In this document: one piece after another, positions 1 through 64,000 of the stretch
Position numbering within the stretch: the stretch's first letter is position 1
How the letters are laid out: each line of letters begins with the position of its first letter
DNA from: an uncultured Candidatus Saccharibacteria bacterium
GTDB taxonomy: Bacteria; Patescibacteriota; UBA1384; UBA12157; JAENIV01
Assembly: GCA_964433905.1 (NCBI GenBank)
Contig: CAYSSM010000001.1
Location: forward strand, 60,246 to 124,245
Reading direction: 5' to 3'
DNA length: 64,000 bases
Program-made: the position numbers and the translations under genes
The notes under the pieces: model-generated
What the model was told of the DNA's origin: nothing
Database searches by the model: none
Seen by the model: only the letters and a program-made list of their open reading frames with translations

Positions 1-1106
1 TTATTGAGAAAATCAATTTAAAAATCCGTCAAGTCGGCTTGGGTAAATTTTCGTCAGTCGCCGGTAGAAAATACGCTATGGATCGGGACCATCATTGGGA
101 TCGAACAATTCAAGTCTTCAAAATGCTGGTTGAAGGTAATGCTCCGGCAGCCGAATCTATTGAAAAAGCTATTACCCAAAATTATAAAAAAGGATTAGAA
201 GACGGTGCTATCGAACCAACGTTAATTAAAGATCAAAATGTAAAAGTAACTATCAAACCCAATGATGTGATTTTATTTTTTAATTTTCGTCCTGATCGTG
301 CCAGACAACTGACAGAAATTTTCGTTAACACCGACTTTAGGCATTTTTTTTGGAAACCGCAAGTTCCGGTCAATTTACTCTTTTCTTCGCTTACGAAATA
401 TTCGAGAAAATTTAATACTCAAATTGCTTTTCCTCGAAAAATGATTTCTAATATTTTACCTGAGGTTTTGAGCAAATATCATAAGAATGATTTAAGAATT
501 GCCGAATCGGAAAAAAAAGCTCATGTTACTTACTTTTTTAATTGCGGGCGGGAGGAACCGTTTAAGTTTGAAACATGCAAAATATTTGCTTCGCCCGATA
601 CTGATAATTACGATCAAACACCGGCAATGTCCGGCAGGCAAATCACTCAAGCGGCAATAACGGCAATTGGGCAAAACACAGATTTTATATTAATTAATTT
701 TGCCAATGTCGATCTGATTGCTCATACGGGAAATATTATCGCTGCCGGTCAAGCGGTCTTAAAAGTCGATCTTTTTGTTAAAGAGATTGTTGAAAGTAAT
801 CTTCGCGCTGGCGGAGCGACAATCATTACGGCAGATCACGGCAATGTTGAACAAATGGTAAGCATAAGCAAAAATGTCGAGCAAGAAACTCACCATACTT
901 TCAATCCCGTGCCTTTTATATTGATTGCCAAAGACAAGAAAAAGAATCTCATCCAAGGCGCTTTATCGGCATCGGCCAATACTTTGTCAAAAATTTTGTC
1001 GGCAAAAAATACTTTGGCTGATGTCGCGCCAACGGTCTTGGAAATAATGAATTTGCCCAAACCGGCTGAAATGACCGGCCACTCGCTTTTGCGCGAATTG
1101 GAATAA
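1..1106 (+). CDS. gpmI: 2,3-bisphosphoglycerate-independent phosphoglycerate mutase, 5'-truncated at the window edge. The frame is open from nt 3: IEKINLKIRQVGLGKFSSVAGRKYAMDRDHHWDR.
   Basis: iPGM motifs are present: YAMDRD.HWDR, FFNFRPDRARQL and ADHGN. The ORF-track M at 39 is internal; the frame continues to nt 1. Confidence 0.8.
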   Translation, partial: IEKINLKIRQVGLGKFSSVAGRKYAMDRDHHWDRTIQVFKMLVEGNAPAAESIEKAITQNYKKGLEDGAIEPTLIKDQNVKVTIKPNDVILFFNFRPDRARQLTEIFVNTDFRHFFWKPQVPVNLLFSSLTKYSRKFNTQIAFPRKMISNILPEVLSKYHKNDLRIAESEKKAHVTYFFNCGREEPFKFETCKIFASPDTDNYDQTPAMSGRQITQAAITAIGQNTDFILINFANVDLIAHTGNIIAAGQAVLKVDLFVKEIVESNLRAGGATIITADHGNVEQMVSISKNVEQETHHTFNPVPFILIAKDKKKNLIQGALSASANTLSKILSAKNTLADVAPTVLEIMNLPKPAEMTGHSLLRELE

Positions 1107-1107
1107 T

Positions 1108-3090
1108 ATGGATACACTATTTAATCCACAATCGATTGCTGTTATCGGGGCCTCAAGGCATCCGCAAAAATTAGGTTATCAAATTCTTGATAATATTGTT
1201 AAGAATGGTTTTAAAGGTAAGATTTATCCGATTAATCCCGAAGCAGATAAAATTTTAAACTTAAAAGTATATAAAGAAATTTCTGAAGTTGATGACGAAA
1301 TTGACTTAGCAGTGGTGATTGTGCCGGCTAAAATTGTTGAAAATATAATAGCCAATTGTCAAAAAAAGAATGTTAAGTATGCCATTATTATTTCATCCGG
1401 TTTTGCCGAACAAGGAAAATCCGGTAAAATTTTACAAAATCGTATTAACGACATGCTAAAAGACTCGCCTTTACGAATTATCGGGCCGAACTGTTTGGGA
1501 ATAATTAATACTGACAATAATTTAAATGCTACTTTTGCCGCCCCAAAATTAATCAAGGGAAATGTTGCCGCGGTTTTCCAATCAGGCGCTTTGGGGGCGG
1601 CACTGCTGGATTGGGCGAATGAATATAATTTTGGTTTTTCAAAATTTATCAGTTTAGGCAATAAAATTGATATCGAAGAATCTGAATTGATTGAATATCT
1701 GGCTGAAGACGATGACACTAAAGTTATCGCCCTTTACCTTGAAGATATTCGTGATACCAAAAAATTTTATAGCGTATGCCGTGAAGCTTCATCGCAAAAA
1801 CCAATCATTATTTTAAAAGGCGGTATGACGGTAATTGGCGCAAAAGCGGCTTTTTCACATACGGCGGCGATGGTCACACCTCGTCATATTATCAAAGCTG
1901 TTTTTTCGCAGTCAAATTTGATTGTTGCCAAGACGATTGAAGATTTACTCAATTTAATTCAAGTTCTTTCGTGGGAACCGGCGGCAACATCAAAAAATAT
2001 TGCCATTATCAGTAATGCCGGCGGACCGGCGATTCTTGCCACAGATGTTGCCAGCCGGTGTGGTTTGCATCTGCCCAAACTTCATGAGGAAGTTTTAAAT
2101 AATGTTTTGCCCGAAATCGCATCGAGTGATAATCCAATCGATTTAGGAGGCCAGGCTTCAGCTAAAGATTATCGCAAGGCATTGGATTACTGTCTTAATA
2201 ATAAAATGATTTCATCGATTGTGGGGATTCTTACTCCGCAGACTTCGACCGAAATTGAAGAAACTGCCAAAGTTTTTGCAAGTTTTAACAATGCCAAAAA
2301 ACCGATTGTGGTTTCATTTTTGGGTGATAGATTGGTTGACAAAGGAATTTCTATTTTAAAAGATGCCCATGTTCCTCATTTTGATACGCCGGAAGAAGCA
2401 GTAAAAGCGCTAGCCAGCTCGATTAAATATTGGAAAAAAGACAAACAAAATTATCATCTGATAGATTTTAACTCAACAAATTCTAACGCTAATTGTGATA
2501 ATGTCTATGAAGTGATTGAAAATTACAATATTCCTTTTGCTGAGTTTGAAATCGTCAATAATTTTGATGAGGCAATAAAAATTAGTAAAAATTTAGGTTA
2601 TCCGCTGGTAGCAAAAAACATTTCTGGAAAATTTGTTCATAAACATAAAGCCGGAAAGGTAGTATTAGGTATCAATGATAATCATTCATTTAAGCTGGCT
2701 TTAAAAAAAGTTAGTTTTCCAGCGCTCATTCAAAAAATGATAAATTTACCTTTCGAAGTAATTGTGGGAGTAAAACAGGATATAGATGCCGGAGCAGTTC
2801 TAACTTTTGGCTGGGGTGGTATTTATACCGAGGAAGTTTCTGACATTGCGGTGAGAATTTCTCCCTTGACTTTAAATGATTTGGACGAGATGATAAAAGA
2901 AACAAAGATTGGCCGCATTTTACATCGAGAAAATATTGATTTATCAGTATTGAAAAATATTATGATTGAACTTCTTCAGATTTCAATCGATAACCCGCGT
3001 ATTTTAGAGATCGAAATTAATCCAATCAAATTATCCTTCGATAAAACAATATGCGTTGACGCGCGAATGAAAGTTTCAGAGGTTAAATGA
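1108..3090 (+). CDS. Acetyl-CoA synthetase (ADP-forming), fused alpha/beta (CoA-binding plus ATP-grasp); acetate-forming and ATP-yielding.
   Basis: The N-terminus MDTLFNPQSIAVIGAS...GYQILDNI is a CoA-binding Rossmann domain of the NDP-forming acyl-CoA synthetase family. There is a C-terminal ATP-grasp-like region, and the 660-aa length fits a fused ACD. Confidence 0.75.
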   Translation: MDTLFNPQSIAVIGASRHPQKLGYQILDNIVKNGFKGKIYPINPEADKILNLKVYKEISEVDDEIDLAVVIVPAKIVENIIANCQKKNVKYAIIISSGFAEQGKSGKILQNRINDMLKDSPLRIIGPNCLGIINTDNNLNATFAAPKLIKGNVAAVFQSGALGAALLDWANEYNFGFSKFISLGNKIDIEESELIEYLAEDDDTKVIALYLEDIRDTKKFYSVCREASSQKPIIILKGGMTVIGAKAAFSHTAAMVTPRHIIKAVFSQSNLIVAKTIEDLLNLIQVLSWEPAATSKNIAIISNAGGPAILATDVASRCGLHLPKLHEEVLNNVLPEIASSDNPIDLGGQASAKDYRKALDYCLNNKMISSIVGILTPQTSTEIEETAKVFASFNNAKKPIVVSFLGDRLVDKGISILKDAHVPHFDTPEEAVKALASSIKYWKKDKQNYHLIDFNSTNSNANCDNVYEVIENYNIPFAEFEIVNNFDEAIKISKNLGYPLVAKNISGKFVHKHKAGKVVLGINDNHSFKLALKKVSFPALIQKMINLPFEVIVGVKQDIDAGAVLTFGWGGIYTEEVSDIAVRISPLTLNDLDEMIKETKIGRILHRENIDLSVLKNIMIELLQISIDNPRILEIEINPIKLSFDKTICVDARMKVSEVK

Positions 3091-4151
3091 AAGAGTTACT
3101 TACTGGCAACCAATCGGCAATCAAAGGCGCGTTAGCGGTAGGCGCAGAAATTATGACTGGCTATCCAATTACCCCTACTACGGAAATGCTGGAATATTGG
3201 GCCGAAGAGGCAAATAAGAATCCTGCTTTAAAATTTTTACAGTCAGAAGATGAGATGGCGGCCGGTTTTGCCATGATTGGCGCGATTTTAGCCGGTAAAA
3301 AAGCATTTTCTGCCACCGCCGGTCCCGGCAACATTTTGATGCAGGATGCTTTTGCGATGGCGGAAAACATGAGACTTCCGACAGTGGCTTTTATTAATCA
3401 AAGAGGAGGTCCTTCGACAGGTACGGTTATTTATTCTCAACAAGAGCTTAATTTAACTTGTTTTGGCGGCAATGGCGAAGGCTTGCGGATTGTTTATTCT
3501 TGTGCGGGCGTGCAAGATATGTATGACTATGCGATTAAAGCATTTAACACGGCTTGGAGATACCGTTTCCCGACCTTTATGCTCTCCGATGGCTATCAGG
3601 GAAAAATGAAAACTGAAATTGAAACCTATTCTTTGCAAGAAAAACAAATTGAAAATATTCCCGCCTATCCATATTTATTAAATCCGGCCAATAAAGAAAC
3701 GGTTAATTTACGCAATACTTACAATTTAGAAAAAGATTTAAACTATTTAATAGAGGAGCATAAAAAAGCTTTTGATGAAATTGTACCTGAAATTATTGAA
3801 TTTGAAGATCTTCATACTTTGGATGCTGAGATAGTTATTTTTGCTCACGGAATAATTGCATCAGCCTCAAAACAAGCAATTGACAGCATGCGATCTATGG
3901 GGGTTAAAGTAGGCTTATTTAGGCCTATCACTTTAAATCCATTTCCGAAAGATAATGCCATATCAATTGCCAAGAATAAGCGATTGATATTAGTTATTGA
4001 GTCTTCTTTAGGTCAGTTCGAAAGAGTTGTCAAAGAAAATTTGTACGGTTTGCAAACTAAGATTATTGGTCTAAAAAAACCGGCGCTTGGCATATCACCG
4101 GAAGAAATTATCTCTAAAGTAAATGATATTTTGAAGGAGCAGAATGGCTGA
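3087..4151 (+). CDS. porA: 2-oxoacid (pyruvate):ferredoxin oxidoreductase alpha subunit.
   Basis: The N-terminus GNQSAIKGALAVGAEIMTGYPITPTTEMLEYWAEE is POR/KOR alpha-like. The start overlaps the upstream stop by 4 nt. Confidence 0.8.
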   Translation: MKELLTGNQSAIKGALAVGAEIMTGYPITPTTEMLEYWAEEANKNPALKFLQSEDEMAAGFAMIGAILAGKKAFSATAGPGNILMQDAFAMAENMRLPTVAFINQRGGPSTGTVIYSQQELNLTCFGGNGEGLRIVYSCAGVQDMYDYAIKAFNTAWRYRFPTFMLSDGYQGKMKTEIETYSLQEKQIENIPAYPYLLNPANKETVNLRNTYNLEKDLNYLIEEHKKAFDEIVPEIIEFEDLHTLDAEIVIFAHGIIASASKQAIDSMRSMGVKVGLFRPITLNPFPKDNAISIAKNKRLILVIESSLGQFERVVKENLYGLQTKIIGLKKPALGISPEEIISKVNDILKEQNG

Positions 4152-4872
4152 AGCGGCATTTCCCAAAGTTTGGAAAAAAAGTTCCAAACCACATAAATTT
4201 TGTCCCGGATGTGGTCAGGCATTAGCTTTAAAAATATTGGGCTATGCTATTGATGAACTCGGAATTCAAAATAAAATGGTTTACGGCTGTGATATTGGCT
4301 GCTCACTGCTTACATGGGACATGTTCGATGTTGATACGGTTCAAACGCATCATGGCAGAGTTTTGCCAACCATGGTTGGTTTTAAATTAGCAAAACCTGA
4401 AGCGATTGTAATCGCTTTTATGGGAGATGGTGGCGGCTATGCAATTGGCGCGCAACACTTAATAAATTCGGCAATGCGTAATGACAAAGTAACTGTAATT
4501 TTAATTAACAATGCCAATTATGCGATGACGGGTGGGCAGATGGCGCCGACAACATTAATAGCTGAAAAAACTACCACAACACCGCTGGGAAGAAAAATAG
4601 AAAATTATGGTGGCCCGATTCATGGACCGGAAATGCTTTCCAAAATTGTTTCTGACGATGCCTATTTGGCTCGAACAATCTCAACCAATATTGAAGATTG
4701 CAAAGAAAAAATAAAAAAGGCTTTTCAAAATCAAATTGACAGCCATGGCTTTAGTTTTGTAGAGATTTTATCAATGTGTCCGGTCAATTGGCACACGAAT
4801 ACGCAGGAATCCTTAGATTTTTGTGAAAAAGAAATGGTTAAAATATTTCCGTTGGGAGAATTTAATGATTAA
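4144..4872 (+). CDS. porB: 2-oxoacid:ferredoxin oxidoreductase beta subunit (TPP-binding).
   Basis: CPGCGQ Cys cluster at the N-terminus. GDGGGYAIGAQHLINSAMRNDKVTVILINNANYAMTGGQ is a TPP-binding motif. Confidence 0.8.
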   Translation: MAEAAFPKVWKKSSKPHKFCPGCGQALALKILGYAIDELGIQNKMVYGCDIGCSLLTWDMFDVDTVQTHHGRVLPTMVGFKLAKPEAIVIAFMGDGGGYAIGAQHLINSAMRNDKVTVILINNANYAMTGGQMAPTTLIAEKTTTTPLGRKIENYGGPIHGPEMLSKIVSDDAYLARTISTNIEDCKEKIKKAFQNQIDSHGFSFVEILSMCPVNWHTNTQESLDFCEKEMVKIFPLGEFND

Positions 4873-5692
4873 TATTCTAGTTGCTGGCGAAGGCGGTCAA
4901 GGCGTTCAATCAATCGCTAAAATCATAAATACTTCAGTAGATGAGTCTTCTAAAGAAAGTTGCTACCTGCCAAGCTTTGGGGTAGAACAGCGTGGTGGTG
5001 TTTCTTTAGCTTTTTTAAGAATAGATGCTAAAAAAATACTATATCCGCGTTTTGATAAAGCAGACATTATCGCAGCTTTATGCAGCCGATCGATCGATTC
5101 AATCAAAGACTATATCAAAGATGATACTTTTTTGATATACGACGGCTCAATTGTGGAAAATAGCGTTTTAGATCAAATTAAACCTAAAGTTAAAAAATAT
5201 ATAAATATTCTTGCCAATAATATCGCCATAAAAAAATATTCCGTTAAGTCAGCTAACATGTTGATGTTGGGCGGGGTTGTGGCGCAATTGATAGATGTTA
5301 ACCTATCGATTATCGAAAACAATATTAAGAATGAATTCAAAGATAAAATCGCTGAAAATCCCGAGATTGGGACTATGAATATTAACGCTTTTCACGAAGG
5401 ACTAAATATTGCCAAAAGTTTTGACCAAAGTAGCGAAGAATTGGTCGGTAAGCCAGCGCACGAAATAAAAACGGAATACAAAGATGATAAGAAAAGTTGG
5501 ATTCGTTTTCCCGAATATTGCAAAGGCTGCGGCCTTTGTCTTGTAAGATGTCCTGTTCAAGCGCTTCATTTTTCAAAAGAAGTCGGATTTTTAGGTAATC
5601 CTTTGCCCGAAATTGATATTGATAAATGTATTACTTGCGGTCAATGTGAACAAATCTGTCCAGACGGAGCAATAAAAGTTGAAAAAAGTTAA
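4865..5692 (+). CDS. 2-oxoacid:ferredoxin oxidoreductase gamma subunit fused to a delta (2x[4Fe-4S] ferredoxin) domain.
   Basis: MINILVAGEGGQGVQS is gamma-subunit-like. The C-terminus has two CxxCxxCxxxCP motifs (CKGCGLCLVRCP and CITCGQCEQICP). I chose the ATG at 4865, which overlaps the porB stop by 8 nt, over the ORF-track start at 4823. Confidence 0.7.
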   Translation: MINILVAGEGGQGVQSIAKIINTSVDESSKESCYLPSFGVEQRGGVSLAFLRIDAKKILYPRFDKADIIAALCSRSIDSIKDYIKDDTFLIYDGSIVENSVLDQIKPKVKKYINILANNIAIKKYSVKSANMLMLGGVVAQLIDVNLSIIENNIKNEFKDKIAENPEIGTMNINAFHEGLNIAKSFDQSSEELVGKPAHEIKTEYKDDKKSWIRFPEYCKGCGLCLVRCPVQALHFSKEVGFLGNPLPEIDIDKCITCGQCEQICPDGAIKVEKS

Positions 5693-5704
5693 CAAATTAT
5701 GCCA

Positions 5705-5747
5705 CATCTGACAATACACATCGCAAGTGAATTAGCGGATGTGTCTT
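5705..5747. repeat. REP-like palindromic element, copy 1: CCACATC..ACACATCGCAAGTG..TTAGCGGATGTGTC.
   Basis: The inverted repeat ACACATC / GATGTGT lies directly 3' of the RAYT gene. Two related copies are at 6432-6475 and 39250-39300. Confidence 0.6.
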
Positions 5748-5750
5748 AAA

Positions 5751-6398
5751 TTATTCATGTAAAAGATCTTTGATTCTTGTTAAATCTCGTGCGTAACTGG
5801 CATAATCTTCAACAAATTCCCGATAATTTTTAGGTGACCCTATTATTTTTAAAATAAAACCGGAATGGCAAAGCCGATCATTGGTATTGTTTAGGTAATG
5901 ATGATATGAAGACCAACTATAAGAAGAGCTGTCATTGCAAATACCAGAGGTATAAGGATTAAGGTGAAGATATCGAGACAAGTGTATCAATTGTTCGTCA
6001 GATTCTATCATAACGACTCGAAACCGTCCTTGGGTTAAAGTTCCCACTCTATCGTTCTTTTCATTATAATATCTTGTGTAACTATCCAAAGACCGTCGCA
6101 TGAAAATACTAATTCCATTATCAACAATCTGACGAAGAAGCAAATGAAAATGATTGGGCATCAGACAATAAGCATATATCTCCACTAGTGGTTTTTGAGG
6201 TTCTATTCTAAGAATTTTATCTATCTCCGTCTTATCAATTTTTGAGAGCCTAAGTTTATCTTTATTTTCAAGATAAAAACTGAAGGTTTTGAGTAGTCTT
6301 AAGTAGTCAAAATCGAAATCAAAAAGATTTTGTTTAGCGACTCCCCTATTATAGACATGATAAAGGTGGTCATTGGCATACACGGGTTTAACATACAT
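5751..6398 (-). CDS. REP-associated tyrosine transposase (RAYT; IS200/IS605-family Y1 HuH transposase).
   Basis: HVYNRG, the HuH motif CLMPNHFHLLL and SRYLHLNPY (catalytic Tyr region) are all present. About 215 aa, flanked by REP-like hairpins. Confidence 0.8.
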   Translation of the reverse strand: MYVKPVYANDHLYHVYNRGVAKQNLFDFDFDYLRLLKTFSFYLENKDKLRLSKIDKTEIDKILRIEPQKPLVEIYAYCLMPNHFHLLLRQIVDNGISIFMRRSLDSYTRYYNEKNDRVGTLTQGRFRVVMIESDEQLIHLSRYLHLNPYTSGICNDSSSYSWSSYHHYLNNTNDRLCHSGFILKIIGSPKNYREFVEDYASYARDLTRIKDLLHE

Positions 6399-6431
6399 AA
6401 GTTTAATATATCATTTATCTTTAGTTTTTGT

Positions 6432-6475
6432 CCACATCGTTAAAGACACATCGCAAGTGTTTAAGCGGTAGTATC
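6432..6475. repeat. REP-like palindromic element, copy 2: CCACATCGTTAAAGACACATCGCAAGTGTTTAAGCGGTAG.
   Basis: It shares CACATCG..ACACATCGCAAGTG..TTAAGCGG with copy 1 and lies just 5' of the RAYT start. Confidence 0.55.
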
Positions 6476-6496
6476 CAAGAAAAAACGCTTAGATAT

Positions 6497-6531
6497 TTGA
6501 AAAAGGTGGTAAAAATATGATATATTAAATT
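6497..6531 (+). promoter_or_regulatory. Candidate sigma70-type promoter for tRNA-Ala (TTGAAA-N17/18-ATATAT/TATATT).
   Basis: TTGAAAAAGGTGGTAAAAATATGATATATT lies about 45 nt upstream of the tRNA. Confidence 0.35.
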
Positions 6532-6574
6532 AGAATTGGAAGAATAAATTCATTTAGATAGAATTAAAATTTAA

Positions 6575-6646
6575 GGGCCTGTAGCTTAGAGGAAAAGCGT
6601 TAGTATGGCATACTAAAGATCGCGAGTTCGAGTCTCGCCAGGTCCA
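6575..6646 (+). tRNA. tRNA-Ala (anticodon GGC).
   Basis: Cloverleaf folded by hand. The acceptor stem GGGCCTG/CAGGTCC carries the G3:U70 Ala identity pair. D stem GCTT/AAGC. Anticodon stem TTAGT/ACTAA with loop ATGGCAT (U33, GGC, A37). T arm GCGAG-TTCGAGT-CTCGC. Discriminator A73. No CCA is encoded. Confidence 0.85.
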
Positions 6647-6731
6647 AAAATAAACAATAGAATGACTCGCATTTGCGGGAAGGTCCGAGATAGTTGCCTA
6701 AAGGCGAGTCCCCGACGGTCCACCAACTATT

Positions 6732-9239
6732 ATGGAAAAATACGTTTTTAAATTAATTGAAAAAAAGTGGCAGAAGATATGGGAAGAAGAAAGCTACGGT
6801 AAAGCCGAGGATTTTTCAAAAAAACCAAAGCACTATCATTTGGTTGAGTTTCCCTATCCTTCAGGTGAAGGACTCCACATCGGCCACTGCATGAGCTATG
6901 GCGCGTCCGATGCTTATTGCCGAATGAAACGGATGCAGGGTTTTGAAGTAATGTTTCCAATGGGCTGGGATGCTTTTGGGCTACCGACAGAAAATTTTGC
7001 CATTAAAAACAAAGTTAAACCTCAAGATGCAACTAAGAAAAATATTGATAATTACCGCCGTCAGATGAAATCTCTCGGTTATTCGTTTGACTGGTCTCGC
7101 GAAGTAAACACAACAGACCCTACTTATTACAAATGGACTCAATGGATTTTCCTGCAATTTTACAAACACGGAATTGTTGACGGAAAACTTATCGAAGTAT
7201 TGGATGATGATACTGAAACACCTCGCCTTGCCTATCAAGCTGAAATGCCGGTTAATTGGTGTCCTTCATGTAAAATAAATCTTGCCAATGAAGAAGTTGT
7301 GGGCGGCGGCTGTGAACGCTGCGGGACGCCGACAATTAAAAAAATGCAAAAACAATGGATGCTCCGAATCACCTCGTACGCCGATAGATTGATAACTGAC
7401 TTAGATAAAGTTGATTATTTGGATAAAATTAAAACCCAGCAATTAAATTGGATCGGAAAATCTGAAGGCGCGAATATAAAATTCGAAATCCGAAGTTCGA
7501 AATCCGAAACAAATTCTAAATCACAAATTATAAATTCAAAACAATATATAGATGTTTTCACAACGAGGGCAGATACTTTGTTTGGGTGTACTTATGTTGT
7601 GTTAGCGCCAGAACATCCATTGATAAACAAAATTAAAAATAAAATATCAAATATTAAAGAGGTTGAAGAATACATTGATAAAGCGACAAGGAAATCAGAT
7701 TTGGAACGGGCGGAAATTGAAAAAGAAAAAACCGGCGTTGAGCTAAAAGGGATCTCGACCACAAATCCAATCAACAATGAGAAAATTCCAGTTTGGATTG
7801 CTGATTATGTTCTACTAACATACGGAACGGGCGCCGTCATGGCAGTCCCCGCTCATGACCAACGCGATTTCGAATTTGCTAAAAAATATGAGATTAGGAT
7901 TAAAATGGTGATTTGTCCTAACTATCCGAATCCTGTTTGTCCAGTTCTTGAGAAAGCTTTTGAAGATTACGGTCATTTAGTTGATTCTGGAGAATTCGAC
8001 GGTTTCACATCCAAGGATGCGCAAAAGAAAATTACAGAAAAACTAAAAGAAATCGGGGCTGGAGATTTTGGCATTAATTACAAATTGCGTGATTGGATTT
8101 TTTCTCGTCAGCATTATTGGGGTGAGCCGATTCCGATTGTCCATTGTGAAAAATGTGGCGTTGTTGCTTTGGACGAAAAGGATCTACCACTTAAATTACC
8201 AGAAATTGAACATTACGAACCAACCGATACTGGTGAATCCCCACTGGCAAAAATATCAGAATGGGTAAATACAAAATGTCCGGGTTGTGATGGCGAAGCC
8301 AAGCGTGAAACCGACACAATGCCTAATTGGGCCGGTTCTTCATGGTACTATTTAAGATATTGTGATCCAAAAAATACCAACTCTCTTGCGGATCAAAAAA
8401 TATTGGATTTTTGGATGCCAGTTGATTTATACAATGGCGGCGTCGAACATACCACTTTGCATTTACTTTACTCACGGTTCTGGCACAAGTTTTTGTACGA
8501 TCTAAAAGTTGTCCCAGGTGCAGAGCCATATCAAAAACGAATAACCCACGGATTAATTTTGGGAAATGATAATCAAAAGATGAGCAAATCACGTGGCAAT
8601 GTTATTAATCCGGATTCAATTGTTGAAAAATTTGGAGCAGATACTCTACGCGCCTATATTATGTTTATCGGGCCTTACGACAAGGAATCTGCTTGGAATA
8701 TGGCTGGGGTTCTGGGTGTTTTTCGATTTCTGAATCGTGTTTGGAAAAATTCAAAAAAAATTAATGATTCTGATTCGGAAAAAATGCACTATAAAATGAA
8801 TCAAACAATCGATGGTGTTAGTAAAGATCTTGAATCGTTCAGTTTTAACACGGTGATTTCTAAATTAATGGAATTAAATAATGCTATCGAGAAAGAAAAT
8901 ATATCAAAAGAATCATTTAGTACATTTTTGAAATTGCTATTTCCTGCCTGTCCGCATATTGCTGAAGAACTGTGGGAGAAGTTGGGTTTTGATGAAAAAA
9001 TCAAAAATCAAGAGTGGCCAAAAGCGGATAAAAATTATTTGGTTGAAAAAGAGGTAAATATTGCCATTCAGATTAATGGTAAGACCAAAGGCTTAATAAA
9101 AGTTGCTCCTAGCGCCCCTCAAAGTCAAGTTGAAGAAGGTGCAAAAAAAGATAAACGATTGCAAGAAATACTAGAAGATAAATCGGTAAAAAAAATTATT
9201 TATGTTGCTGGACGGATTATCAATTTTGTGGTAGAATAA
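6732..9239 (+). CDS. leuS: Leucyl-tRNA synthetase.
   Basis: HIGH motif PYPSGEGLHIGHCMSY, KMSKS motif and an 835-aa class I aaRS with an editing domain. Confidence 0.9.
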   Translation: MEKYVFKLIEKKWQKIWEEESYGKAEDFSKKPKHYHLVEFPYPSGEGLHIGHCMSYGASDAYCRMKRMQGFEVMFPMGWDAFGLPTENFAIKNKVKPQDATKKNIDNYRRQMKSLGYSFDWSREVNTTDPTYYKWTQWIFLQFYKHGIVDGKLIEVLDDDTETPRLAYQAEMPVNWCPSCKINLANEEVVGGGCERCGTPTIKKMQKQWMLRITSYADRLITDLDKVDYLDKIKTQQLNWIGKSEGANIKFEIRSSKSETNSKSQIINSKQYIDVFTTRADTLFGCTYVVLAPEHPLINKIKNKISNIKEVEEYIDKATRKSDLERAEIEKEKTGVELKGISTTNPINNEKIPVWIADYVLLTYGTGAVMAVPAHDQRDFEFAKKYEIRIKMVICPNYPNPVCPVLEKAFEDYGHLVDSGEFDGFTSKDAQKKITEKLKEIGAGDFGINYKLRDWIFSRQHYWGEPIPIVHCEKCGVVALDEKDLPLKLPEIEHYEPTDTGESPLAKISEWVNTKCPGCDGEAKRETDTMPNWAGSSWYYLRYCDPKNTNSLADQKILDFWMPVDLYNGGVEHTTLHLLYSRFWHKFLYDLKVVPGAEPYQKRITHGLILGNDNQKMSKSRGNVINPDSIVEKFGADTLRAYIMFIGPYDKESAWNMAGVLGVFRFLNRVWKNSKKINDSDSEKMHYKMNQTIDGVSKDLESFSFNTVISKLMELNNAIEKENISKESFSTFLKLLFPACPHIAEELWEKLGFDEKIKNQEWPKADKNYLVEKEVNIAIQINGKTKGLIKVAPSAPQSQVEEGAKKDKRLQEILEDKSVKKIIYVAGRIINFVVE

Positions 9240-9300
9240 ATAAAGTGATACGAAATACAAAACACATACTAAAATACGAAAAAAAATAAGAGAGGATTTT

Positions 9301-9534
9301 ATGGCAGAGCCAAAGAAAAGACTAACATCGAGCCGCTCAGGCAATAGAAGATCGCATCTTCAACTTAAAAAACAAACTTTATCAAACTGTCCAAAATGCA
9401 AAAATGCAAACTTGCCACATCTTGTTTGTCCTACATGCGGTTTTTACAATGGCAATGATGTCCTAAGATTAGAAGAAAAAGCCAAAGCTAAAGATCAAAG
9501 ACGCAAAGAGCAGGAAAAAGAACTGGAGAAATAA
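9301..9534 (+). CDS. rpmF: Ribosomal protein L32.
   Basis: MAEPKKRLTSSRSGNRRSHLQL.. is the L32 N-terminal signature; CPKC..CPTC zinc ribbon. The SD AGAGAGGA lies upstream. Confidence 0.8.
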   Translation: MAEPKKRLTSSRSGNRRSHLQLKKQTLSNCPKCKNANLPHLVCPTCGFYNGNDVLRLEEKAKAKDQRRKEQEKELEK

Positions 9535-9977
9535 TGAATAGGCATCTTTCGAGAGTTATTATTATGCAGACTTTATACGAATGGGACTTTCGACCAGATT
9601 CTGATATTTCAGAAATAAAACAAAGAAACATAGATAACTATCAAGAAGATGCTGATAACAAATTCATTGACAATACTATCAACGGTATTATCAAAAATCA
9701 AAAGACGATCGATGACGAAATTACAAAAGCAGCCCCGGAATGGCCGTTAGAGCAAATTTCTTCAATCGATAAAACAATTTTACGGATCGCCATTTTTGAA
9801 TTATTAAAATCCGATGAAGTTCCACCCAAAGTAGCTATTAATGAAGCGGTAGAATTAGGAAAAACTTTTGGCGGTCAGAACTCTTCCAAATTTATTAATG
9901 GGGTTTTAGGAACTGTTTATCGTAGCTCATCAAAATATAATCCCAAAGACGACAAAAAGGAGAATAAGGATGAGTAA
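9534..9977 (+). CDS. nusB: Transcription antitermination factor NusB.
   Basis: RHLSRVIIMQTLYEWDF and KVAINEAVELGKTFGG..SKFINGVLG are NusB motifs. There is an ATGA overlap with rpmF. Confidence 0.8.
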   Translation: MNRHLSRVIIMQTLYEWDFRPDSDISEIKQRNIDNYQEDADNKFIDNTINGIIKNQKTIDDEITKAAPEWPLEQISSIDKTILRIAIFELLKSDEVPPKVAINEAVELGKTFGGQNSSKFINGVLGTVYRSSSKYNPKDDKKENKDE

Positions 9978-10674
9978 CATTGAAGAATTTGCTAAAAAAA
10001 TAAATATTACATTTAATAATGGAGATCTCTTAAGGCAAGTTTTCGTTCACAGATCATATTTGAACGAAAATATTGGTTTTGATCTGGATCATAATGAAAG
10101 ATTGGAATTTTTGGGAGATGCAGTTTTAGAATTAATCGTTACAGAATATTTATATCAAAATTTTGACAATCCGGAGGGTGAACTAACAAATTTAAGATCA
10201 GCTCTCGTTAAGGGTTCCATGCTTTCTAATATCGCGCAAGAACTTGAAATTGACAAATTTTTATATTTATCCAAAGGTGAGGCAAAATCCGAAGGTAAAT
10301 CAAAACAATTAATCATGGCAAACGCTTTCGAGGCACTAATTGGAGCGATTTATCTTGATCAGGGTTATGAAGTCACATCGGAATTTATTAAGAAGAATAT
10401 TATTAAACATCTAAAAAAAATTATGGATCAAAAGCTGTATCTTGATCCTAAAAGTCATTTACAGGAATTAGCACAAGATCAACTTTCGGTTACGCCAAAC
10501 TATCAAGTATTGGGTGAGCATGGACCCGATCATGCCAAAAGTTTCACGGTTGGATGTTTTATTTCCAAAAAATTAATTGGAGAAGGTTCTGGCAGCTCTA
10601 AACAAACTGCCGAAAGCGCCGCTGCTTCATCGGCTTTAGAACATTGGACGGAAGCTAAGTCACAAGACTTTTAA
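9970..10674 (+). CDS. rnc: Ribonuclease III.
   Basis: RNase III signature ERLEFLGDAVLEL and a C-terminal dsRBD. Confidence 0.9.
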   Translation: MSNIEEFAKKINITFNNGDLLRQVFVHRSYLNENIGFDLDHNERLEFLGDAVLELIVTEYLYQNFDNPEGELTNLRSALVKGSMLSNIAQELEIDKFLYLSKGEAKSEGKSKQLIMANAFEALIGAIYLDQGYEVTSEFIKKNIIKHLKKIMDQKLYLDPKSHLQELAQDQLSVTPNYQVLGEHGPDHAKSFTVGCFISKKLIGEGSGSSKQTAESAAASSALEHWTEAKSQDF

Positions 10675-11378
10675 ACGACATAGGTTCTTAATTGTTTATA
10701 GATTTCATTCGCCTTATTGCGATAATGATCTTTTCGACGAAATTCCCATGGCATAATGGGATCTTTTTTTAATATGAGAGCATATTGGAAGATTAATTTT
10801 TTAGCGCTATATTTAGGATTTGTATCTTTATTAATATTTTTTAATATTCTTTCCGCGGATAAATTGAAAAGCTTGTATTCATCTTCTAGTTCGGGTAAAT
10901 TCCATGATTTTTGGATAATAGTATTATCGATACCATTAGTTCTACTTACTTCAAAAAACTTAATTTTATTTTGTAATTTAAGACGATTTTTAATTTCTTC
11001 GATCTCACTTTTAATGTCATTCGGCGATATCCATACACTTGCTTGCAAAAGCCCCATTCCCATTTTAGTTAAAGCTCGTCTTAAGCGATCTCTAACATCA
11101 CGGTTGACTTCCGGTATGTCAAAGATTACCAATCGCCATTTACCATCCCACTTGCCAGTTTCTTTTAAAGGCTTCAAGATCTTATCGAATTCTCGTTCCC
11201 CTTTTTCGGTTATTTTGTAATAGAATTCATCTTCTTTTTTTATTTTTTCAGCATAAGAGAGATTTTTAAATTTTGCTAATACACCGTTAGCTTTTTTCCC
11301 CCAACGGTTGATTCTGTAAAGTGGCACAACTTTTTCGTCTTCCAATAATATGAAAATTTCTTGCAAAGGTGTTAACAC
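10671..11378 (-). CDS. PaaX-family-like regulator: N-terminal winged HTH plus a Cas2-like middle domain.
   Basis: WDGKWRLVIFDIPEVNRDVRDRLRRALTKMGMGLLQASVWISP matches the PaaX / Cas2-like core, and ..YYKITEKGE is wHTH-like. The call rests on motif recall only. Confidence 0.5.
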   Translation of the reverse strand: MLTPLQEIFILLEDEKVVPLYRINRWGKKANGVLAKFKNLSYAEKIKKEDEFYYKITEKGEREFDKILKPLKETGKWDGKWRLVIFDIPEVNRDVRDRLRRALTKMGMGLLQASVWISPNDIKSEIEEIKNRLKLQNKIKFFEVSRTNGIDNTIIQKSWNLPELEDEYKLFNLSAERILKNINKDTNPKYSAKKLIFQYALILKKDPIMPWEFRRKDHYRNKANEIYKQLRTYVV

Positions 11379-11431
11379 ATTGCTCCTTACTTAGAACTAT
11401 AAAATACCACACTTAGTTGACGGTCGTCAAG

Positions 11432-12373
11432 TTATTTCCAAGTCCAATTATTAAACCCCCATTCCAATAATTTCTTACTTTCTTTGGCTGAAGCAACAAT
11501 CGTATCCTCATTGGTATTTAATATTACCGAAATGATTTTATGATTATCTTTTTCGGCCTGCGCAACTAAACCATGTCCTGCAGCAGGCGTAAAACCAGTT
11601 TTGATTCCGATAGCAAAAGGATAATAATATTGTTCTTCTAAGCGGATCAAGCGATTTGAGTTTTCCAAATTGTGAATTATCTTACCGTCAGTTGAGCTAA
11701 AGCTAATATCAGGTATTCTCACTAATTCACGAAATTGCTTAATTTTCATCGCATAGCTTGATAGAATTGCCAAATCGTAAGCGGTAGAATATCCGCTATC
11801 ATCTAATCCTGCAGGATCTTTGAATTGAGTATTTTTTAGGCCTATTAATGACGATTTTTTATTCATCATTTCTACAAACTTATCTTTTCCGCCAAAATAG
11901 GTCGCTAATGCAAAAGCGGTATCATTGCCAGACTTAATTAATAATCCTTTTAAAAGATTATCTACAGTAATTTTTTCGCCGACTCTTAAACTAATATCGG
12001 AACCTTCAATTGCTATCATCGGATAGGTAATTTCTACAATATCATTTAATTTATCGTTAAAATCCTCTAATACTAAAGTTGCTGTCATTATTTTAGTGGT
12101 TGAAGCGATCGGTACTTGTAAATTCGGTTCTTTTGAAGCTAAAACATAAGAACTGTCAACATCCATTAAAATATATGACTTGGCATATATTTGGAGATCA
12201 TTGGCATTAGAATTCTTCTGTGGGGGCTTTGTGAGGGCAAGCTTAACAGGTTGAATACTTTTTTGAGTACCTAATATCTTTTGGGAATTACTTTTATTTT
12301 CACTGCGATAGAAAATTCCCAATAAGACAATTAGTAAAACTCCACAAATTGCCCAAAGAGTTTTTGAAAGCAT
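11432..12373 (-). CDS. D-alanyl-D-alanine carboxypeptidase (peptidase S11, PBP5-like) with an N-terminal TM/signal anchor.
   Basis: SxxK motif ASTTK and SxN motif KSGNDTAF. N-terminal hydrophobic segment. Confidence 0.75.
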   Translation of the reverse strand: MLSKTLWAICGVLLIVLLGIFYRSENKSNSQKILGTQKSIQPVKLALTKPPQKNSNANDLQIYAKSYILMDVDSSYVLASKEPNLQVPIASTTKIMTATLVLEDFNDKLNDIVEITYPMIAIEGSDISLRVGEKITVDNLLKGLLIKSGNDTAFALATYFGGKDKFVEMMNKKSSLIGLKNTQFKDPAGLDDSGYSTAYDLAILSSYAMKIKQFRELVRIPDISFSSTDGKIIHNLENSNRLIRLEEQYYYPFAIGIKTGFTPAAGHGLVAQAEKDNHKIISVILNTNEDTIVASAKESKKLLEWGFNNWTWK

Positions 12374-12374
12374 T

Positions 12375-13751
12375 TTATTTGCTTATTTTAATATTTAATT
12401 CTTTTAGTTGCGATTCGTCAACATTTGATGGTGCGTTCATAAGTAAATCACGACCATCCCCTGTCTTGGGGAATGCTATTACTTCGCGGATAGATGGTTC
12501 GTTTTGAATAATCATTATCAATCTATCCAAACCCCAAGCTATACCGCCATGAGGAGGCACTCCATATTTGAAAGCTTCAAGCATATGGCCAAACCTATCA
12601 TTAATAGTTTCTTTTTCGTAACCTAATATTTCAAAAACTTTCGACAACACTTCTGTTTTATGACTTCTAATACTGCCGCCACCAATTTCTTCGCCATTTA
12701 ATACTAAATCATATTGGGTTGTTCTAATGCCTTCGATCTCGCCATTTAGTATTTTTTCTTTGTCTTCTGGCATTGGGTCAGAAAATGGGTTGTGGGTAAA
12801 TGTCCATTTTTCTTCTTTGTCTTTTTCAAAAAAAGGAAAATCAATTATCCAGCAAAAGGCGAGTTCATCAGGATTGTTTTTGTTTTTTCGCAAATCAGGC
12901 CGGTCAGTTTGATATTTCGATATAGCATCTTTATAAGTTAAAACAGGAAAAGAACCAGTTTGAATATTTTTTTTAGGGCAAAATTCTTTGATTATTTCTT
13001 TAACTAATACTTCGCTTATTTCCATTACATCTTTTTGTGATACGAAACTCAATTCCATATCTAGTTGAGTATGTTCTGGTTGACGGTCGCCACGCGGATC
13101 TTCATCTCTTAAGCAACGAGCTATCTGAAAATATTTTTCTACACCAGAAACCATCAATAACTGCTTAAATTGCTGGGGAGACTGTGGCAAAGCATAAAAT
13201 TTTCCCGCATGAAGCCGGGAAGGAACTAAATAATCTCTAGCGCCTTCAGGTGTACTTTTTGTTAAAAGTGGTGTTTCAATTTCCAAAAAATCTTCGCTAA
13301 TTAACCTATCTCGGATGAATTTAATAATATCAGATCTAATCTTTAAATTATTTTTCATTCGGTCTGATCTTAAGTCTAAATAGCGGTATTTCATTCTTAA
13401 ATCTTCGGATATTTTAGAAGTATCGTTAATTTCAAAAGGCGGTGTAATACTTTCAGCTAAAATCTCCAAATTTTTTGCTTGAATTTCCACCTTTCCAGAA
13501 AGAATTTTAGGGTTTACCAACCCTTCAGGCCGTTTTTTAACGGTTCCAAATACTTTTATGACATCTTCAGCACTAAGTTTTGAGGCAGTTTCATAAGTTT
13601 TATCATCAAAAACTATTTGAGTAATACCCCATCTGTCGCGCAAATCAATAAAAATTATTTTGCCATGATCCCGACGGGCTGAAACCCACCCAAACAATGT
13701 AACTTCCTTGTCTAATTGTTGTTCAACTTCTTTTGATAAAACTCTTTCCAT
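12375..13751 (-). CDS. aspS: Aspartyl-tRNA synthetase, short form (458 aa) without the bacterial GAD insertion; possibly non-discriminating.
   Basis: N-terminal OB fold VTLFGWVSARRDHGKIIFIDLRDRWG. QSPQQFKQLLM and FQIARCLRDEDPRGDRQPEHTQLDMELSF are class II motifs. Motif 3 is GGIAWGLDRL. Confidence 0.75.
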   Translation of the reverse strand: MERVLSKEVEQQLDKEVTLFGWVSARRDHGKIIFIDLRDRWGITQIVFDDKTYETASKLSAEDVIKVFGTVKKRPEGLVNPKILSGKVEIQAKNLEILAESITPPFEINDTSKISEDLRMKYRYLDLRSDRMKNNLKIRSDIIKFIRDRLISEDFLEIETPLLTKSTPEGARDYLVPSRLHAGKFYALPQSPQQFKQLLMVSGVEKYFQIARCLRDEDPRGDRQPEHTQLDMELSFVSQKDVMEISEVLVKEIIKEFCPKKNIQTGSFPVLTYKDAISKYQTDRPDLRKNKNNPDELAFCWIIDFPFFEKDKEEKWTFTHNPFSDPMPEDKEKILNGEIEGIRTTQYDLVLNGEEIGGGSIRSHKTEVLSKVFEILGYEKETINDRFGHMLEAFKYGVPPHGGIAWGLDRLIMIIQNEPSIREVIAFPKTGDGRDLLMNAPSNVDESQLKELNIKISK

Positions 13752-13752
13752 T

Positions 13753-15645
13753 TTAGCTCCTCAATTTTGCATTGAATTTATCTTCAATCTTTTTAATAAT
13801 ATTTTCAATGATTTTATTTGCTTTTTGATCGTCAACAGGTTTCTCTAAATCTTGTAGCCAAATATGATAAGCTAGATTTTTTTTGTTTTGACCAAACTTA
13901 TCAGAAACGAATTCATCAAATAATTCTACCAATAAAATGACATTGGAGGCTTCTAAGATCGTTTTTTCGACATCTTGTGAGTCTATGGTTGCATCAATTA
14001 TAAATGCCAAATCCCTTATTGTCGGTGCGAATCTGGAGATTGGTCGATATTTATTCTCCGATATTTCTAACGAATAATCGTGGCTATCGATATTAATATC
14101 ACCTATTTTTAATATTAAGTATTTGATAGGCCTTCGTATCTTATAAGCTTCTAAGATATTTTTATCAGCATCATTTATTTTGAAAGGAACATTTAAAATA
14201 TCACAAACTTTTTTTAACATTACATCGCTATTACCACTAGTTAATACTCCCAACTCCCACCATTCTTTATCTTTGCTAAAGACTTTTTCTATTTCAAAAA
14301 TATTTATCTCCGGTGCCCATGGGTTTTTAGCAGCCGCTTTAAGTAAAGGAATAATAAGAGAAGGTCTTAGATACTGAGTTTCTGGAGAAATTGGTTTTTC
14401 AATTTCAGGAACATCATTTTTCGAAAATCCAAACTGTTGTAAACTTTTTTCATCAGTAAACGAATACGAATATATTTCCGTAAAACCGATTTCTTTAAGT
14501 TTGTCTTTAATATATTCACGCTTAATATAGTCTTTATTGGGAGTTGTTTCGGCTGGATCAAAATTACTTTTTCCTAAATTATTATAGCCAAAGATTCTCG
14601 CCACCTCTTCAGCAATATCTTGCCAAATTTTCAAATCAAAGCGGCGATATGTGGGAATGGTGGCAATATTATCATAGCAGGCGATTCCAAACCTATATAA
14701 ATAGTTTTTTATTTCTTGTTCGGAAAAGTTTGTTCCCAACAAACGATTAATTTTAGAAGTCTCAAAAGCAATTTTTATTTCTTTTTCTTTTAAAGAAATA
14801 ATATCAATTAAATCTCCGCATGTTGCCTTACATGTCTCAATAATCAATTCTGCTGCCATATTGACGCCTTGGACAGTTCCTTCGAAATCAACGCCTCTTT
14901 CGTATCGGTAGGAAGCATCAGTCATGTGATTTAGATATTTAGATGCTAATCTAATTAATACCGGGTCAAAGATTGCGCCTTGCAATACTATTGTTTTAGT
15001 TTTTTCGTCAACTTCAGATTTAATACCTCCCATAATACCGGGTAAGTCGTATATTTTTTCACTATCCTCGATAATTATCGCGTTTTCCGGTAAAATTCTA
15101 TTTTTGCCATCAAGCGTTGTAACTTCCTCACCCTTTTTTGAAAGCCTGACATTCATTAAGCCAGCTTTTATTTTATCGTAATCAAAAGCGTGCAAAGGCT
15201 GACCCGTGGCGACCATTACATAGTTGGTAATATCAACGATATTATTTATTGGCCTGAATCCGTAAGATTTCAACCTTTCTTGCATCCATTTTGGGGATTC
15301 TTGAATTTTAATATTGTCAATAATCCTTGCTGTAAATCTCGGACAAATCTTCGGATCTGCTATTTTAATATTTATATTCTTATCTATTTTTCCATTTTTA
15401 ATCTTAACTTTTAACTTTTCACTTTTAACTTTTAACTCATAGAGTGCAGCGACTTCTCTTACCATCCCTAAAATCGAAAGACAGTCTCCCCTATTGGGAG
15501 TAATTTCAAAATCTAAAATAGTATTGTCATCTTGTTTTTTAATCGAATCAACTTCATGACCAAACAAACTTAAATCATCCGCCAGCTCTGCTGGAGATTT
15601 TTTTATGTCAACAAATTCTTTCAACCACTCGTATGATATTCTCAT
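13753..15645 (-). CDS. pheT: Phenylalanyl-tRNA synthetase beta subunit (630 aa).
   Basis: N-terminus MRISYEWLKEFVD.. and B3/4 plus B5 domain-like regions. Adjacent to pheS. Confidence 0.8.
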   Translation of the reverse strand: MRISYEWLKEFVDIKKSPAELADDLSLFGHEVDSIKKQDDNTILDFEITPNRGDCLSILGMVREVAALYELKVKSEKLKVKIKNGKIDKNINIKIADPKICPRFTARIIDNIKIQESPKWMQERLKSYGFRPINNIVDITNYVMVATGQPLHAFDYDKIKAGLMNVRLSKKGEEVTTLDGKNRILPENAIIIEDSEKIYDLPGIMGGIKSEVDEKTKTIVLQGAIFDPVLIRLASKYLNHMTDASYRYERGVDFEGTVQGVNMAAELIIETCKATCGDLIDIISLKEKEIKIAFETSKINRLLGTNFSEQEIKNYLYRFGIACYDNIATIPTYRRFDLKIWQDIAEEVARIFGYNNLGKSNFDPAETTPNKDYIKREYIKDKLKEIGFTEIYSYSFTDEKSLQQFGFSKNDVPEIEKPISPETQYLRPSLIIPLLKAAAKNPWAPEINIFEIEKVFSKDKEWWELGVLTSGNSDVMLKKVCDILNVPFKINDADKNILEAYKIRRPIKYLILKIGDINIDSHDYSLEISENKYRPISRFAPTIRDLAFIIDATIDSQDVEKTILEASNVILLVELFDEFVSDKFGQNKKNLAYHIWLQDLEKPVDDQKANKIIENIIKKIEDKFNAKLRS

Positions 15646-15688
15646 ATTTTGTAATCAAAATTCCGCGCCAAGATTGCCCTTGGCTATT

Positions 15689-16375
15689 TTAAAACTGTTT
15701 TAAAAATCTTAAATCACCGCTGTTTGAAACTCTGATATCATCTAAGCCGAATTTATACATCATATATCTATCAACTCCAGGCCCCCACATTATCCCCTGC
15801 CATTTTTCCGGATTAATGCCGATATTTTTCAAGACTACCGGATGGGCCATACCCGCGCCAAGCATTTCTCGCCATTTACCATTAGGCATTTTTACATCAA
15901 CTTCTAAACCGGGCTCAACGAAGGGAAACAGATGCGGCCTGAATCTAATCTGAATATCATTGCCAAAAAGGGATTTCATGTATCCATCCAATATTCCTAT
16001 TAGGTAATCCATACCGATATTTTTATCAACTGCAATGCCATCAAGTTGGTAAAAATTATAATCATGAGTGGCGTCGGTTGCTTCGTGACGAAAACATCTA
16101 CCAGGAACCACAAGCCTAAAAGGCGGCTTCAAATTATTATCGCCAATTAAATGAGCTTCAGTAGTCGTTGTTTGCGTTCTAAGAAGTCTCTTATCTTTTA
16201 GCCAGAAAGTGTCCTGAACATCGCGCGATGGATGAGTGGCTGGTACATTTAAAGCATCAAAATTCCACCATTCTGAATCAATTTGATCTCCTTCAGCAAT
16301 ACTAAAACCCCGATCGGTAAAATATTTTAATGTTTGTCGCATAAATTGTGTTAAAGGATGTAAATGGCCTTTCAT
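15689..16375 (-). CDS. pheS: Phenylalanyl-tRNA synthetase alpha subunit, catalytic core only (228 aa, lacking the N-terminal coiled-coil).
   Basis: HPLTQ, FRHEATDATH and class II catalytic motifs. It starts at the core domain. Confidence 0.8.
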   Translation of the reverse strand: MKGHLHPLTQFMRQTLKYFTDRGFSIAEGDQIDSEWWNFDALNVPATHPSRDVQDTFWLKDKRLLRTQTTTTEAHLIGDNNLKPPFRLVVPGRCFRHEATDATHDYNFYQLDGIAVDKNIGMDYLIGILDGYMKSLFGNDIQIRFRPHLFPFVEPGLEVDVKMPNGKWREMLGAGMAHPVVLKNIGINPEKWQGIMWGPGVDRYMMYKFGLDDIRVSNSGDLRFLKQF

Positions 16376-16767
16376 CTATAACCTTTTTTAGGACTATAAT
16401 TTTTTGACTTAAAAAAAAGCTCAATCATTAATATTGCAACGACCAACAATGAAGCAACCCACCAGTTTAAAACACGCATTTGCTGTAAAAATAGCAATCC
16501 AACAAAAACTAAAGAGATCAATAAAGATTGTCGTAAAGTTGGTATGAGGTGAGCAAATATTACTTCCCGATTAGTCATCCAGATTCTTAAATAAAATCCA
16601 ATCAGTCCGAAGACTGCCGTCCAAAACAAAAACAAGGTGAAATAAAAAATTAGCAACATCCAGAACGGGCTTTGATATGGATTAACATTGAATAGTATTA
16701 AAGCGACCAACCCGGCTGAAATAAATAAAATAAAATACAAGCTAAAAAGATATAATCTGAGGATCAT
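16372..16767 (-). CDS. Hypothetical small integral membrane protein (about 4 TM).
   Basis: 131-aa hydrophobic ORF with ATGA-type overlaps to both rbfA (upstream) and pheS (downstream). Confidence 0.45.
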   Translation of the reverse strand: MILRLYLFSLYFILFISAGLVALILFNVNPYQSPFWMLLIFYFTLFLFWTAVFGLIGFYLRIWMTNREVIFAHLIPTLRQSLLISLVFVGLLFLQQMRVLNWWVASLLVVAILMIELFFKSKNYSPKKGYR

Positions 16768-17099
16768 TTTTTTGATACCTTTCGTAGAATCTTATCTATT
16801 TTTTCAATATTATCTAAGCCATGATCAATTAAAAAAATTAGCTTAGGGGTGAATTTCATCCTGAATTTTCTGCCTAAAAAATACTGAAAGCCTTTTGAAT
16901 TAGCGTTTAAGATTTTTAAAGCTTCTTTTTCTTTTGATTTATCGAGCAAAGAGATGTAAACTTTTGCTTCTTTAATATTAGCTGTCAGCTCCAATTCTGT
17001 TAAAGTCACAATCCCCATTTCTTCAGGAATGGTCTCTTGTATTAAAATAGAAATCTCTTTCTTAAAAAGAGCCGATAACTTTTCTTGCCTATGCGACAT
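16764..17099 (-). CDS. rbfA: Ribosome-binding factor A.
   Basis: RbfA-like KH domain pattern: ..LSALFKKEISILIQ..VTLTELELTANIKEAKVYIS. Confidence 0.7.
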   Translation of the reverse strand: MSHRQEKLSALFKKEISILIQETIPEEMGIVTLTELELTANIKEAKVYISLLDKSKEKEALKILNANSKGFQYFLGRKFRMKFTPKLIFLIDHGLDNIEKIDKILRKVSKK

Positions 17100-17132
17100 A
17101 TTTATAATTTATCATAAATAAGGTAATAATGC

Positions 17133-17162
17133 AAAAAAACGCTCTTAAAAGAGCGTTTTTTT
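17133..17162. terminator. Bidirectional rho-independent terminator (A-run, hairpin CGCTCTT/AAGAGCG, T-run).
   Basis: AAAAAAACGCTCTTAAAAGAGCGTTTTTTT lies immediately downstream of rpsI on the minus strand. Confidence 0.7.
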
Positions 17163-17180
17163 GCGATACGATATGAATTT

Positions 17181-17576
17181 TTATCTTTTTGCCCACTGTG
17201 GAGCTTTTCTTGCACCTTTGAGGCCCGGTTTTTTGCGTTCTTTCATTCTTGAATCTCTGGTTAAAAAACCTTCGACTTTAAGAGTTTTATGTAGCTCCGG
17301 GTTAAGTTTATCTAAGGCCCGAGCCACAGCCAATCGAATTGCCCCTTCTCGAGAAGTAAGTCCTCCGCCGGATACTTTTACAAAAACATCCAATTTGTCA
17401 TCATTATCGGTTATTTTTAGCGGTTCGGTATAAACCCGGCTAGGATTGGCGATTTCTTTTTCATTAATAAATATTTTCCCCGATCCTTTTGTTAATTTTA
17501 TTCGAGCTACGGCAGTTTTACGTCTTCCTATCGCTGTAATATTTTCCTGTTTAGATTCTGTTTTATTTGGCATCAA
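17181..17576 (-). CDS. rpsI: Ribosomal protein S9.
   Basis: GRRKTAVARIKL and a C-terminal ..GLKGARKAPQWAKR. Confidence 0.9.
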   Translation of the reverse strand: MMPNKTESKQENITAIGRRKTAVARIKLTKGSGKIFINEKEIANPSRVYTEPLKITDNDDKLDVFVKVSGGGLTSREGAIRLAVARALDKLNPELHKTLKVEGFLTRDSRMKERKKPGLKGARKAPQWAKR

Positions 17577-18012
17577 TGTCTCCGTTATAAATAATAAGGT
17601 TTTTAATCCACAATTTTCTTAGTTTATTTTTGGGCAACATTCCCCAAACCGATCGCTTTAATACTTCTGCCGGATTTTTCTTAAACATATCACTTAACTT
17701 TTCTTCTTTTAAATGTCCGATATAACCGGTGTGATGATAATAGATCTTTTGCGATAGTTTATTGCCGGTAAAAACCATTTTTGAAGCGTTATAAACTTTA
17801 ACTTGATCGCCAATATTTAAATAAGGCACAAAATCGGTTTTAAATTTACCACGCAAAAAATTGGCGACTTGAGTTGATAATCGTCCTAATACCACTCCTG
17901 ATGCATCAATTTCGTGAGATATGATTGGATGGTTATTTAGATTTACCGGTTTTTTGCTTTCCGGTTTCGACATTTTTCTTGGAGTCTTTTTTTGTAATTT
18001 TGTCTGGGGCAT
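17563..18012 (-). CDS. rplM: Ribosomal protein L13.
   Basis: L13 family pattern (..YHHTGYIGHLKE..). Confidence 0.85.
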   Translation of the reverse strand: MPQTKLQKKTPRKMSKPESKKPVNLNNHPIISHEIDASGVVLGRLSTQVANFLRGKFKTDFVPYLNIGDQVKVYNASKMVFTGNKLSQKIYYHHTGYIGHLKEEKLSDMFKKNPAEVLKRSVWGMLPKNKLRKLWIKNLIIYNGDIDAK

Positions 18013-18400
18013 TATCTTTATCCTCTATATTACTTTTGTTATCAATTATTGGTGCTTTTAGGATATTTCTCAATCTTAATAAAACCATGTCCGAACCGTC
18101 TCCCAACCTCTTCGTTAACCGATATTCTTCGATAAAACCCGTATTAATGTCCTCATATCGCGGGGATAAAACCTCGAACATTTTTTTGGTCGCATTTTTA
18201 TCAAAGAAATATCCAATCATTGTTCTTCTGGCATTAAGGTCATTTTTCTTAGCCAAAAAGATTAACTTTTCGGCCATTTTTTTTGTTTCTTTAGCCTTGG
18301 CTTTAGTAGTCTTTATTTTTTCATACAAAATTAAAGAAGTTGTTAAATTTCTTATTAAAGATTTTCGGTGATTGTCTGTTCTTGATAAGGAAATTCTCAT
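17933..18400 (-). CDS. rplQ: Ribosomal protein L17.
   Basis: N-terminus MRISLSRTDNHRKSLIRNLTTSLILYEKIKTT. Confidence 0.85.
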   Translation of the reverse strand: MRISLSRTDNHRKSLIRNLTTSLILYEKIKTTKAKAKETKKMAEKLIFLAKKNDLNARRTMIGYFFDKNATKKMFEVLSPRYEDINTGFIEEYRLTKRLGDGSDMVLLRLRNILKAPIIDNKSNIEDKDNAPDKITKKDSKKNVETGKQKTGKSK

Positions 18401-19173
18401 TTTTTAGCTTTTTTTGCTTTGGCAATTTTGATACTTTTTTTAGGAAGTTTTTTCTCAGGTGTTTTAACTTCCTCGGCTATTTGGCAGGCTTGACCGACGA
18501 GACTAAAATGTTCGACTAAAATTTGTGCTGCTGTTCCTAATGCTTTTTCCGGATCCAACGAACCATCAGTGGTAATTTCCATCGTCAGTTTGTCGAAATT
18601 GGTTTGACCGCCAACACGGGTGTTTTCAACTTCATAATGGACTTTTTTCACCGGTGTATAAATTGAATCTATAGCGATAGTGCCAATAGGCAATTTTTCG
18701 TCTTTTCTTTGCTCTAAAGGAATATAACCGCGACCCTTGTCGACAATAATTTCCATGGTAAGTTTTGCCCCTTTGCCTAAAGTTGCAATGTGAGCATCAG
18801 TGTTAACAACTTCACAAGCGGCATTTTTATCAAAATCTGCCGCAGTAACATTTTTAGGGCCTTTAATATCTAATTTTAATTTTGCCGGCTCTTCGGAATT
18901 GAAACGGAATCTTAATGATTTTAAATTTAAGATAATTTCAATATAATCTTCTTTGACTCCTGGTATGGCCATAAATTGATGGGTAATCCCCTCAATTTTA
19001 ACTGAATTAATCGCTGAGCCCTCAAGCGATGACAAAAGCACCCTTCTTAATGAGTTTCCAATAGTTACACCGTAACCGGGCGATAATGGCTCAATTTGAA
19101 ATGTGCCACGGTTATCGACCTTTTCTAAAGTTTTAATTTGTAATAAGCTTGTCTCTTGAAGTGTATAATCCAT
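18397..19173 (-). CDS. rpoA: DNA-directed RNA polymerase alpha subunit, NTD only (258 aa); no recognisable alpha-CTD.
   Basis: FQIEPLSPGYGVTIGNSLRRVLLSSLEGSA is the alpha-NTD. The protein ends in a short Lys-rich tail. Confidence 0.85.
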   Translation of the reverse strand: MDYTLQETSLLQIKTLEKVDNRGTFQIEPLSPGYGVTIGNSLRRVLLSSLEGSAINSVKIEGITHQFMAIPGVKEDYIEIILNLKSLRFRFNSEEPAKLKLDIKGPKNVTAADFDKNAACEVVNTDAHIATLGKGAKLTMEIIVDKGRGYIPLEQRKDEKLPIGTIAIDSIYTPVKKVHYEVENTRVGGQTNFDKLTMEITTDGSLDPEKALGTAAQILVEHFSLVGQACQIAEEVKTPEKKLPKKSIKIAKAKKAKK

Positions 19174-19217
19174 ACTGCCTCCGCGATGAGATGTAACTCA
19201 TCGTAATTAATATTTTA

Positions 19218-19808
19218 TTATCTTCGATAAAACTCAATAATCAATTGTTCGTCTAAGTCCGTATCAATCTCGGTCCGTAACGGAACGTGATCAACAAGCG
19301 CTTCCGTTTTTTTACCTTCGGCTTTCAACCATTTTGGGACAGTTACTTTTGTCACTTTTATATCATCGGATTTTTTTGGTGTAATTTTATCATGTGGTTT
19401 TAAAACCATTGAAGAGATGTTGCTTGGTTGGTCATTAATCATTATTTTTCGATGGCTGATTAATTGTTTGGCCTGTGTTCTGGATACCGCCCAACCTAAT
19501 CTGTAAAGAATATTGTCGAATCTTAATTCAAGCAGTTTCAATAATTCCTCGCCGGTTTGTTCGCGCGATTTAGAGGCGTTATTGAATATCTTGGCGAATT
19601 CCCGCTCTCTTAAGCCATATTCGGCTTTTGCTTTCTGCTTTTCTTGCATTTGACGTCCATACTCTGATTTTCTTGGATTTTGATTTTTAGCGCCGTGATC
19701 ACCAGGCAAATAATTTCTTCGAGTGAATGCGCATTTAGGACTGGTGCAACGAACACCTTTTAAAAATAATTTAGTTCCATGCTTTCGACAAAGACTACAT
19801 TTATCCAT
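19218..19808 (-). CDS. rpsD: Ribosomal protein S4.
   Basis: CSLCRKHGTKLFLKG is the N-terminal zinc-knuckle region of S4. Confidence 0.9.
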   Translation of the reverse strand: MDKCSLCRKHGTKLFLKGVRCTSPKCAFTRRNYLPGDHGAKNQNPRKSEYGRQMQEKQKAKAEYGLREREFAKIFNNASKSREQTGEELLKLLELRFDNILYRLGWAVSRTQAKQLISHRKIMINDQPSNISSMVLKPHDKITPKKSDDIKVTKVTVPKWLKAEGKKTEALVDHVPLRTEIDTDLDEQLIIEFYRR

Positions 19809-20191
19809 CAGACTCTCCTTGCTTTTTTGGGTCGGGTGCCGTTATGCGGAACCGGTGTAGTATCTTTAATCTGAGTAACCTTAATTCCTTGTCCACCTAT
19901 TGCTCTGACTGCGGATTCACGACCTGAACCAACGCCAGATATCATTACAACGGCTTCAGTGATACTGTATGGACCTGCTTTTTCTAAAGCTTTTCTGACA
20001 GCAATTTGAGCAGCAAATGGGGTCGATTTTTTAGCACCGCTAAAACCGACTGAGCCAGCCGTAGCCCAAGATAAAGTGTTACCGGAGGCATCAGCGATGG
20101 TTACAATACAATTATTAAAGGATGATTGGATAAAAATAATCGCTTTATCAACCTGTTTAATTTGTTTTTTCTTTTTAATCTGTTTAGCCAT
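19808..20191 (-). CDS. rpsK: Ribosomal protein S11.
   Basis: S11 family; position in the alpha operon. Confidence 0.9.
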   Translation of the reverse strand: MAKQIKKKKQIKQVDKAIIFIQSSFNNCIVTIADASGNTLSWATAGSVGFSGAKKSTPFAAQIAVRKALEKAGPYSITEAVVMISGVGSGRESAVRAIGGQGIKVTQIKDTTPVPHNGTRPKKARRV

Positions 20192-20207
20192 TTTTATACT
20201 CTAAATA

Positions 20208-20594
20208 TTATGTTTTTTCGGCAGATTTTTTGCGACCTGAACCAACGGTAACTCTTTTGCCTCTTTTGGTTCGAGCGTTTGTTCGTGTTCGCTGGCCTCT
20301 GACGGGCAAATTTTTAATATGACGGATTCCTCGATAGGATTTAATTTCCTTAATCCTCTTGATATTTTGACTTACTTCCATACGCAAATCGCCTTCAATT
20401 TTATAATTTTTATCAATAACCTCGCGGATTCTTTCAAGTTCCTGATCTGATAAATCAGCAGTTTTTGTGCCAAGTTTAATGTTGGCTAATTGACATATTT
20501 TCTTTGCTAACGGCAAACCAACACCTTTTAAATAAGAAAGTGAATATTCGATATGTTTATTATCCGGAATATTTATACCAGCAATTCTTGCCAT
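20208..20594 (-). CDS. rpsM: Ribosomal protein S13.
   Basis: N-terminus MARIAGINIPDNKHIEYSLSYLKGVG. Confidence 0.9.
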   Translation of the reverse strand: MARIAGINIPDNKHIEYSLSYLKGVGLPLAKKICQLANIKLGTKTADLSDQELERIREVIDKNYKIEGDLRMEVSQNIKRIKEIKSYRGIRHIKNLPVRGQRTRTNARTKRGKRVTVGSGRKKSAEKT

Positions 20595-20602
20595 ATTTCC
20601 TC

Positions 20603-20716
20603 TTAACCCTGACGCTGCTTATGTTTGGGAGTACTGCAAATTACCCGCAATACTCCATGACGGCGAATTATTTTACATTTTTGACAAATTTTTTTGACCG
20701 ATGGTCTTACTTTCAT
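20603..20716 (-). CDS. rpmJ: Ribosomal protein L36 (37 aa; not in the ORF track).
   Basis: Hand translation of the minus strand gives [37 protein letters not shown]. The stop TAA is at 20603-20605. Confidence 0.85.
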
Positions 20717-20772
20717 AAGTATAAATCCTTGGTTGACACCCTGTGGTCTTTGCCACAGGGGGATTTACAAAC
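20717..20772 (-). promoter_or_regulatory. Conserved leader/repeat immediately 5' of rpmJ with a perfect 8-bp hairpin (CCCTGTGG-TCTTTG-CCACAGGG).
   Basis: In sense orientation it reads TTTGTAAATCCCCCTGTGGCAAAGACCACAGGGTGTCAACCAAGGATTTATACTT-ATG. It shares the 15-nt GGATTTATACTTATG context with map. Confidence 0.4.
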
Positions 20773-20849
20773 GCCTCGCTGATAACTAATCTTTCTAATA
20801 ACAAATAGGGTTAGTTATTGGTTTAAATTCGTTATTAGTGAGGAGACGG

Positions 20850-21062
20850 CTACAGTCGTCTAGTTATTCTACCTTTAGTCAAATCGTATGGCGACATTTC
20901 TAATTGAACCCGATCACCGGGCAATATTTTTATGTAATGTAGGCGGATTTTCCCTGAAATGTAAGCTAAGACAATTTGATTATTGTCTAACTCAACTCTA
21001 AAAATAGCATTAGGCAATGCCTCAACGACTTCGCCTTCAAAAATCAATTTTTCTTTTTTCAA
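20850..21062 (-). CDS. infA: Translation initiation factor IF-1.
   Basis: S1-like OB fold: ..[32 protein letters not shown].. Confidence 0.9.
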
Positions 21063-21132
21063 TTAACTTCCTCAACTCATCAAATACTGAATAAATTAGT
21101 ATATTTATACATTAATATTATCATAATATCTT

Positions 21133-21966
21133 CTATTCGTCAAGTGTCATGGTGGCGAAAAGTTCATTTTTTCTTACCAATGACAGGATTAAACTTCTTA
21201 AAAAGGGAACTCTCAATTGGCTATGATACTGACTAATAGCCTTTTCCTTGAGTTTCAAATCATCATCGGAAAGTAAGAGTCTTTTCCATTGTTTATCATT
21301 TGTAACTACATCGACAGGTGGCAATAAAAATAAATTTGGACGATATTTTTTAGGTTGAGGGTAGCGATAATCATGAATTAAATATTTGTAAGCTGTAACT
21401 TTACTGTTATTTTTAATAACTTTTTCAACAATTTGGCCGGTTACTGAATGGTCGGGATGGATATCTAAAGGATGGGGATAAGCAATATAATTTGGCTCAA
21501 AATCGTCAATTTGATCTTTAAATAGCTTGTCTAATAATACTTCATCTTTCCCTCTTAATTTTCCGTCAGGCAAGTCTAAAAAGACTAAATTGTCGTTTTT
21601 TACTCCGAGGATACTAGTTGCTTTTCTAAATTCTTCATATCTTTTGACTTCTTTGCCCTGTTTATTACCGTCGGTCACCAAGATGATTTTCACAATTGCT
21701 TCGCGTTTAGTTGCTTCAATAATATAACCACCAACACCGATGGTTTCATCGTCAGGATGAGGAGAAAACACCAATAATTTGTCCCCCTTTTGAGGAACAT
21801 TAATATTATCCAGCAAATAAATAGCAGATTGCGGTAAAACATGGTTAAAACTGGCATAAATAAAGCTTGGAACAAAAAATAAACTTAAAACAATAACGAC
21901 TATTTGAATTTTGCGATTTAAAAATAATTTCTTTACTTTACTCATGGGTAAGAATTTCAACGCCAT
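21133..21966 (-). CDS. PIG-L/LmbE-family N-acetylglucosaminyl deacetylase-like protein with an N-terminal TM anchor.
   Basis: LLVFSPHPDDETIGVGGY is the HPDDE LmbE signature; ..VTDGN.. N-terminal hydrophobic helix. Confidence 0.6.
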   Translation of the reverse strand: MALKFLPMSKVKKLFLNRKIQIVVIVLSLFFVPSFIYASFNHVLPQSAIYLLDNINVPQKGDKLLVFSPHPDDETIGVGGYIIEATKREAIVKIILVTDGNKQGKEVKRYEEFRKATSILGVKNDNLVFLDLPDGKLRGKDEVLLDKLFKDQIDDFEPNYIAYPHPLDIHPDHSVTGQIVEKVIKNNSKVTAYKYLIHDYRYPQPKKYRPNLFLLPPVDVVTNDKQWKRLLLSDDDLKLKEKAISQYHSQLRVPFLRSLILSLVRKNELFATMTLDE

Positions 21967-22684
21967 CTTTTGTTACTGCGATTGTATGTTCAAAATGAGC
22001 CGATAAGGAATTGTCGATTGTTACAACAGTCCAGCCATCGTTAAGTATCTTTACTTTCCAATCGCCAGCTGAGACCATTGGTTCGATGGCCAATGTCATC
22101 CCCTCTTTTAAAACCGGTCCTGTTTTTCTTTTGCCAAAATTTAATATTGATGGTGGTTCTTGTAAATTTGTACCAATGCCATGTCCAGCCAAATCCCGGA
22201 TAATACTGTAATTTGCGCCTTCAATAATTGATTGAATACAATTTTGAATATCACCTAAATAAACTCCGGGTTTAATTTTTGATATGCCTTCGTGAAGCGA
22301 TTCTTTGGTAATTTTTAGCAATTGTTTTTTTTTAAAATCAATTTTACCGATAGCCACGGTGGCAGCGGTGTCGGTGTGATATGATTTCCATAATATTCCA
22401 ATATCAAGACCCAAAAGATCGCCCTCGCGCAAGATTCTGTTCGATGGTATGCCATGGACGACCTCATTGTTAACTGAAGTGCAAATTGTCGCCGGATAAC
22501 CATGATGACCTAAAAAAGATGATTTAGCACCGGATTTCTTAATTTCTTCTGTTGCGATGTTGTCAAGTTCTTTGGTAGTTGTTCCGGGTTTTGAAGCAAC
22601 AGTTAGTATATTTAAAATATGAGCGGCAATTTTACCACCTTCCTTCATAATTTGAATCTCTTTTTCTGTTTTAATCGAAATCAT
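21938..22684 (-). CDS. map: Methionine aminopeptidase type I.
   Basis: MetAP pita-bread fold motifs (..GHGIG.. and ..HFEHT..). Confidence 0.9.
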   Translation of the reverse strand: MISIKTEKEIQIMKEGGKIAAHILNILTVASKPGTTTKELDNIATEEIKKSGAKSSFLGHHGYPATICTSVNNEVVHGIPSNRILREGDLLGLDIGILWKSYHTDTAATVAIGKIDFKKKQLLKITKESLHEGISKIKPGVYLGDIQNCIQSIIEGANYSIIRDLAGHGIGTNLQEPPSILNFGKRKTGPVLKEGMTLAIEPMVSAGDWKVKILNDGWTVVTIDNSLSAHFEHTIAVTKDGVEILTHE

Positions 22685-22803
22685 AAGTATAAATCCATGG
22701 TTAACACCATATGGTCTCGGTCACAGTTCCATATATCTTTCAAAAAATAGTTTTTAATTTATATTAACGCCCTGCGGTCTCTGTCACAAGGGGATTTACA
22801 AAT
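22685..22803 (-). promoter_or_regulatory. Second copy of the rpmJ-type leader upstream of map, split by an insertion with the core duplicated.
   Basis: 22685-22726 AAGTATAAATCCATGGTTAACACCATATGGTCTCGGTCACAG and 22768-22803 ..CCCTGCGGTCTCTGTCACAAGGGGATTTACAAAT compare with 20717-20772. Confidence 0.35.
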
Positions 22804-22809
22804 ATGAAT

Positions 22810-23457
22810 TTATGTGGTTACTTTTTGGATATTTTCCCAAACTTTTTCGATCGAAGGATTGCCATCGACATTAATTAGTGTCCCTTTGTTTTTAAAAAAA
22901 CTAATTAAGGGTAATGTTTGTTGGTTATAAACATCAATTCTTTTTGTCAAAACAGCGAATTGGTCTTCAACGCGCACAACAAGATTGCCGCCACACCGAT
23001 CACACTTGGTTATTCCATTTTTGTTCGGATCTTCAAAAACTGTTTGACACTTGTCACACACTCTCCTTGTTTGCATCCTCAAAACCAACAATTTAGCATC
23101 GACAACCAAATTGATTACTTTAACATTGTTAATATGTTTTTTCGAAAGAATTTTTTCTAAATGCTCAGCCTGGGCGATAGTTCTTGGGTATCCGTCAAAG
23201 ACAACCCCGTGGTCAATTTCGAGTTCATCTACTTTTTTTGCAACAAATTTTTGTACCAATTCCTCTGAAATTAACTTGCCTTTACCTTCATCCCAAACCT
23301 TTTTAAATTCTAAACCTAAGGCAGTGTTCAGCTCTGCTTCCCGGCGCATTAAATCTCCGGTACCAAAATAAACATAATCAAGTTTATCGGCCAATTTACG
23401 GGCTTGCGTACCTTTCCCTGAACCAGGCGGTCCTAATATTATATAATTTTTTAGCAT
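22810..23457 (-). CDS. adk: Adenylate kinase (with a Zn-binding lid).
   Basis: P-loop GPPGSGKGTQ and lid CDKC..CDRCGG. Confidence 0.9.
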   Translation of the reverse strand: MLKNYIILGPPGSGKGTQARKLADKLDYVYFGTGDLMRREAELNTALGLEFKKVWDEGKGKLISEELVQKFVAKKVDELEIDHGVVFDGYPRTIAQAEHLEKILSKKHINNVKVINLVVDAKLLVLRMQTRRVCDKCQTVFEDPNKNGITKCDRCGGNLVVRVEDQFAVLTKRIDVYNQQTLPLISFFKNKGTLINVDGNPSIEKVWENIQKVTT

Positions 23458-23472
23458 AATTTACTCAGAAGT

Positions 23473-24096
23473 TTACGGTGAGGCTGTTGAAGAAGCAATT
23501 GGTGAAGGACTAACCACCGCAGAAGGTGACACATCAACATTTTCTTTTACTGCATCTATTAGCCAGATATTATTTTCTAATATGGTTTTAACTATTCTAT
23601 TAGTTGGATTGTTGGGATAATTTAATACAATCTTTGACTCAACCGTAGATTCGTCAATTTGTTTCGAGGAAGAAATTTGAAAGTCTACCGGTTTTTCCTT
23701 AACGGATAAGAATTGGTTAAGCTGAAGTAAAATATTGGAATAAAATTCACCTTTTTCGTCTTTATAGGTAGCCAATTTGGCTTGAGCAGAAATGGTCAAC
23801 AAGTCTTTAGCTTTACTTCCTTGGATTTTTCCTTCTTCAGTTGAAGAAGAATTACTCCAAAAATCTAAAAAACTTGTTACTACTTTTTCGGATTTTGTTT
23901 TCCATTCGGCTTCGGTAATATTAATATCAGGGCTGGAAGTTACTGCCGAACCGTTAACGATATAGGTTTTATAATACCAAAAACTGCCACCAATTGTCAA
24001 AGCGATAATGACAGCAATCACGAACCATTTTACAACATTACCTTCTGAAGGAATTGGAGACTGGTTATAAGAATTTTGATCCATTATACCTCGCAA
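23473..24096 (-). CDS. Hypothetical single-pass membrane / extracytoplasmic protein.
   Basis: TM helix WFVIAVIIALTIGGSFWYY, then a soluble domain with a Ser/Pro-rich C-terminus. Confidence 0.5.
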   Translation of the reverse strand: MRGIMDQNSYNQSPIPSEGNVVKWFVIAVIIALTIGGSFWYYKTYIVNGSAVTSSPDINITEAEWKTKSEKVVTSFLDFWSNSSSTEEGKIQGSKAKDLLTISAQAKLATYKDEKGEFYSNILLQLNQFLSVKEKPVDFQISSSKQIDESTVESKIVLNYPNNPTNRIVKTILENNIWLIDAVKENVDVSPSAVVSPSPIASSTASP

Positions 24097-24100
24097 AAAA

Positions 24101-24784
24101 TTACTGGGCTGGAATTATCATCTCAATTACCCAAATACCTTTATCGCCCTTCGTGATTGGCTGAATCAATTTTATTAAATATTTGCCATTTTCATTTTCA
24201 GCAATAACTTCGGCTTTGCCGCTATTAGTATCTTTGCTTTTTTGAGTATATGTATCTGTGATTTTCAAGCCGTATACATTTGGACCGTCGGCTCGAGCCG
24301 TATCTTCAGGACTTAAACGAAATTGATTTTTGCCAGTTTCGACAGCCGTTTGCAAGGTAGTCGATTTGCTGTTGTCTATTGTATAAGCAACTTGACCATT
24401 TCTTGGAATAATTAAAACTTGCCCGGCTTGCACTTTATCTTTATCGGTGATACCATTGGCGGCTGATAAATCTGTCAATGTCGTACCGTTTTTTTGAGCA
24501 ATAGCAAAAAGTGTTTCGCCTTGCTGAATGGTGTAAGTATCTGTCGGATGTGACGGTCTTTCATTTGCTGAAGTAGCCTTTGTCACAGTTGAATTATTAT
24601 CGTTCAAAGGCGAACCAGAAAGCACGCCAGTTGAAGAACTATCAGCTGTTTTTGTTTCAGCTGGCACCTTAGTTTCATCATTTTTTGTTGTGCGGCCATT
24701 AAAAAATAAAAATGTCGTACTTGCCGCCAGCAAGGCTACTAAAAAAACTAAGCTATAAAGCAATAATCTTGTTTGTTTAGCCAT
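24101..24784 (-). CDS. LysM domain-containing envelope protein.
   Basis: LysM YTIQQGETLFAIAQKNGTTLTDLSAANGI..GQVLIIP and an N-terminal TM. I chose the start at M9, where upstream TGGGGGTAAAA could serve as an SD. Confidence 0.6.
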   Translation of the reverse strand: MAKQTRLLLYSLVFLVALLAASTTFLFFNGRTTKNDETKVPAETKTADSSSTGVLSGSPLNDNNSTVTKATSANERPSHPTDTYTIQQGETLFAIAQKNGTTLTDLSAANGITDKDKVQAGQVLIIPRNGQVAYTIDNSKSTTLQTAVETGKNQFRLSPEDTARADGPNVYGLKITDTYTQKSKDTNSGKAEVIAENENGKYLIKLIQPITKGDKGIWVIEMIIPAQ

Positions 24785-24798
24785 TTTTACCCCCAATA

Positions 24799-25767
24799 TT
24801 ATTGCCAACCCAAGACTTGATTGCCTTTTTGGATTGGTTTTATTAAATCTTTATCTAATCGAACGATGTAAATTTGCCCTGTTGTATTATTATCGACTTT
24901 ATCTTTGTATTGGGCAGCAATATATGCTAAATTATTGTTCTTTAAATATACGAAATTTGCGATTCCACCACTTATTTCAGCAATTTCTTTTTCATTTTGG
25001 CCGTTTGTATCAATTTCGATTATTTTGGAAGATTTACCATTAAACGATCTTGTTGAAAGAATTATTTTATTGTTCGTAGATGAGATCCAATCAATTATCT
25101 TATTTTCGTAGATTTTAATTTGCGATTTTTCCTTATCGACAAGATCGATTCTATTTAATTCGGCATTATTACCAGACATAACCGAATATAAAATAGCATC
25201 TCCCTGTATATTCCAAGCAAAACTATTTATTTCCGTCTCGGAATTAGTCAAATTCCGGCGATTTTCTCCCGAAAGACTTTCAGTATATAATGTATAACCG
25301 TAGTTTTCTTCCAAATTAGAAAACTTAATATAAGCAATGGTTTTTCCATCTGGCGAAACGAGCCATTTTAGAGGTAACACAAACTCTTTTCTTATGGATT
25401 TAATTTGAGCATTATATAAATCAATGCTTATCAATTCACCTGAAGTTGCGCTTTTATCTTTTGCTACTATTGCCAAAACTTGATTAGACTGGCTAACCAA
25501 GTTTGACAAAGATATGATTTTTTTATTTTCATCAAAATCGGTAAAAACTTTTTTCCTGGCATCCCCATCAGTTTGCCATATTTCAAACGCGCTACCTTTA
25601 TTAGTATAGGTTAAAATTTCTGCAATTTCAGCGGTTTTTAAGGTCTTACTTTCACTAACACTTATTTCTTTAGATGTCTGTTTGTCTAAGTAATTAATAT
25701 TTATATACCAAGACAATCCTCCAATTACCGCCAGAAATAAAATAACAGTAATGATTTTTTGGGCCAT
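24799..25767 (-). CDS. TolB-like PD40 beta-propeller repeat protein with an N-terminal TM.
   Basis: The SPDGKTIAY PD40-type repeat and W..DGD segments recur. N-terminal hydrophobic helix. Confidence 0.5.
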   Translation of the reverse strand: MAQKIITVILFLAVIGGLSWYININYLDKQTSKEISVSESKTLKTAEIAEILTYTNKGSAFEIWQTDGDARKKVFTDFDENKKIISLSNLVSQSNQVLAIVAKDKSATSGELISIDLYNAQIKSIRKEFVLPLKWLVSPDGKTIAYIKFSNLEENYGYTLYTESLSGENRRNLTNSETEINSFAWNIQGDAILYSVMSGNNAELNRIDLVDKEKSQIKIYENKIIDWISSTNNKIILSTRSFNGKSSKIIEIDTNGQNEKEIAEISGGIANFVYLKNNNLAYIAAQYKDKVDNNTTGQIYIVRLDKDLIKPIQKGNQVLGWQ

Positions 25768-25864
25768 ACATATTCACTAATCTTGGTTACAATTACATCA
25801 AAACAAAGTAAGACCTTTAGTTGTTACTTTTAACCATAACTTATTGCCAGAAACATGACTAAGC

Positions 25865-26179
25865 TTATACCTCTGGTGATGTGGTAGCAGAAGGTGATAC
25901 CGATGGTGACGCAGACGGTGATGTCGATGGTGAAGCTGACGGAGAGGCGGATTTAGCTGGCGATGGACTTACGCTAGATTTTACCGTTGGTGATTTGGTC
26001 ACACTCGCGGTTGGTGACGGTGAAGTAGTGGGAGTCGACTTTTTGGAAAAGTTGGTGTAATAATACACACCACCTGCTACCAAGATAACTATCACCAAAA
26101 TGATTAATAGCCATTTTAGTGATCCGCCGCTTTGTGGAGCGGCTGTTGGTGCCGGCATTCCGGGTTGAGGTTGATTCAT
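25865..26179 (-). CDS. Small membrane-anchored protein with a Ser/Pro/Thr-rich low-complexity tail.
   Basis: TM WLLIILVIVILVAGGVYYY followed by (SPS/TSP)n repeats. Confidence 0.45.
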   Translation of the reverse strand: MNQPQPGMPAPTAAPQSGGSLKWLLIILVIVILVAGGVYYYTNFSKKSTPTTSPSPTASVTKSPTVKSSVSPSPAKSASPSASPSTSPSASPSVSPSATTSPEV

Positions 26180-26321
26180 AAAACCCTCCTTATATATTAT
26201 TATAGATGATTAGATGATAGGATCAATAGGGAATCGCCTATTTACCCGTTTATGTTTGTTCTAACCACCTTTTTATTAATATGTATCGTACTGACGCAAT
26301 TAGTAGCTGTGCCTGTAACTA

Positions 26322-26388
26322 GCTTTAATAATTCTCGTAGGATCGCATTAACAACTGTGCCTGTATTTGTCTCATTGTTTCTATTATA
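26322..26388. repeat. Exact 67-bp direct duplicate of the secY 3' end; the second copy is at 26445-26511.
   Basis: GCTTTAATAATTCTCGTAGGATCGCATTAACAACTGTGCCTGTATTTGTCTCATTGTTTCTATTATA is identical in both copies by inspection. A partial third fragment lies at 26305-26320. Confidence 0.8.
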
Positions 26389-26447
26389 TTTTGCCGAAGC
26401 AAAATTCGGAAATAGAAACAATATTTTTCAATAATTAACACTTGGCT

Positions 26448-27722
26448 TTAATAATTCTCGTAGGATCGCATTAACAACTGTGCCTGTATTTGTCTCATTG
26501 TTTCTATTATAACAGAAACCATAATTAAAATACCAGTGCCACCAATTACTAAAGTATTTATCTTAGTAATTGCCTGGATAATAAACGGCAAAACAGCAAT
26601 AACTCCAAGGAATAAGGCACCGGTAAGATTAATTCGAGAGATAATTCTTGCCAGATAAGATGAAGTTTCCCCTCCGGGTCTGACACCAGGGATAAAACCG
26701 CCTTGTTTTTGCAGATTTTCTGAGATTTGATTGGGTTTTAAAACAATCCCAGTATAAAAGAAGGTGAACAAGATAACTAATATAAAGTAGAAAATTCCAT
26801 AAAACAAATTGTTATTAAACAAATTAGCAACCCATGTAGAAGCGGAAGCGAGCCACTCTGAACGAGCCTGAGTCAAGACTTTAGCCGCTACCCCAGGAAA
26901 GATCATGATCGACATGGCAAAGATAATTGGGATGACCCCAGCGGTATTTACTCTGATTGGAAGATAAGAGTCAACTCCGCCGTACGATTTCATGCCGCGA
27001 ATGCGCCTGGCGTATGATACGGGTATTTGGCGCCGACCCTCATTAACAATAATAATTAAAATAACTACAGCAATAGCAATGAGCCCAAATAAGGCTAGAC
27101 TAATAATTTTAGTCGTATCCATAACTGCCAGCGTATTTCTTACTTGGGCAGGTACACTGGCAATTATTCCTAAGGCAATAATCAACGAGATACCGTTACC
27201 GATGCCATTTTCAGAAATTAATTCTCCAATCCACATCAGCAAGATCGTGCCGGCGGTAATCGAAAGTAACATTACCGCTAATTGGAGCGGCGTCCATGAA
27301 AACAATATCCCTTGACTTTTAAGCAAAGTTAACATGCTAAAAGATTGGATCAGTGCTAACGGCACGGTGATAATTCTCGTCCAGTAATTAATTTTTTTCT
27401 GACCTGATTCACCTTCCTTTCGAAGTTCTTCCAATGAAGGAATCACCATGGTCAAAAGCTGAACAATAATCGTGGCGGTAATATACGGTCCGACACCCAT
27501 CATAATAATCGAAAAATTTTCCATCGAACCGCCGGAAAACATATTTAATAAACCAAAAATTTGGTTTCTCGAGAAAAAAGTTCTCAAAGCTTCAATATCA
27601 ACACCGGGCAGAGGAATATGAGCTAAAACTCTCGTAATAACCATTAGACTAATAGTATAGAGAATCTTTTTTCTTAGATCAGGCAGGGTAAAAACTTGAT
27701 TAATTGTTTGCCAAATACGCAT
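26448..27722 (-). CDS. secY: Preprotein translocase subunit SecY.
   Basis: 10-TM SecY pattern. Position between rplO and (normally) adk. Confidence 0.9.
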   Translation of the reverse strand: MRIWQTINQVFTLPDLRKKILYTISLMVITRVLAHIPLPGVDIEALRTFFSRNQIFGLLNMFSGGSMENFSIIMMGVGPYITATIIVQLLTMVIPSLEELRKEGESGQKKINYWTRIITVPLALIQSFSMLTLLKSQGILFSWTPLQLAVMLLSITAGTILLMWIGELISENGIGNGISLIIALGIIASVPAQVRNTLAVMDTTKIISLALFGLIAIAVVILIIIVNEGRRQIPVSYARRIRGMKSYGGVDSYLPIRVNTAGVIPIIFAMSIMIFPGVAAKVLTQARSEWLASASTWVANLFNNNLFYGIFYFILVILFTFFYTGIVLKPNQISENLQKQGGFIPGVRPGGETSSYLARIISRINLTGALFLGVIAVLPFIIQAITKINTLVIGGTGILIMVSVIIETMRQIQAQLLMRSYENY

Positions 27723-27828
27723 AAAATATCATTTAACTTAAAATATAAACCTTTATGGGTTCTATTTTATTCTATCATTTGAGTCGAATTAGTCAACTAA
27801 GCAGATTGTTTATAAGAACCTGCTGTTA

Positions 27829-28275
27829 TCAACGAAGACTTTTCTTTTTTACGAGTTTTATTTTTTCAATTTTCGCATCGCGTATTTTTTTAACTAACGA
27901 GATCTCCCTAAAAATATAGTTTTTGGTTGGCTTTATGTCGGTTACAATCTTTACTGCCAAAGTCTTATTTTTAATTAATCCTTTTTCGAAAAGAGCTTTT
28001 ATGTCAATCTTACTACCTGGTTTAAATTTACTTTCAATAACGGAAATTTTAATTATTTCCGGTTTTTGCTGACGGCTGGCAAAGCCTTTTTTCTTGGGCG
28101 ATCTTTGAATTAACGCCATCTGCCCACCTTCAAATCGACGGGGAATATTATAACCAGAACGCGATTTTTGGCCTTTAGTTCCACGACCAGAGGTTTTACC
28201 TCGGCCACTACCCAAACCACGACCTACGCGTTTATTTTGCGTGATAGTTGTTTTTATCTTTTCATTTAGTTTCAT
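27829..28275 (-). CDS. rplO: Ribosomal protein L15.
   Basis: [27 protein letters not shown] chose the start at M15, where AAGGA precedes with a 5-nt spacer. Confidence 0.85.
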
Positions 28276-28771
28276 TTTCATCCTTTTTGAGTGCTGACAA
28301 TTTTTTAAAAGCTTCAATCACCGCAATACTGTTGTTGATTTTATTGGCAGTACCCAATATTTTTCCGACAATATTTCTGATCCCTGCCAGTTCACAAACA
28401 ACTCTAACGGCGCCGCCAGCAATAATCGATGTGCCAGGCCTCGCCGGTTTTAAAATGATATGAGCAGCACCGATTTTTATTTCAATCTTATACGGTATAG
28501 TTTCGTTAGTGATAGGCACATCAATCATGTTTTTTTGCGCCACACGGGTCGCTTTAGTGACAGCATTAGCCACTTCAGTTGCTTTTCCAACGCCAATTCC
28601 CACGCGACCAGCTCGATTACCAATAATCACTAATACCCTGAATCTGATTCTTTTTCCACCGCGAACAGTACGCGAAATTCTGTCTACCTGTAAAACTTTT
28701 TTTTCGTTTTCAGTTGAGCCTTCTTCTCCGCCTCCAACTTTGTTGTAACGATTAGTATTTTGATATGTCAT
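28262..28771 (-). CDS. rpsE: Ribosomal protein S5.
   Basis: S5 dsRBD plus a C-terminal domain pattern. rplO follows directly with no L30 gene between. Confidence 0.9.
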
Positions 28772-29086
28772 TTAAAACTCCAAACCAGCTTTTCTTAAAT
28801 CTTCAGCTATTTTTTGTACTCTGCCATGATATTGATAACCGCTGCGGTCAAAAACAATTTTCTTTATATTTTTTTTGAGTAATTTTTGAGTCAGTTCTTG
28901 AGCTGGATCTTTAGATTTTAAAGTCGATGCCGAAGCGATCGTCATACCTTTACTATCATCGATTACCTGTAAATAAAGGTTGTTGTTTGAACGAAAAACC
29001 GACAACCTCGGCCGCACGGTTATACCAGTTAATTTCCCTCTAATTCTTTTTTTACGATTGATTCTATTATCCATTTTTTTCCTCAT
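28772..29086 (-). CDS. rplR: Ribosomal protein L18.
   Basis: ..RPRLSVFRSNNNLYLQVIDD.. Confidence 0.9.
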   Translation of the reverse strand: MRKKMDNRINRKKRIRGKLTGITVRPRLSVFRSNNNLYLQVIDDSKGMTIASASTLKSKDPAQELTQKLLKKNIKKIVFDRSGYQYHGRVQKIAEDLRKAGLEF

Positions 29087-29637
29087 TGGGCGGTGCCCAA
29101 GGCTGCTTTGGCAGCTTTACCAGGCTTTCTTCTTGGTATTTCGTCAATATATTTTATGCCTTTGCCCTTGTACGGTTCAACCGGACGGACGCGACGAATA
29201 TTCGCTGCAGCTTGACCAACTTTTTGATTATCAATTCCTGAAACGGTAATAATGTTTTTTTCAACTTTAAATTCAATACCTTCGGGAGCAACTTGCTCAA
29301 CCGTATGTGAAAAACCTACATTCAAAATCAGTTTATTTCCTTGGACTTCAGCACGGTAACCTACGCCTTTAAACTCTAACTTTTTTTGAAAGCCGATGCT
29401 TACGCCAGTTACAATATTAAATATCAACTTTCTAAATAGTCCATGGAGCGCTTTAGAAAACTTGTCATTTCTTGCTCTACTGACTGCGATTTCTAAACCT
29501 TCGATTTTTACAGCGACATTCTTGGGAAATTTTAAAGACAGCTCGCCCAAGGGACCCTTGGCCCTTACTTCATCGTTATTTATTGTAACTTGAGTATTCT
29601 CCGGAATGATAATTTTTCTTTGACCAATTTTTGACAT
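29083..29637 (-). CDS. rplF: Ribosomal protein L6.
   Basis: L6 two-domain pattern; position. Confidence 0.9.
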   Translation of the reverse strand: MSKIGQRKIIIPENTQVTINNDEVRAKGPLGELSLKFPKNVAVKIEGLEIAVSRARNDKFSKALHGLFRKLIFNIVTGVSIGFQKKLEFKGVGYRAEVQGNKLILNVGFSHTVEQVAPEGIEFKVEKNIITVSGIDNQKVGQAAANIRRVRPVEPYKGKGIKYIDEIPRRKPGKAAKAALGTAQ

Positions 29638-30015
29638 TTAATTTACCTCGGCAATAACTTCCCCGCCCAAGCCTTTTTTTCTGGCATCTTCGCCATTCAT
29701 CAGACCTTGAGAGGTAGAAATAATAATAATTCCTCGCGACCCTTTCAAAAGCGGAATACGGCTTGATGTGGCATAATATCTTCGGCCGGGTCGACTTATT
29801 CTTCTTATACCATTTAATTTGTTAATATCTCGAAGTTTAATCTCAATATATGTAAATTTATCAATTTTATTTTCCTTAAAATCGTCAACATAACCGTGTT
29901 CCTTTAAAATAGAAAGTATTCCCATTTTTAATTTTGAAAATTGGACGGTCAGTTTTTTCTGATCGGCATTTTTGGCATTTAATATATTAGTAAACATTTG
30001 AGCGATTGGATCCAA
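29638..30015 (-). CDS. rpsH: Ribosomal protein S8.
   Basis: MDPIAQMFTNILNA.. Confidence 0.9.
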   Translation of the reverse strand: MDPIAQMFTNILNAKNADQKKLTVQFSKLKMGILSILKEHGYVDDFKENKIDKFTYIEIKLRDINKLNGIRRISRPGRRYYATSSRIPLLKGSRGIIIISTSQGLMNGEDARKKGLGGEVIAEVN

Positions 30016-30028
30016 GATTACTCCTTTC

Positions 30029-30214
30029 TTACCAAGAAGATTTTGTTATACCCGGTATTTGTCCCTTTGCCGCCATTTCACGAAAACAGATACGGCAGAT
30101 ACCAAACTTGCGCAGGTATCCGCGTCTTCGACCACAACGAATACATCGTCGGACAACACGGGTTGAATATTTAGGTTTCTTTTTTGCACGCATGATTTGC
30201 GAAACTTTAGCCAA
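30029..30214 (-). CDS. rpsN: Ribosomal protein S14, type Z (zinc-binding, 61 aa).
   Basis: [23 protein letters not shown] (CxxC..CxxC). Confidence 0.9.
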
Positions 30215-30767
30215 CTTTACTCCTTACCGGGGCTTTTTTAAAAGGAAAACCCCATGCTTTAAATAATTTTTGACCTAAATTGGAATCTCTAACATTGGTT
30301 ACTATTGTCAGAGACATTCCGAATAAAACTTCTGATTTATCGTAGGAAATTTCCGGAAAAACAATTTGCTCGCTAATTCCTAAGGTAAAATTACCATTTT
30401 TATCAAAACTTTTTTGATCAAGCCCACGAAAATCACGCACACGCGGCAAAACAATATCCGCAAGTTTAGTAATAAAATCAATCATTTTTCTTCCGCGCAA
30501 GGTTACCGTTAAGCCTACCTGGTCATTTTGACGAATTTTAAAACCGGAAACGGCTTTTCTGGCAGTTCTAATTGCCGGTTTTTGACCGGTAATCACCTTC
30601 AATCCGTCGGTAACTATTTCTAAAAATTTCGGATTAGTTTTTGTCGCACCGATACCCACATTAACAACGGTTTTCAATATTTTAGGCATTGCCATAACAT
30701 TTTTTATGCCAATATTCTGGCTTAATTTTTTGTTAACTTCGATTAATTTTTTATCCATTTGTGTCAA
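30207..30767 (-). CDS. rplE: Ribosomal protein L5.
   Basis: L5 family; position. Confidence 0.9.
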
Positions 30768-31077
30768 GACCTTCTTTGCATTTACGGCAAATTCTCATTT
30801 TTTGATTATTGGTAATTTTATAACCGGCTCGGACGGGCTTTCCGCAACTTGGGCAAATAATAATAATATTAGATACGTCCATAGGGGTAATTTTGTCGAT
30901 AATGCCACCGTGGGGATTTTTCTTTGACGGTTTTAAGTGATGTTTGGCAATATTGGTACCGGTAACTACAACTTTATTTTCTTTAGGAAGCACTCTCTCA
31001 ACCATGCCTCTTTTGCCGTAATCTTTACCGGCAATAACCATAACATTGTCACCTTTTTTTATCTTTAACTTATTCAT
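30751..31077 (-). CDS. rplX: Ribosomal protein L24 with a C-terminal C4 zinc-ribbon extension.
   Basis: KOW motif IKKGDNVMVIAGKDYGKRG. The C-terminus carries CPSCGKPVRAG..(13 aa)..CRKCKEG. Confidence 0.85.
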   Translation of the reverse strand: MNKLKIKKGDNVMVIAGKDYGKRGMVERVLPKENKVVVTGTNIAKHHLKPSKKNPHGGIIDKITPMDVSNIIIICPSCGKPVRAGYKITNNQKMRICRKCKEGLDTNG

Positions 31078-31445
31078 TAAAGCACCTCCAAAGCCATTGA
31101 AATAATGCGACCAAAGCCCAAATCTTTTAATTCTTTCCCAACAGGTCCGAATATTCGGCTGCCACGCGGTGTTTTATCGGGATTTATCAATACAACCGCA
31201 TTATCATCAAATCTTACACTGGTCCCGTCAGGTCGTTTTATGGGTTTTCTTAAGCGAACGATCACGCCACGGATAACTTCTTTCTTTTTAACTTGAGTAT
31301 GCGCTGTGGCAGATTTAACCGAGCCAATTATAATATTACCAATCGTAGCCGCCGCCGCTTTGCCACCGCCAACAACACGAATAACCATTACTTCCCTGGC
31401 GCCTGAATTGTCTGCAACATTTAAGCGGGTGTAACTTTGAATCAT
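31077..31445 (-). CDS. rplN: Ribosomal protein L14.
   Basis: MIQSYTRLNVADNSGAREVMVIRV. Confidence 0.9.
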   Translation of the reverse strand: MIQSYTRLNVADNSGAREVMVIRVVGGGKAAAATIGNIIIGSVKSATAHTQVKKKEVIRGVIVRLRKPIKRPDGTSVRFDDNAVVLINPDKTPRGSRIFGPVGKELKDLGFGRIISMALEVL

Positions 31446-31684
31446 ATGGCCTCTTTAATATTAATAACTTTCCATGATTTACACTTACTTATCGGTCGCG
31501 TTGATACAATCGTTACAATTTGACCTTTTTTGACATCTTTTTGGGTATCAACTAAAAATTTCTGTGATTTAATATAACTTTTTCGATACATTGGATGAAT
31601 TTTTTTATAATCGATATTAATTAGAACGCTTTTATCAAGACTGTCGCGCAAGGCAACACCAATTAATTTGGTTATTTTAGACAT
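31442..31684 (-). CDS. rpsQ: Ribosomal protein S17.
   Basis: S17 OB fold; ..STRPISKCKSWKVI.. Confidence 0.9.
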   Translation of the reverse strand: MSKITKLIGVALRDSLDKSVLINIDYKKIHPMYRKSYIKSQKFLVDTQKDVKKGQIVTIVSTRPISKCKSWKVINIKEAI

Positions 31685-31901
31685 TTTTCTCCTTAATTTC
31701 TGACATCGCTTTTTCAGTTAAAATTGACCAAACTCGGGCAATTTTTTTTTGCTGAAAATTTATTTCTCGATAATTTTTCAACTTATTAAAACTCGATTTG
31801 AATTTTAATTCAGTCAATAATTTTTGCGAATCATGCAATTCTTTAATCAATAATTTACTATCTTTGGTTCTTAATTCTTTAAGTAAAATTTGTTTTTTCA
31901 T
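31677..31901 (-). CDS. rpmC: Ribosomal protein L29.
   Basis: L29 helical pattern ..[14 protein letters not shown].. Confidence 0.85.
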
Positions 31902-32308
31902 TTTTTCCTCGTTATAAACCGGCTGGGAACACTAAGTTTGTGGGCGCCAAGACGCAAGGCCTCGCGGGCAATTTCTTCGGACACTCCATCCATTTCAAAA
32001 ATAATCCGACCGGGTAAAACCACTGCGACAAAATGATCTAAGCTTCCTTTGCCGCCACCCATACCACTTTCTGCTGCTGTTTTGGTAATTGGTTTATCAG
32101 GAAAAATTCTTACCCAAACTTTACCACCTCGCTTAATATAGTGAGTGATAGCGCGACGAGCGGCTTCGATCTGGCGAGCTGAAACCCATGCTCTTCCCAG
32201 AGATTTAATGCCGAAACTGCCAAAAGACAGAACTGAACCTCTGGCAGTAACTCCGCGCATTTTTCCGCGACAAATTTTTCTATGCTTTAATTTTCTTGGA
32301 ACTAACAT
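31898..32308 (-). CDS. rplP: Ribosomal protein L16.
   Basis: L16 family; position. Confidence 0.9.
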
Positions 32309-32317
32309 ATATTACCT

Positions 32318-32986
32318 TTACAAACTTTCGATTATATCACCTTTATATATCCATACTTTTACACCAATGATGCCGTAGGTAGTTAAAGCGTCAACTTGAG
32401 CATAATCAATATCTGCCCTAAGTCGACCTAAAGGTATCGATCCATTACCATAATGTTCACGACGAGCGATTTCCGCCCCGCCTAATCGACCGGCGATAAC
32501 AACCTTAACACCCAAGGCTCTTTTTTCCATAACTTTGGCAATCGTCTGCTTGATGGCTCTTTTGTAAGCAATTCTTCGCTCGATTTGATGAACAATTTGT
32601 TGAGCCACTATTTCAGCCGATAATTCTCCGTTCTTAATTTCCATGATTTCAATTTCAATTTTTTTATTTGCTAAACCGGTCTTATTATTTCTTATTTGAA
32701 GACAATTTTTTAATAAATACGTTTTAATCTCGTTAATTCCTTGACCACTGCGGCCAATTAAAATACCCGGTTTTGAGCTATAAATAGCAACTTTTATGGC
32801 ATCTTGATCGCGCGATAATTCTATTTTTGCAACTCCGGCGTTTTTGCCGAATCTTTTGCCAAGCAGGGTTCTAATCTCAATATCTTCAGCTAAATTTTTA
32901 GCAAAGCTCCTGGGGGCAAACCATTTTGACTGCCAATTTTTATTTAGTTGTAAGCGAAAGCCAATCGGGTTTACTTTATGACCCAT
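32318..32986 (-). CDS. rpsC: Ribosomal protein S3.
   Basis: MGHKVNPIGFRLQL... is the canonical S3 N-terminus, so I chose M9 of the ORF-track ORF as the start. Confidence 0.85.
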   Translation of the reverse strand: MGHKVNPIGFRLQLNKNWQSKWFAPRSFAKNLAEDIEIRTLLGKRFGKNAGVAKIELSRDQDAIKVAIYSSKPGILIGRSGQGINEIKTYLLKNCLQIRNNKTGLANKKIEIEIMEIKNGELSAEIVAQQIVHQIERRIAYKRAIKQTIAKVMEKRALGVKVVIAGRLGGAEIARREHYGNGSIPLGRLRADIDYAQVDALTTYGIIGVKVWIYKGDIIESL

Positions 32987-33551
32987 TTTTACCTCTTTTT
33001 TTATTTTCAAAAGGCTGAATACCTCGTAGCCCTTCGGTCTGAGACCTCAGGATCGAAGACTTGCTACGAGGATGAAGCCTATTTGGAAACAAACTTGCCC
33101 CATCGGGGATACTCCGCCGCTTGCTGCGGAGTAGTTTATTTTCGTTTGAAAATATTATTGTTGCGTGCGATGATCGTTTTAAGATTGCGGTGGCCCGACC
33201 TCGATGAATCATGCGACGGCGTTTTAATTTTGGCCCTTCGTTAATCATTATTGACTTAATATAGATGGGGCCGTCAAGATTATATTTATTTTTAGCAATG
33301 TCGATCCCATTCTTGATGACCGAAATCAACGGTTTAGCGGCAAGCTTAAAAGAAAAAGTCAAAATATCAACTGCTTTTTCCGCTTCCTGGCCGATAACTA
33401 AATGTGCCACTAAGCTCATTTTATCGGGAGTCGTTCTAATAAAACGATCGCGGACAACTATTTCCTGAATTTTTTCAGATTTCTTGTTATCGAATTTAAC
33501 TTTATCTATTTTTTGCGTATCGTTTACTTTTACTTTTTCCACAATTGCCAT
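32976..33551 (-). CDS. rplV: Ribosomal protein L22 with a ~50-aa basic C-terminal extension encoded by a GC-rich hairpin repeat (copy C of the new family).
   Basis: The L22 domain spans about aa 28-140. The frame then runs through 33131-32976 without a stop and ends 11 nt inside rpsC. Confidence 0.8.
   Translation of the reverse strand: MAIVEKVKVNDTQKIDKVKFDNKKSEKIQEIVVRDRFIRTTPDKMSLVAHLVIGQEAEKAVDILTFSFKLAAKPLISVIKNGIDIAKNKYNLDGPIYIKSIMINEGPKLKRRRMIHRGRATAILKRSSHATIIFSNENKLLRSKRRSIPDGASLFPNRLHPRSKSSILRSQTEGLRGIQPFENKKRGKNGS
33016..33137 (-). repeat. Hairpin repeat family, copy C (minus orientation), inside the rplV 3' end.
   Basis: Its reverse complement reads AAACTACTCCGCAGCAAGCGGCGGAGTATCC..GCAAGTTTGTTTCCAAATAGG..TCCTCGTAGCAAG-(23-nt insert)-CTACGAGGTATTC. 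It aligns with 51451-51545. Confidence 0.7.
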
Positions 33552-33904
33552 TATTTTGCTCCACTTTCAGCTTTAGGTTTTTCTTCTTTGGAAGCTTTAA
33601 CTGCTTGAGCCTCTTTAGCCACTACTGCTTGCTCTTCTTCTTTCGCCATACGACCACCGTGTCGAATGAATTTTCTTGTTGGTGAAAATTCACCTAATTT
33701 ATGACCGACCATATCCTCAATTATTAATACGGGGATATGTTCGCGGCCATTATGAACTCCGATTTTGTGACCGACCATTTCGGGAGAAATAACTGAACTT
33801 CTAGCCCAAGTTTTAATAATTTGCCCGTCACCGGCTTTCAGATTCTTAATTTTTTTGATTAGATTTTCATCAATATACGGACCTTTTTTTAGCGATCTAC
33901 TCAT
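33551..33904 (-). CDS. rpsS: Ribosomal protein S19 with a Lys/Glu/Ala-rich C-terminal tail.
   Basis: [15 protein letters not shown].. is canonical S19; there is an extra ~25 aa at the C-terminus. Confidence 0.9.
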
Positions 33905-34728
33905 TTCTTTCTCCTTGATATAATCATACTCTTCGAATATTTATTTTTTTTGCGGGTTCTGACCCCTAAAGCATGCTTGCCCCATGGGGTTTTCGGATAT
34001 TTTAAGCCAATCGGATTATTACCTTCGCCACCGCCATGAGGATGTGCGGCTGGATGCATCGCTTTACCTCTAACAGACGGTCTGATTCCCATGTGTCGTT
34101 TACGGCCGGCTTTTCCAATTCTTTGTGCCGAATGAGTGATATTTGAAACTTGACCGACAGAGGCAAAACACTCGGCGTTAATTTTTCTAATTTCATCAGA
34201 CGGCATTTTCAGATTTACAAATTTTTCCTCTTTGGCCACAATTGTAGCAAAAGCACCAGCTGAACGCACCATCTTGCCGCCTTGAGTAGGCTTAATTTCG
34301 ATATCAAATATTCTGATACCATTAGGAATATTCTTAAGTTTTAAGCGATTGCCTATTTTAATTTCGGTCTTGTCGGCAGAGATAATCTCATCTTTAACTT
34401 TTGCCCCTTCCCACGCCAGAATATATTTTTTAATTTTGCCATCAAACTTTACTAAAGCAATAAAAGAAGATCTGTAAGGATCATACTCGATGCTTTCGAT
34501 AATTGCTGACGTATCCATAATTTCGTTTAAATTGGAAATTATTCGATACTGCTTTTTTTCACCGCCGCCCTGATGGCGAACGCTAATTTGGCCAGTTCTA
34601 TCGCGCCCGGCATGACTTTTCAACTTCAAAATCAGGCTTTTTTCAGGCCTTTTCTTGGTCAAAACCGAGTAGTCGGTAACTGACATTTTTCTCCGAGATT
34701 GAGTTGTAGGTTTGAAAAATTTAAGCAT
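33901..34728 (-). CDS. rplB: Ribosomal protein L2.
   Basis: L2 family; position. Confidence 0.9.
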
Positions 34729-35007
34729 TTATTTTTCTTCAAATCCGGGTATTTTTTGTCCTTTTTTAAGAGTGATAACCGCTTTTTTATATGATTTTAT
34801 TTTTGCGGCAAATTTACCCTTTACTAATTTGCTTGTCGGCTTTACTTTAATAATATTTACTTTTGTAACATCAACTTTATAAATATTCATAATTTCTTCG
34901 GCAACTTGAACTTTGTTAGCTTTGATATCGACAACAAAGACATATTTACCGACAGTATTCCCGGTCATTGATTTTTCTGAGATTAAGGGTTTAATTAATA
35001 TTTGCAT
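34729..35007 (-). CDS. rplW: Ribosomal protein L23.
   Basis: I chose the start at MQILIKPLISEKS (canonical L23 N-terminus), which removes the overlap with rplD. Confidence 0.85.
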   Translation of the reverse strand: MQILIKPLISEKSMTGNTVGKYVFVVDIKANKVQVAEEIMNIYKVDVTKVNIIKVKPTSKLVKGKFAAKIKSYKKAVITLKKGQKIPGFEEK

Positions 35008-35644
35008 TTTTAACCTTAAATAGTTTTTCGATGGCTTCAATGCCTTTTACATCTGTCAATAAATAATCAAATTGAAGTAAATCTTTAGTGTTTAAACCGC
35101 TGGGTTGGATTACTTTTAGATAAGGGATATTTTCGCAAGAAAGCATAACATTGACATTTATTTTATCTATCAGTATCAAAATTGTTCCCTCTTCGATCGG
35201 CAGTTTTTCTATAAATTTTTGAATTTGCGCCGTGCTGATTTTGGGCATTTCGATTTTTGGTACAACGATTAACTTTTTTTCAGCTATTTTTTGGGATAAA
35301 GCTATTTTTAATGAAAGATTAGACATCTTTCGGGAAATTCTAAGATGGTAATTTTGGCTTTTTCGCGGACCAAAAGTTACCCCTCCGCCACGCCATAAAG
35401 GTGATCGGATCGATCCGGCTCTAGCGTTACCGGTGCCTTTTTGCCTGAAAGGTTTGCGGCCACCGCCGGAAACATCGCCACGATTTTTAGTATGAGCAGT
35501 CGACCGGCGGTGATTTGATTCATAAATTCTTAAAACCTGCGCTAACAAATTTGGGTTATCTTTAACGGAAAAAATATCCGAAGAAACATCCAAATTACTA
35601 TTATCTTTACCGGCAGCAGAATATATTTTAAGCTTCATTTTCAC
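34991..35644 (-). CDS. rplD: Ribosomal protein L4.
   Basis: ..GGGRKPFRQKGTGNARAGSIRSPLWRGGGVTFGP.. Confidence 0.9.
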   Translation of the reverse strand: MKMKLKIYSAAGKDNSNLDVSSDIFSVKDNPNLLAQVLRIYESNHRRSTAHTKNRGDVSGGGRKPFRQKGTGNARAGSIRSPLWRGGGVTFGPRKSQNYHLRISRKMSNLSLKIALSQKIAEKKLIVVPKIEMPKISTAQIQKFIEKLPIEEGTILILIDKINVNVMLSCENIPYLKVIQPSGLNTKDLLQFDYLLTDVKGIEAIEKLFKVKNANIN

Positions 35645-36236
35645 TCCACATCATAACGGGACTGTTATTTGCCCCAGGAACGGCTCCGGATAAAATCATT
35701 ATCTTTTTTTCTAAATCTATTTTAACTATCGGCAATTTTTTGACAGTAATTTTGACCGCGCCTTGATGGCCGGCCATTCGTTTGCCCTTGAAAACCCTTT
35801 GAGCGTCAGTTGAGCCAATCGAACCGGGCTGGCGATAATTGTTCGAGCCATGGGTTTTCGGCCCGGTATGAAAGCCGTGACGCTTAACTGTGCCGGAAAA
35901 ACCTTTTCCCTTAGAAATTCCGGTAACATTGATATTTTCACCTTCATGAAACTGCTCTAAAGTGATTTTATCGCCAATTTGATATTCTTTATCCGAGATT
36001 ACCTCAAATACCTTGTTAGGCTTAATATTTAATTTATCAAATCGGCCGGCTTCGGGTTTGTTCAAACGTTTTTTGCTGAAAGCGCCTATTTGAACCGCTT
36101 TGTAACCGTGTTTTTCTTGGTTTTTCAAATCGGTGACAACATTGTCTTTTACTTCAACCAAAGTAACCGCTACAGCCGCGCCAGCTTTATCAAATATTCT
36201 TGTCATACCAATTTTTTTACCATAAATCGCTTTCAT
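35628..36236 (-). CDS. rplC: Ribosomal protein L3.
   Basis: I chose the start at MKAIYGKKIGMTRIFD (M9 of the track ORF), where AAAGGGG precedes as a possible SD. Confidence 0.85.
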   Translation of the reverse strand: MKAIYGKKIGMTRIFDKAGAAVAVTLVEVKDNVVTDLKNQEKHGYKAVQIGAFSKKRLNKPEAGRFDKLNIKPNKVFEVISDKEYQIGDKITLEQFHEGENINVTGISKGKGFSGTVKRHGFHTGPKTHGSNNYRQPGSIGSTDAQRVFKGKRMAGHQGAVKITVKKLPIVKIDLEKKIMILSGAVPGANNSPVMMWSENEA

Positions 36237-36318
36237 TAAAACCCCTTTGCCCGGAAACATTCTCCTTAAAGAATATTATCCTGACCGCCGTTTATATAGA
36301 TTATCTTAATTATATAAT

Positions 36319-36639
36319 TTAAGTTTTTATTTCGATATCGACACCAGCCGGTAGATCCAAACTCATAAGCGAATCGATTGTTTTAGCCGAAGGATCAAAA
36401 ACATCAATTAATCTCTTGTGGATTCTCATTTCAAACTGTTCCCGGCTATCCTTATGAACAAAAGGGGATTTTAAAACCGTCACCTTGTTTTGTTCTGTCG
36501 GTAAAGGAATCGGACCGGTAACCACCGCTCCTGTTCGTTCGGCCGTTTCAATGATTTTTCGCGCCGATTTATCAATAATACGGTGGTCGTAGGCCTTCAG
36601 ACGGATTCTAATCTTTTGTTGATGTTCGCTTTTTGCCAT
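36319..36639 (-). CDS. rpsJ: Ribosomal protein S10.
   Basis: ..[14 protein letters not shown].. Confidence 0.9.
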
Positions 36640-36652
36640 TTTTAATAAAAAT

Positions 36653-37837
36653 TTATTTAACTATTTTGGTAACAACACCCGCCCCGACAGTTTTGCCGCC
36701 CTCGCGGATAGCAAATCGCATCCCCTCTTCCATTGCCACCGGTTGAAGCAATTTAACTTTGAATTTAATCGTATCGCCAGGCATAACCATTTCGGTATCG
36801 GCTGGCAGTTCGACTTCACCAGTAACATCGGTAGTTCTAACATAAAATTGCGGTTTGTAACCTTTAAAGAACGGAGTATGCCGACCGCCTTCCTCCTTGG
36901 TTAAAATATATACTTCAGCATCAAATTCGGTGTGAGGAGTAATCGAACCAGGCTTTGCCAAAACTTGACCGCGCTCGATATCTTCACGTTCTACTCCGCG
37001 AAGCAAGGCCCCAATGTTATCGCCGGCGATACCTTCATCAAGCTGTTTCTTGAACATTTCCACACCGGTTACAATAACTTTCTTGGTTGGCTTTAAACCG
37101 ACGATTTCAATTTCTTCATTGACTTTAACCTTGCCACGTTCGATTCTGCCGGTAGCGACAGTGCCTCGGCCCTTAATCGAAAAAACATCTTCAACTGCCA
37201 TTAAAAACGGCTTTTCAATATCTCGTTTTGGTTCGGGAATATAGCTATCAAGAGCATTGATTAATTCATCAATTGATTTAACAGCATCGGCATCGCCTTC
37301 AAGAGCTTTTAAGGCTGAACCTTTAATAATGGGAATTTCATCACCGGGATATTCGTATTTTTTCAAGAGATCGCGAACTTCCATTTCCACCAAATCAAGC
37401 AGTTCATTATCGGTAACCTGATCTATTTTGTTAAGAAAAACGACAATATTTGGCACCCCGACTTGATAAGCCAACAGAATATGTTCTCTGGTTTGAGGCA
37501 TAGGACCGTCGGCAGCAGAAACAACTAAAATAGCACCGTCCATCTGAGCGGCACCGGTAATCATGTTTTTGACATAGTCGGCATGACCCGGACAGTCAAC
37601 ATGAGCATAATGACGCTTTTCGCTTTCATATTCAACATGACAAGTAGCAATGGTAATACCACGCTCTTTTTCTTCTGGTGCATTATCAATTTGATCAACT
37701 GTTCGCGGTTGTGCCAAGCCTTTTTTAGCTTGAACCTGCAAAATCGCTGCTGTCAAAGTAGTTTTGCCGTGGTCAACATGACCAATAGTTCCCACATTTA
37801 CATGGGGTTTCTTTCTTTCAAATTTTTCTGCTGCCAT
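36653..37837 (-). CDS. tuf: Elongation factor Tu.
   Basis: [14 protein letters not shown], 394 aa. Confidence 0.95.
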
Positions 37838-37976
37838 TTAAGACTCCTTACACAAATTAATATTACTCTTATATTTTACCTTATTTTAATTTAACTGTCA
37901 ACATTTAGAGCTAAAAAATTCCCCTCGAAACTAAATATATCAAATTATTTTTCTTCTGTCAACCTTCAGCAACCAG

Positions 37977-38933
37977 TCAGGATTTTTTACTCAGTTCTAA
38001 ATATGTCAAAGTCAGCGCGCTTGAATAAAAGGCGTTGTAGGCACCGGCAAACACCATAAAGCCGATTAATACTGCCAAACCGGCAATAATTGCATAAATA
38101 ATCGCCATAATTTTCGAGGCTAAAAGTAAACCAAACCCAATGGCTAATAAAAGTCCGCCAATAAATAATACAGCTAAAATAACGGCGATCCCCACTCCAA
38201 TACTAATGGCGTAAAGAAGTAAATACATCACAATTACTTTGCCTAAATTATCGCGAACCATATGGAGAGAATGGCGGATGCTTTCCCAAACACTTAATTT
38301 TTCCAATACCACCACTCTTAACGAATATGGTGAGATAAATGATACCAGTAACCAAAAAATCAAATCAACAAAAAAGAGCAATATTCCCCAGATAATAGCC
38401 AAAATATACTGATGAGAGACAACCAATAAAGCCACCGGGCCGATAAGTAATATCAGCGATGCCAGAATCATCAAAAAATAAAGAATGTTTACTCCCAAAA
38501 TGCGCCAGAAATTATGCCAACCAAGCAAAAAACCGATTTTGAAATTATTTTTCTCGTTTATGGATATTTTTTTAACCGAACCGATCAAGGCGCCTTGGCT
38601 AACAATACCAATGATATACATCACCAATCCAAATACCGTCAAAATGGCAATCAAGGTTAATATTATCGCTCCGTAACTCAGCCAAAAAGAAGCAAAATCA
38701 AAATTGGTAGAATTATTTTCAAAAGCTTTTTGCCATTCAGAGCTACCACTAGAGTAATTTAAACCAAAACTGCGGTAACCGCCATAACCGCCAGCTAGCA
38801 TTCCAAAAATCCACAAATACTTTTGTTTTAAAGCAATTTTGTAAGAATTTCTTACTATTTCAAAATAATCCATCAATCCTCCTTTGAGTGATACTTTTAT
38901 TGAATTATAACATAATTGCTTGACAAGAGGCAA
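37977..38933 (-). CDS. Hypothetical polytopic membrane protein inserted between fusA and tuf.
   Basis: About 7 predicted TM helices. The start is uncertain; MDYFEIV at aa 21 is an alternative. Confidence 0.5.
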   Translation of the reverse strand: MPLVKQLCYNSIKVSLKGGLMDYFEIVRNSYKIALKQKYLWIFGMLAGGYGGYRSFGLNYSSGSSEWQKAFENNSTNFDFASFWLSYGAIILTLIAILTVFGLVMYIIGIVSQGALIGSVKKISINEKNNFKIGFLLGWHNFWRILGVNILYFLMILASLILLIGPVALLVVSHQYILAIIWGILLFFVDLIFWLLVSFISPYSLRVVVLEKLSVWESIRHSLHMVRDNLGKVIVMYLLLYAISIGVGIAVILAVLFIGGLLLAIGFGLLLASKIMAIIYAIIAGLAVLIGFMVFAGAYNAFYSSALTLTYLELSKKS

Positions 38934-39249
38934 TTAATCTGTTACAATTGCTTGTTTTGTAAATTTATAGGTTTTTTTTGATGGATATAATTTTACTTTT
39001 AATTTTAATTTTCTATGTCAGCGTATTAGTGAGCTTCGTCATTTCAATCGCAGCTTTTTCGCTTTCTACAAAAATAAAAGCCAATTTTTGGATTTTAGGT
39101 CTAATTTTGGGTATTTTTATCTTAAATTGGATAAAATTGGCTTTGTAATATAGTTAGAAACTTGAAACATCATTTCTATATAAAAATCTATTGACTTTTT
39201 AACTATTATAAGATTGCTTTGCTCGCACTCGCAATGACATTTATCATTT

Positions 39250-39300
39250 TTTCTATCCTTTAGACACATCGTTATATCCACATCGTAAGTGTATTAGTAG
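39250..39300. repeat. Solo REP-like palindromic element, copy 3.
   Basis: AGACACATCGTTATATCCACATCGTAAGTGTATTAGTAGATGTGCTC shares CACATCG(N7)CACATCG(C/T)AAGTG and the CACATC/GATGTG inverted repeat with 5705-5747. Confidence 0.55.
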
Positions 39301-39357
39301 ATGTGCTCTTTCCTTATTTAGATGCTATTTTATGTTCTCGACTATGCTCGAACTAAA

Positions 39358-41454
39358 TTATTTCTTCTTTCCCTCGATAATCTGTTGGGCGATGTGGCGA
39401 GGAACTTCGGCGTAATGGTCGAATTCCATCGTATATGAAGCCCGTCCTTGAGTCATGGAACGAACCGAGGTTGCATAGCCGAACATTTCCGAAAGAGGCA
39501 CCATCGCATCAATGACTTTTTGTTTAGCCCGATCAGACATTTTTTCAATATGACATCTTTTTGAGTTAAGATCTCCTAAAACATCACCCATAAACTCTTC
39601 AGGAGTGACAACTTCCACTTTCATAATCGGCTCAAGTAAAATCGGATCGGCTTTTTTCACTCCGGCTTGCAAAGCCATTGAACCGGCAATTTGAAAAGAT
39701 AGCTCCGATGAATCAACATCATGAAACGAGCCATCGTAAAGCATAACCGACATATCAACCAACGGATAGCCGGCAATTACTCCTTTAGTCATGGCTTCTT
39801 TAACGCCTTTTTCAACCGCAGGAATAAATTCCTTGGGAATTGTGCCACCGACAACTTTATCGATAAATTCAAAGCCTTCTCCATGTTCTTTTGGAGCCAG
39901 TTCCAGCCAAACATGGCCGTATTGACCGCGTCCACCGGTTTGGCGAATATACTTTCCTTCTTGACGGGCGGTGGCTTTAATCGTTTCTTTGTAGGCAACT
40001 TGGGGAGCGCCGACATTGGCTTCAACATTAAACTCCCGTTTCATTCTATCGACAATAATTTCCAGATGAAGTTCGCCCATTCCTTTAATAATTGTTTGGC
40101 CAGTCTCAATGTCGCCTTTAACTTGAAAAGTAGGATCTTCTTGAGTTAAGCGATTTAGGGCAATGCCCATTTTTTCTTGATCGGCTTTGGTTTTTGGCTC
40201 AATGGCCACCGAAATAACCGGTTCAGGAAAAGTAATTGATTCTAAAATAATTGGCGATTTATCGTCGCAGAGAGTGTCGCCGGTAGTCGTTTCTTTAAGT
40301 CCAACAGCAGCGGCAATTTCTCCGGCATAAACTTCCTGAACTTCTTCGCGGGCGGCAGCGTGCATTCGCACAATTCGGCCAATGCGTTCTTTTCTATCTT
40401 TGGTGGTATTTAGAACATACGAACCGGCTTTAAGAGTGCCTGAATAAACCCTAAAGAAGGTCAAAGTTCCAACAAAGGGATCCGAGGCAACCTTAAAAGC
40501 TAGGGCTGAAAAGGGCGCTTCATCGGATGTTTCGCGAGCAACTTCTTCTTCAGTTCTTGGTTTGAGACCTATAATCGGAGGAACATCTAACGGCGAAGGC
40601 AAATAATCGATGACTGCATCCAACATTGGCTGGACTCCTTTGTTTTTCAAAGCCGAGCCGCAGAACACCGGAATAAGTTTATTGCTTATGGTCGCCACCC
40701 GTAAAACCTTCTTTAATTCTTCGTAGGTTGGCTTTTTTCCATCAAGATATTTATTTAAAAGAGTGTCATCTTGCTCGGCAATTTTTTCAATTAAAATTTG
40801 GCGGTATTTATTAACCCGTTCATGCAATTCAGCTGGAATTTCTTTTTCTATTATTTCCTGACCTTTATCGCCTTCAAAATAAACCGCTTTCATTTTCAAA
40901 AGATCGATAATGGCCGTAAATTTATCTTCAGTGCCATCGGGAATCTGCATGGCGACCGCGTTGTCAGTCAAGCGTTCTTTGATTGAACTAAAAGAATGAT
41001 CAAAATCCGCCCCCATGCGATCAAGCTTGTTAATAAAGCAAATTCTGGGAACTTCATACTTATCGGCTTGATGCCATACAGTTTCCGACTGCGGTTCAAC
41101 GCCGGCGACACCGTCGAAAACAACTACCGCGCCGTCAAGAACCCTCAGAGACCTCTGAACTTCGGCCGTGAAATCAATATGACCAGGGGTATCGATAATA
41201 TTGAAGCGATATTTTTCATTGGGTTTGTCTGTGGTTGCCCAAAAACAAGTGGTGGCAGCTGAGGTGATAGTGATTCCGCGTTCCTGCTCCTGTTCCATCC
41301 AGTCCATCACCGCCTCGCCTTCATGAACCTCACCGATTTTATAAGTTTTACCCGTGTAATATAAAATACGCTCTGAGACAGTAGTCTTACCCGCGTCAAT
41401 ATGGGCAATAATGCCGATGTTACGATTATTTTCTAAAGAATATTCCCGCGCCAT
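39358..41454 (-). CDS. fusA: Elongation factor G.
   Basis: AHIDAGKTT, 698 aa, five-domain EF-G. Confidence 0.95.
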
Positions 41455-41535
41455 TAAGTCCTTTCAAAATTTTCTTAAATTAAAATATATCTACTCTTTA
41501 TTATTGTATACTATTTTTTACCCTGAATCAAGACC

Positions 41536-41563
41536 AAAAAAGACGCCCCGAGGCGTCTTTTTT
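41536..41563. terminator. Bidirectional rho-independent terminator (A-run, AGACGCC-CCGA-GGCGTCT, T-run) between the PLDc_N gene and fusA.
   Basis: AAAAAAGACGCCCCGAGGCGTCTTTTTT. Confidence 0.65.
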
Positions 41564-41581
41564 GTTTAAGTTTAAACTTAA

Positions 41582-41863
41582 CTACTTATCCGGAATTGTG
41601 CCTTTTTTGCGGCCGATTATCAAGTAAAGAATCGGACCAATCCAGCTAATCAAGATGATTAAAACAATCCACAGGATTTTATCGTTCTGGTTTGGAAATT
41701 GACGACGGATAACGTCAATCAATGCCCACAAGAATAGTGCCAAGCCACCAAAGGCGAAAATAACCCAGAAAATAACCCATACTGCTGCCAATCCAACCGC
41801 GGCTGTTCCAACTGAAGCGGCAGCTGCGGCGGCAGCAGGATCGTATGTTACAGAATAATCCAT
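41582..41863 (-). CDS. Small membrane protein with a PLD-nuclease N-terminal (PLDc_N-like) domain.
   Basis: LWALIDV..W..LIILISWIGPILYLIIG pattern, two TM helices and an Ala-rich N-terminus. Confidence 0.5.
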   Translation of the reverse strand: MDYSVTYDPAAAAAAASVGTAAVGLAAVWVIFWVIFAFGGLALFLWALIDVIRRQFPNQNDKILWIVLIILISWIGPILYLIIGRKKGTIPDK

Positions 41864-41925
41864 TATACCTCCTTTTTGGAGCGACCTTTATTTAAATATG
41901 CCACTGATAGATTCTTTTGTCAAAT

Positions 41926-42396
41926 TTAGAAGCGGGCGTAGTGCGCAAAGGCCTTGTTGGCTTCGGCCATTTTATGCATATTTTCTTTTTGCTTGACTGC
42001 CGTTCCGGTATTTTCAAACGCCGCCAAAATTTCTGCGCTAAGCAATTTGTCAAACGATTGTCCACGCGACTTGCGCGCAATAGCGATCAACCACCTCATA
42101 GCTAAGGATTCCGCCCGATCTGGATTTAATTCGGTTGGCACTTGATAAGTGGCGCCACCGATTCGACGTGGTTTAACTTCCAAAAGAGGTGAAGTGTTTT
42201 TTAAAGCTTTATCAAAAACTTCCAATGGTTCTTTGTTTGTTTTTTCTTTAAGAATATCAAAAGCGCCATAAACTAATTTTCTGGCAGTTTCTTTTTGTCC
42301 TCGCAGCATAATTTTATTGATAAACTTTTCCACCGTAACCGATTGATATTTAGGATCGGGATTCAATTTTCTTTTTGGGGCTTTCTTAGCTCTCAT
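41926..42396 (-). CDS. rpsG: Ribosomal protein S7.
   Basis: S7 family; position after rpsL. Confidence 0.9.
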
Positions 42397-42823
42397 TATT
42401 GCCTTTCTTTACAGATACTTTTGATCCATATTTTGAACGGCCTTGCATCCGATTTTCAACACCAGCGGTATCAAACTTGCCACGAACGATGTGATATCTA
42501 ACGCCCGGCAAATCTTTAACACGCCCGCCGCGAATTAAAACTACCGAATGCTCTTGTAAGTTATGGCCTTCACCGGGAATATAAGCAGTCACTTCCTGAC
42601 CAGAAGTAAGCCGGACCCTGGCGATTTTACGCAGTGCCGAGTTTGGTTTTTTTGGAGTAACAGTTGTTACTTTAACACAAACCCCACGCAAAAAAGGCCG
42701 GCCTTTGACAAAATTTACCGGACGGTTTTTTAAAAAATTAAAACCGCGACGTAAAGCAGGGGTTTTAGTTTTGCTTACTTTAGACTTGCGGCCGTATTTT
42801 AATAATTGTGATATGGTTGGCAT
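42386..42823 (-). CDS. rpsL: Ribosomal protein S12.
   Basis: [14 protein letters not shown].. ; ..[10 protein letters not shown].. Confidence 0.9.
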
Positions 42824-42824
42824 A

Positions 42825-45800
42825 TTATTTTTTTCCTAATGCAGTTCCCGCCGGAATTAACTTACCAATGATAACATTTTCTTTCAACCCTTGCAATCGA
42901 TCTACCGCGCCTCGCGTAGCGGCATCAATTAGAATCGAGGTTGTTTCTTGAAAAGATGCGGCCGATAGAAAACTTTCAGTTTTTAGAGCCACTCTGGTGA
43001 TACCGCTGACTTGTTCTTCGCAGGTAGCCGGTTTTTTGTTACTTGCTTTAAGATTATTGTTTACTTTTTGAATCTCTAATTTGTCAATAATCTGACCTGA
43101 TAGAAAATCAGAATCGCCCGATTCTTTAATTTTTACTTTTGAAAACATTTGTCGAACAATTGTCTCAATATGTTTATCGTTAATTGTTTGACCTTGAGAA
43201 GCATAGATTTCCTGAATGCTGCGAATAATATATTTTTGAATCGGCACTTTGCCACGAAGTTTTAAGGCAAGAGCCAGATCAAGATGGCCTTCAGTTAAGT
43301 CTTGGCCTTTAGAAACTTCGTCGCCGTCACTTACTTTAACATTAGCACGGCCACTGACAGCATATGTAATAGTGACTTTCTGAGTTGATGTAACTGCTAT
43401 TTTTTTATCTGAAATCGAAATTTTACCAGCAATTCCGGCTCGAATGGCTTTCTTGTCCACCGCCATCGCTAAAGCTTGGCCGCTTTTAACAATATCGCCA
43501 CTTTTAACATTGACTTTGTAATCGCTATAAACATCGTATTCTTCTTTGAGATAGTCGGCAGATGACAAAACAATATTTTGACGATCTTTCTCGGCAACAA
43601 TTCTAACTTTTCCGTCAATTTCGGCTAAAATAGCCGGCGACCGTGGAATCCGAGCTTCAAAGAGTTCTTCAACACGAGGTAAGCCGGAAGTAATATCTTC
43701 ACCGGTAATACCGCCCATATGAAAAGTTTTCATTGTTAACTGGGTGCCAGGTTCGCCAATGGCTTGAGCCGCCATAATGCCAGAGACGGTGCCAAATTCT
43801 ACCATTCTACCAATAGCTAAGTCTCTACCGTAACAAAGCTGGCAAACACCACGTTCGGCTTTACAATTTAGAACAGACCTGACAATAACTTCGTTAATTC
43901 CGCTATCGCCGATTTGCGTAGCTTTTTCTTCATTTATTTCTTCATTCTTTTTTACAATAACTTTATTTTTGTCTTTGATATCCTTGAAGGCTACCCGTCC
44001 AACTAATCGTTCATCGAATTTTTCACCGATTTCTTCAGATTCTTGCCGTTCGAGCGCAAAACCTTCATCAGTGCCACAATCTTTGGTCGTAATAATAACA
44101 TCATGAGAGACATCGACAAGACGTCTGGTTAGGTAACCAGCTTCGGAAGTGCGCAAAGAAGTGTCTGATTTACCTTTTCTGGCACCGTGAGTTGAAATAA
44201 AGTATTCGATAACTGACAAGCCTTCTTTGTAGTTTGATCTAATCGGCAGTTCAATAATTTCACCCGCCGGGTTAACCACTAAGCCTTTCATGCCACCCAT
44301 CTGAGTAATCTGAGCGACCGATCCTCTGGCGCCAGAAACAATCATGACATAAACGGGATTGTTTTTATCGAATTCTTTTAGCATTTCCCCCTCAAGAATT
44401 GATCGGGCGCCATTCCAAAGTTCGATCGTTTTAATATTTCTTTCCGAATCGGTAATTAAGCCCCGTTGATATTGATTATCGATTTCTTCTAATTTTTTAT
44501 CACTGTCTTGAAGAATTTTTTCTTTATTAGAAGGAATAGAAATGTCATTAGCCGAAATTGTCATACCCGACAGGCCAGCATGCTCAAAACCGATTTTCTT
44601 GATTTTGTCGACAATGTCAGCCGTAATTTGCATGCCGTATTCTTTAAACATATTAGTAATTAGTTTTTTGAGTGATTTTGAATCCATATCATGATTTTGA
44701 AAAGGAATTTCGTCAGGTAAAATATTGTTGAATAAAATTCTTCCCACAGTCGTTTCGATTATTTTTATTTCCGCTTCTTGAGATTTATCAAGATGCATTC
44801 TAACCTTGATCTTGGCACGAGGGTGGACAAAACCTTGATGATAGGCCAAAATAGCTTCGTTTTTAGAGCCAAAGATTTTATCTTCCCCCGAAACATTCGG
44901 TTGGATGGTTGTCAGATAATAACAGCCAAAAACAATATCCAGCCTCGGTGAAATAACTGGTTCGCCTGAAGCAGGTTTAAGAATATTGTTTGACGATCTC
45001 ATTAAATTGGTTGTTTCATCTTTTGCTTGTGAAGAAAGAGGAACATGAACGGCCATTTGGTCACCGTCGAAATCAGCATTAAAAGCATGGCAAACCAACG
45101 GATGAATTTGGATTGCTTTTCCTTCGATTAAAACCGGTTGGAATCCTTGAATACCCAAGCGATGCAAAGTCGGCGCGCGGTTAAGTAAAACATAATAATT
45201 GCTGGTAATTTTTTCTAAGATGTCCCAAACCACCGGGTCGCCGGATTCAATTAAACGAGTAGCGTTTTTAACATTGTGGACATGGCCATCAGCGATTAAT
45301 CTTGAAATGACAAACGGCTTAAATAATTCCAAAGCCATAACCTTGGGAATACCGCATTGATGAAGCTTGAGTTCAGGACCAATAACAATCACCGATCGAC
45401 CAGAGTAATCAACGCGTTTTCCTAAAAGATTTTGGCGAAAACGGCCTTGCTTGCCTCGCAACATATCGGAAAGTGAACGCAATTTTCTAGCGGTGGCGCC
45501 GGTTGAAACGGCTCTGCCGCGACGAGCGGAATTATCGATTAAGGAATCAACCGCTTCCTGCAACATCCTTTTTTCATTGCGGCAAATAACTTCGGGCGCG
45601 CCTTGAGAAATTAATCTCTTTAAACGATTATTTCGATTAATAACTCTTCGGTACAAATCATTCAAATCAGAAGCGGCAAATCTGCCTCCGTCAAGCTGAA
45701 CCATCGGCCGCAAATCCGGAGGAATAACCGGCAAACGGTTTAAAATTAACCATTCCGGTTTAATCCCGGCATCTTTCATATTGGTAACCAACCTTAGTCT

Positions 45801-46592
45801 TCTTAAAACACGGCGGCGATTAACCCCAATAGTTGTCTTTAATTCCAAGTTTAATTCTTCGTATAATTGATTTAAATCGGTATTTTTTAGAATTTCCGAA
45901 ATTGCTTCAGCGCCAATGCCAACTTTAATAATTTGGCCATATCTTAATGATAAATCTTGATATTTGCTTTCGGTCAAAATCATTTTTCGATTAAGAGAAA
46001 GAATTTCTTGCTTGGTAGCGCGGTAAGCAATTTCAACTTTAGCCATTTCCATGTTGTTGTCAGCCAGTTTATTCTTGGCTTCCGCAAACTCTTTTTCCAA
46101 TTGCTCTAAGGCGCTTTTTCGAATATTTTCATCAACATCCAAAATCATAAATCCGGCAAAATAGATCACCCTTTCCAGATCGTTGGTAGAAATATCTAAA
46201 ACCAAGCCTAAAACCGACGGTACGCCATGAACATACCAGATATGAGTTACTGGCACAGCCAAATCAATATGCCCCATTCTTTCACGTCTAACAGACGAAC
46301 GAGTAACTTCGACACCGCATTTATCGCAAATTACGCCTTTATAACGAATTTTTTTATATTTTCCGCAGTAACATTCAAAATCTTTAACCGGTCCAAAAAT
46401 TCTCTCGTCAAAAAGACCATCGCGTTCCGGTTTTTGAGTACGATAATTAATAGTCTCCGGTTTTAAAACTTCGCCAAAAGACCAAGCTAAAATTTCGTCG
46501 GGTGATGCAACAGAAATTTTTAGAGCATCAAAATCGTTGATTCTTGGTTGATCTTTATGATTAGCTTGTTGTTTAAATTGAGCTCTAGCCAT
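42825..46592 (-). CDS. rpoC: DNA-directed RNA polymerase beta' subunit.
   Basis: Zn-binding [23 protein letters not shown] and [12 protein letters not shown] (the catalytic DFDGD). Confidence 0.95.
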
Positions 46593-49500
46593 TATTCTTC
46601 TCCTTCATCTATCGGTTTTTCTTTCATTTCTGGTTCGGGAACATCAAGTTCGGTTACTTCGACATCTTCGTCCGCCGCCACAGATCCAACCATAGCCTTG
46701 TCTTTAACAACCGGCGAAGCAACTTTTTTTCTTGAAAGCTCGGCTGAAGTTAACATTTCGACATTTAACCCCAATGATTGAAGTTCTTTAACTAAAACAT
46801 AAAAACTGGCAGGAATTTGTGGTTTTTGAATCGGCTCGCCCTTAATAATTGATTCATATGCTTTTGAACGGCCGATAACATCATCGGACTTAATCGTCAA
46901 AATTTCCTGCAAAGAATGGGCGGCACCATAGGCTTCCAAAGCCCAAACTTCCATTTCGCCGAATCGCTGGCCGCCAAATTGAGCTTTACCGCCTAAAGGT
47001 TGTTGGGTAACCATTGAATAAGGCCCGGTTGAACGGGCGTGCATTTTATCATCAACCATATGGCAAAGTTTCATCATATAGATAATGCCAACGGTTGTTT
47101 TTTGATCAAAAGGATTGCCGGTACGGCCATCGTAAAGCTGAACCTTACCGTCCGCAGGAAGACCGGCTTTTACTAATTCTGCTTGAATAGTTGGATATTC
47201 AACGCCTTCGAAAACGGGAACTGCCACTTTGTAATTTAATCTTTGAGCTGCCCACCCAAGATGGGTTTCTAAAATCTGTCCTAAGTTCATACGGGAAATT
47301 ACACCCAAAGGATTTAAAACAATATCCAGCGGCGTGCCGTCGGCCAAGAAAGGCATTTCTTCTTCCGGCAAAACCACCGAAATGACACCTTTATTACCGT
47401 GACGGCCGGCTAATTTATCGCCAATTTGAATTTTTCGAAGTTGTGCCACCGCTACCTCTACCATTTGGTAGACGCCGGCGGGCAATTCGTCGCCGCTTTC
47501 TTTGGAAAAGATTTTAATATCAACAACTCTCCCATATTCACCATGAGGCAAACGTAATGATGTGTCTTTAACATCTTTGGCTTTTTCACCAAAAATAGCT
47601 CTTAATAGTTTTTCTTCAGCTGACAGTTCAGTTTCACCTTTAGGAGAAATTTTACCGACTAAAATATCGCCGGCCGAAATTTCGGCGCCGATTCGAACGA
47701 TACCTTGTTCGTCAAGATTAGCCAATGCTTCTTCACCGACATTTGGAATATCGCGAGTTAGAAGTTCCGGTCCCAATTTTGTATCCCGGACTTCAAGAGA
47801 GTATTTTTCAATATGAACTGAAGTATAAACATCATTGCGGACTAATTTTTGAGAAATAATAATTGCATCTTCAAAATTTGCGCCCCTAAATGACATAAAG
47901 CCGACTAAAACATTTTTGCCCAATGCCAATTCGCCTTGCTCGGTTGCCGATGAATCAGCGATAATCTGGCCATTTTTGACTTTATCACCGACTGAAACAG
48001 CCGGAGCTTGATTAAGACAGGTCCCTTGATTAGAACGTAAAAACTTTTTTAAACGGTAACTTTCTTTTTGGCCGTTTTTTTGTTGAATGCTAATTTCCGC
48101 CGCCGAGACATCGGTTACCGTACCGTCTATCTTACTATATAGACACTGACCGGAATCTTTTGCCGCCGCCTCTTCCATACCGGTTCCGATAACAGGCGCT
48201 TGAGGTCTGACCAAAGGCACCGCTTGTCTTTCCATATTTGAACCCATTGAGGCGCGAGTGGCATCATCATGTTCGACAAAAGGAATTAAAGCCGTTGACA
48301 GGGATACCGTTTGTTTAGGCGAAACATCAACATATTGAATCTTGTTGGTTCTTTCAATTTGCGGCAGGCCAAGCCGACGAACAATGGTTCGCGATTCCAA
48401 AAAGTAGCCGTCTTTATCAAATTTTGACGACGCCGGCGCAATAATCGATTTTTCTTCCGCGTCAGCGTCTAAATAGATTAATTTATTAGTAACTCTTGGT
48501 TTTTTATTTTTACCCTCTTCGACAACTAAATATGGAGTTTCCAAAAAGCCGTATTCATTAATTTTGGCATATGAGGCCATATAGCCAACCAAACCAATAT
48601 TCGGACCTTCGGGAGTCTCGATTGGACAAATACGGCCGTAGTGTGAGGAATGAACATCACGAACTTCAAAACCGGCTCGTTCGCGCGAAAGACCGCCCGG
48701 TCCGGTAGCCGACAAACATCTCTTATGCTCTAATTCAGCTAAAGGATTTGTCTGATTCATAAACTGGGACATCTGCGAAGAAGCGTAGAATTCCTGCAAA
48801 ACCGCGGCAATCGGCCGGGCGTTAATTAATTGATTGGCGGTAACAGTATCAGGATCGAGCACCGACATACGGTCTTTAATAATTCGTTCCATACGCAAAA
48901 AGCCAACTCTTACTTTTCCTTGGACAAGCTCGCCTACTGCTCGTACACGGCGGTTTTTTAGATGATCAACATCATCAGGCTCAGCAGTTGGATCATTATT
49001 CAAACGAATAATCTCGCGAATCACTTCAACAACATCTTCGATTCTTAAAATTCTATTTTTAAGCTCATTTTCAACATTTAGCCCTAACCGGCGGTTTACT
49101 TTATAGCGACCGACTTTACCTAAATCATAACGCTTTGGGTTAAAAAACATCGCTTCTAAAAATGTTTTAGCGGTATCGGCCGTCGCCAAATCACCCGGCC
49201 TGATTCTTTTATAAACTTCGACTAATGCTTCTTCGTATGTTTTAGCGGTATCGCGACCTAAAGTCGCTTTGATATAATCGTGATCAGCATTATCATTAAC
49301 GCCCTCAAAAGCTTTAATGATTTGGTCGGTATTTAAACCTAAAGAACGCAAAAAGGTTGAAATAAGAATTTTTCTTTTTCTGTCAACTTTGACATAGATT
49401 ACATCTCGCTGGGAAGTTTCAAATTCAAGCCAAGCGCCGCGCGAAGGAATGATTTTTGCTCCAAAAAAATGTTTGTCACCTATTTCATTAGCGACAAAGA

Positions 49501-49906
49501 GAACTCCAAAAGAACGAACTATTTGAGAAACAACAACTCTTTCAATACCATTAATAATAAAAGTCCCACGGTCAGTCATTAAAGGAAAATCGCCTAAAAA
49601 GATATCCGATTCTTTAATTTTACCGGTAACTTTATTGGTTAAACGGACATGACATTTAAGCGATGATTGATAGGTAAGATTCTTGTTGCGGGTAGTATCT
49701 TCATCATAACGCGGAGTCTCCAATGAAGTGCTTAAAAAATCTAATTTCAAAAGCTTGCCGGTAAAGTCTTCTACCGGGTTAATTTCGTCTAATAGCTCGC
49801 GAATCCCCTCTTTGAAGAACCAGTCATAAGACTTGGTTTGAACCTCAATCAGATCAGGAAGGGGAATGGACATTTGTTTAGATTGATTGAATTGGACTCG
49901 AGACAC
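46592..49906 (-). CDS. rpoB: DNA-directed RNA polymerase beta subunit.
   Basis: ..IPLPDLIEVQTKSYDWFFKEGIRELL.. and conserved beta regions. The ORF track starts at GTG 49930. I favour GTG 49906, which lies 7 nt after GAGGAG; ATG 49873 is also possible. Confidence 0.9.
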   Translation of the reverse strand: MSRVQFNQSKQMSIPLPDLIEVQTKSYDWFFKEGIRELLDEINPVEDFTGKLLKLDFLSTSLETPRYDEDTTRNKNLTYQSSLKCHVRLTNKVTGKIKESDIFLGDFPLMTDRGTFIINGIERVVVSQIVRSFGVLFVANEIGDKHFFGAKIIPSRGAWLEFETSQRDVIYVKVDRKRKILISTFLRSLGLNTDQIIKAFEGVNDNADHDYIKATLGRDTAKTYEEALVEVYKRIRPGDLATADTAKTFLEAMFFNPKRYDLGKVGRYKVNRRLGLNVENELKNRILRIEDVVEVIREIIRLNNDPTAEPDDVDHLKNRRVRAVGELVQGKVRVGFLRMERIIKDRMSVLDPDTVTANQLINARPIAAVLQEFYASSQMSQFMNQTNPLAELEHKRCLSATGPGGLSRERAGFEVRDVHSSHYGRICPIETPEGPNIGLVGYMASYAKINEYGFLETPYLVVEEGKNKKPRVTNKLIYLDADAEEKSIIAPASSKFDKDGYFLESRTIVRRLGLPQIERTNKIQYVDVSPKQTVSLSTALIPFVEHDDATRASMGSNMERQAVPLVRPQAPVIGTGMEEAAAKDSGQCLYSKIDGTVTDVSAAEISIQQKNGQKESYRLKKFLRSNQGTCLNQAPAVSVGDKVKNGQIIADSSATEQGELALGKNVLVGFMSFRGANFEDAIIISQKLVRNDVYTSVHIEKYSLEVRDTKLGPELLTRDIPNVGEEALANLDEQGIVRIGAEISAGDILVGKISPKGETELSAEEKLLRAIFGEKAKDVKDTSLRLPHGEYGRVVDIKIFSKESGDELPAGVYQMVEVAVAQLRKIQIGDKLAGRHGNKGVISVVLPEEEMPFLADGTPLDIVLNPLGVISRMNLGQILETHLGWAAQRLNYKVAVPVFEGVEYPTIQAELVKAGLPADGKVQLYDGRTGNPFDQKTTVGIIYMMKLCHMVDDKMHARSTGPYSMVTQQPLGGKAQFGGQRFGEMEVWALEAYGAAHSLQEILTIKSDDVIGRSKAYESIIKGEPIQKPQIPASFYVLVKELQSLGLNVEMLTSAELSRKKVASPVVKDKAMVGSVAADEDVEVTELDVPEPEMKEKPIDEGEE

Positions 49907-50074
49907 TAAAAAACTCCTCAAAAATACCACAGCAACACCTACTGCTTAGAGGCAGAAATTTGCGTTAATAATTATTTGGTCCCACCCTTTTTTATAACTA
50001 TATTTATTACTATCTTATCTTATAATAAGATATTATTTTTGTCAAGCCCTGGGGATTAATTTTTGCCGCTAAAC

Positions 50075-50578
50075 TTAAAATATTTGTTGGCTCCCACAGA
50101 AGGAAGATGTACCAGAATCAAGTAAAATGTTATTTGACTGAGAGGAACTTTTAGGGGTACCGATGATCATTTTGTAAACATTCAAAGCGATTGCGCCAAT
50201 AAAAAGTATTATTATTATCCACAGGGCCAATTTGAATTTTATTCCGACAATATCCCAAAAAACCTTCTTGATAATTAAAAAATCGATCAATAAAATAGCT
50301 AATAAAACCAATAAATCCAAGTAGTAAATATAGGTTATAAAAACATTCATTACGGTATAGATAATAATCGAGATTGAAAATATGGCGATTATTTTGGTAG
50401 TATCGTCAAACGCCTTGCCTCTTTTTATTTTATTGACAATGATTCTCACGATCAAATACAGAGCCAAAAAAATATTTATAAAAATAATTAAACTTATAAC
50501 TCCCCGAGCTAAACTTGCGAATATTGGCGTCGGAGCAAGACAAGTCATATAGTTAGTAAAATTTTGTTTAAATTTCAA
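50075..50578 (-). CDS. Hypothetical polytopic membrane protein.
   Basis: 167-aa hydrophobic ORF in the accessory block upstream of rpoB. Confidence 0.4.
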   Translation of the reverse strand: MKFKQNFTNYMTCLAPTPIFASLARGVISLIIFINIFLALYLIVRIIVNKIKRGKAFDDTTKIIAIFSISIIIYTVMNVFITYIYYLDLLVLLAILLIDFLIIKKVFWDIVGIKFKLALWIIIILFIGAIALNVYKMIIGTPKSSSQSNNILLDSGTSSFCGSQQIF

Positions 50579-50616
50579 AATTGTCCTTTGAGAATCGTTT
50601 TCAATTATGTGCTAAT

Positions 50617-51009
50617 TTATTGTAAATTTTGATCGTCAATCACCTCTTCCTCCTGCGGTTGAGCCACATCAGCACCAACTTCAATCAGAGCGGCTTCATC
50701 GCCAGCCATTCGCTTAACGCTTAGTTCGGCAACCTCGGATGTTTTGAAAGATTCGGCAGTTTGAGGCGAAACGATAACATTAATAGTATGTGGCGGTTGA
50801 TTGGCGCGAAAACCATCAAAAAGAAAAGGAGAACAGGCATACAGGCTGACATGGGGGATATAAACACCCTCAGGAACCGGGTGAGACTGGGCTAACGACT
50901 CTTGCGTTACTTTCATCTGAGCAAAACCAACTTTTTGTTCTTTGTTTTCGCTTGTTTCCGGTGGAATTTCTGTAGGAATAGGTTCTCGGCCGATACCAAA
51001 AATACTCAT
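50617..51009 (-). CDS. Hypothetical protein (130 aa, acidic C-terminus).
   Basis: No recognisable motif. GC content looks slightly above the local background. Confidence 0.45.
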   Translation of the reverse strand: MSIFGIGREPIPTEIPPETSENKEQKVGFAQMKVTQESLAQSHPVPEGVYIPHVSLYACSPFLFDGFRANQPPHTINVIVSPQTAESFKTSEVAELSVKRMAGDEAALIEVGADVAQPQEEEVIDDQNLQ

Positions 51010-51209
51010 AACTTCTCCTTTTTGTAAATTAACTAATAATAATTAATTGTAAAACACTGCTTAATTAAATATTAACTCAAACTGAAATATAAATCAAAGT
51101 AGCTAATTCTGTCTAAAAGTAATAATATTTAAATGTAGAATAGATAATTTCAGAAAGGAGGTGAGCAGTTTTTTTCATACCTGAAGTATTAATTAGTAAG
51201 GAGCAAAAA

Positions 51210-51452
51210 ATGAAACAATCAATTGCATTATTAACTATCTTTTTGAGTTTAATCGTATTTTCCAATGTTACCAATGTCGCCAGAAATCAAAAACAAACCT
51301 TAGTTACTCCGTCGCCAGTAGTCAACAAAAGTGATATCAAGGATGCAGAAGTCAACCGCTACAACAACAAGTACCAAATCCAAGTTAATTATGATGTTAA
51401 TTCAATTACTGAAAAATTAAACTGGATAACTCAAAACGAATTAGCCAAATAA
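51210..51452 (+). CDS. Small secreted protein (signal peptide plus a ~55-aa mature part).
   Basis: Strong SD TAAGGAGCAAAAAATG and signal peptide MKQSIALLTIFLSLIVFSNV. Confidence 0.5.
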   Translation: MKQSIALLTIFLSLIVFSNVTNVARNQKQTLVTPSPVVNKSDIKDAEVNRYNNKYQIQVNYDVNSITEKLNWITQNELAK

Positions 51453-51545
51453 ACTACCTCGCAGCAAGCTGACGAGGTATCCCTGAAGGGAAAGTTTGTT
51501 TTTAACAGGTTTTCATCCTCGTAGCAAGCTACGAGGTATTCAACC
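51451..51545 (+). repeat. Hairpin repeat family, copy A (full length, two hairpins).
   Basis: AAACTACCTCGCAGCAAGCTGACGAGGTATCCCTGAAGGGAAAGTTTGTTTTTAACAGGTTTTCATCCTCGTAGCAAGCTACGAGGTATTC begins within the stop codon of the small ORF. Confidence 0.7.
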
Positions 51546-51606
51546 TCTGAAAATAAGCCACACTGCGATAAAACCTCAATGTATTGCCTAAGATGAAAAG
51601 TGTATT

Positions 51607-51637
51607 TTTATACAAAACCCCGCAAAAATATGCGAGG
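51607..51637 (-). terminator. Rho-independent terminator for the 181-aa gene: CCUCGCA-UAUUUU-UGCGGGG followed by a U-run.
   Basis: On the minus strand the sense reads CCTCGCATATTTTTGCGGGGTTTTGTATAAA, immediately after the stop at 51638. Confidence 0.55.
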
Positions 51638-52183
51638 TTAGTTGTTGGTTAAAAGTTTTCTTAAACGCAAAGTGTTTGCCACATCGCTATCACTTGCATT
51701 TAGACTTGATAAAAATTCGTCAAACTCAGGATTATTAAAAAATAAATTATCACATTTAAGGCTACAAATTACCGAATATTGCCTGAATAACAATTTACCT
51801 ATCGGCCGACTCAGTTCTGCCGGAGTGGGAGAAAGTATCATAAAATAAAATTTTTGTTTTTCTCTTGCAAGTATTTGAAAATCGTTTAATTTATTTTTAT
51901 CAAGATCGTCAGACTGCCCTTTGAAAATTACTATATCTCCAGAATCATAACAAAATGCAGCTGCTTGGATGATACTTTTTTTGCCAACAGCTGGATTTGC
52001 AATATTTACTACCACATGATCAGGTAAAATCGTAATCGGCCCTTTAGTATTAGGCAGCAATTCATCAAGCGTTAAAAATATGCCAAAAGGATAATATAAA
52101 CACAGAACAGGAAATATTTCAGATCCATCAGCCTTAAGACCGATAGATGCCACTGAAGCTGTTAGCACACTGGCTACTGGCAT
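51638..52183 (-). CDS. Hypothetical protein (181 aa).
   Basis: The true start is AAGGAGGAAATT-ATG at 52183. The 105-aa N-terminal extension in the ORF track (to 52498) runs through a terminator and into the neighbouring GC-rich gene, so it is spurious. Confidence 0.55.
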   Translation of the reverse strand: MPVASVLTASVASIGLKADGSEIFPVLCLYYPFGIFLTLDELLPNTKGPITILPDHVVVNIANPAVGKKSIIQAAAFCYDSGDIVIFKGQSDDLDKNKLNDFQILAREKQKFYFMILSPTPAELSRPIGKLLFRQYSVICSLKCDNLFFNNPEFDEFLSSLNASDSDVANTLRLRKLLTNN

Positions 52184-52268
52184 AATTTCCTCCTTGTCAA
52201 AGTACAATTCATTCTTAATTACAACATTATAACTAATATTATTATTTCGCAAGATAATCTTTTTAGAT

Positions 52269-52304
52269 AAAAAAAATGCGCCCGGGACAAAATGTCCCGG
52301 GCGC
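52269..52304 (-). terminator. Strong GC-rich rho-independent terminator: GCGCCCGGGAC-loop-GTCCCGGGCGC (11 bp) followed by an 8-U run.
   Basis: Plus strand: AAAAAAAATGCGCCCGGGACAAAATGTCCCGGGCGC. It lies 28 nt after the stop of the SdrD-like gene. Confidence 0.8.
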
Positions 52305-52331
52305 TTAAAGTTCGTCACCGTCTTGCGGTCA

Positions 52332-54110
52332 CTACGGGTAAATGACCGTTCCCGGATCAGGCAAGATGAACGGAACAGCGTCGTTATTGTTGAGTAAGTC
52401 GAGCTGACCCGCCATCGCCGTTCGTTGGGAATCGCTCCCACTCTGCCAGACCTGAATTGCCTGGGTAACCAACGTCTGCGTTGACACCCAAGAACCATTC
52501 AACCAGATCGCAGCTCCTACACCACCCAGCCGATGCCGACAGTTCATAATGAAAGCATCGAGCTGTTGAGCCAGTTGTTCACGCGGATCGCCGCCGGCGT
52601 TGGAATCAACAAGGAAATGGCTTTGCTCGGCCAAGGCCGAACCGGCAGGAGCGATGGTCTCTCCCCAGTCGCCGTTGGCAGCAGCAACGGGGGTTCCGTT
52701 AGCAAAAAAACCGTCAATCGGCTCGTCGCCGGCGCCAAAGTAACTGGACGGCGCTTGCCACGGAGCCAGACTGTTAAGGTATGCAATGTCAGACGGAGTA
52801 GTTTCACCCAACCCGTTCTTGTTATGCCAATACCCCTTGGTATCAAAATCAGCCTGGCCTTGGCGAATGTTGCCGAACTCCACTCGAGCCGAATCACCTG
52901 AAGCCAGTTGAATCTGCCTTGTCATGGGAGTAGTGTTCACCCACCCACCAGAAAGAGGCATCCGTTCGGTGATATCGTACAAACCCGGCATGATCCAGAA
53001 GGTGTCACAACCGTTAGACTTGGTTATGGAAACGCTGTCCCATACCCACCCTGCCACGGTTGTGCCATGCTCGTAGATCCACCAGCCGGGAATACCAGGC
53101 TCGCCTGCGTCCCAGATACCGTCGCCATCGAGGTCGTAGAACTTACAGACCGTTAGACGGGCCAACTGGATGTTGCCGAAGATAACTTCATGAGTTTCCC
53201 GGGAAGTCCCGGCAACCAAGAAATAGGCCGCAGGATAGTCGCGGATGCGGACGCCGTCGAGGTAGGTGCAGGTGTACATCCACCCTTCGCGCTGTTCCTC
53301 AACGAAGTTCCAAAATCCAGCCGGTTCAGTGGTGATCTGGATGGGCGTATAGTAAGTGTTGGTAACACCGAGGGGATCGATTGCATCAACCCGCCAACCA
53401 GTGATTTCCAACTCGCCTGCATCCCAGATACCGTTACCGTTAGCATCGTTGAACTTCTTAACAGTCACGACCGGCGGCGTATATGGAGGACCATTACGAC
53501 GCACCTTAAAGTTGTCGGTCTTGCTGTCCGGTGGCCTGAAACCGTGATAATTCCCCGGGCTGTAGCCGTTGTCAACGAGGTTGGGATCGCCGATGAAGTT
53601 TTCGCACGGAGTTATCCATACCTTGTAGACACCACCCTTATTGGGTGTGTCAAGGTAGGGCATCAACTGAACAGTGATCGCGCCCAGTTCAGGGTGATCG
53701 ATATCGATGCCCGTCTTGTGAGTGCAGTCGACTTCCACCCAGACACCCCTGACCTTCGTCAGCTTGGTGCACGGGTAGACATAGTCGATGACCCCAAGAG
53801 CACTGACGTGGACCTTGCGGCACTTAACCGCGTCTGTCGAGAGAAGAACCTTCCCTGACGGGTCAGTGACCTGAAAGTAGTAATCGCCCTCGTTAAGCCC
53901 CGCCGCGCCCGCAGGCGCGTTGGACCCAGGCCCGCCATCGAGATAGACATCCTCTTTGGCCGCGAAGATGTTAGCGTTGACTCGCGAACCGTCAGCCGTG
54001 GTCGTAAAAATCGCCCCCGGCATCGGCCCGGCCAAAGCCTGAGTGCTGGCCAGTGCCAACACCCCCAAAGTAGCCAGCACAACCATAATCAGCACAACCC
54101 TTCGTCCCAT
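52332..54110 (-). CDS. Secreted protein with two SdrD-B-like (Cna-B type, Ca-binding) repeat domains; GC-rich, probably of foreign origin.
   Basis: Signal peptide MGRRVVLIMVVLATLGVLALASTQALAGP. FNDANGNGIWDAGELEITGW and FYDLDGDGIWDAGEPGIPGW match the D.NGNG..D.GE.G..G motif. Codon usage is strikingly G/C-rich versus the flanking genes. Confidence 0.75.
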   Translation of the reverse strand: MGRRVVLIMVVLATLGVLALASTQALAGPMPGAIFTTTADGSRVNANIFAAKEDVYLDGGPGSNAPAGAAGLNEGDYYFQVTDPSGKVLLSTDAVKCRKVHVSALGVIDYVYPCTKLTKVRGVWVEVDCTHKTGIDIDHPELGAITVQLMPYLDTPNKGGVYKVWITPCENFIGDPNLVDNGYSPGNYHGFRPPDSKTDNFKVRRNGPPYTPPVVTVKKFNDANGNGIWDAGELEITGWRVDAIDPLGVTNTYYTPIQITTEPAGFWNFVEEQREGWMYTCTYLDGVRIRDYPAAYFLVAGTSRETHEVIFGNIQLARLTVCKFYDLDGDGIWDAGEPGIPGWWIYEHGTTVAGWVWDSVSITKSNGCDTFWIMPGLYDITERMPLSGGWVNTTPMTRQIQLASGDSARVEFGNIRQGQADFDTKGYWHNKNGLGETTPSDIAYLNSLAPWQAPSSYFGAGDEPIDGFFANGTPVAAANGDWGETIAPAGSALAEQSHFLVDSNAGGDPREQLAQQLDAFIMNCRHRLGGVGAAIWLNGSWVSTQTLVTQAIQVWQSGSDSQRTAMAGQLDLLNNNDAVPFILPDPGTVIYP

Positions 54111-54222
54111 ACCTTAGCCTCCCCAGTATTTGCCCTTGCGGGCTAGTAGTCGAACTCCGTCTTTAAAAAGCCAGAGCCGCCTGCAGACCCGCAAGGTATT
54201 TTTCAAAGATCAAATTAGAACT

Positions 54223-54251
54223 AATATAGCACATTTAACCATAAAAGTCAA
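54223..54251 (-). promoter_or_regulatory. Near-consensus sigma70 promoter TTGACT-N17-TATATT for the SdrD-like gene, followed by a ~105-nt GC-rich structured 5'UTR.
   Basis: Minus-strand sense: TTGACTTTTATGGTTAAATGTGCTATATT. The UTR has the inverted repeat TTGCGGG...CCCGCAA and the SD GGGGAGGCTAAGGT-ATG. Confidence 0.55.
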
Positions 54252-54307
54252 TATTTTGTACATGTACTGCATATGTGAGCGTAAAAAGCTAAACTAAAAT
54301 TACAATA

Positions 54308-55276
<969 letters not shown>

Positions 55277-55318
55277 TTACTATATCATACTTTTATTAAT
55301 TTACAAACCACTCATTGA

Positions 55319-56311
55319 TTACAAATAATCCAATGGGTTGAGTACTCGACCATTTTTAGTGATTTTGAAATGAACATGCACACCTGTCGACCAGCCGGTA
55401 TTGCCCATAACACCGATAACCTGACCTTGATTGACCCATTGGCCGGCAGAAACTGCAAAAGTTGACATATGCCCATAAAGCGTTTGCCAGCCGTCGCCGT
55501 GATCAATCACGATAAAATTGCCGTAACCACCACCCCAACCACGGGTGGCGCGGACAACTCTTCCTGAGGCTGAAGCAAAAAGGGTTGTTCCCGAACGCGA
55601 AGTTAAATCAACTCCATCATGAAAAGCCTCAAATGAAGTTCGACCAAACCCTTGAGACATATCCCAACCGGATGTAGGTCGCCTGAAAGTCCCCGAAAAA
55701 GGAATTTTAGTTGAGGCTCCGGCAACTTTTTTCTTCTGTAAATTTTGTAACTGGGTCGGCGCCAAATCCTGCGGTGGAATTTTTAATTGCTGACCGGGCT
55801 TAATCATATCTGACGACAAGCTGTTTGCAGTCTTAATAGTCGAAACTTTCAATCCATATTTCCAAGCAATGCTGGCGATGGTATCGCCGCCTTCAACCGT
55901 ATAAACGATTGTTTTTGTCCTTTTTTCATCTTTTTTCGATTCTTCAGTTACTTGAGTCGTGGTAAGTTCCGGCTTTGAAAGAAAATCTTGATCTTCCATC
56001 GCCAGAGCTACCGATAAAGGATCTTCCTCAATTTTAGTGGTAAAAGGTCCAACTTGAGAAACTACATCGGCAACTTCCGCCGGCGAAAGATCCATAATTT
56101 CTTCCGAAGGCTGAAAGTAATAAGAATTTTCTTGGGCTTTTGCCACATCAGCCACCACCGTAAAAAAAGCTATTATCATTATTGATAAATAGGGTAAAAT
56201 CCTTTTTTGATTAAAATCAATTAATCCCTCCGGTATGCGGTTGCGGATACGTTTTGACAGGATATCTTTTCTGAGGACAATTCTCTCTAAGATTTTTTTA
56301 AAAATATTCAT
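55319..56311 (-). CDS. Peptidase M23 (LytM) with a LysM domain and an N-terminal TM.
   Basis: LysM YTVEGGDTIASIAWKYGL..GQQLKIP and the M23 motifs HDGVDL / GNTGWSTGVHVHFKI. Confidence 0.8.
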   Translation of the reverse strand: MNIFKKILERIVLRKDILSKRIRNRIPEGLIDFNQKRILPYLSIMIIAFFTVVADVAKAQENSYYFQPSEEIMDLSPAEVADVVSQVGPFTTKIEEDPLSVALAMEDQDFLSKPELTTTQVTEESKKDEKRTKTIVYTVEGGDTIASIAWKYGLKVSTIKTANSLSSDMIKPGQQLKIPPQDLAPTQLQNLQKKKVAGASTKIPFSGTFRRPTSGWDMSQGFGRTSFEAFHDGVDLTSRSGTTLFASASGRVVRATRGWGGGYGNFIVIDHGDGWQTLYGHMSTFAVSAGQWVNQGQVIGVMGNTGWSTGVHVHFKITKNGRVLNPLDYL

Positions 56312-56370
56312 ATGTATAAGGGAAAGCCTACAATATCCAGTTTAACTTAACACGCAAGAATGTCAAATAT

Positions 56371-56430
56371 AAACTACTCTGCGGCTTGCCGCAGAGTATC
56401 CTGCGGAAAGTTTGTTTCCAAACAGGTTGA
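56371..56430 (+). repeat. Hairpin repeat family, copy B (short; lacks the second hairpin).
   Basis: AAACTACTCTGCGGCTTGCCGCAGAGTATCCTGCGGAAAGTTTGTTTCCAAACAGGTTG lies directly downstream of the infB stop. Confidence 0.65.
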
Positions 56431-56440
56431 AAATAAAAAC

Positions 56441-58369
56441 TTATTCCCCCAATTTTCGAGTTCGTTCTTCTTTTTTATAACATTCCAATGAGTCCCCCAC
56501 TAAAATTTTGGTTGGAGATTCTACTTTAAGACCGCATTCAAAACCCTCCGCCACTTCGGAAGTGTCTTTTTTATTTTGTTGTAAAGAGGTAATCTCGCCC
56601 ATACCAATAGTATCTTTATCACGAACAATCCTGACTTGGCAATGATCTTCTAATTTTCCTTTTGTTACCCTTCCACCAATAATTTTTTCATTTTTAGATG
56701 TCTTAAAAACAGCTAAGATTGATAGCCGACCGATTTCAGTTTCAATGATTTCCGGCTCAAGTAATCCTGATAGAGCGGCGGTTAAATCATCCAATAATTG
56801 GTAAATAATATCGTAGATAGAAATTTTAATATTTTCGCGGCGAGCCAAATTCATAACATCGGTTGACGCTTTAACGCGAAAGCCAATCACCAAAGCATGG
56901 GAGGCAACCGCCATATTGATATCTGACTCGGAAATATCTCCAACTCCCTCGTGAATAATTTTTATTTTAACTTCTTTATCTTCCAAATTCTTAAGTGAAC
57001 TCTTAATCGCTTCAAGCGAGCCGGCAACATCAGACTTAAGGACAATTTTGAGTTCTTTTATTTTTCCCGCTTTGATATCTTGCGAAAGTTCGGTGATGGA
57101 AATAACTCTGCGTTTAATTGTTTTTGTTTTAGTTAATTCTTTGGCAGTCTTTTCATTTTCAACAACCAAGAATCTGTTGCCAAAATCCGGTAGGTCCTGC
57201 AAACCGGCGATTCTAACCGGAACCGAAGGAGCAGCTTCTTTTATTTTCTTGCCCAAATAATTTTCCATAATCCTAACTTTGCCATAAGTATCACCGATAA
57301 CAATAGGGTCACCGATTTTTAGAGTTCCCTCTTGAACTAAAACCGTAGCAATGGGACCCATACCAGATTGCATATGCGACTCAATCACCACGCCAGTTGC
57401 AGAAAGCGTTGGATCAGCTTTAAGCTCTTTAAGGTCGGCAACCAGTAAAATCATTTCCAACAAACTATCGATATTTTTTGTTTCCTTGGCTGAAACATTG
57501 ATCATAGGCACATCACCGCCCCACTGCTCCGACAAAAGACCGTTGTCGGCTAATTGTCTCTTGGTTTTATCAATATCGGCATCGGGCAAGTCAACTTTAT
57601 TAATAGCCACGACAATTGGCACACCCGCTTCCTTGGCATGGTTTATAGCCTCAATCGTTTGCGGTTTTACGCCATCGTTTGCCGCTACCACCAAAACAAC
57701 CACATCGGTAATATTAGCCCCGTGAGCTCGCATGGCCGAAAAGGCCTCGTGTCCGGGAGTGTCCAAAAAAGTGATTTTGCGTGATTTAGACGCAAAATCA
57801 TCCTGAGTTTTACGAAGGATCTCTCGATTAGATTTGCTTCCTTGAGATGATGTTTCGTCTTTTGGACGAATTGTGACTTGATAAGCGCCGATATGCTGAG
57901 TGATGCCGCCTGCTTCGGTGGCAATAACATCCGTGTGGCGGATGGCGTCAAGCAATTTGGTTTTACCATGGTCAACATGGCCCATAACCGTAACTACCGG
58001 AGATCGCAGTTTTAGATTCTTTTTAACTTGTTTTAGAGATGCAACTATTTTCTCTTCTTCCTTCAACTTTACCTCAACGGCAAACTCATCAGCAATAATA
58101 GCCATTGTGTCAAAATCAATGAGTTCATTAATCGTCGCCATGACACCGTTTTTGACAAGTTTGGAAATTATTTCCGTAACGGACAAATTCAAAATATCCG
58201 CAAATTCCCGCACCGTTAAAACAGGCGAAATTAAAACAATTCTTTTTTCGGTTTTTTCTTTTTCGACTTTTGCCTCTTTAACCGCTTTGTTTTCTTCCAC
58301 TTGCGTTAAGCGCTTGCCTTCGGCTTTAGCTTCTTTTTTGCTTAATTTTCTTTGCTTTCTTTTTGCCAT
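56441..58369 (-). CDS. infB: Translation initiation factor IF-2.
   Basis: G domain [20 protein letters not shown]; 642 aa. Confidence 0.95.
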   Translation of the reverse strand: MAKRKQRKLSKKEAKAEGKRLTQVEENKAVKEAKVEKEKTEKRIVLISPVLTVREFADILNLSVTEIISKLVKNGVMATINELIDFDTMAIIADEFAVEVKLKEEEKIVASLKQVKKNLKLRSPVVTVMGHVDHGKTKLLDAIRHTDVIATEAGGITQHIGAYQVTIRPKDETSSQGSKSNREILRKTQDDFASKSRKITFLDTPGHEAFSAMRAHGANITDVVVLVVAANDGVKPQTIEAINHAKEAGVPIVVAINKVDLPDADIDKTKRQLADNGLLSEQWGGDVPMINVSAKETKNIDSLLEMILLVADLKELKADPTLSATGVVIESHMQSGMGPIATVLVQEGTLKIGDPIVIGDTYGKVRIMENYLGKKIKEAAPSVPVRIAGLQDLPDFGNRFLVVENEKTAKELTKTKTIKRRVISITELSQDIKAGKIKELKIVLKSDVAGSLEAIKSSLKNLEDKEVKIKIIHEGVGDISESDINMAVASHALVIGFRVKASTDVMNLARRENIKISIYDIIYQLLDDLTAALSGLLEPEIIETEIGRLSILAVFKTSKNEKIIGGRVTKGKLEDHCQVRIVRDKDTIGMGEITSLQQNKKDTSEVAEGFECGLKVESPTKILVGDSLECYKKEERTRKLGE

Positions 58370-58415
58370 TGTAAATTGATTTTATCACTTTCAGGAGTAA
58401 AAGGCAAGGTTAAGC

Positions 58416-58444
58416 TTGACTTTTGAGTAATTTTATGGTATAAT
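58416..58444 (+). promoter_or_regulatory. Consensus sigma70 promoter TTGACT-N17-TATAAT.
   Basis: TTGACTTTTGAGTAATTTTATGGTATAAT lies about 50 nt upstream of the TTG-start ORF, with the SD AAAGGAGA. Confidence 0.65.
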
Positions 58445-58494
58445 GCGAATTAGAATGCTGTGGAATATGCCAATCTCACCGAAAGGAGACCAAG

Positions 58495-58773
58495 TTGGCA
58501 CAACCAGAAATCGTTGATCACCTCGTACGAAAACACTGCCTAAGCATGAAACAGAACGTCCAGTTGCTCCTGTTGATCATTGAGGCTGCGGCAGCAACCA
58601 GCACCATCCCAGTTACAGAGTATGATGAAGAACCGGATAGTTACTACACGCCAAGTGGCGCAAGTCGTTCCGACTTTGAGATGAGACTGAAGAAGAGCAT
58701 GGAAACCGTCGACCGCCCGGTCATCCTCGCCTTCAAGGAATATCTGGAGGCCCAGACCGCCGCCCTAAAGTAG
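58495..58773 (+). CDS. Small GC-rich hypothetical protein (92 aa, TTG start).
   Basis: Good SD (GAAAGGAGACCAAG-TTG), GC-rich codons in an AT-rich genome, and a hairpin terminator 24 nt downstream. Confidence 0.5.
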   Translation: MAQPEIVDHLVRKHCLSMKQNVQLLLLIIEAAAATSTIPVTEYDEEPDSYYTPSGASRSDFEMRLKKSMETVDRPVILAFKEYLEAQTAALK

Positions 58774-58796
58774 GGCTACAAGAACACACCACACAA

Positions 58797-58821
58797 GAGG
58801 CTCTGCGGATCGCAGAGCCTC
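58797..58821 (+). terminator. Hairpin GAGGCTCTGCG-GAT-CGCAGAGCCTC (11-bp perfect stem) followed by a T-rich tract.
   Basis: Seen in sequence. It lies in the 66-nt gap between the small ORF stop and the convergent gyrA stop. Confidence 0.6.
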
Positions 58822-58839
58822 TTCCTATATATACTGTTT

Positions 58840-61761
58840 TTATAGCTTTCCACCCCAATAATTGGCTTCGGATGGTTTTTCTTTTTCTTCAAAAAGATTG
58901 GTTTGAGTATCTTTATTAATTTTTTTTGGCGATTTTAATTTAGCTGATTTTAGCGCTGTACCATCATGAACAGCCGCCCATTCGGGAAGACCGCCTTCTT
59001 TTGTATCAGCTTTTTGATTATCTTTTTCTTCTTCTTTTTTAGGTTTCGAAACTGCTGGCTCTTCTTCTTCTTCTTCTGCTGCTACTGCTACCTCTTCGGT
59101 TTCCTCTGCTGTTGCTTGTGATATTTTAAGTTCTTCTTCCGCTTCAACTACATCAATTTGCTGTTCAGGCAATTCTTTGTCAATTTCAATTAATTTATTG
59201 GTTTTATCTTTGCTAATTATCGTAACCGAAGTAACTTTATCACCCTGATTGAATCGAATTAAAGTTACTCCTTGAGTGTCGCGCTGTAATTTTTTGACTG
59301 TCGCAAGCGCCATTCTGATAACTTGGCCTTTGCGCGACGCCAAAATCAAATCGTAGTTATCATCGGAAACCAGCCTCATGCCAACAATCGGTCCGGTTCT
59401 TTCGGTTACATTAGCCGCCCGCAAACCCATGCCGCCACGAAGTTGCATATTAAACATCGTTAAAGGCGTTCTCTTACCAAATCCTTTTTCCAAAACAATC
59501 AGGGCATCAACCTTACTTTCGGCTCCGGCAGGAATAACATCGGTTGAGACAACATAATCATCACCCTTGAGCAAAATCCCCCGCACTCCGGCAGCGGTTC
59601 TGCCCATCGGACGAATGTCGGTTTCTTTGTAAAAAATAGATTGGCCTTTGGCAGAAACCTGAAAAACATTCTCATCACCGGTGGTTACTTTTACCCAACG
59701 AAGGCGATCTTCCGGACGAAGTTTAATGGCCAAAATTCCGGTTTTTCTAACCTTGCTGTATAGCTTCATGCTCGTTTTTTTAACAAGGCCTTTGCTTGTT
59801 GCCAATAAAATATATTTATATTTTTCGATATCACTCGATGACAGCGTAATCATGGCCGTTACTTTTTCTTCGGGCGAAATTTGTAGAATATTAACGATCG
59901 CCTGGCCTTTGGCAATCCGCGAAGCCGTAGGTATTTCATAGACCTTAGTATGGAAGATTCTACCACGATCGGTAAAGAAATAGACATCATCATGAGTATT
60001 AGACACCAGCAAATGTTCAATCATGTCTTCTTCTTTAGTTTCCATCCCAATCACGCCCTTGCCGCCTCGAATCTGGCTGCGGTAAGACGATACCGGCATC
60101 CTTTTTATATAGTTGCCGCGAGTAAATATGATAATCACTTGTTCTGACGGAATTAAATCCTCGGCGCTAAATCTGCCCAGTTCTTGCGGGTGGATTTTGG
60201 TCTTTCTGGGAGTAGCGTATTTTTCTTGAAGTTCTTTAAGCTCTTTTTTAATGATACTTAGAATCTTTTCTTCTGATGCCAAGACAGCTTCCAGCTCAGC
60301 GATTAATTTTAATTTTTCTTTGTATTCCGTTTCTACTTTTTCCCGTTCCAAGGCGGCAAGAGCGGCAAGGCGCATTTCCAAGATAGCATTTGCTTGAATA
60401 TCAGTCAGTTTAAATTTAATTTTTAGCTGCTTAAAAGCCACTTCGCGATTGGCCGATTTTCTAATTGTCGCCACCACTTCATCGATGTTTTTTAAAGCAA
60501 TCCGCAAGCCCTCTAAAATATGAGCACGTTCTTTGGCTTTCTTTAGTTCGAAAGCAGTGCGACGGCGGACAACTGCTTTACGATGCTTAATATATTCTTC
60601 TAAAATATTTTTGAGCGTTAACACTCGCGGCTGAAGGCCGTCGATTAGCGCCAGCATATTGGTATAAAAAGTCGTCTGCATCAATGTCAGTTCATAAAGA
60701 CGATTTAATATTTTTTTCGGATAAGCGTTGGCCTTAAGTTCAATGACGATTCTGACACCGTCTTTTCGATCTGACTCGTCTCGAAGATCGGAAATTCCTT
60801 CCAATTTCTTTTCTTTAACTAAATCGGCAATTTTGGTAATCAATTCGGCTTTATTGACCTGATACGGTATCTCGGAAACAATAATCCTAAAACCGCGTTT
60901 ATTTTCTTCAATATTGGCCACCGCCCGCATTATAATCGCTCCCTTGCCTGTAGCATAAGCGGCCTTTATTTGTTCCACCCCAAAAATTTCCGCTCCGGTT
61001 GGAAAATCGGGTCCTTGAATATATTGCATCATATCTTCGATAGTACAGTCGGGATTTTCAATTAAATGAATAACCGCGTCGCAAATTTCACCTAAATTAT
61101 GAGGCGGAATATTGGTTGCCATGCCTACGGCAATACCCATCGAACCGTTAATTAACAAATTAGGAAGCTTGGCCGGCATCACTTTTGGTTCTTGCCTGGA
61201 AGCATCATAGTTGGCCACAAAATCAACCGTTTCCTTGTCAATATCAGCGAGCATTTCGCTAGCGGCGGAAGTCAAACGACATTCGGTATAACGCATGGCG
61301 GCGGCGGCATCGCCATCCATTGAACCAAAGTTACCTTGACCGTCAACAAGCGGAAGTCTCATGGAAAAGCTTTGCGCCAATCTTACTAAAGTATCATAAA
61401 CAGCAATATCGCCATGCGGATGATATTTCCCCAAAACATCACCAACAACGGTGGCTGACTTGCGATATTTTGCTTGAGGAGTTAGCCCCAATTCCGACAT
61501 TGAAAATAATACGCGGCGATGAACCGGTTTTAGGCCATCGCGAACATCAGGCAAAGCACGGGCGATGATGACCGACATGGCGTAGGCTAAATACGACTCT
61601 TGCATTTCGTTTTCTAATATTCTCGGCCGCATTATGCCAAACTCGGTTTTCACATCCTTCGTTTTATCATCCTCAAAATTACCGATCGTTTCCGACTCGG
61701 CCACTTTTTCAGGATTAAGTTTTTCTAAATCTTCTTTACTTTCTTTGTCGCTTGCTGCCAT
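58840..61761 (-). CDS. gyrA: DNA gyrase subunit A with a ~100-aa acidic/Lys-rich C-terminal tail.
   Basis: Active-site region and ..AAMRYTE..; 973 aa. The C-terminus carries an EEEEEE stretch. Confidence 0.95.
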
Positions 61762-61958
61762 TATTTTCCTTCATGACTATGTTTTTTGAACTCCCCTTTG
61801 GCTTTTTTTACATTCGATGGCACCGCCCTTGGTTTGCCCCGTTGCTTGCCCATTCCTACCTCAATTTCGTACCAATTTTTATGAGATTTTTCCGTTTCCA
61901 AAAATGAGTTTGGTTTTACAATTTTTCCTTTAACTTTAACTTGTTTGGAATTTTTCAT
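61761..61958 (-). CDS. Small basic protein (65 aa) between gyrB and gyrA.
   Basis: SD AAGGAAAAAATG. Its stop overlaps the gyrA start. Lys-rich. Confidence 0.4.
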
Positions 61959-61973
61959 TTTTTCCTTGCTATT

Positions 61974-63905
61974 TTATACATCCAAATTTTTAACATATTT
62001 GGCATGAGTTTGAATGAAACGCTTTCGGGGCGCAACTTCGTCACCCATCAACATTGAAAAGATTTCGTCGGCTTTTTCGGCATCGGATATTTCCACTTTA
62101 AGTAAGACCCTGTTTTCGGGATCCATAGTCGTATCCCACAGTTGCGTTGGCGTCATTTCACCCAAACCTTTGTATCTTTGAATCGAAATACTTTCACCTA
62201 ATTTTTTAATGATTTCATCTTTTTGTTCATCATTGTAGGCAAATAACTTTTCTCTGCCTTTAGTAATGGCATACAAAGGCGGTTGGGCAATATATAAATT
62301 ACCGTTTTTTATAGTATCGGGAAAATGACGATAAAAAAGCGTGAGCAGCAAGGTTCTGATGTGCGAACCATCAACATCGGCATCGGTCATAATAATAATC
62401 CGATGATAGCGCAATTTAGCCATATTAATAACTTCACCAATGCCAACTCCGATAGCGACAATTAACGATTTAATTTCCTCGGATGCAAGCATTTTGTCAA
62501 GCCGGGTTCTTTCAACATTTAAAATTTTACCGCGCAAAGGCAGGATGGCTTGAAAAGTGCGGTCGCGGCCTTGCTTGGCCGAACCTCCGGCCGAATCACC
62601 CTCGACAATATAGAGTTCGCTTTTTTTGGGATCATGAGAAGAACAATCAGCCAATTTACCTGGCAAAGTCATCCCTTCCAAAGCGCCTTTGCGGATGACA
62701 GTTTCCCGGGCTGCTTTCGCTGCCAGCCTGGCTCTTAAAGACAAGGAACATTTTTCAAGTATTTTTCGGCCATCGGCGGGATGCTCTTCCAGCCAATATC
62801 CTAATCCTTCGTAAGTGGCCTGTTCAACCAAACTTTTCATCTCCGGATTGCCAAGCCGGGCTTTTGTCTGGCCTTCAAACTGCGGATCGGGTAATTTAAC
62901 TGAAATAACCGCCGTTAACCCTTCGCGAGTATCATCGCCGGTTAGCATGGCTTCGGAATTTTTAATTATTTCATACTTTTTTGCATAATCATTTAAAGCT
63001 CTTGTCAGAGCGGTTCGAAAACCAGTTAAATGGGTACCCCCTTCTGTTGTATGAATGTTGTTGGCAAAGGCAAAAACATGCTCATTGTAATCGTCAGTAT
63101 AAGCAAGCGCCACTTCGACTCGCGTGTTTTCTGTTTGCTTTTCAAGGTACACCGGTGGATCATTGAAGGAAGTTTTATTCTTGTTGATATGGCGAACATA
63201 TGAAGAAATACCGCCCTCAAAATAAAATGTGAAACAATTTTTAAGATCCGCTTTCGATTTTTGATCAGTGTCTTTTCTTCTGTCACAAATAGTGATACTG
63301 ACGCCTTTAGTTAAATAAGCTTGTTGGCGAAGATGGTTAAGAATTGTTTCCCATGAATAATTTATGGTAGAAAATATCTCTGAGTCAGGTTCAAAACTAA
63401 TGGTGGTACCTTTTTCGTCGGTTACACCGACATTTTTAACAGACCCCTTGGCTTTACCGCGAGCATATTCCTGAACATAGTGCTTGCCGTCTCGGAAAAC
63501 CTCGGCTTGCATCCATGATGAAAGAGCGTTAACGACCGAAACACCAACTCCATGCAAACCACCGGAAACTTTGTAAGCATCACTTTGACCAAACTTTCCG
63601 CCAGCATGCAAAGTGCTTAAAACCGTTTCCAAGGCGCTTTTTTTGGTTTGAGGATGAATATCAACCGGAATCCCACGACCATTATCTTTTACTCTGATCC
63701 GGTTATCGGCCAAAAGCTCGACAATGATCTTATCACAAAAACCGGCCATTGCTTCATCGATGGCATTATCGACGACCTCCCAAATAAGATGATGGAGTCC
63801 CTCCACACCAGTGCCGCCAATGTACATTCCTGGCCTGCGGCGAACCGGCTCAAGTCCTTCTAAAACAGTAATATTCTTGGCTGTATAATCAGATTGGGCT
63901 GACAT
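61974..63905 (-). CDS. gyrB: DNA gyrase subunit B.
   Basis: GHKL ATPase (..LHHLIWEVVDNAIDE..), the Toprim motif EGDSAGG and 643 aa. Confidence 0.95.
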   Translation of the reverse strand: MSAQSDYTAKNITVLEGLEPVRRRPGMYIGGTGVEGLHHLIWEVVDNAIDEAMAGFCDKIIVELLADNRIRVKDNGRGIPVDIHPQTKKSALETVLSTLHAGGKFGQSDAYKVSGGLHGVGVSVVNALSSWMQAEVFRDGKHYVQEYARGKAKGSVKNVGVTDEKGTTISFEPDSEIFSTINYSWETILNHLRQQAYLTKGVSITICDRRKDTDQKSKADLKNCFTFYFEGGISSYVRHINKNKTSFNDPPVYLEKQTENTRVEVALAYTDDYNEHVFAFANNIHTTEGGTHLTGFRTALTRALNDYAKKYEIIKNSEAMLTGDDTREGLTAVISVKLPDPQFEGQTKARLGNPEMKSLVEQATYEGLGYWLEEHPADGRKILEKCSLSLRARLAAKAARETVIRKGALEGMTLPGKLADCSSHDPKKSELYIVEGDSAGGSAKQGRDRTFQAILPLRGKILNVERTRLDKMLASEEIKSLIVAIGVGIGEVINMAKLRYHRIIIMTDADVDGSHIRTLLLTLFYRHFPDTIKNGNLYIAQPPLYAITKGREKLFAYNDEQKDEIIKKLGESISIQRYKGLGEMTPTQLWDTTMDPENRVLLKVEISDAEKADEIFSMLMGDEVAPRKRFIQTHAKYVKNLDV

Positions 63906-63930
63906 AAAAATAACTCCTTATTCTGAACAT

Positions 63931-63960
63931 AGTATAGCGTATAATTATTTACCTTTACAA
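63931..63960 (-). promoter_or_regulatory. Candidate gyrB promoter TTGTAA-N18-TATACT.
   Basis: Minus-strand sense: TTGTAAAGGTAAATAATTATACGCTATACT, about 25 nt upstream of the gyrB ATG. Confidence 0.3.
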
Positions 63961-64000
63961 TACGAAAATATTGAGGTTTAGCCCCTATTTTCTTATTTTT

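Follow-up and report, generated by a model that had tools for sequence, protein, structure and literature searches.

A probably mobile family of small folded repeats with three copies in a 64-kb stretch of a Saccharibacteria genome

Direct reading and alignment of the window (the whole 64-kb stretch of DNA that was analysed) identify three homologous loci, here called copies A, B and C. Copy A starts at the TAA stop of an 80-aa ORF (51210-51452), beyond which lies a convergent gene. Copy B is placed between infB (56441-58369, minus strand) and the gene of an M23/LysM peptidase (55319-56311, minus strand), antisense to both, while copy C lies in sense orientation in the S10 operon, between rplV and rpsC. 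The order of blocks is common to all three, (A)AUAAACUAC being followed by a hairpin (P1), GUAUCC, a small hairpin (P2) and (A/C)AAGUUUGUUU, and each copy has GAAAAUAA at its 3' end; in copies A and C only, (A/C)AAGUUUGUUU is followed by a helix arm, UUCAUC, a further hairpin (P4), GGUAUUC and the returning arm. The architecture is that of a three-way junction, in which a helix P0 encloses P1 and P2, followed by a long helix P3 capped by P4, which makes five helices. The features are as follows.

51447 to 51558, plus strand: copy A, full-length element of 112 nt, covariance-model score 113-114 bits
51447 to 51455, plus strand: copy A, 5' strand of P0, AAAUAAACU
51450 to 51452, plus strand: copy A, TAA that is the stop codon of the ORF at 51210-51452
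51456 to 51478, plus strand: copy A, hairpin P1, ACCUCGCAG-CAAG-CUGaCGAGGU, with one bulged A
51480 to 51491, plus strand: copy A, small hairpin P2, UCCC-UGAA-GGGA
51493 to 51504, plus strand: copy A, central U-rich strand, AGUUUGUUUUUA
51517 to 51536, plus strand: copy A, hairpin P4, CCUCGUAG-CAAG-CUACGAGG, with UUCAU and UAUUC on its sides
51542 to 51558, plus strand: copy A, 3' strand of P3, AACCUCUGAAAAUAAGC, with the conserved AAAAUAA end at 51550-51556
56367 to 56436, plus strand: copy B, a derivative without P4, covariance-model score 54.6 bits
56376 to 56397, plus strand: copy B, hairpin P1
56400 to 56406, plus strand: copy B, weak P2
56409 to 56417, plus strand: copy B, central strand
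56429 to 56436, plus strand: copy B, GAAAATAA
33000 to 33143, minus strand: copy C, full-length, with a nested hairpin within P4, covariance-model score 99 bits
33133 to 33141, minus strand: copy C, 5' strand of P0
33111 to 33132, minus strand: copy C, hairpin P1
33098 to 33109, minus strand: copy C, hairpin P2
33087 to 33095, minus strand: copy C, central strand
33022 to 33071, minus strand: copy C, hairpin P4
33031 to 33060, minus strand: copy C, ~30-nt insert within the P4 loop that folds as a hairpin (GUCUUCGAUCC...GACCGAAGG)
33000 to 33016, minus strand: copy C, 3' strand of P3
32976 to 33551, minus strand: rplV (L22) frame, lengthened to 191 aa through copy C, which is read in the frame AAU-AAA-CUA

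The pattern TAAACTAC-N16-26-GTATYC has exactly three matches in the window, where 0.01 would be expected by chance. A repeat finder pairs 33060-33141 with 51447-51528 (copies C and A; 82 nt, 74%) and 33107-33142 with 56366-56401 (copies C and B; 36 nt, 81%), and a covariance model run with its filters off over the whole 64 kb returns copies A, B and C and no fourth. The copies also fold more stably than their shuffled sequences, with z values from -5.1 to -6.7 (copy A, -43.9 kcal/mol, z = -6.7; copy C, -55.9 kcal/mol, z = -6.3). An earlier sequence-only reading of this DNA had reported three related loci whose first hairpin differs between copies through paired changes, and both observations are borne out here. 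Its loci were rightly placed but their extents have been redrawn to those listed above, and the two hairpins that it described are present, as parts of an architecture to which P0, P2 and P3 also belong. The three copies represent three subfamilies with 42-66% identity to one another, each of which has closer relatives in other organisms. Copy B, which had been taken for copy A with ~36 nt removed, is only 55% identical to copy A; it is a P4-less derivative of a different subfamily, the full-length form of which, with the same P1 and P2, is found at locus L127. The insertion that had been noticed in the second hairpin of copy C is real, at ~30 nt rather than 23 nt and with a hairpin fold of its own, and an insert of the same type is present in L155.

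A GAAAATAAA repeat stands on each side of copy C, which is inserted in frame and measures exactly 135 nt, or 45 codons, between the two. The rplV frame lengthened by it takes in the rpsC start codon at 32986 and stops 11 nt inside rpsC. The window's L22 is identical to the L22 of Berkelbacteria bacterium GW2011_GWB1_38_5, and its identity to the other homologues (n = 62) is at most ~53%. All 62 of these other homologues are shorter (118-165 aa), none extends over more than 72% of the query and none has the tail of the window's L22, which, at 54 aa, is therefore a product of the insertion. Further cases of read-through or of an internal in-frame position are seen at L126 and L050. About half of all copies are open in the reading frame of copy C, and read-through therefore requires no special selection; a coding role for the element was considered and rejected, the read-through of copy C being unremarkable on this count.

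RNAalifold, applied to 26 copies, and a model-based alignment that covers 78 give four helices, P0, P1, P2 and P4, the last of them a hairpin on its own. In P0, AAAUAAACU is paired with AGUUUGUUU (AAUAAACU with AGUUUGUU), and the strands that join P0, P1 and P2 are 0, 2 and 2 nt long. In P3, the central U-rich strand is paired with the AAAAUAA of the 3' end, and the strand after AGUUUG is paired with the strand before AAAAUAA. Across the 78 aligned copies 95.7% of the pair cells are paired, which falls to 33-51% when the partners are slid against one another, and compensatory changes on both sides affect 18 of the 28 pairs (326 cells), a level reached by none of 500 shuffles. These changes involve seven of the nine pairs of P1 across the family and all eight pairs of P4, and the closing pair of P2 is C-G in 44 copies and U-A in 33. 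The inner arms of P3 match their own partners at 4.62, as opposed to 3.99 for arms swapped between copies (the maximum of 200 permutations was 4.23), and they differ between subfamilies with complementarity kept (UUUUUAA/UUAAAAA, UUUCCAA/UUGGAAA and UUUUGCG/CGCAAAA; AGGUU/AACCU as against AGGCU/AGCCU). While the stems drift by compensatory change, the joining strands UAAACUAC, GUAUYC, AAGUUUGUUU, UCAUC, GGUAUUC and AAAAUAA are constant, although the constancy of UAAACUAC and GUAUYC, like that of AGUUUGUUU, is partly forced by scans that demanded these exact words.

P0 is invariant, in part because TAAACTAC and AGTTTGTTT were required by the scans, and support for it comes from unusual copies. 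Derivatives that have lost both P1 and P2 retain an AAUAAG/CUUGUU hairpin (L001:452 and L032:6361), in the divergent copy L043:202 the P0 beside P3 reads differently, as GAAGC/GCUUC, and two copies with an altered central strand carry matching changes in its partners. In the common form the central UUUGUUU has two possible partners, one at each end of the element, and energy minimisation chooses the 3' one in 46 of 61 copies; the central strand of copy A, AGUUUGUUUUUA, likewise has complements at the 5' end (P0) and at the 3' end (outer P3). U-G wobble pairs in P0 and P3 are possible on the sense strand only. P1 and P4 have similar stems and loops within a copy, change together between copies and are both followed by GUAUYC. 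The loops of P1 and P4 switch between CAAG and CTTG, which suggests inversion of the palindrome's loop at the level of DNA.

A scan of genomes with the exact-word pattern, one genome per species, returned 54 loci, of which ~35 in ~15 genomes are true copies, with a P1 hairpin and the remaining architecture; the other ~19 have no P1 hairpin and were rejected as chance matches, as expected for a pattern of ~21 fixed bases. In metagenomes at least 118 loci were found, at least ~95 of them genuine, and ~20 chance matches to the pattern without a P1 hairpin, among the matches listed, were set aside. Genomes and metagenomes together hold at least ~130 further copies, those in metagenomes coming mostly from groundwater and sediment. 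The hosts include Saccharibacteria, Levyibacteriota, Berkelbacteria, Nealsonbacteria, Shapirobacteria and Microgenomates, and some host MAGs are labelled Gammaproteobacteria. One Saccharibacteria MAG contains at least 9 copies and the 'Bacillota' MAG FK_Sedi_B_Bin.101 at least 11. The label of the latter appears to be correct, judging by a YchF gene of Bacillota type on the same 3.9-kb contig as one of its copies, the best named relatives of which are Firmicutes at ~50% identity. The metagenome scan also recovered the window's own locus (L120), and a second contig of the window's genome (L125) contributes another three copies, including one that separates secD from secF. Nothing genuine was found on viral contigs, where two matches to the pattern both lacked the hairpins and were put down to chance, and plasmid and phage sequences gave no blastn match.

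Rfam 15 returned tRNA alone for the whole window at the gathering threshold, and only noise for copy A at E values up to 10 (best 19 bits against a threshold of 40). No CPR repeat or RNA motif that describes the element was found in the literature. The family, of ~105-115 nt, is real and widespread and was not found described in the literature, and the proposal of a new family in the sequence-only reading is upheld by the further copies, by the covariation in P1, P2, P4 and inner P3 and by the comparison with Rfam, in which no family was matched. That reading had also kept the element apart from the repeat next to the RAYT gene of the window, rightly so, since the two sequences are unrelated. 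Its choice between a MITE or palindromic element and a structured RNA stands in respect of a mobile repeat; a MITE in the strict sense it is not, for terminal inverted repeats are absent.

We consider it probable that the element constitutes a new family of interspersed repeats that are non-autonomous and spread horizontally, comparable in kind to bcr1, BOX, RPE and REP. Such an element would have spread both within and between genomes, through several lineages of Patescibacteria (CPR) and at least one Bacillota-like lineage. The genes on either side of the copies are unrelated to one another, with no recurrent gene family among them; near-identical copies occur within one genome (L030/L036, L035/L038 and the FK_Sedi set); and copy A shares 95% identity with L121 and 93% with L040, the latter in a Saccharibacteria MAG whose rpoB and rpoC are only 68-70% identical to those of the window. 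Derivatives are common and include forms without P4, forms without P1 and P2 and forms with foreign hairpins nested in the P4 loop. P4 has been deleted independently in copy B, L146, L172, L174 and L150, and in some derivatives it is replaced by an unrelated hairpin. There are also 'mini' derivatives joined at the two GGTATYC repeats, head-to-tail dimers with one AAAATAA in common and a 33-nt AATAAGCAAAGCTTGTTATTCAC... sub-module that is inserted or arrayed in tandem (arrays at L070 and L102), and two contigs end inside P1.

No filled-versus-empty site was found, copy A being unchanged in all 12 same-population contigs with the exact upstream ORF, and the protein database holds no close relative of the window's genome (L22 homologues at most ~53% identical); for these reasons transposition is something that we can only infer. 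No transposase lies beside any copy, and in the 1.24 Mb adjoining known copies there is no autonomous parent, that is, left and right ends set apart with a gene between them; orphan right ends proved to be deletion forms. Conservation of the fold could be understood if only those copies that keep it on a single strand are recognised and copied by a putative mobilising machinery. The leading guess for this machinery would be a HUH/Y1-type enzyme (IS200/IS605 or RAYT) that works on hairpins of single-stranded DNA, a choice weakly suggested by the lack of terminal inverted repeats, by the similar, same-orientation hairpins P1 and P4 with their GUAUYC, and by a common junction word without clear duplication.

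The element begins and ends with TAA, and its copies are located at gene ends. Among 93 non-redundant copies there are 31 in which an ORF of 60 codons or more is terminated in frame by the first TAA, and an ORF enters the element in another frame in only ~5 genuine copies. Insertions scattered at random near gene ends should show no preference among frames, and the target is therefore suggested to be a pre-existing TAA, often a stop codon. Integration at or just after such a TAA would retain the stop and hence be harmless. TAA is present at both junctions and nothing longer is common to them: the base preceding the 5' TAA may be A, T, G or C and does not match the 3' end, and the common 3 bp at most are inseparable from the conserved ends of the element. 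A target-site duplication longer than TAA was rejected on the ground that the base before the 5' TAA does not follow the 3' end.

Between genes that run in the same direction the element is in sense orientation in 29 cases and antisense in 9, and sense copies are found within highly expressed operons (rplV-rpsC, rpoB-rpoC, rpsG-fusA and secD-secF). On the antisense strand the P1 hairpin is followed by GUUUAU(A/U)UUU, and a terminator scan flags copies B and C; on the minus strand of copy B, P1 is followed by GTTTATATTT, an arrangement that resembles a terminator and lies 5 nt past infB. The terminator-like antisense strand would explain the bias of 29 to 9. The sense orientation would be tolerated inside operons, while antisense copies, in which P1 and a U-rich tract resemble a terminator, would halt transcription and persist only where an operon ends, the situation of copy B behind infB. 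The terminator-like strand could there be put to use.

The element comes closest in kind to the small structured interspersed repeats, of which bcr1 of the Bacillus cereus group, itself transcribed, is the best example. Like bcr1, the element is a small non-coding interspersed repeat without a transposase, whose distribution is not conserved among relatives, with short direct repeats at its ends and a multi-stem fold kept by compensatory changes, all of which have been described for bcr1 (PMC3184786). The element thus has the features of a bcr1-type structured interspersed repeat, as a matter of kind and not of family. Unlike bcr1, which is one of the 'Group A' bcr repeats and is ~155 bp long with 5-bp flanking repeats, the element combines a three-way junction with a long helix, occurs in CPR and an uncultured Bacillota lineage and has only TAA at its junctions, and it is by description that it is set apart from bcr1. 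The Rickettsia palindromic elements (RPE) are folded repeats of 100-150 nt that lie within reading frames or extend them non-destructively (PMC3184786); copy C, which adds 45 codons to L22, and the in-frame copies L126 and L050 are similar to these, although most copies of the element are intergenic and start at a stop codon. One account describes REP sequences as imperfect palindromes, each of them single and 20-40 nt long, that carry GTAG or CGTC on the 5' side (PMC3733652). In common with REP and REPIN, which RAYT (Y1 HUH) transposases mobilise, the element has G+C-rich hairpins and many copies dispersed at gene ends, a tetranucleotide adjoins the stem (CTAC in the element, GTAG in REP) and a RAYT-like gene is present in the window. 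Unlike REP, it is ~110 nt long with five helices, its CTAC has the opposite polarity and lies in a stem, paired with GUA, and the RAYT gene (5751-6398) is flanked by a different repeat. A link to this RAYT gene and its REP-like repeat was rejected, there being no sequence relation and no adjacency elsewhere.

The BOX element of Streptococcus pneumoniae is made up of modules that vary in number and may be lost or repeated in tandem, and it has a stable fold and an intergenic location. The element resembles it in its stable fold and intergenic position and in that its P4 module and 33-nt sub-module are lost or arrayed. BOX is listed among such repeats (PMC3184786), but it has no sequence relation to the element and other hosts. 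A MITE was rejected, as the left end, TAAACTACC..., is unlike the reverse complement of the right end, TTATTTTCAGAGG..., and the sole long inverted pairing is P3, from the middle of the element to its 3' end. The core boxes R'' and R' of integron attC sites are RYYYAAC and GTTRRRY, and the cassette arrays that contain them lie beside an integrase gene. An attC site was rejected too, only AAC and GTT matching the core boxes and the copies being solitary and inside core operons. In the hammerhead ribozyme the junction strands are 7, 3 and 1 nt long; the hammerhead and other small ribozymes were set aside in view of the 0, 2 and 2 nt of the present junction and of the lack of any match to an Rfam ribozyme model.

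Several other explanations have to be weighed against a mobile repeat. The element could be a structured cellular RNA module that acts in cis from the 3' untranslated region or between cistrons, is transcribed along with the gene before it and has been dispersed only secondarily, with roles such as mRNA processing, stabilisation of the 3' end or a link between termination at the UAA within P0 and translation of the following gene. Four helices that covary over very distant lineages, the exact start at stop codons and the excess of sense copies between same-direction genes are in keeping with this proposal, as are the several sense copies in highly expressed operons, the switch-like competition of P0 and outer P3 for one U-rich strand and the sense-strand specificity of U-G wobble. 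It is nevertheless rather unlikely: G-U pairs are not in excess over A-C mismatches in P1 and P4 (26 as against 45), the top and bottom strands fold equally well (32 as against 29), and antisense copies are as intact as sense ones (6 of 9 and 18 of 29). Whole domains are frequently lost, the neighbouring genes share nothing, near-identical copies are found in unrelated genomes within a patchy distribution that crosses phyla, and neither an Rfam family nor a known ribozyme core is matched. The data favour the mobile repeat over the RNA module, the marks that a sense RNA should leave being absent. That the copies arose by chance similarity, or as ordinary terminator or REP hairpins formed independently at each site, is extremely improbable. 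G+C-rich hairpins at gene ends in an A+T-rich genome, with a terminator-like antisense P1, would agree with such an origin, and yet the three pattern matches against 0.01 expected, the covariance-model scores of 55-114 bits, the blocks of unpaired sequence common to at least ~130 homologous copies and the absence of a U tract after the sense-strand hairpins all speak against it.

A more specific form of mobility would be that of a PATE-like miniature of an IS200/IS605-family or RAYT-type element, in which P1 as the left-end and P4 as the right-end hairpin are bound by a Y1 HUH transposase and insertion takes place 3' of a TAA target on single-stranded DNA, without target duplication. The likeness to PATE lies in the absence of terminal inverted repeats, in two subterminal same-strand hairpins that are alike within a copy, change together between copies and are each followed by GUAUYC, and in insertion at a short word without clear duplication. 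TAA stands 5' of the element and at its 3' end, with a single copy of the word in head-to-tail dimers, conservation of the stems shows no preference for wobble pairs of the RNA type, and the genome does have a Y1 transposase gene (Y1_Tnp), at 5751-6398. This gene, however, is flanked by an unrelated repeat, D1 (5702-5745 and 6432-6475), no Y1 gene adjoins any copy, and no related full-length IS or other parent with these ends was found. Known IS200/IS605 elements have conserved ends, whereas the hairpin stems of the element vary freely, P4 can be lost or replaced, and P0, P2 and P3 have no counterpart in those elements, so that we regard this origin as quite unlikely. RAYT homologues were seen at 2 of the ~130 loci among the matches listed, neither adjacent to a copy, and a weak RAYT match beside the L150 copy turned out to be a ComEA-like gene. 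Another form, given only a slight chance here, would be a new kind of guide-directed mobile nucleic acid whose U-rich AGUUUGUUU pairs with both junctions and so sets cutting and landing at TAA stop contexts. The partner of this strand would be UAAAC together with the A-rich flank at the 5' junction and AAAAUAA at the 3' junction, in loose analogy to the guide-cleavage-site pairing of IS200/IS605 or to the internal guide of an intron. The central strand changes from U to A in only two copies (L125:1504 and L084:7212), in which the 5' and 3' partners have both changed from A to U. A T at the same 5' position is uncompensated in ~13% of copies, which counts against a guide, and the separate, non-overlapping P0 and P3 of the divergent L043:202 argue for plain structure. 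The head-to-tail dimers with their single junction word are, for their part, consistent with a guide.

As a probable mobile repeat, the element is of interest in several respects, any biological role past self-propagation being hypothetical. Of its properties, the guide-like three-way complementarity and the targeting of stop codons are the most worth following up. For annotation, it produces false C-terminal extensions, such as the 191-aa L22, and for assembly it is a cause of breakage, with two contigs ending within it, while in one orientation it may supply terminators. CPR genomes are tiny, tightly packed and thought to be poor in repetitive DNA, and a folded repeat is nonetheless tolerated in essential operons, including those of ribosomal proteins, rpoB-rpoC and secD-secF. 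Its apparent movement between phyla would make it a marker of horizontal exchange in groundwater communities, and identification of the enzyme that recognises it could bring to light a mobilisation system specific for hairpins, in organisms that resist culture on their own.

Some copies of the roughly 110-nt folded element carry further repeated sequence. A 33-nt sub-module, AATAAGCAAAGCTTGTTATTCACYMCGTTCAT, which folds as a small hairpin of its own (AAUAAGC/GCUUGUU), occurs as a single insertion in the 5' arm of the element's helix P3 at several of the loci recovered by pattern scans of genomes and metagenomes (L043/L140, L147/L167 and L103), and as a tandem array of at least three units in L070 and L102, about 100 nt past the element start. 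A second repeat family, ...GTCATTCTGAACGAAGTGAAGAATCTC...GAGATCCTTCGC..GCTCAGGATGAC, is present in the Bacillota-like MAG FK_Sedi_B_Bin.101, where its loci show 78-85% identity across ~170-180 nt and are placed as follows:

L026 4329-4511, nested in the P4 loop of an element copy
L032 3292-3466, nested in the P4 loop of another element copy
L026 1576-1744, standing alone
L051 5052-5233, standing alone
L037 4260-4424, standing alone

Short-read assemblies are evidently broken by the element: the contigs of L181 and L182, which are independent assemblies of one population, both end within hairpin P1 of copy A, 22-24 nt beyond the stop of the ORF. On L125, another contig of the window's genome, the 5' junction (1488-1510) of one copy holds the 7-mer TCTATAA twice in succession (TCTATAA-G-TCTATAA-ACTAC), the first of which contains the stop codon of an upstream sugar-phosphate nucleotidyltransferase-like gene; this doubling could be either a footprint or the product of a duplication during insertion. 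The same copy has an altered central strand, GUUUGUAUU. A further copy (L050, 1379-1491) lies antisense within an opposite-strand ORF (923-2344) encoding a multi-pass membrane protein of 473 aa, and the frame stays open across it, reflecting either an internal insertion like those of the Rickettsia palindromic elements (RPE) or a chance fusion of two genes.

Other features of the window include a G+C-rich block at 52000-54000 (52% G+C, against 34-42% for the genome), which holds this ORF:

52332-54110, - strand, 592-aa protein with a sub-threshold match to SdrD_B only

The gene adjoining it varies among strains of one population, at 181 aa versus 226 aa in L180. A 67-nt perfect repeat (26322-26388 and 26445-26511, one copy 123 nt downstream of the other) corresponds to the 3' end, stop codon included, of a 424-aa gene at 26448-27722 that is probably secY, and reflects local duplication or else an error of assembly. 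Ahead of rpmJ (L36) and of a 248-aa gene at 21938-22684 there is a conserved leader module, consisting of UUUGUAAAUCC, a G+C-rich hairpin and GGAUUUAUACUUAUG; this module could serve as a promoter common to both genes or as a 5' untranslated element, or could be one more small repeat:

20713-20771, - strand, leader module
22681-22802, - strand, leader module with two hairpins

A transposase gene in the window is flanked on both sides by a 44-nt repeat (CCACATC...ACACATCGCAAGTG...) in direct orientation, which has a third copy elsewhere:

5702-5745, 44-nt repeat
5751-6398, - strand, IS200-like Y1 transposase (RAYT-like), 215 aa (Pfam Y1_Tnp, E = 1e-6)
6432-6475, 44-nt repeat
39264-39307, 44-nt repeat, directly downstream of fusA

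This 44-nt repeat is a REP-like family, distinct from the hairpin element.

Follow-up and report, generated by a model that had tools for sequence, protein, structure and literature searches.

A GC-rich single-gene cassette, probably acquired horizontally, encodes a predicted exported adhesin-like protein in a low-GC CPR chromosome

The window, i.e. the whole stretch of 64,000 nucleotides analysed here, contains one GC-rich island which is probably a horizontally acquired single-gene expression cassette of ~2.0 kb, originating from an unsampled source with at least ~54% GC and having an exported, adhesin-like protein as its product. The cassette, made up of promoter, leader, coding sequence and terminator, would have become lodged between obg and the orphan gene orf181 in the low-GC chromosome of a very small CPR bacterium from groundwater, of the Candidatus Berkelbacteria GW2011_GWA1_39_10 type. 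All features described below lie on the minus strand.

A GC-rich island coextensive with one predicted transcription unit

The segment 52269-54198 has a GC content of 0.558, compared to 0.377 ± 0.028 (maximum 0.439) for all other 1.93-kb segments (z = 6.3), and 52269-54251 is the sole GC excursion of the 64 kb. The tetranucleotide distance of the island is also extreme (z = 16.7), and its ORF has a GC3 of 0.637, compared to 0.321 ± 0.04 (maximum 0.388) for the remaining ORFs of at least 200 aa; GC, GC3 and oligonucleotide usage all deviate from the genome, the kind of departure by which genomic islets are recognised. The GC steps are abrupt on either side, and several long out-of-frame or antisense ORFs, the largest of 222 aa, run across the island. 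The original prediction had described, from the letters alone, a GC-rich island at ~52278-54198 in lower-GC surroundings, with GC-rich third codon positions, many long antisense ORFs and a single 592-aa gene, and the analysis, with the sliding-window and tetranucleotide profiles that it proposed, confirmed this description throughout. As predicted from the sequence, the island corresponds to exactly one transcription unit, with a consensus promoter, a structured leader, the 592-aa ORF and a strong terminator.

The putative sigma-70-type promoter, TTGACT-N17-TATATT (54223..54251), matches the consensus at 10/12 positions, has an extended -10 TG and is AT-rich, as had been anticipated; it lies upstream of the GC step. 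The pattern TTGACT-N16-18-TATAWT occurs twice in 64 kb, with 0.08 occurrences expected. The 5' leader (54111..54213), in which the GC step starts near 54198, folds into a stem-loop at 54196-54134 with a 10-bp outer stem, CCUUGCGGGU/GCCCGCAAGG (-35.2 kcal/mol, z = -2.9), and displays a Shine-Dalgarno sequence, GGGGAGG, at 54124-54118, with the ATG 7 nt further. Downstream of the coding sequence, a GC-rich 3' UTR with an intrinsic terminator (52269..52331) consists of a hairpin at 52304-52278, one A and a T8 run at 52276-52269, and the GC-rich segment terminates with it at 52269. Leader, coding sequence and terminator are therefore all GC-rich, as first proposed, and the terminator stem, initially given as an 11-bp GC clamp, spans 12 bp with 10 G-C pairs (folding z = -5.5). 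An Rfam search of the leader gave no family match, and the idea that the leader or the 3' UTR contains a riboswitch or another known RNA was discarded, Rfam returning sub-threshold terminator-like matches only.

The upstream neighbour obg (54308..55270) is native to the site, being the last gene of a conserved gyrA-IF-2-M23-obg block, and marks the point of insertion. The downstream neighbour orf181 (51638..52183) is a lineage-specific orphan with no homologue beyond its own cluster. No tRNA adjoins the island, no recombinase-type Pfam match was obtained among the adjoining ORFs, and non-coding homology searches with the leader or the 3' UTR, carried out in order to trace the donor, returned no matches. 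A 14-nt direct repeat brackets the island: the upstream copy, ATATTAGTTCTAAT (54214..54227), shares bases with the -10 box and with the probable start of transcription, and the downstream copy, ATATTAGTTATAAT (52226..52239), is located ~30 nt past the terminator T-run, in the orf181 promoter region. The sequence occurs nowhere else in the window, even with one mismatch allowed, and the repeat is absent from all other island loci compared, being found at the window locus alone. We propose that a promoterless GC-rich fragment may have inserted immediately downstream of the point where transcription starts from a resident promoter, probably the orf181 promoter, and that this insertion would have left the 14-nt duplication and put the gene under a host-type promoter. 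That the repeat is a single one, confined to this locus, counts against a target duplication at insertion. The promoter that the cassette appears to carry, together with a 3' hairpin and T-run resembling an intrinsic terminator, would argue against its membership among integron gene cassettes, which the defined ends and 3' hairpin had brought to mind and which consist of a promoterless ORF and an attC site, placed at attI beside intI.

The protein combines two novel domains with central B-like modules

The coding sequence (52332..54110; 592 aa plus stop, GC 0.559) encodes a "hypothetical protein" of the KKQ90991.1 type. Residues 1-27 (54030..54110), the sole hydrophobic segment of the protein, have the features of the cleavable signal peptide that was originally proposed, with MGRR, a hydrophobic core and an ALA cleavage motif before GP, and a Sec-type signal peptide is predicted accordingly. 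The AF2 model has a helix at residues 2-20 followed by a low-confidence linker, and an N-terminus equivalent to the signal-peptide region is present in all homologues. It is followed by a conserved beta-rich N-terminal domain (residues 28-212, 53475..54029) that belongs to no Pfam or NCBIfam family and is characterised by a conserved C97/C129 pair and the motifs GAIFTT, DVYLDGGPG, YYFQVTDPSGK, TPNxGGVYKVW and SKTDN[YF]K. This domain is modular, being paired with different C-termini in other genomes.

The central part is formed by two B-like repeats of the SdrD-B/CnaB type, residues 213-316 (53163..53474) and 317-418 (52857..53162), the second of which has a conserved C322/C368 pair. Both show the prealbumin/CnaB-like beta-sandwich fold that defines SdrD_B modules, and each contains an EF-hand-like loop, DANGNGIWDAGE at residue 222 and DLDGDGIWDAGE at residue 326, which we abbreviate for the window protein as D-x-[DN]-G-[DN]-G-x-x-D-x-G-E. 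The two Ca-loop modules seen by the original prediction are thus present. The B repeats of SdrD bind Ca2+, and Ca binding is predicted here from the motif. The profile search suggested at the outset gave a divided answer: 47/48 aligned family members match SdrD_B (PF17210) at E <= 0.01 (best 8e-15), with archaeal relatives scoring 130-143 bits, while the window protein itself reaches 27.7 bits (E 3.3e-6), slightly under the gathering score of 29.7. Pfam SpaA (PF17802) is also matched by 40/48 family members.

The conserved C-terminal alpha/beta domain (residues 419-592, 52335..52856) carries the motifs TKGYWHNKNG and REQLAQQL and, like the N-domain, matches no Pfam or NCBIfam family. Searches revealed no solved structural relative of this domain and no solved-structure sequence relative of the protein, and an exhaustive phmmer search for a wider superfamily of the domain gave 116 representatives only, all of the same architecture. 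The family comprises two domains that are highly conserved, have folds predicted with confidence and lack a characterised relative. Its three co-varying cysteine pairs, and a dockerin-like tail in one member (P0055), point to an extracellular location; neither a membrane anchor nor a sortase anchor was found in the window protein. In the window copy R and G replace the C416/C587 disulfide pair; a CPR-specific loss of this disulfide was considered and rejected, since the paired loss recurs across several phyla.

The family is widespread and the window copy has a foreign composition

Asgard archaea, Thermoplasmatota and more than 10 bacterial phyla have homologues with 50-60% identity, and the ~600-aa family includes members from Planctomycetota, Myxococcota, Gemmatimonadota, Chloroflexota, Actinomycetota, Vibrio and others. 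The family tree does not track taxonomy, and the distribution is patchy and incongruent with phylogeny, as in genomic islets. The family is compact and its members are solitary genes; no operon partner is conserved across phyla and no conserved neighbour hints at a function. SdrD is staphylococcal, and the original prediction had taken the modules as characteristic of the surface adhesins that high-GC Gram-positive bacteria produce. This is contradicted by the breadth of the family, whose members are not restricted to such bacteria.

Among the 5.8 billion proteins searched, the best non-self match, an island copy in its turn, has 64% identity, so that the suggestion of an episymbiont's host as the donor finds no support. 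Neither a donor nor a near-identical homologue was found in these databases, which implies either that the transfer is not a recent one or that its donor lineage is unsampled. Codon usage was calibrated across the family (GC3 = 1.65 x host GC - 0.25, r = 0.976, n = 36), and the window copy falls 5.6 residual SD above this line. Its GC3 places the GC content of the source genome, which is unsampled, at about 0.54 or higher. The island gene is intact and under purifying selection, with dN/dS of 0.14-0.18 versus other copies and 0.28 between alleles. If the transfer was not recent, the missing amelioration needs explaining.

The island is a genuine insertion downstream of obg

In two relatives (L091, L092; IF-2 71-78% identical), the IF-2-M23-Obg order is kept, and both the island gene and the GC excursion are lacking, which identifies the island as an insertion; the downstream neighbours are not conserved there either. 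With this empty site, the foreign composition and both junctions spanned by assemblies, the proposal that a complete foreign cassette was acquired horizontally is sustained. An alternative is that a GC-rich fragment of another organism was joined into the contig during assembly or binning. The abrupt GC steps at both ends would fit such an artefact, as would a sister-strain contig (L090) that spans the obg-side junction and stops 92 nt into the gene, and the fact that about 2/3 of the differences between two assemblies lie within the island. We nevertheless judge it very improbable: at least 3 different assemblies or assemblers put the full gene between the same neighbours, including L001, 99.5% identical over 13.8 kb with both junctions, and single contigs of 33 kb (ENA) and of 58 and 130 kb (NCBI) that hold IF-2, Obg and the island protein together, so that independent assemblies span both junctions and the island is not a chimera. 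Moreover, the junctions coincide precisely with the predicted promoter and terminator, and unrelated samples and contigs, one of the latter 807 kb long, show this anatomy again. The chance that we are dealing with an ancient, vertically inherited Berkelbacteria gene whose GC richness is forced by amino-acid composition is, in our view, close to nil. The protein is indeed rich in Gly, Pro, Ala and Asp, and the gene stays 6-13 points above flank GC even in hosts of 31-37% GC; however, fully adapted Asgard copies have a GC of ~0.43 and a GC3 of ~0.35, and the protein can therefore be encoded at low GC. The excess at third codon positions and the absence of the gene from syntenic relatives contradict vertical inheritance, and the leader and 3' UTR are GC-rich too.

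Two further ideas about the locus were dismissed. Hypervariability of the gene was rejected, as both dense mismatch clusters belong to a single assembly (P0001/L001), while the five remaining cluster members have the window sequence. What might have been a divergent obg allele in the sister strain was found to be a 99-nt gap within otherwise ~99.8% identical sequence.

GC-rich islands recur at different loci in CPR lineages

GC-rich single-gene islands were detected in at least 3 CPR lineages, at a different locus in each: the window, a Berkelbacteria MAG (L026/L030) and an 807-kb CPR contig (L082). Similarly, L084, L172, L088, L087 and L089 hold a GC-rich copy within low-GC flanks. Outside these CPR islands, gene GC follows host GC (r = 0.98). 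The original prediction had named equally GC-rich orthologues in related low-GC genomes as the observation that would speak for an ancient, untransferred gene. Such orthologues literally exist (L026, L030, L082, L084, L172, L088), but their sites are non-syntenic and synonymous divergence (dS) between copies is saturated; these GC-rich relatives do not show ancient vertical residence, and they reveal a recurring pattern rather than one transfer event, the acquisition itself being ordinary.

The recurrence raises the question of whether a long-standing promoter-to-terminator unit has been circulating among CPR/Patescibacteria, instead of a recent high-GC import, with its GC kept by another cause such as mRNA selection or repeated recombination with outside alleles, which these naturally competent cells would take up. 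We consider this unlikely, although several observations fit it. Apart from the saturated dS and the spread of loci over at least three lineages, several island copies form a clade with 88% bootstrap, and L084 and L172 have the whole cassette in common, AT-rich promoter included, at 78% nucleotide identity, with non-coding ends conserved at 93-100%, sharp homology boundaries and unrelated flanks. A TTGAC[T/A]-N17-TATAxT promoter stands at the GC step in every island copy, with no remnants of donor neighbour genes, and ComEC and DprA-like genes are found near several copies. In agreement with this, single-gene transfers in groundwater Patescibacteria are reportedly mostly intra-phylum and not recent (PMC12455944). 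On the other hand, the GC3 of island copies spans 0.49-0.79, which resembles stages of ordinary amelioration, the grouping of the window copy with the other island copies is weak (bootstrap 14-28%), and alignable non-coding ends were seen in one pair only. One MAG has two decayed copies, one frameshifted and one truncated, as ordinary acquired genes would show. The gene shows no link to a recombinase, a phage or a plasmid, and the idea of a vector of phage or plasmid type was dropped, with no plasmid or GenBank phage matches and 2 weak ones in IMG/VR. Furthermore, we know of no mechanism that holds GC3 at 0.64-0.79 in a genome of 37-41% GC. We are more doubtful about the specific proposal that the family travels in CPR/Patescibacteria as a recombinase-less, self-contained cassette with defined ends, long kept GC-rich through selection or repeated recombination with environmental alleles. 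If true, it would constitute a previously undescribed single-gene mobile unit; the surface protein that it encodes, which has two novel domains, may attach the episymbiont to a partner. Acquisition from an unsampled high-GC source is the reading that we retain.

Horizontal gene transfer is generally documented for groundwater Patescibacteria (PMC12455944), and the window locus resembles those islands in that foreign DNA sits at a synteny break of a streamlined CPR genome, is not very recent and has no recovered donor. It differs from them in being one 2-kb promoter-to-terminator cassette with an unusually strong and persistent compositional contrast, which recurs at different sites in several CPR lineages and has ends conserved in one pair; the present protein family is not mentioned in that study. 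Un-ameliorated islands in at least three CPR lineages and one cassette conserved from end to end make it testable how streamlined, naturally competent symbionts acquire single genes and place them under a working promoter.

A candidate attachment protein distinct from known adhesins

An attached life on other cells is assumed for CPR bacteria, and to our knowledge very few of their attachment factors have been described. A foreign, intact, selectively maintained and predicted-secreted adhesin-like protein with a strong predicted promoter is therefore a concrete candidate. Once exported, as its N-terminus predicts, the protein may have a spacer in its two B modules, stiffened by Ca; the N-domain might bind a ligand that a partner cell or a surface presents, and the C-domain might mediate attachment or oligomerisation at the envelope of the producer. 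These adhesin-like roles are suggested by analogy with the A-B-anchor layout of Sdr proteins, by a fusion of the N-domain to a choice-of-anchor A adhesive domain in another genome and by a family member within a pilus/secretin cluster, and the window protein is a putative adhesin on the same grounds. The family also represents a well-defined portion of "dark" protein space. Its members in Asgard archaea and in many bacteria are >50% identical, which implies that transfer between the domains was frequent and that a ligand or activity has been conserved.

Compared to the Staphylococcus SdrD/Sdr MSCRAMMs, the window protein lacks LPXTG, Ser-Asp repeats and an N2-N3 (DLL) A-region, and its N- and C-terminal domains are unrelated to any MSCRAMM part; the family occurs in archaea and many bacterial phyla, didermic ones included, and not in staphylococci. 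No LP.[TSA]G motif or C-terminal hydrophobic segment is present, the C-terminus reading ...ILPDPGTVIYP, and no NCBIfam MSCRAMM model matches. Without an LPXTG motif and SD repeats, the protein is not an MSCRAMM. The central modules share their beta-sandwich fold class with the CnaB/prealbumin stalk domains of Gram-positive pilins and TIE proteins (B. anthracis TIE 6fwv, SpaA, GBS52), whereas a pilin motif, a sortase signal and a thioester domain are missing; TM-scores versus CnaB-type structures are ~0.2, as the match is confined to the central third of the protein. A contextual link exists with choice-of-anchor A/pAdhesive_15 ("ice-binding-like adhesive") proteins. L049 fuses the family N-domain and one B module to that adhesive domain, in place of which the window protein has the family-specific C-domain, and in L086 the family gene adjoins a pAdhesive_15/DUF7305 gene inside a pilin/pilus/secretin cluster, both of which suggest a shared surface or adhesion context.

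Compositional anatomy of the GC-rich island

Using a 300-nt sliding window we observed that GC content rises from 0.31–0.38 to 0.53–0.60 between ~52.3 and 54.2 kb and then drops, while elsewhere in the 64-kb window it never exceeds 0.44 at 1-kb resolution. With a GC content of 0.558 the island lies 6.3 SD over the mean of all other 1.93-kb windows (0.377), and its strand-symmetric tetranucleotide profile is 16.7 SD off the window background. The excess is seen at third codon positions (GC3 of 0.637 vs 0.321 ± 0.04, maximum 0.388, in the other window ORFs of at least 200 aa). The island encodes a 592 aa protein on the minus strand (52332–54110), and the several long spurious ORFs that overlie this gene are expected in GC-rich DNA. 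A TTGACT-N17-TATATT promoter with an extended -10 TG (54251–54223, minus strand) precedes it, and a terminator, made of a 12-bp hairpin with 10 GC pairs followed by T8 (52304–52269, minus strand), ends it. The GC step starts ~25 nt past the -10 box, within the leader, and ends at the terminator, so that the GC-rich segment is exactly one transcription unit. The original prediction of a GC-rich island in low-GC surroundings, carrying a single gene overlain by long antisense ORFs, with this promoter and a GC hairpin terminator, is borne out.

Just one more perfect TTGACT-N16-18-TATAWT promoter-like site exists in the window, immediately past the IF-2 start and in the opposite orientation (58416–58444, plus strand). 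Besides, the GC skew changes sign at ~10670, at convergent genes (plus-strand ORFs stop at 10674 and minus-strand ORFs start at 10671); gene strand is the probable cause, with a replication terminus being possible.

Genome context and junctions

The Obg and LysM/M23 peptidase proteins of the window match exactly those of Candidatus Berkelbacteria bacterium GW2011_GWA1_39_10, a CPR (Patescibacteria) organism from Rifle groundwater, while the island protein and IF-2 share 90% clusters with its KKQ90991.1 ("hypothetical protein") and KKQ90994.1, respectively. The exact island-protein and IF-2 sequences are also found on one 130-kb NCBI contig. An independent 13.8-kb ENA assembly, L001, is collinear with window 48880–62690 at 99.5% identity across both junctions, and IF-2, Obg and the island protein lie together on one 33-kb ENA contig. 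In the sister strain GWB1_38_5 (L090) the obg-side junction is covered and the contig stops 92 nt inside the island gene. Since independent assemblies cross the junctions, a chimera, which the original prediction had considered, is very unlikely.

Of the 57 positions at which the window and L001 differ by substitution, about 39 belong to the island, where they are densely packed into two clusters (52322–52523 and 53783–53820, with local divergence of roughly 12% and 29%). They are carried by the L001 copy (P0001) alone, the other five cluster members being like the window, and look like a second allele, recombination tracts or assembler switching between strains. The obg gene of L090 lacks 99 nt in frame (window 54689–54787) and is otherwise ~99.8% identical; the same part of obg has 11 clustered substitutions in L001 (window 54665–54917), and this strain-variable patch directly adjoins the island. 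At window 59075, in what appears to be the gyrA region, the assemblies differ by a 12-nt insertion/deletion (CTTCTTCTGCTG in L001), being near-identical otherwise; at this position one 100-nt bin of L090 is 88% identical.

The island lies at a synteny break

Two relatives at a greater distance, L091 and L092 (identity to the window of 71–78% for IF-2, 66–69% for M23 and 61–67% for Obg), keep the IF-2–M23–Obg order, and downstream of obg both have neither the island gene nor a GC excursion. On the downstream side of the island the genes are orphans specific to the lineage; a search of 5.8 billion proteins gave no homologue of the neighbour orf181 beyond its own cluster. The island is therefore located at a synteny break. 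Window 50075–52183 contains orf181, an 80-aa ORF, orf130 and orf167, none with a confident Pfam family, and this lineage-specific block of small orphan genes starts exactly at the island. In the island-free L091, a ~1-kb GC-rich patch (500–1500, GC 0.54–0.61) with a 220-aa ORF and no Rfam family match is present just upstream of IF-2; inserts of this small, GC-rich kind may be frequent in the lineage.

The island is bracketed by a 14-nt direct repeat, ATATTAGTT[C/A]TAAT (54214–54227 and 52226–52239), whose upstream copy overlaps both the -10 box and the likely start of transcription. The repeat occurs only twice in the window, even at one mismatch, and matches better than in 60/60 shuffles of the flanks. 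Possibly, judging from this one locus, it is a duplication created at insertion, in which a promoterless fragment would have landed behind a resident promoter. The five other island loci examined have no bracketing repeat of this kind.

Family distribution and search for a donor

More than 900 family members are detectable, typically 45–60% identical over the full length. They are found in archaea (Hermod-, Hod-, Prometh-, Heimdall- and Kariarchaeota, Thermoplasmatota) and in Nitrospinota, Gemmatimonadota, Chloroflexota, Actinomycetota/Coriobacteriia, Myxococcota and other Deltaproteobacteria, Planctomycetota, Vibrio and CPR, a range that does not support the proposed attribution to adhesins of high-GC Gram-positive bacteria. 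The gene is solitary; no neighbour genes are conserved across phyla, and mutual synteny is seen only among Coriobacteriia/Actinomycetota loci.

In 36 loci with gene composition matching the flanks, GC3 follows host GC (GC3 = 1.65 x GC - 0.25, r = 0.976), and the window copy lies 5.6 residual SD over this line, a position that corresponds to a source genome of ~0.54 GC, or more should the gene already have started to ameliorate. Asgard hosts of 31–37% GC encode the protein with a gene GC of ~0.43 and a GC3 of ~0.35, showing that it can be encoded at low GC. No donor of the window gene was found: the closest non-self match, P0003, is 64% identical and its gene is itself a GC island within low-GC flanks, which leaves the idea of the host as donor unsupported. 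The island leader and 3' UTR match no other locus, no plasmid or GenBank phage has the island gene, and 2.9 million viral contigs gave two weak partial matches. Horizontal transfer, as originally predicted, is thus supported in outline, from composition and the island-free L091 and L092, while its donor part is not.

GC islands recur in CPR contigs

The outliers from the GC3 calibration are exclusively low-GC, CPR-type contigs. These include L084, the closest homologue of the window copy (gene GC 0.57, flank GC 0.39), L172 with P0050 (0.59, 0.42), L088 with P0009 (0.56, 0.42) and the 807-kb contig L082, whose LepA has almost only Patescibacteria among its named relatives (0.61, 0.41), as well as L026 (0.60, 0.42) and L030 (0.60, 0.37), both from the Berkelbacteria MAG CoA_1_bin.50; L087 and L089 show a weaker GC excess. 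The copies occupy different genomic sites. Every one has an AT-rich TTGAC[T/A]-N17-TATAxT promoter, a GC step in the leader and a GC hairpin terminator, and none retains remnants of donor neighbour genes. Six island sequences form a clade in a neighbour-joining tree (88% bootstrap), to which the window copy is weakly linked. Pairwise, dS is saturated (> 2) with dN/dS of 0.14–0.18, indicating old relatives under purifying selection; the saturation led us to reject a single, recently spread island.

Both copies of CoA_1_bin.50 are decayed. The L026 copy (5968–7711) is split by a frameshift near 6450–6590, and in L030 (5728–6726) a truncated ORF of 332 aa keeps the N-domain and one B module, with the stop codon where GC drops. 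A second, smaller GC-rich patch in L026 (3900–4650, 0.55–0.65 vs ~0.40) encodes a short protein with KGG-type repeats (GHKGG.../GRIGG...) and may be another foreign single-gene insert on this contig.

L084 and L172 are 78% identical over 2,005 nt, covering promoter, leader, CDS and 3' UTR, with an abrupt end after the terminator and nothing in common in the flanks outside. In this pair the AT-rich promoter and the GC-rich gene move together, as one cassette whose ends are defined. The alignment opens just upstream of the -35 box with a 100% identical 28-nt block, GTCCCAGTAAAATAAAGGATACATCTTA (approximately L084 1242–1269 and L172 528–555), which could be a regulator or recombination site; in L084 it sits in an imperfect palindrome (GTCCCA...TGGGAC). 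At the other end, 81 nt of 3' UTR including the terminator (L084 3154–3234, L172 2365–2445) are ~93% identical, above CDS conservation, which points to either a functional RNA element or a recent recombination event there.

Ordinary horizontal acquisition is the simplest reading of these data, and the acquisition event itself is of a known kind, as single-gene uptake is known for CPR genomes, the source being mostly another CPR genome and the event mostly not recent (PMC12455944). GC3 ranges over 0.49–0.79 among the island copies and two of them are decayed, which fits separate imports that have ameliorated and decayed to differing degrees. Ordinary import leaves unexplained that anciently diverged copies in AT-rich genomes stay strongly GC-rich, with no high-GC donor relatives closer than 65% known, and that the GC-rich segment is the transcription unit at every island copy. 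A cassette circulating within CPR with its GC somehow maintained is a reading that we consider improbable. An uncharacterised cross-domain protein family that recurs as an un-ameliorated single-gene cassette in CPR is worth following up.

Architecture and putative function of the island protein

Domain limits were drawn from a 48-sequence alignment and an AF2 model (pLDDT 87.7). As predicted originally, the protein displays a cleavable signal peptide (residues 1–27, ALA|G), its sole hydrophobic segment, and two beta-sandwich modules of the SdrD-B/CnaB type (B modules, 213–316 and 317–418), each opening with a Ca-loop motif, D-x-[DN]-G-[DN]-G-x-x-D-x-G-E. They are flanked by a highly conserved beta-rich N-domain (28–212) and a highly conserved alpha/beta C-domain (419–592; domain-only model pLDDT 90.2). 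The family has three co-varying cysteine pairs, of which C416/C587 is lost pairwise in the window copy and several unrelated lineages, a pattern that fits an extracellular, disulfide-stabilised protein. An LPXTG motif, an SD repeat and a second hydrophobic segment are all absent from the 592 residues, and an MSCRAMM identity was rejected on these grounds.

The N-domain behaves as a module. Acidobacteriota, Rubrivivax and Nitrospirota have it next to just one B module (~310 aa), Thermoplasmatota have it ahead of 4–5 B modules and a divergent C-domain, and in L049 it is fused to a choice-of-anchor A/pAdhesive_15 domain. A non-island member in L086 lies within a pilin/secretin cluster (6682–21363). 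The fusions and this locus support, short of proof, a role at the surface or in adhesion. Most likely, with moderate to low confidence because the scheme draws on analogy and the context of domains or genes, the protein would be exported by Sec, the two B modules, stiffened by Ca, would serve as a spacer, the N-domain would be the ligand-binding head and the C-domain would mediate cell-envelope association or self-association. The L086 cluster contains a prepilin-type N_methyl protein, DUF7305 and pAdhesive_15 proteins, a secretin and a T2SS/T4P ATPase, and in L085 another non-island member adjoins a giant RHS/YD-repeat protein of >4,000 aa (12999–21824).

Follow-up and report, generated by a model that had tools for sequence, protein, structure and literature searches.

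The window, by which we mean the whole 64,000-nucleotide stretch of DNA analyzed here, carries infB (56441-58369) and gyrA (58840-61761) on the minus strand, and the gap of 470-471 bp between them contains a compact unit on the plus strand that we refer to as the ORF92 unit, after its 92-codon reading frame. The genome is that of Berkelbacteria bacterium GW2011_GWA1_39_10, a member of the CPR known from Rifle groundwater, whose IF-2 protein and the one encoded in the window are 100% identical. ORF92 with the same flanks was found in several samples, and since at least 12 independently assembled contigs carry it, we consider the locus to be real and neither a chimera nor an assembly artifact. 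The protein is already present in GenBank as "hypothetical protein" (KKQ90995.1 and KKQ74061.1; UniRef100_A0A0G0LSN7).

A sequence-only reading of this region had described a self-contained expression unit between infB and gyrA, and all the elements that it described were found in the sequence (Table 1). The promoter TTGACT-N17-TATAAT is present and additionally has an extended -10 TG, the Shine-Dalgarno core is followed after 6 nt by the TTG start, and the 92-aa translation was reproduced exactly. Some of the measurements had to be corrected. The ribosome site had been placed about 45 nt after the -10 element, whereas AAAGGAGA, at 58482-58489, begins 37 nt past it, and the stem of the hairpin, perfect as claimed, comprises 13 bp instead of 11.

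Table 1. Features of the ORF92 unit in the window and gene content upstream of infB in related loci
Feature	Position	Strand	Details
Native infB promoter	58379-58407	-	From promoter scan: TTGCCT, 17-nt spacer, TAAAAT, with TG
Whole inserted unit, about 425 bp	58410-58835 (approximate)	+	Between gyrA stop codon and infB promoter -35
Sigma-70-type promoter, predicted	58416-58444	+	-35 TTGACT 58416-58421, spacer 17 nt, -10 TATAAT 58439-58444; TG at 58436-58437 precedes the -10 (extended -10); 11/12 match
5' leader hairpin, predicted	58468-58500	+	Base-pairs the UUG start (58495-58497) and 58486-58489 of the ribosome site
Shine-Dalgarno core AGGAG	58484-58488	+	From sequence reading; 6 nt before TTG start
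ORF92, 92 aa	58495-58773	+	TTG start, TAG stop (58771-58773); from ORF listing and database identity
Hairpin, perfect 13-bp stem, 3-nt loop	58795-58823		Arms 58795-58807 and 58811-58823
L095, upstream of infB			gyrA stop 49 bp before infB start
L092, upstream of infB			gyrA, NUDIX gene, 59-aa GC-rich ORF; latter two on opposite strand
L097, upstream of infB			GC-rich ORFs of 100 and 108 aa (GC 0.58), then NUDIX
L098, upstream of infB			RHH-PIN toxin-antitoxin pair
L096, upstream of infB			PD-(D/E)XK gene
L094 and L102, upstream of infB			purL-like genes
L093, upstream of infB			Two unrelated small ORFs

The ORF92 promoter is one of just five sites in the 64-kb window, both strands counted, that match the promoter consensus at 11 of 12 positions. 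Judging from its spacing, transcription would start near 58451-58453. This promoter and that of infB stand back to back, with 8 bp between their -35 hexamers. A block of the infB promoter (CCTTGCYTTTTACTCCTKAAAGTG) was also found upstream of infB in the related locus L095 (89% over 28 nt by blastn) and, in a more divergent version, in the related locus L092. Regarding translation, the TTG at 58495 is the earliest possible start after an in-frame TAA at 58444. Since 11 of the 24 long ORFs in the window are preceded by Shine-Dalgarno-like cores, the AGGAG in front of it is meaningful in this organism. The predicted leader hairpin has a folding energy of -9.7 kcal/mol (z = -2.36), and 5 of 200 shuffled sequences folded equally well. 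This signal is modest, and the hairpin might have a regulatory role. The sequence ACCGAAAGG, common to two leaders, was taken as a chance occurrence, its distances from the -10 element being different.

The sequence-only reading had called the coding part GC-rich, unlike the promoter, and the computed values agree with this: ORF92 has a GC content of 0.522 versus 0.382 for the window, and the promoter part (58410-58469) is at 0.30 while positions 58470-58835 are at about 0.51. Only 2.5% of the 250-nt intervals reach the GC content of ORF92, and these lie mostly in a first GC-rich islet at 52.3-54.2 kb. Within the frame, GC by codon position is 0.576/0.370/0.620, a significant three-base periodicity (chi-square, p = 0.0014), and this pattern, in which GC drops at position 2 and peaks at position 3, is typical of a gene from a GC-richer genome. 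Codon usage points to the same frame, which scored -20 against -53 and -66 for the other forward frames with the gene table of the host, and -6 against -53 and -56 with the table of the first-islet gene. Additionally, the plus strand is A-rich across ORF92 (AT skew +0.24 to +0.32), like the sense strands of the neighboring genes. The length of the frame by itself is weak evidence, because an ORF of at least 92 codons arose in 8% of dinucleotide shuffles of the insert when six frames were counted and in 2% when only the forward strand was. It is convincing only when three-base periodicity and ribosome site are added to it.

The possibility of a protein-coding-looking small RNA, also raised from the sequence alone, fared less well. 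With the terminator left aside, the 344-nt body of the transcript is no more stably folded than its dinucleotide shuffles on either strand (z = -0.12 on the plus strand and -1.61 on the minus strand), so that a structured noncoding RNA was rejected. The relatives examined contain no homologous sequence. A known RNA family was rejected as well: at the gathering score, Rfam gave only a tRNA at 6575 in the whole window, and no tmRNA was found in the window with ARAGORN. When the 481-nt region was searched at an E value of up to 10, Rfam returned a sub-threshold cyano_het_sRNA match on the hairpin (23.3 bits, cut-off 35.7) and two noise matches. Together with the periodicity in the ORF frame, these results favor protein coding over a structural RNA. 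ORF92 is not a missed RNase P, tmRNA or 6S RNA, nor a new RNA class, but an orphan gene that GenBank already lists as a hypothetical protein.

The hairpin starts 21 nt past the ORF92 stop and 16 nt past the convergent gyrA stop. Its folding is strong on both strands, with -23.4 kcal/mol (z = -6.9) on the plus strand and -24.0 kcal/mol (z = -5.6) on the minus strand. No T-run follows it on either strand, and because of this it was missed by the terminator scan. From its position and stability, it is probably a bidirectional terminator. The core CTCTGCG..CGCAGAG occurs in two hairpins of the window, here (58801-58817) and in the infB terminator (56377-56396), and was absent from the relatives examined. 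We also considered a palindrome of a Y1 transposase and rejected it, since the palindrome that flanks the nearby Y1 transposase (L003 18862-19548) is not this one.

To place the unit in its lineage, we compared the window with eight related Berkelbacteria infB loci (L092 to L098 and L102), the closest found, whose IF-2 proteins are 73-80% identical to that of the window. They were gathered by IF-2 protein search and exact-protein look-ups. In the IF-2 contig scan, the universal MGHVDHGK motif drew unrelated phyla at about 45% identity. Conservation of the ORF in relatives had been proposed as a check, and ORF92 was found in none of the eight loci; indeed, the unit was absent from all of them at both the nucleotide and the protein level. 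The most informative relative is L095, which has the same gene order as the window (gyrB, small ORF, gyrA, infB, M23 peptidase, Obg) and in which the gyrA stop and the infB -35 hexamer are a mere 11 nt apart. In this locus, gyrA transcription would run straight into infB. The insert boundaries were set by eye in an alignment of the window with L095. Since the infB promoter block is also found in L095 and, divergent, in L092, the insertion could be placed between the gyrA stop and the infB -35, at approximately 58410-58835.

Relatives carry differing cargo upstream of infB (Table 1), which indicates a variable slot with ORF92 as one of its cargoes. Horizontal transfer is known to concentrate in hot spots, and the space upstream of infB is, as far as gene content tells, a fast-turnover slot in this lineage. 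The L092 and L097 loci illustrate this turnover. They are homologous from infB to a few bases past a divergent TTGACA, which lies 17 nt from the infB -35, and again in the NUDIX gene; the interiors between these shared flanks (957 and 833 nt) are GC-rich and mutually unrelated. The two GC-rich ORFs of L097 have their own promoter each (TTGACA-N16-TATAAT or TACAAT) and a hairpin between them. A 25-nt promoter stretch is common to L092 and L097 only, and the window unit has neither nucleotide nor translated similarity to either of them, so that a common origin of the GC-rich units was rejected. We found no terminal inverted repeats or target-site duplication at the insert and no recombinase or integrase gene among the genes within 10 kb. 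A 21-nt direct repeat (58372/58830) was rejected as a duplication, since it matches at 16 of 21 positions, is AT-rich and does not lie at the insertion boundaries.

The suggestion of a small acquired gene, the best supported of the three made from the sequence alone, is in good agreement with these data, namely the absence from eight of eight relatives, the gap of only 49 bp in L095 and the deviant GC content with its high GC3. A highly expressed regulatory protein was the third suggestion; as to this, a near-consensus promoter only predicts expression. Most likely, the ORF92 DNA is foreign and came from a GC-richer donor. One could go further and regard the space upstream of infB as a dedicated capture slot, in which small, GC-rich, self-expressed mini-genes, each made up of a promoter, an orphan ORF and a hairpin, are swapped without a recognizable recombinase. 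We give little credence to this idea, which draws on three genomes, and no more to its corollary that an unrecognized cassette-like system has three unrelated cargoes in ORF92, the 59-aa ORF of L092 and the two ORFs of L097 (100 and 108 aa). If the slot were of this kind, its cargoes might supply exported factors for an episymbiotic lifestyle.

That the protein resembles no known family, as had been noted from the sequence alone, holds across family, protein, PDB, phage, plasmid and metagenome searches. A word-indexed search of 5.8 billion protein clusters returned a single cluster, 98% identical and from the same species. A full phmmer scan of 1.84 billion representatives gave this same cluster and P0122, a 325-aa tandem-repeat translation whose match we judged spurious. 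Pfam, NCBIfam, PHROGs and PADLOC gave zero families for ORF92 at permissive E-value limits of 1 to 10, all matches of a PDB sequence search had E values of at least 0.7, tblastn against phage and plasmid collections gave no match, and a scan of JGI metagenome contigs recovered the same ORF92 locus only. In all of these searches, the copies of ORF92 were 98-100% identical and came from one species. By sequence comparison, ORF92 is a true orphan restricted to this species.

The protein has a mass of 10.4 kDa, a pI of 5.1, a GRAVY of -0.2 and a net charge of -4. A single-sequence AlphaFold2 model, of low confidence (pLDDT 62), contains three helices (residues 4-35, 58-70 and 74-91), the first two being separated by an acidic linker (residues 36-57) that is disordered. 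The predicted long N-terminal helix has a hydrophobic LLLLIIEAAAA core, and the C-terminal helices would form a helical hairpin. Foldseek found 0 matches to this model in the PDB. Read from Met18, the protein resembles a signal peptide (MKQNVQLLLLIIEAAAA/TS), but that ATG has no ribosome site. The Kyte-Doolittle mean of residues 22-40 is 1.76, whereas their sum on an approximate Hessa scale comes to about +5 kcal/mol. Because the two hydropathy scales disagree, the idea of export is weak, and our guess from these crude scales is only that ORF92 may be exported or membrane associated. As to function, our best guess is an accessory, non-enzymatic small protein that would act by binding a partner. 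Tryptic peptides expected from the sequence are SMETVDRPVILAFK, EYLEAQTAALK and QNVQLLLLIIEAAAATSTIPVTEYDEEPDSYYTPSGASR.

We then looked at variation within the species. Eleven additional loci are 99.4-100% identical to the window in the intergenic region and 98-99.9% in the wider flanks, and the unit itself is identical in 9 of the 11 contigs compared at the DNA level. A dN/dS comparison had been proposed for the frame. The protein frame is intact, and there are only two polymorphisms in it, at 58709 (V72A) and 58757 (T88I), both at second codon positions and non-synonymous, with none synonymous. These two changes are compatible with relaxed constraint about as well as with function, and two events prove nothing.

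Taken together, we consider it fairly likely that the unit, some 425 bp of foreign DNA with a higher GC content than the host, carries an expressed orphan protein gene limited to this species and lies in a variable slot immediately upstream of the infB promoter. The sequence data themselves show its anatomy, the coding signal, the orphan status, the absence from relatives and the variability of the slot, while its transcription, translation, termination, foreign origin and function are inferred. RNA polymerase would start at the near-consensus extended -10 promoter, near 58451, and produce a transcript whose 44-nt leader could draw the UUG start and some of the ribosome site into a hairpin. 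Translation from the UUG at 58495 would give a 10.4-kDa, mildly acidic, presumably helical protein, and the 13-bp hairpin would end the ORF92 transcript and, from the opposite side, the convergent gyrA transcript.

Other explanations have to be weighed against this one. An unlikely one, which nevertheless deserves attention, is that the unit is a decaying or neutral passenger, that is, recently acquired foreign DNA with an intact and perhaps transcribed ORF that is under no purifying selection, having lost its use to the host or never had one. Such a passenger would fit with both polymorphisms being non-synonymous second-position changes and none synonymous, with the lack of any homologue in the databases searched, with the quick turnover of the slot among relatives and with the absence of ORF92 from all related loci examined, which makes it dispensable for the lineage. 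However, none of the four elements (promoter, ribosome site, ORF, hairpin) is disrupted, 9 of the 11 compared contigs, which come from several samples, carry the identical sequence, CPR genomes are small and usually lose useless DNA, and two substitutions are far too few for an estimate of dN/dS.

If the roughly 375-nt transcript itself were the product, as a small RNA or by acting on the gyrA or infB messages, the ORF would be incidental or secondary. The predicted strong promoter and strong hairpin of its own, the location in a GC-rich islet of an AT-rich genome, as with many RNA genes, the lack of relatives of ORF92, a leader hairpin somewhat above chance (z = -2.36) and a 3' end that abuts that of gyrA all speak for such an RNA, regulatory or of dual function. 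We nonetheless find it improbable, given that no Rfam family other than the terminator-like match was found at E values of up to 10 and no tmRNA, that the body without its terminator folds as its shuffles do (z = -0.12 and -1.61 on the plus and minus strands), that codon periodicity is significant in the ORF frame, and that no related locus has nucleotide similarity or a conserved structure. About as improbable is a cis-acting insulator, in which the DNA or RNA signals would matter, with the hairpin stopping gyrA transcription and the divergent promoter altering supercoiling or polymerase occupancy at infB. The symmetrical hairpin 16 nt past the gyrA stop, the two -35 hexamers back to back at 8 bp, the divergent TTGACA found 17 nt from the infB -35 in L092 and L097 as well, and the same palindrome core in the infB terminator speak for such an insulator. 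However, it leaves unexplained why an open frame of 276 nt would show codon periodicity and be preceded by a ribosome site, and L095 does without any such module.

The first GC-rich islet of the window (52332-54110) matches the ORF92 unit in architecture and composition, without any sequence relation. It encodes a 592-aa adhesin/pilin-like protein (GC by codon position 0.57/0.47/0.64), and both a separate promoter (TTGACT-17-TATATT, with TG) and a perfect GC hairpin belong to it. L095 lacks the islet at that place. More than 900 homologues of the protein, 50-64% identical, are spread over bacterial and archaeal phyla, among them CPR bacteria, other bacterial phyla and Asgard archaea, and its model is a confident one of Ig-like/CnaB type. 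No ORF92-like neighbor was seen beside these homologues. The first islet is probably the more interesting lead.

Among known systems, integron cassettes likewise combine a small orphan ORF, foreign in composition, with a palindrome behind it, and the relatives likewise have different small ORFs in the slot, two of them in tandem in L097. The ORF92 unit differs in having its own promoter and a perfect short palindrome without a GTTRRRY core or extrahelical bases. An integron gene cassette was rejected on account of the missing attC features, the promoter and the lack of an integrase within 10 kb. REP/RAYT repeats combine many palindrome copies in a genome with a Y1 transposase; in the 64-kb window, two hairpins share a core. 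A type II toxin-antitoxin pair was rejected as well, since there is a single ORF, the other frames of at least 30 aa being short and overlapping ORF92, and no family match.

Similarly, dual-function small RNAs such as SgrS and RNAIII and the mRNAs of type I toxins are stand-alone transcripts of a few hundred nucleotides, as predicted here, with a leader that can pair the ribosome site and the start codon and an occurrence limited to one species. The ORF92 unit differs from them in that it has no overall excess of structure and that no antisense partner was identified. Furthermore, type I toxins are hydrophobic and 20-60 aa long, whereas ORF92 has 92 aa and is mostly hydrophilic (GRAVY -0.2). 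Small phage-type accessory proteins, such as anti-CRISPR proteins and anti-restriction DNA mimics, are closer in that they too have fewer than 100 aa, are acidic, helical or disordered, belong to no family and are driven by a strong promoter. However, ORF92 has no PHROGs, PADLOC or phage-genome match, and its net charge is only -4. Neither an HTH (aca-like) neighbor nor prophage genes were found within 10 kb of it.

The closest parallel is offered by lineage-restricted ORFans, whose origins, by transfer, divergence or de novo birth, are debated (review PMC12315717). Like them, ORF92 is short, lacks a homologue outside one species, has an atypical composition and lies between core genes, gyrA and infB, in a slot that has different cargo in relatives. 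According to earlier studies cited in PMC12315717, ORFans are lower in GC, whereas ORF92 is GC-richer than its host. The unit cleanly illustrates how the tiny genome of a CPR bacterium takes up small foreign genes with expression signals of their own, in a slot of fast turnover flanked by essential genes. If it is indeed expressed, ORF92 would lend itself well to following what becomes of orphan genes in reduced genomes, with only 425 bp, a clear ancestral state in a relative and polymorphisms among strains. For an ORFan, the unit is also uncommonly neat, a near-consensus promoter of its own and a perfect hairpin being packed into 425 bp.

For the protein encoded by the first of the two GC-rich islets in the window, annotated as hypothetical, we found more than 900 homologues, aligned along its entire length with 50-64% identity and originating from Planctomycetota, Myxococcales, Longimicrobiales, Anaerosomatales and Asgard archaea (Heimdall-, Hod- and Promethearchaeota), and in every case the gene was solitary, with unrelated genomic contexts. 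Its AlphaFold2 model (pLDDT 86.8) combines Ig-like/CnaB-type beta domains with a helix at the N terminus and a helical domain at the C terminus, and the closest PDB matches to this model were SdrD, Bacillus anthracis TIE and Gram-positive pilins. An identity this high between domains of life suggests that a surface protein has been transferred recently and promiscuously.

Coordinates of the features analyzed in the window and in related or adjoining loci
Feature	Sequence	Position	Strand	Description
First GC-rich islet	window	52278-54251	-	self-contained unit: promoter, ORF, hairpin
Islet promoter	window	54251-54223	-	TTGACT-17-TATATT with TG
Islet ORF	window	52332-54110	-	592 aa; GC 0.56; KKQ90991.1, "hypothetical"
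Islet hairpin	window	52304-52278	-	perfect, 12 bp, GC, plus T-run
Near-consensus promoter	window	within 38920-39148	+	TTGACA-17-TACAAT with TG; 11/12
56-aa ORF	window	38978-39148	+	highly hydrophobic; preceded by the 11/12 promoter; between two minus-strand genes
65-aa ORF	window	61761-61958	-	lysine-rich; between gyrB and gyrA
L092 insert	L092	4966-5922	opposite to infB	upstream of infB
L097 insert	L097	132-964	opposite to infB	upstream of infB
L092 element	L092	5375-5505		~130 nt; ~500 bp upstream of L092 infB
Y1 transposase gene with flanks	L003	18840-19602		PF01797; 228 aa; ~3.4-4.1 kb past the right end of the window

GC-rich DNA was also found at the infB loci of two related Berkelbacteria, L092 and L097. 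The two loci match each other in the flanking infB and NUDIX sequences and in having a divergent TTGACA, but the DNA between these common flanks, GC-rich in each, is mutually unrelated. The L092 insert harbors a 59-aa ORF (GC1/2/3 of 0.63/0.39/0.68) with a GC hairpin, while the L097 insert carries ORFs of 100 and 108 aa, each with its own consensus promoter; none of these ORFs had a match in Pfam, NCBIfam or PADLOC. Within the window, another near-consensus promoter lies ahead of the hydrophobic 56-aa ORF, which probably encodes a small membrane protein.

Next to the gyrase genes, the lysine-rich ORF is kept at the same position in L092 and in L095, a further related infB locus, with 70-74% identity and a 22-residue core marking its conservation. 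It has no Pfam family and may represent a conserved, gyrase-linked small basic protein of Berkelbacteria. In gyrA itself, the C-terminal acidic tail shows a strain polymorphism (window 59078-59082), a 12-nt indel within a CTT/GAA-type repeat leading to a GyrA of 973 or 977 aa, both variants being seen among contigs that are elsewhere more than 99.5% identical. The gyrB gene of L092 (L092 1-810) contains an intein (PF14890), its product being 1022 aa long.

The terminator hairpin of infB (56377-56396) and the hairpin (58801-58817) between gyrA and ORF92, the 92-aa orphan ORF, share the core CTCTGCG..CGCAGAG, with two matches seen versus none expected in shuffles. This core was not found 3' of infB in seven relatives. 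Its presence in both hairpins could be coincidental, could stem from a native terminator that was duplicated, or could mark a REP-like palindrome of low copy number.

Two features are reminiscent of mobile elements. The L092 element is bounded by a perfect 15-nt inverted repeat (AGGGGACGGTTCTCT / AGAGAACCGTCCCCT) and looks MITE-like. In L003, a locus reaching past the right end of the window, one palindrome, TTGATACACCTC-n-GAAGTGTATCAA, which was not found in the window, lies on either side of the Y1 transposase gene, and this transposase with its flanking palindromes resembles the arrangement of IS200/IS605 or RAYT elements.
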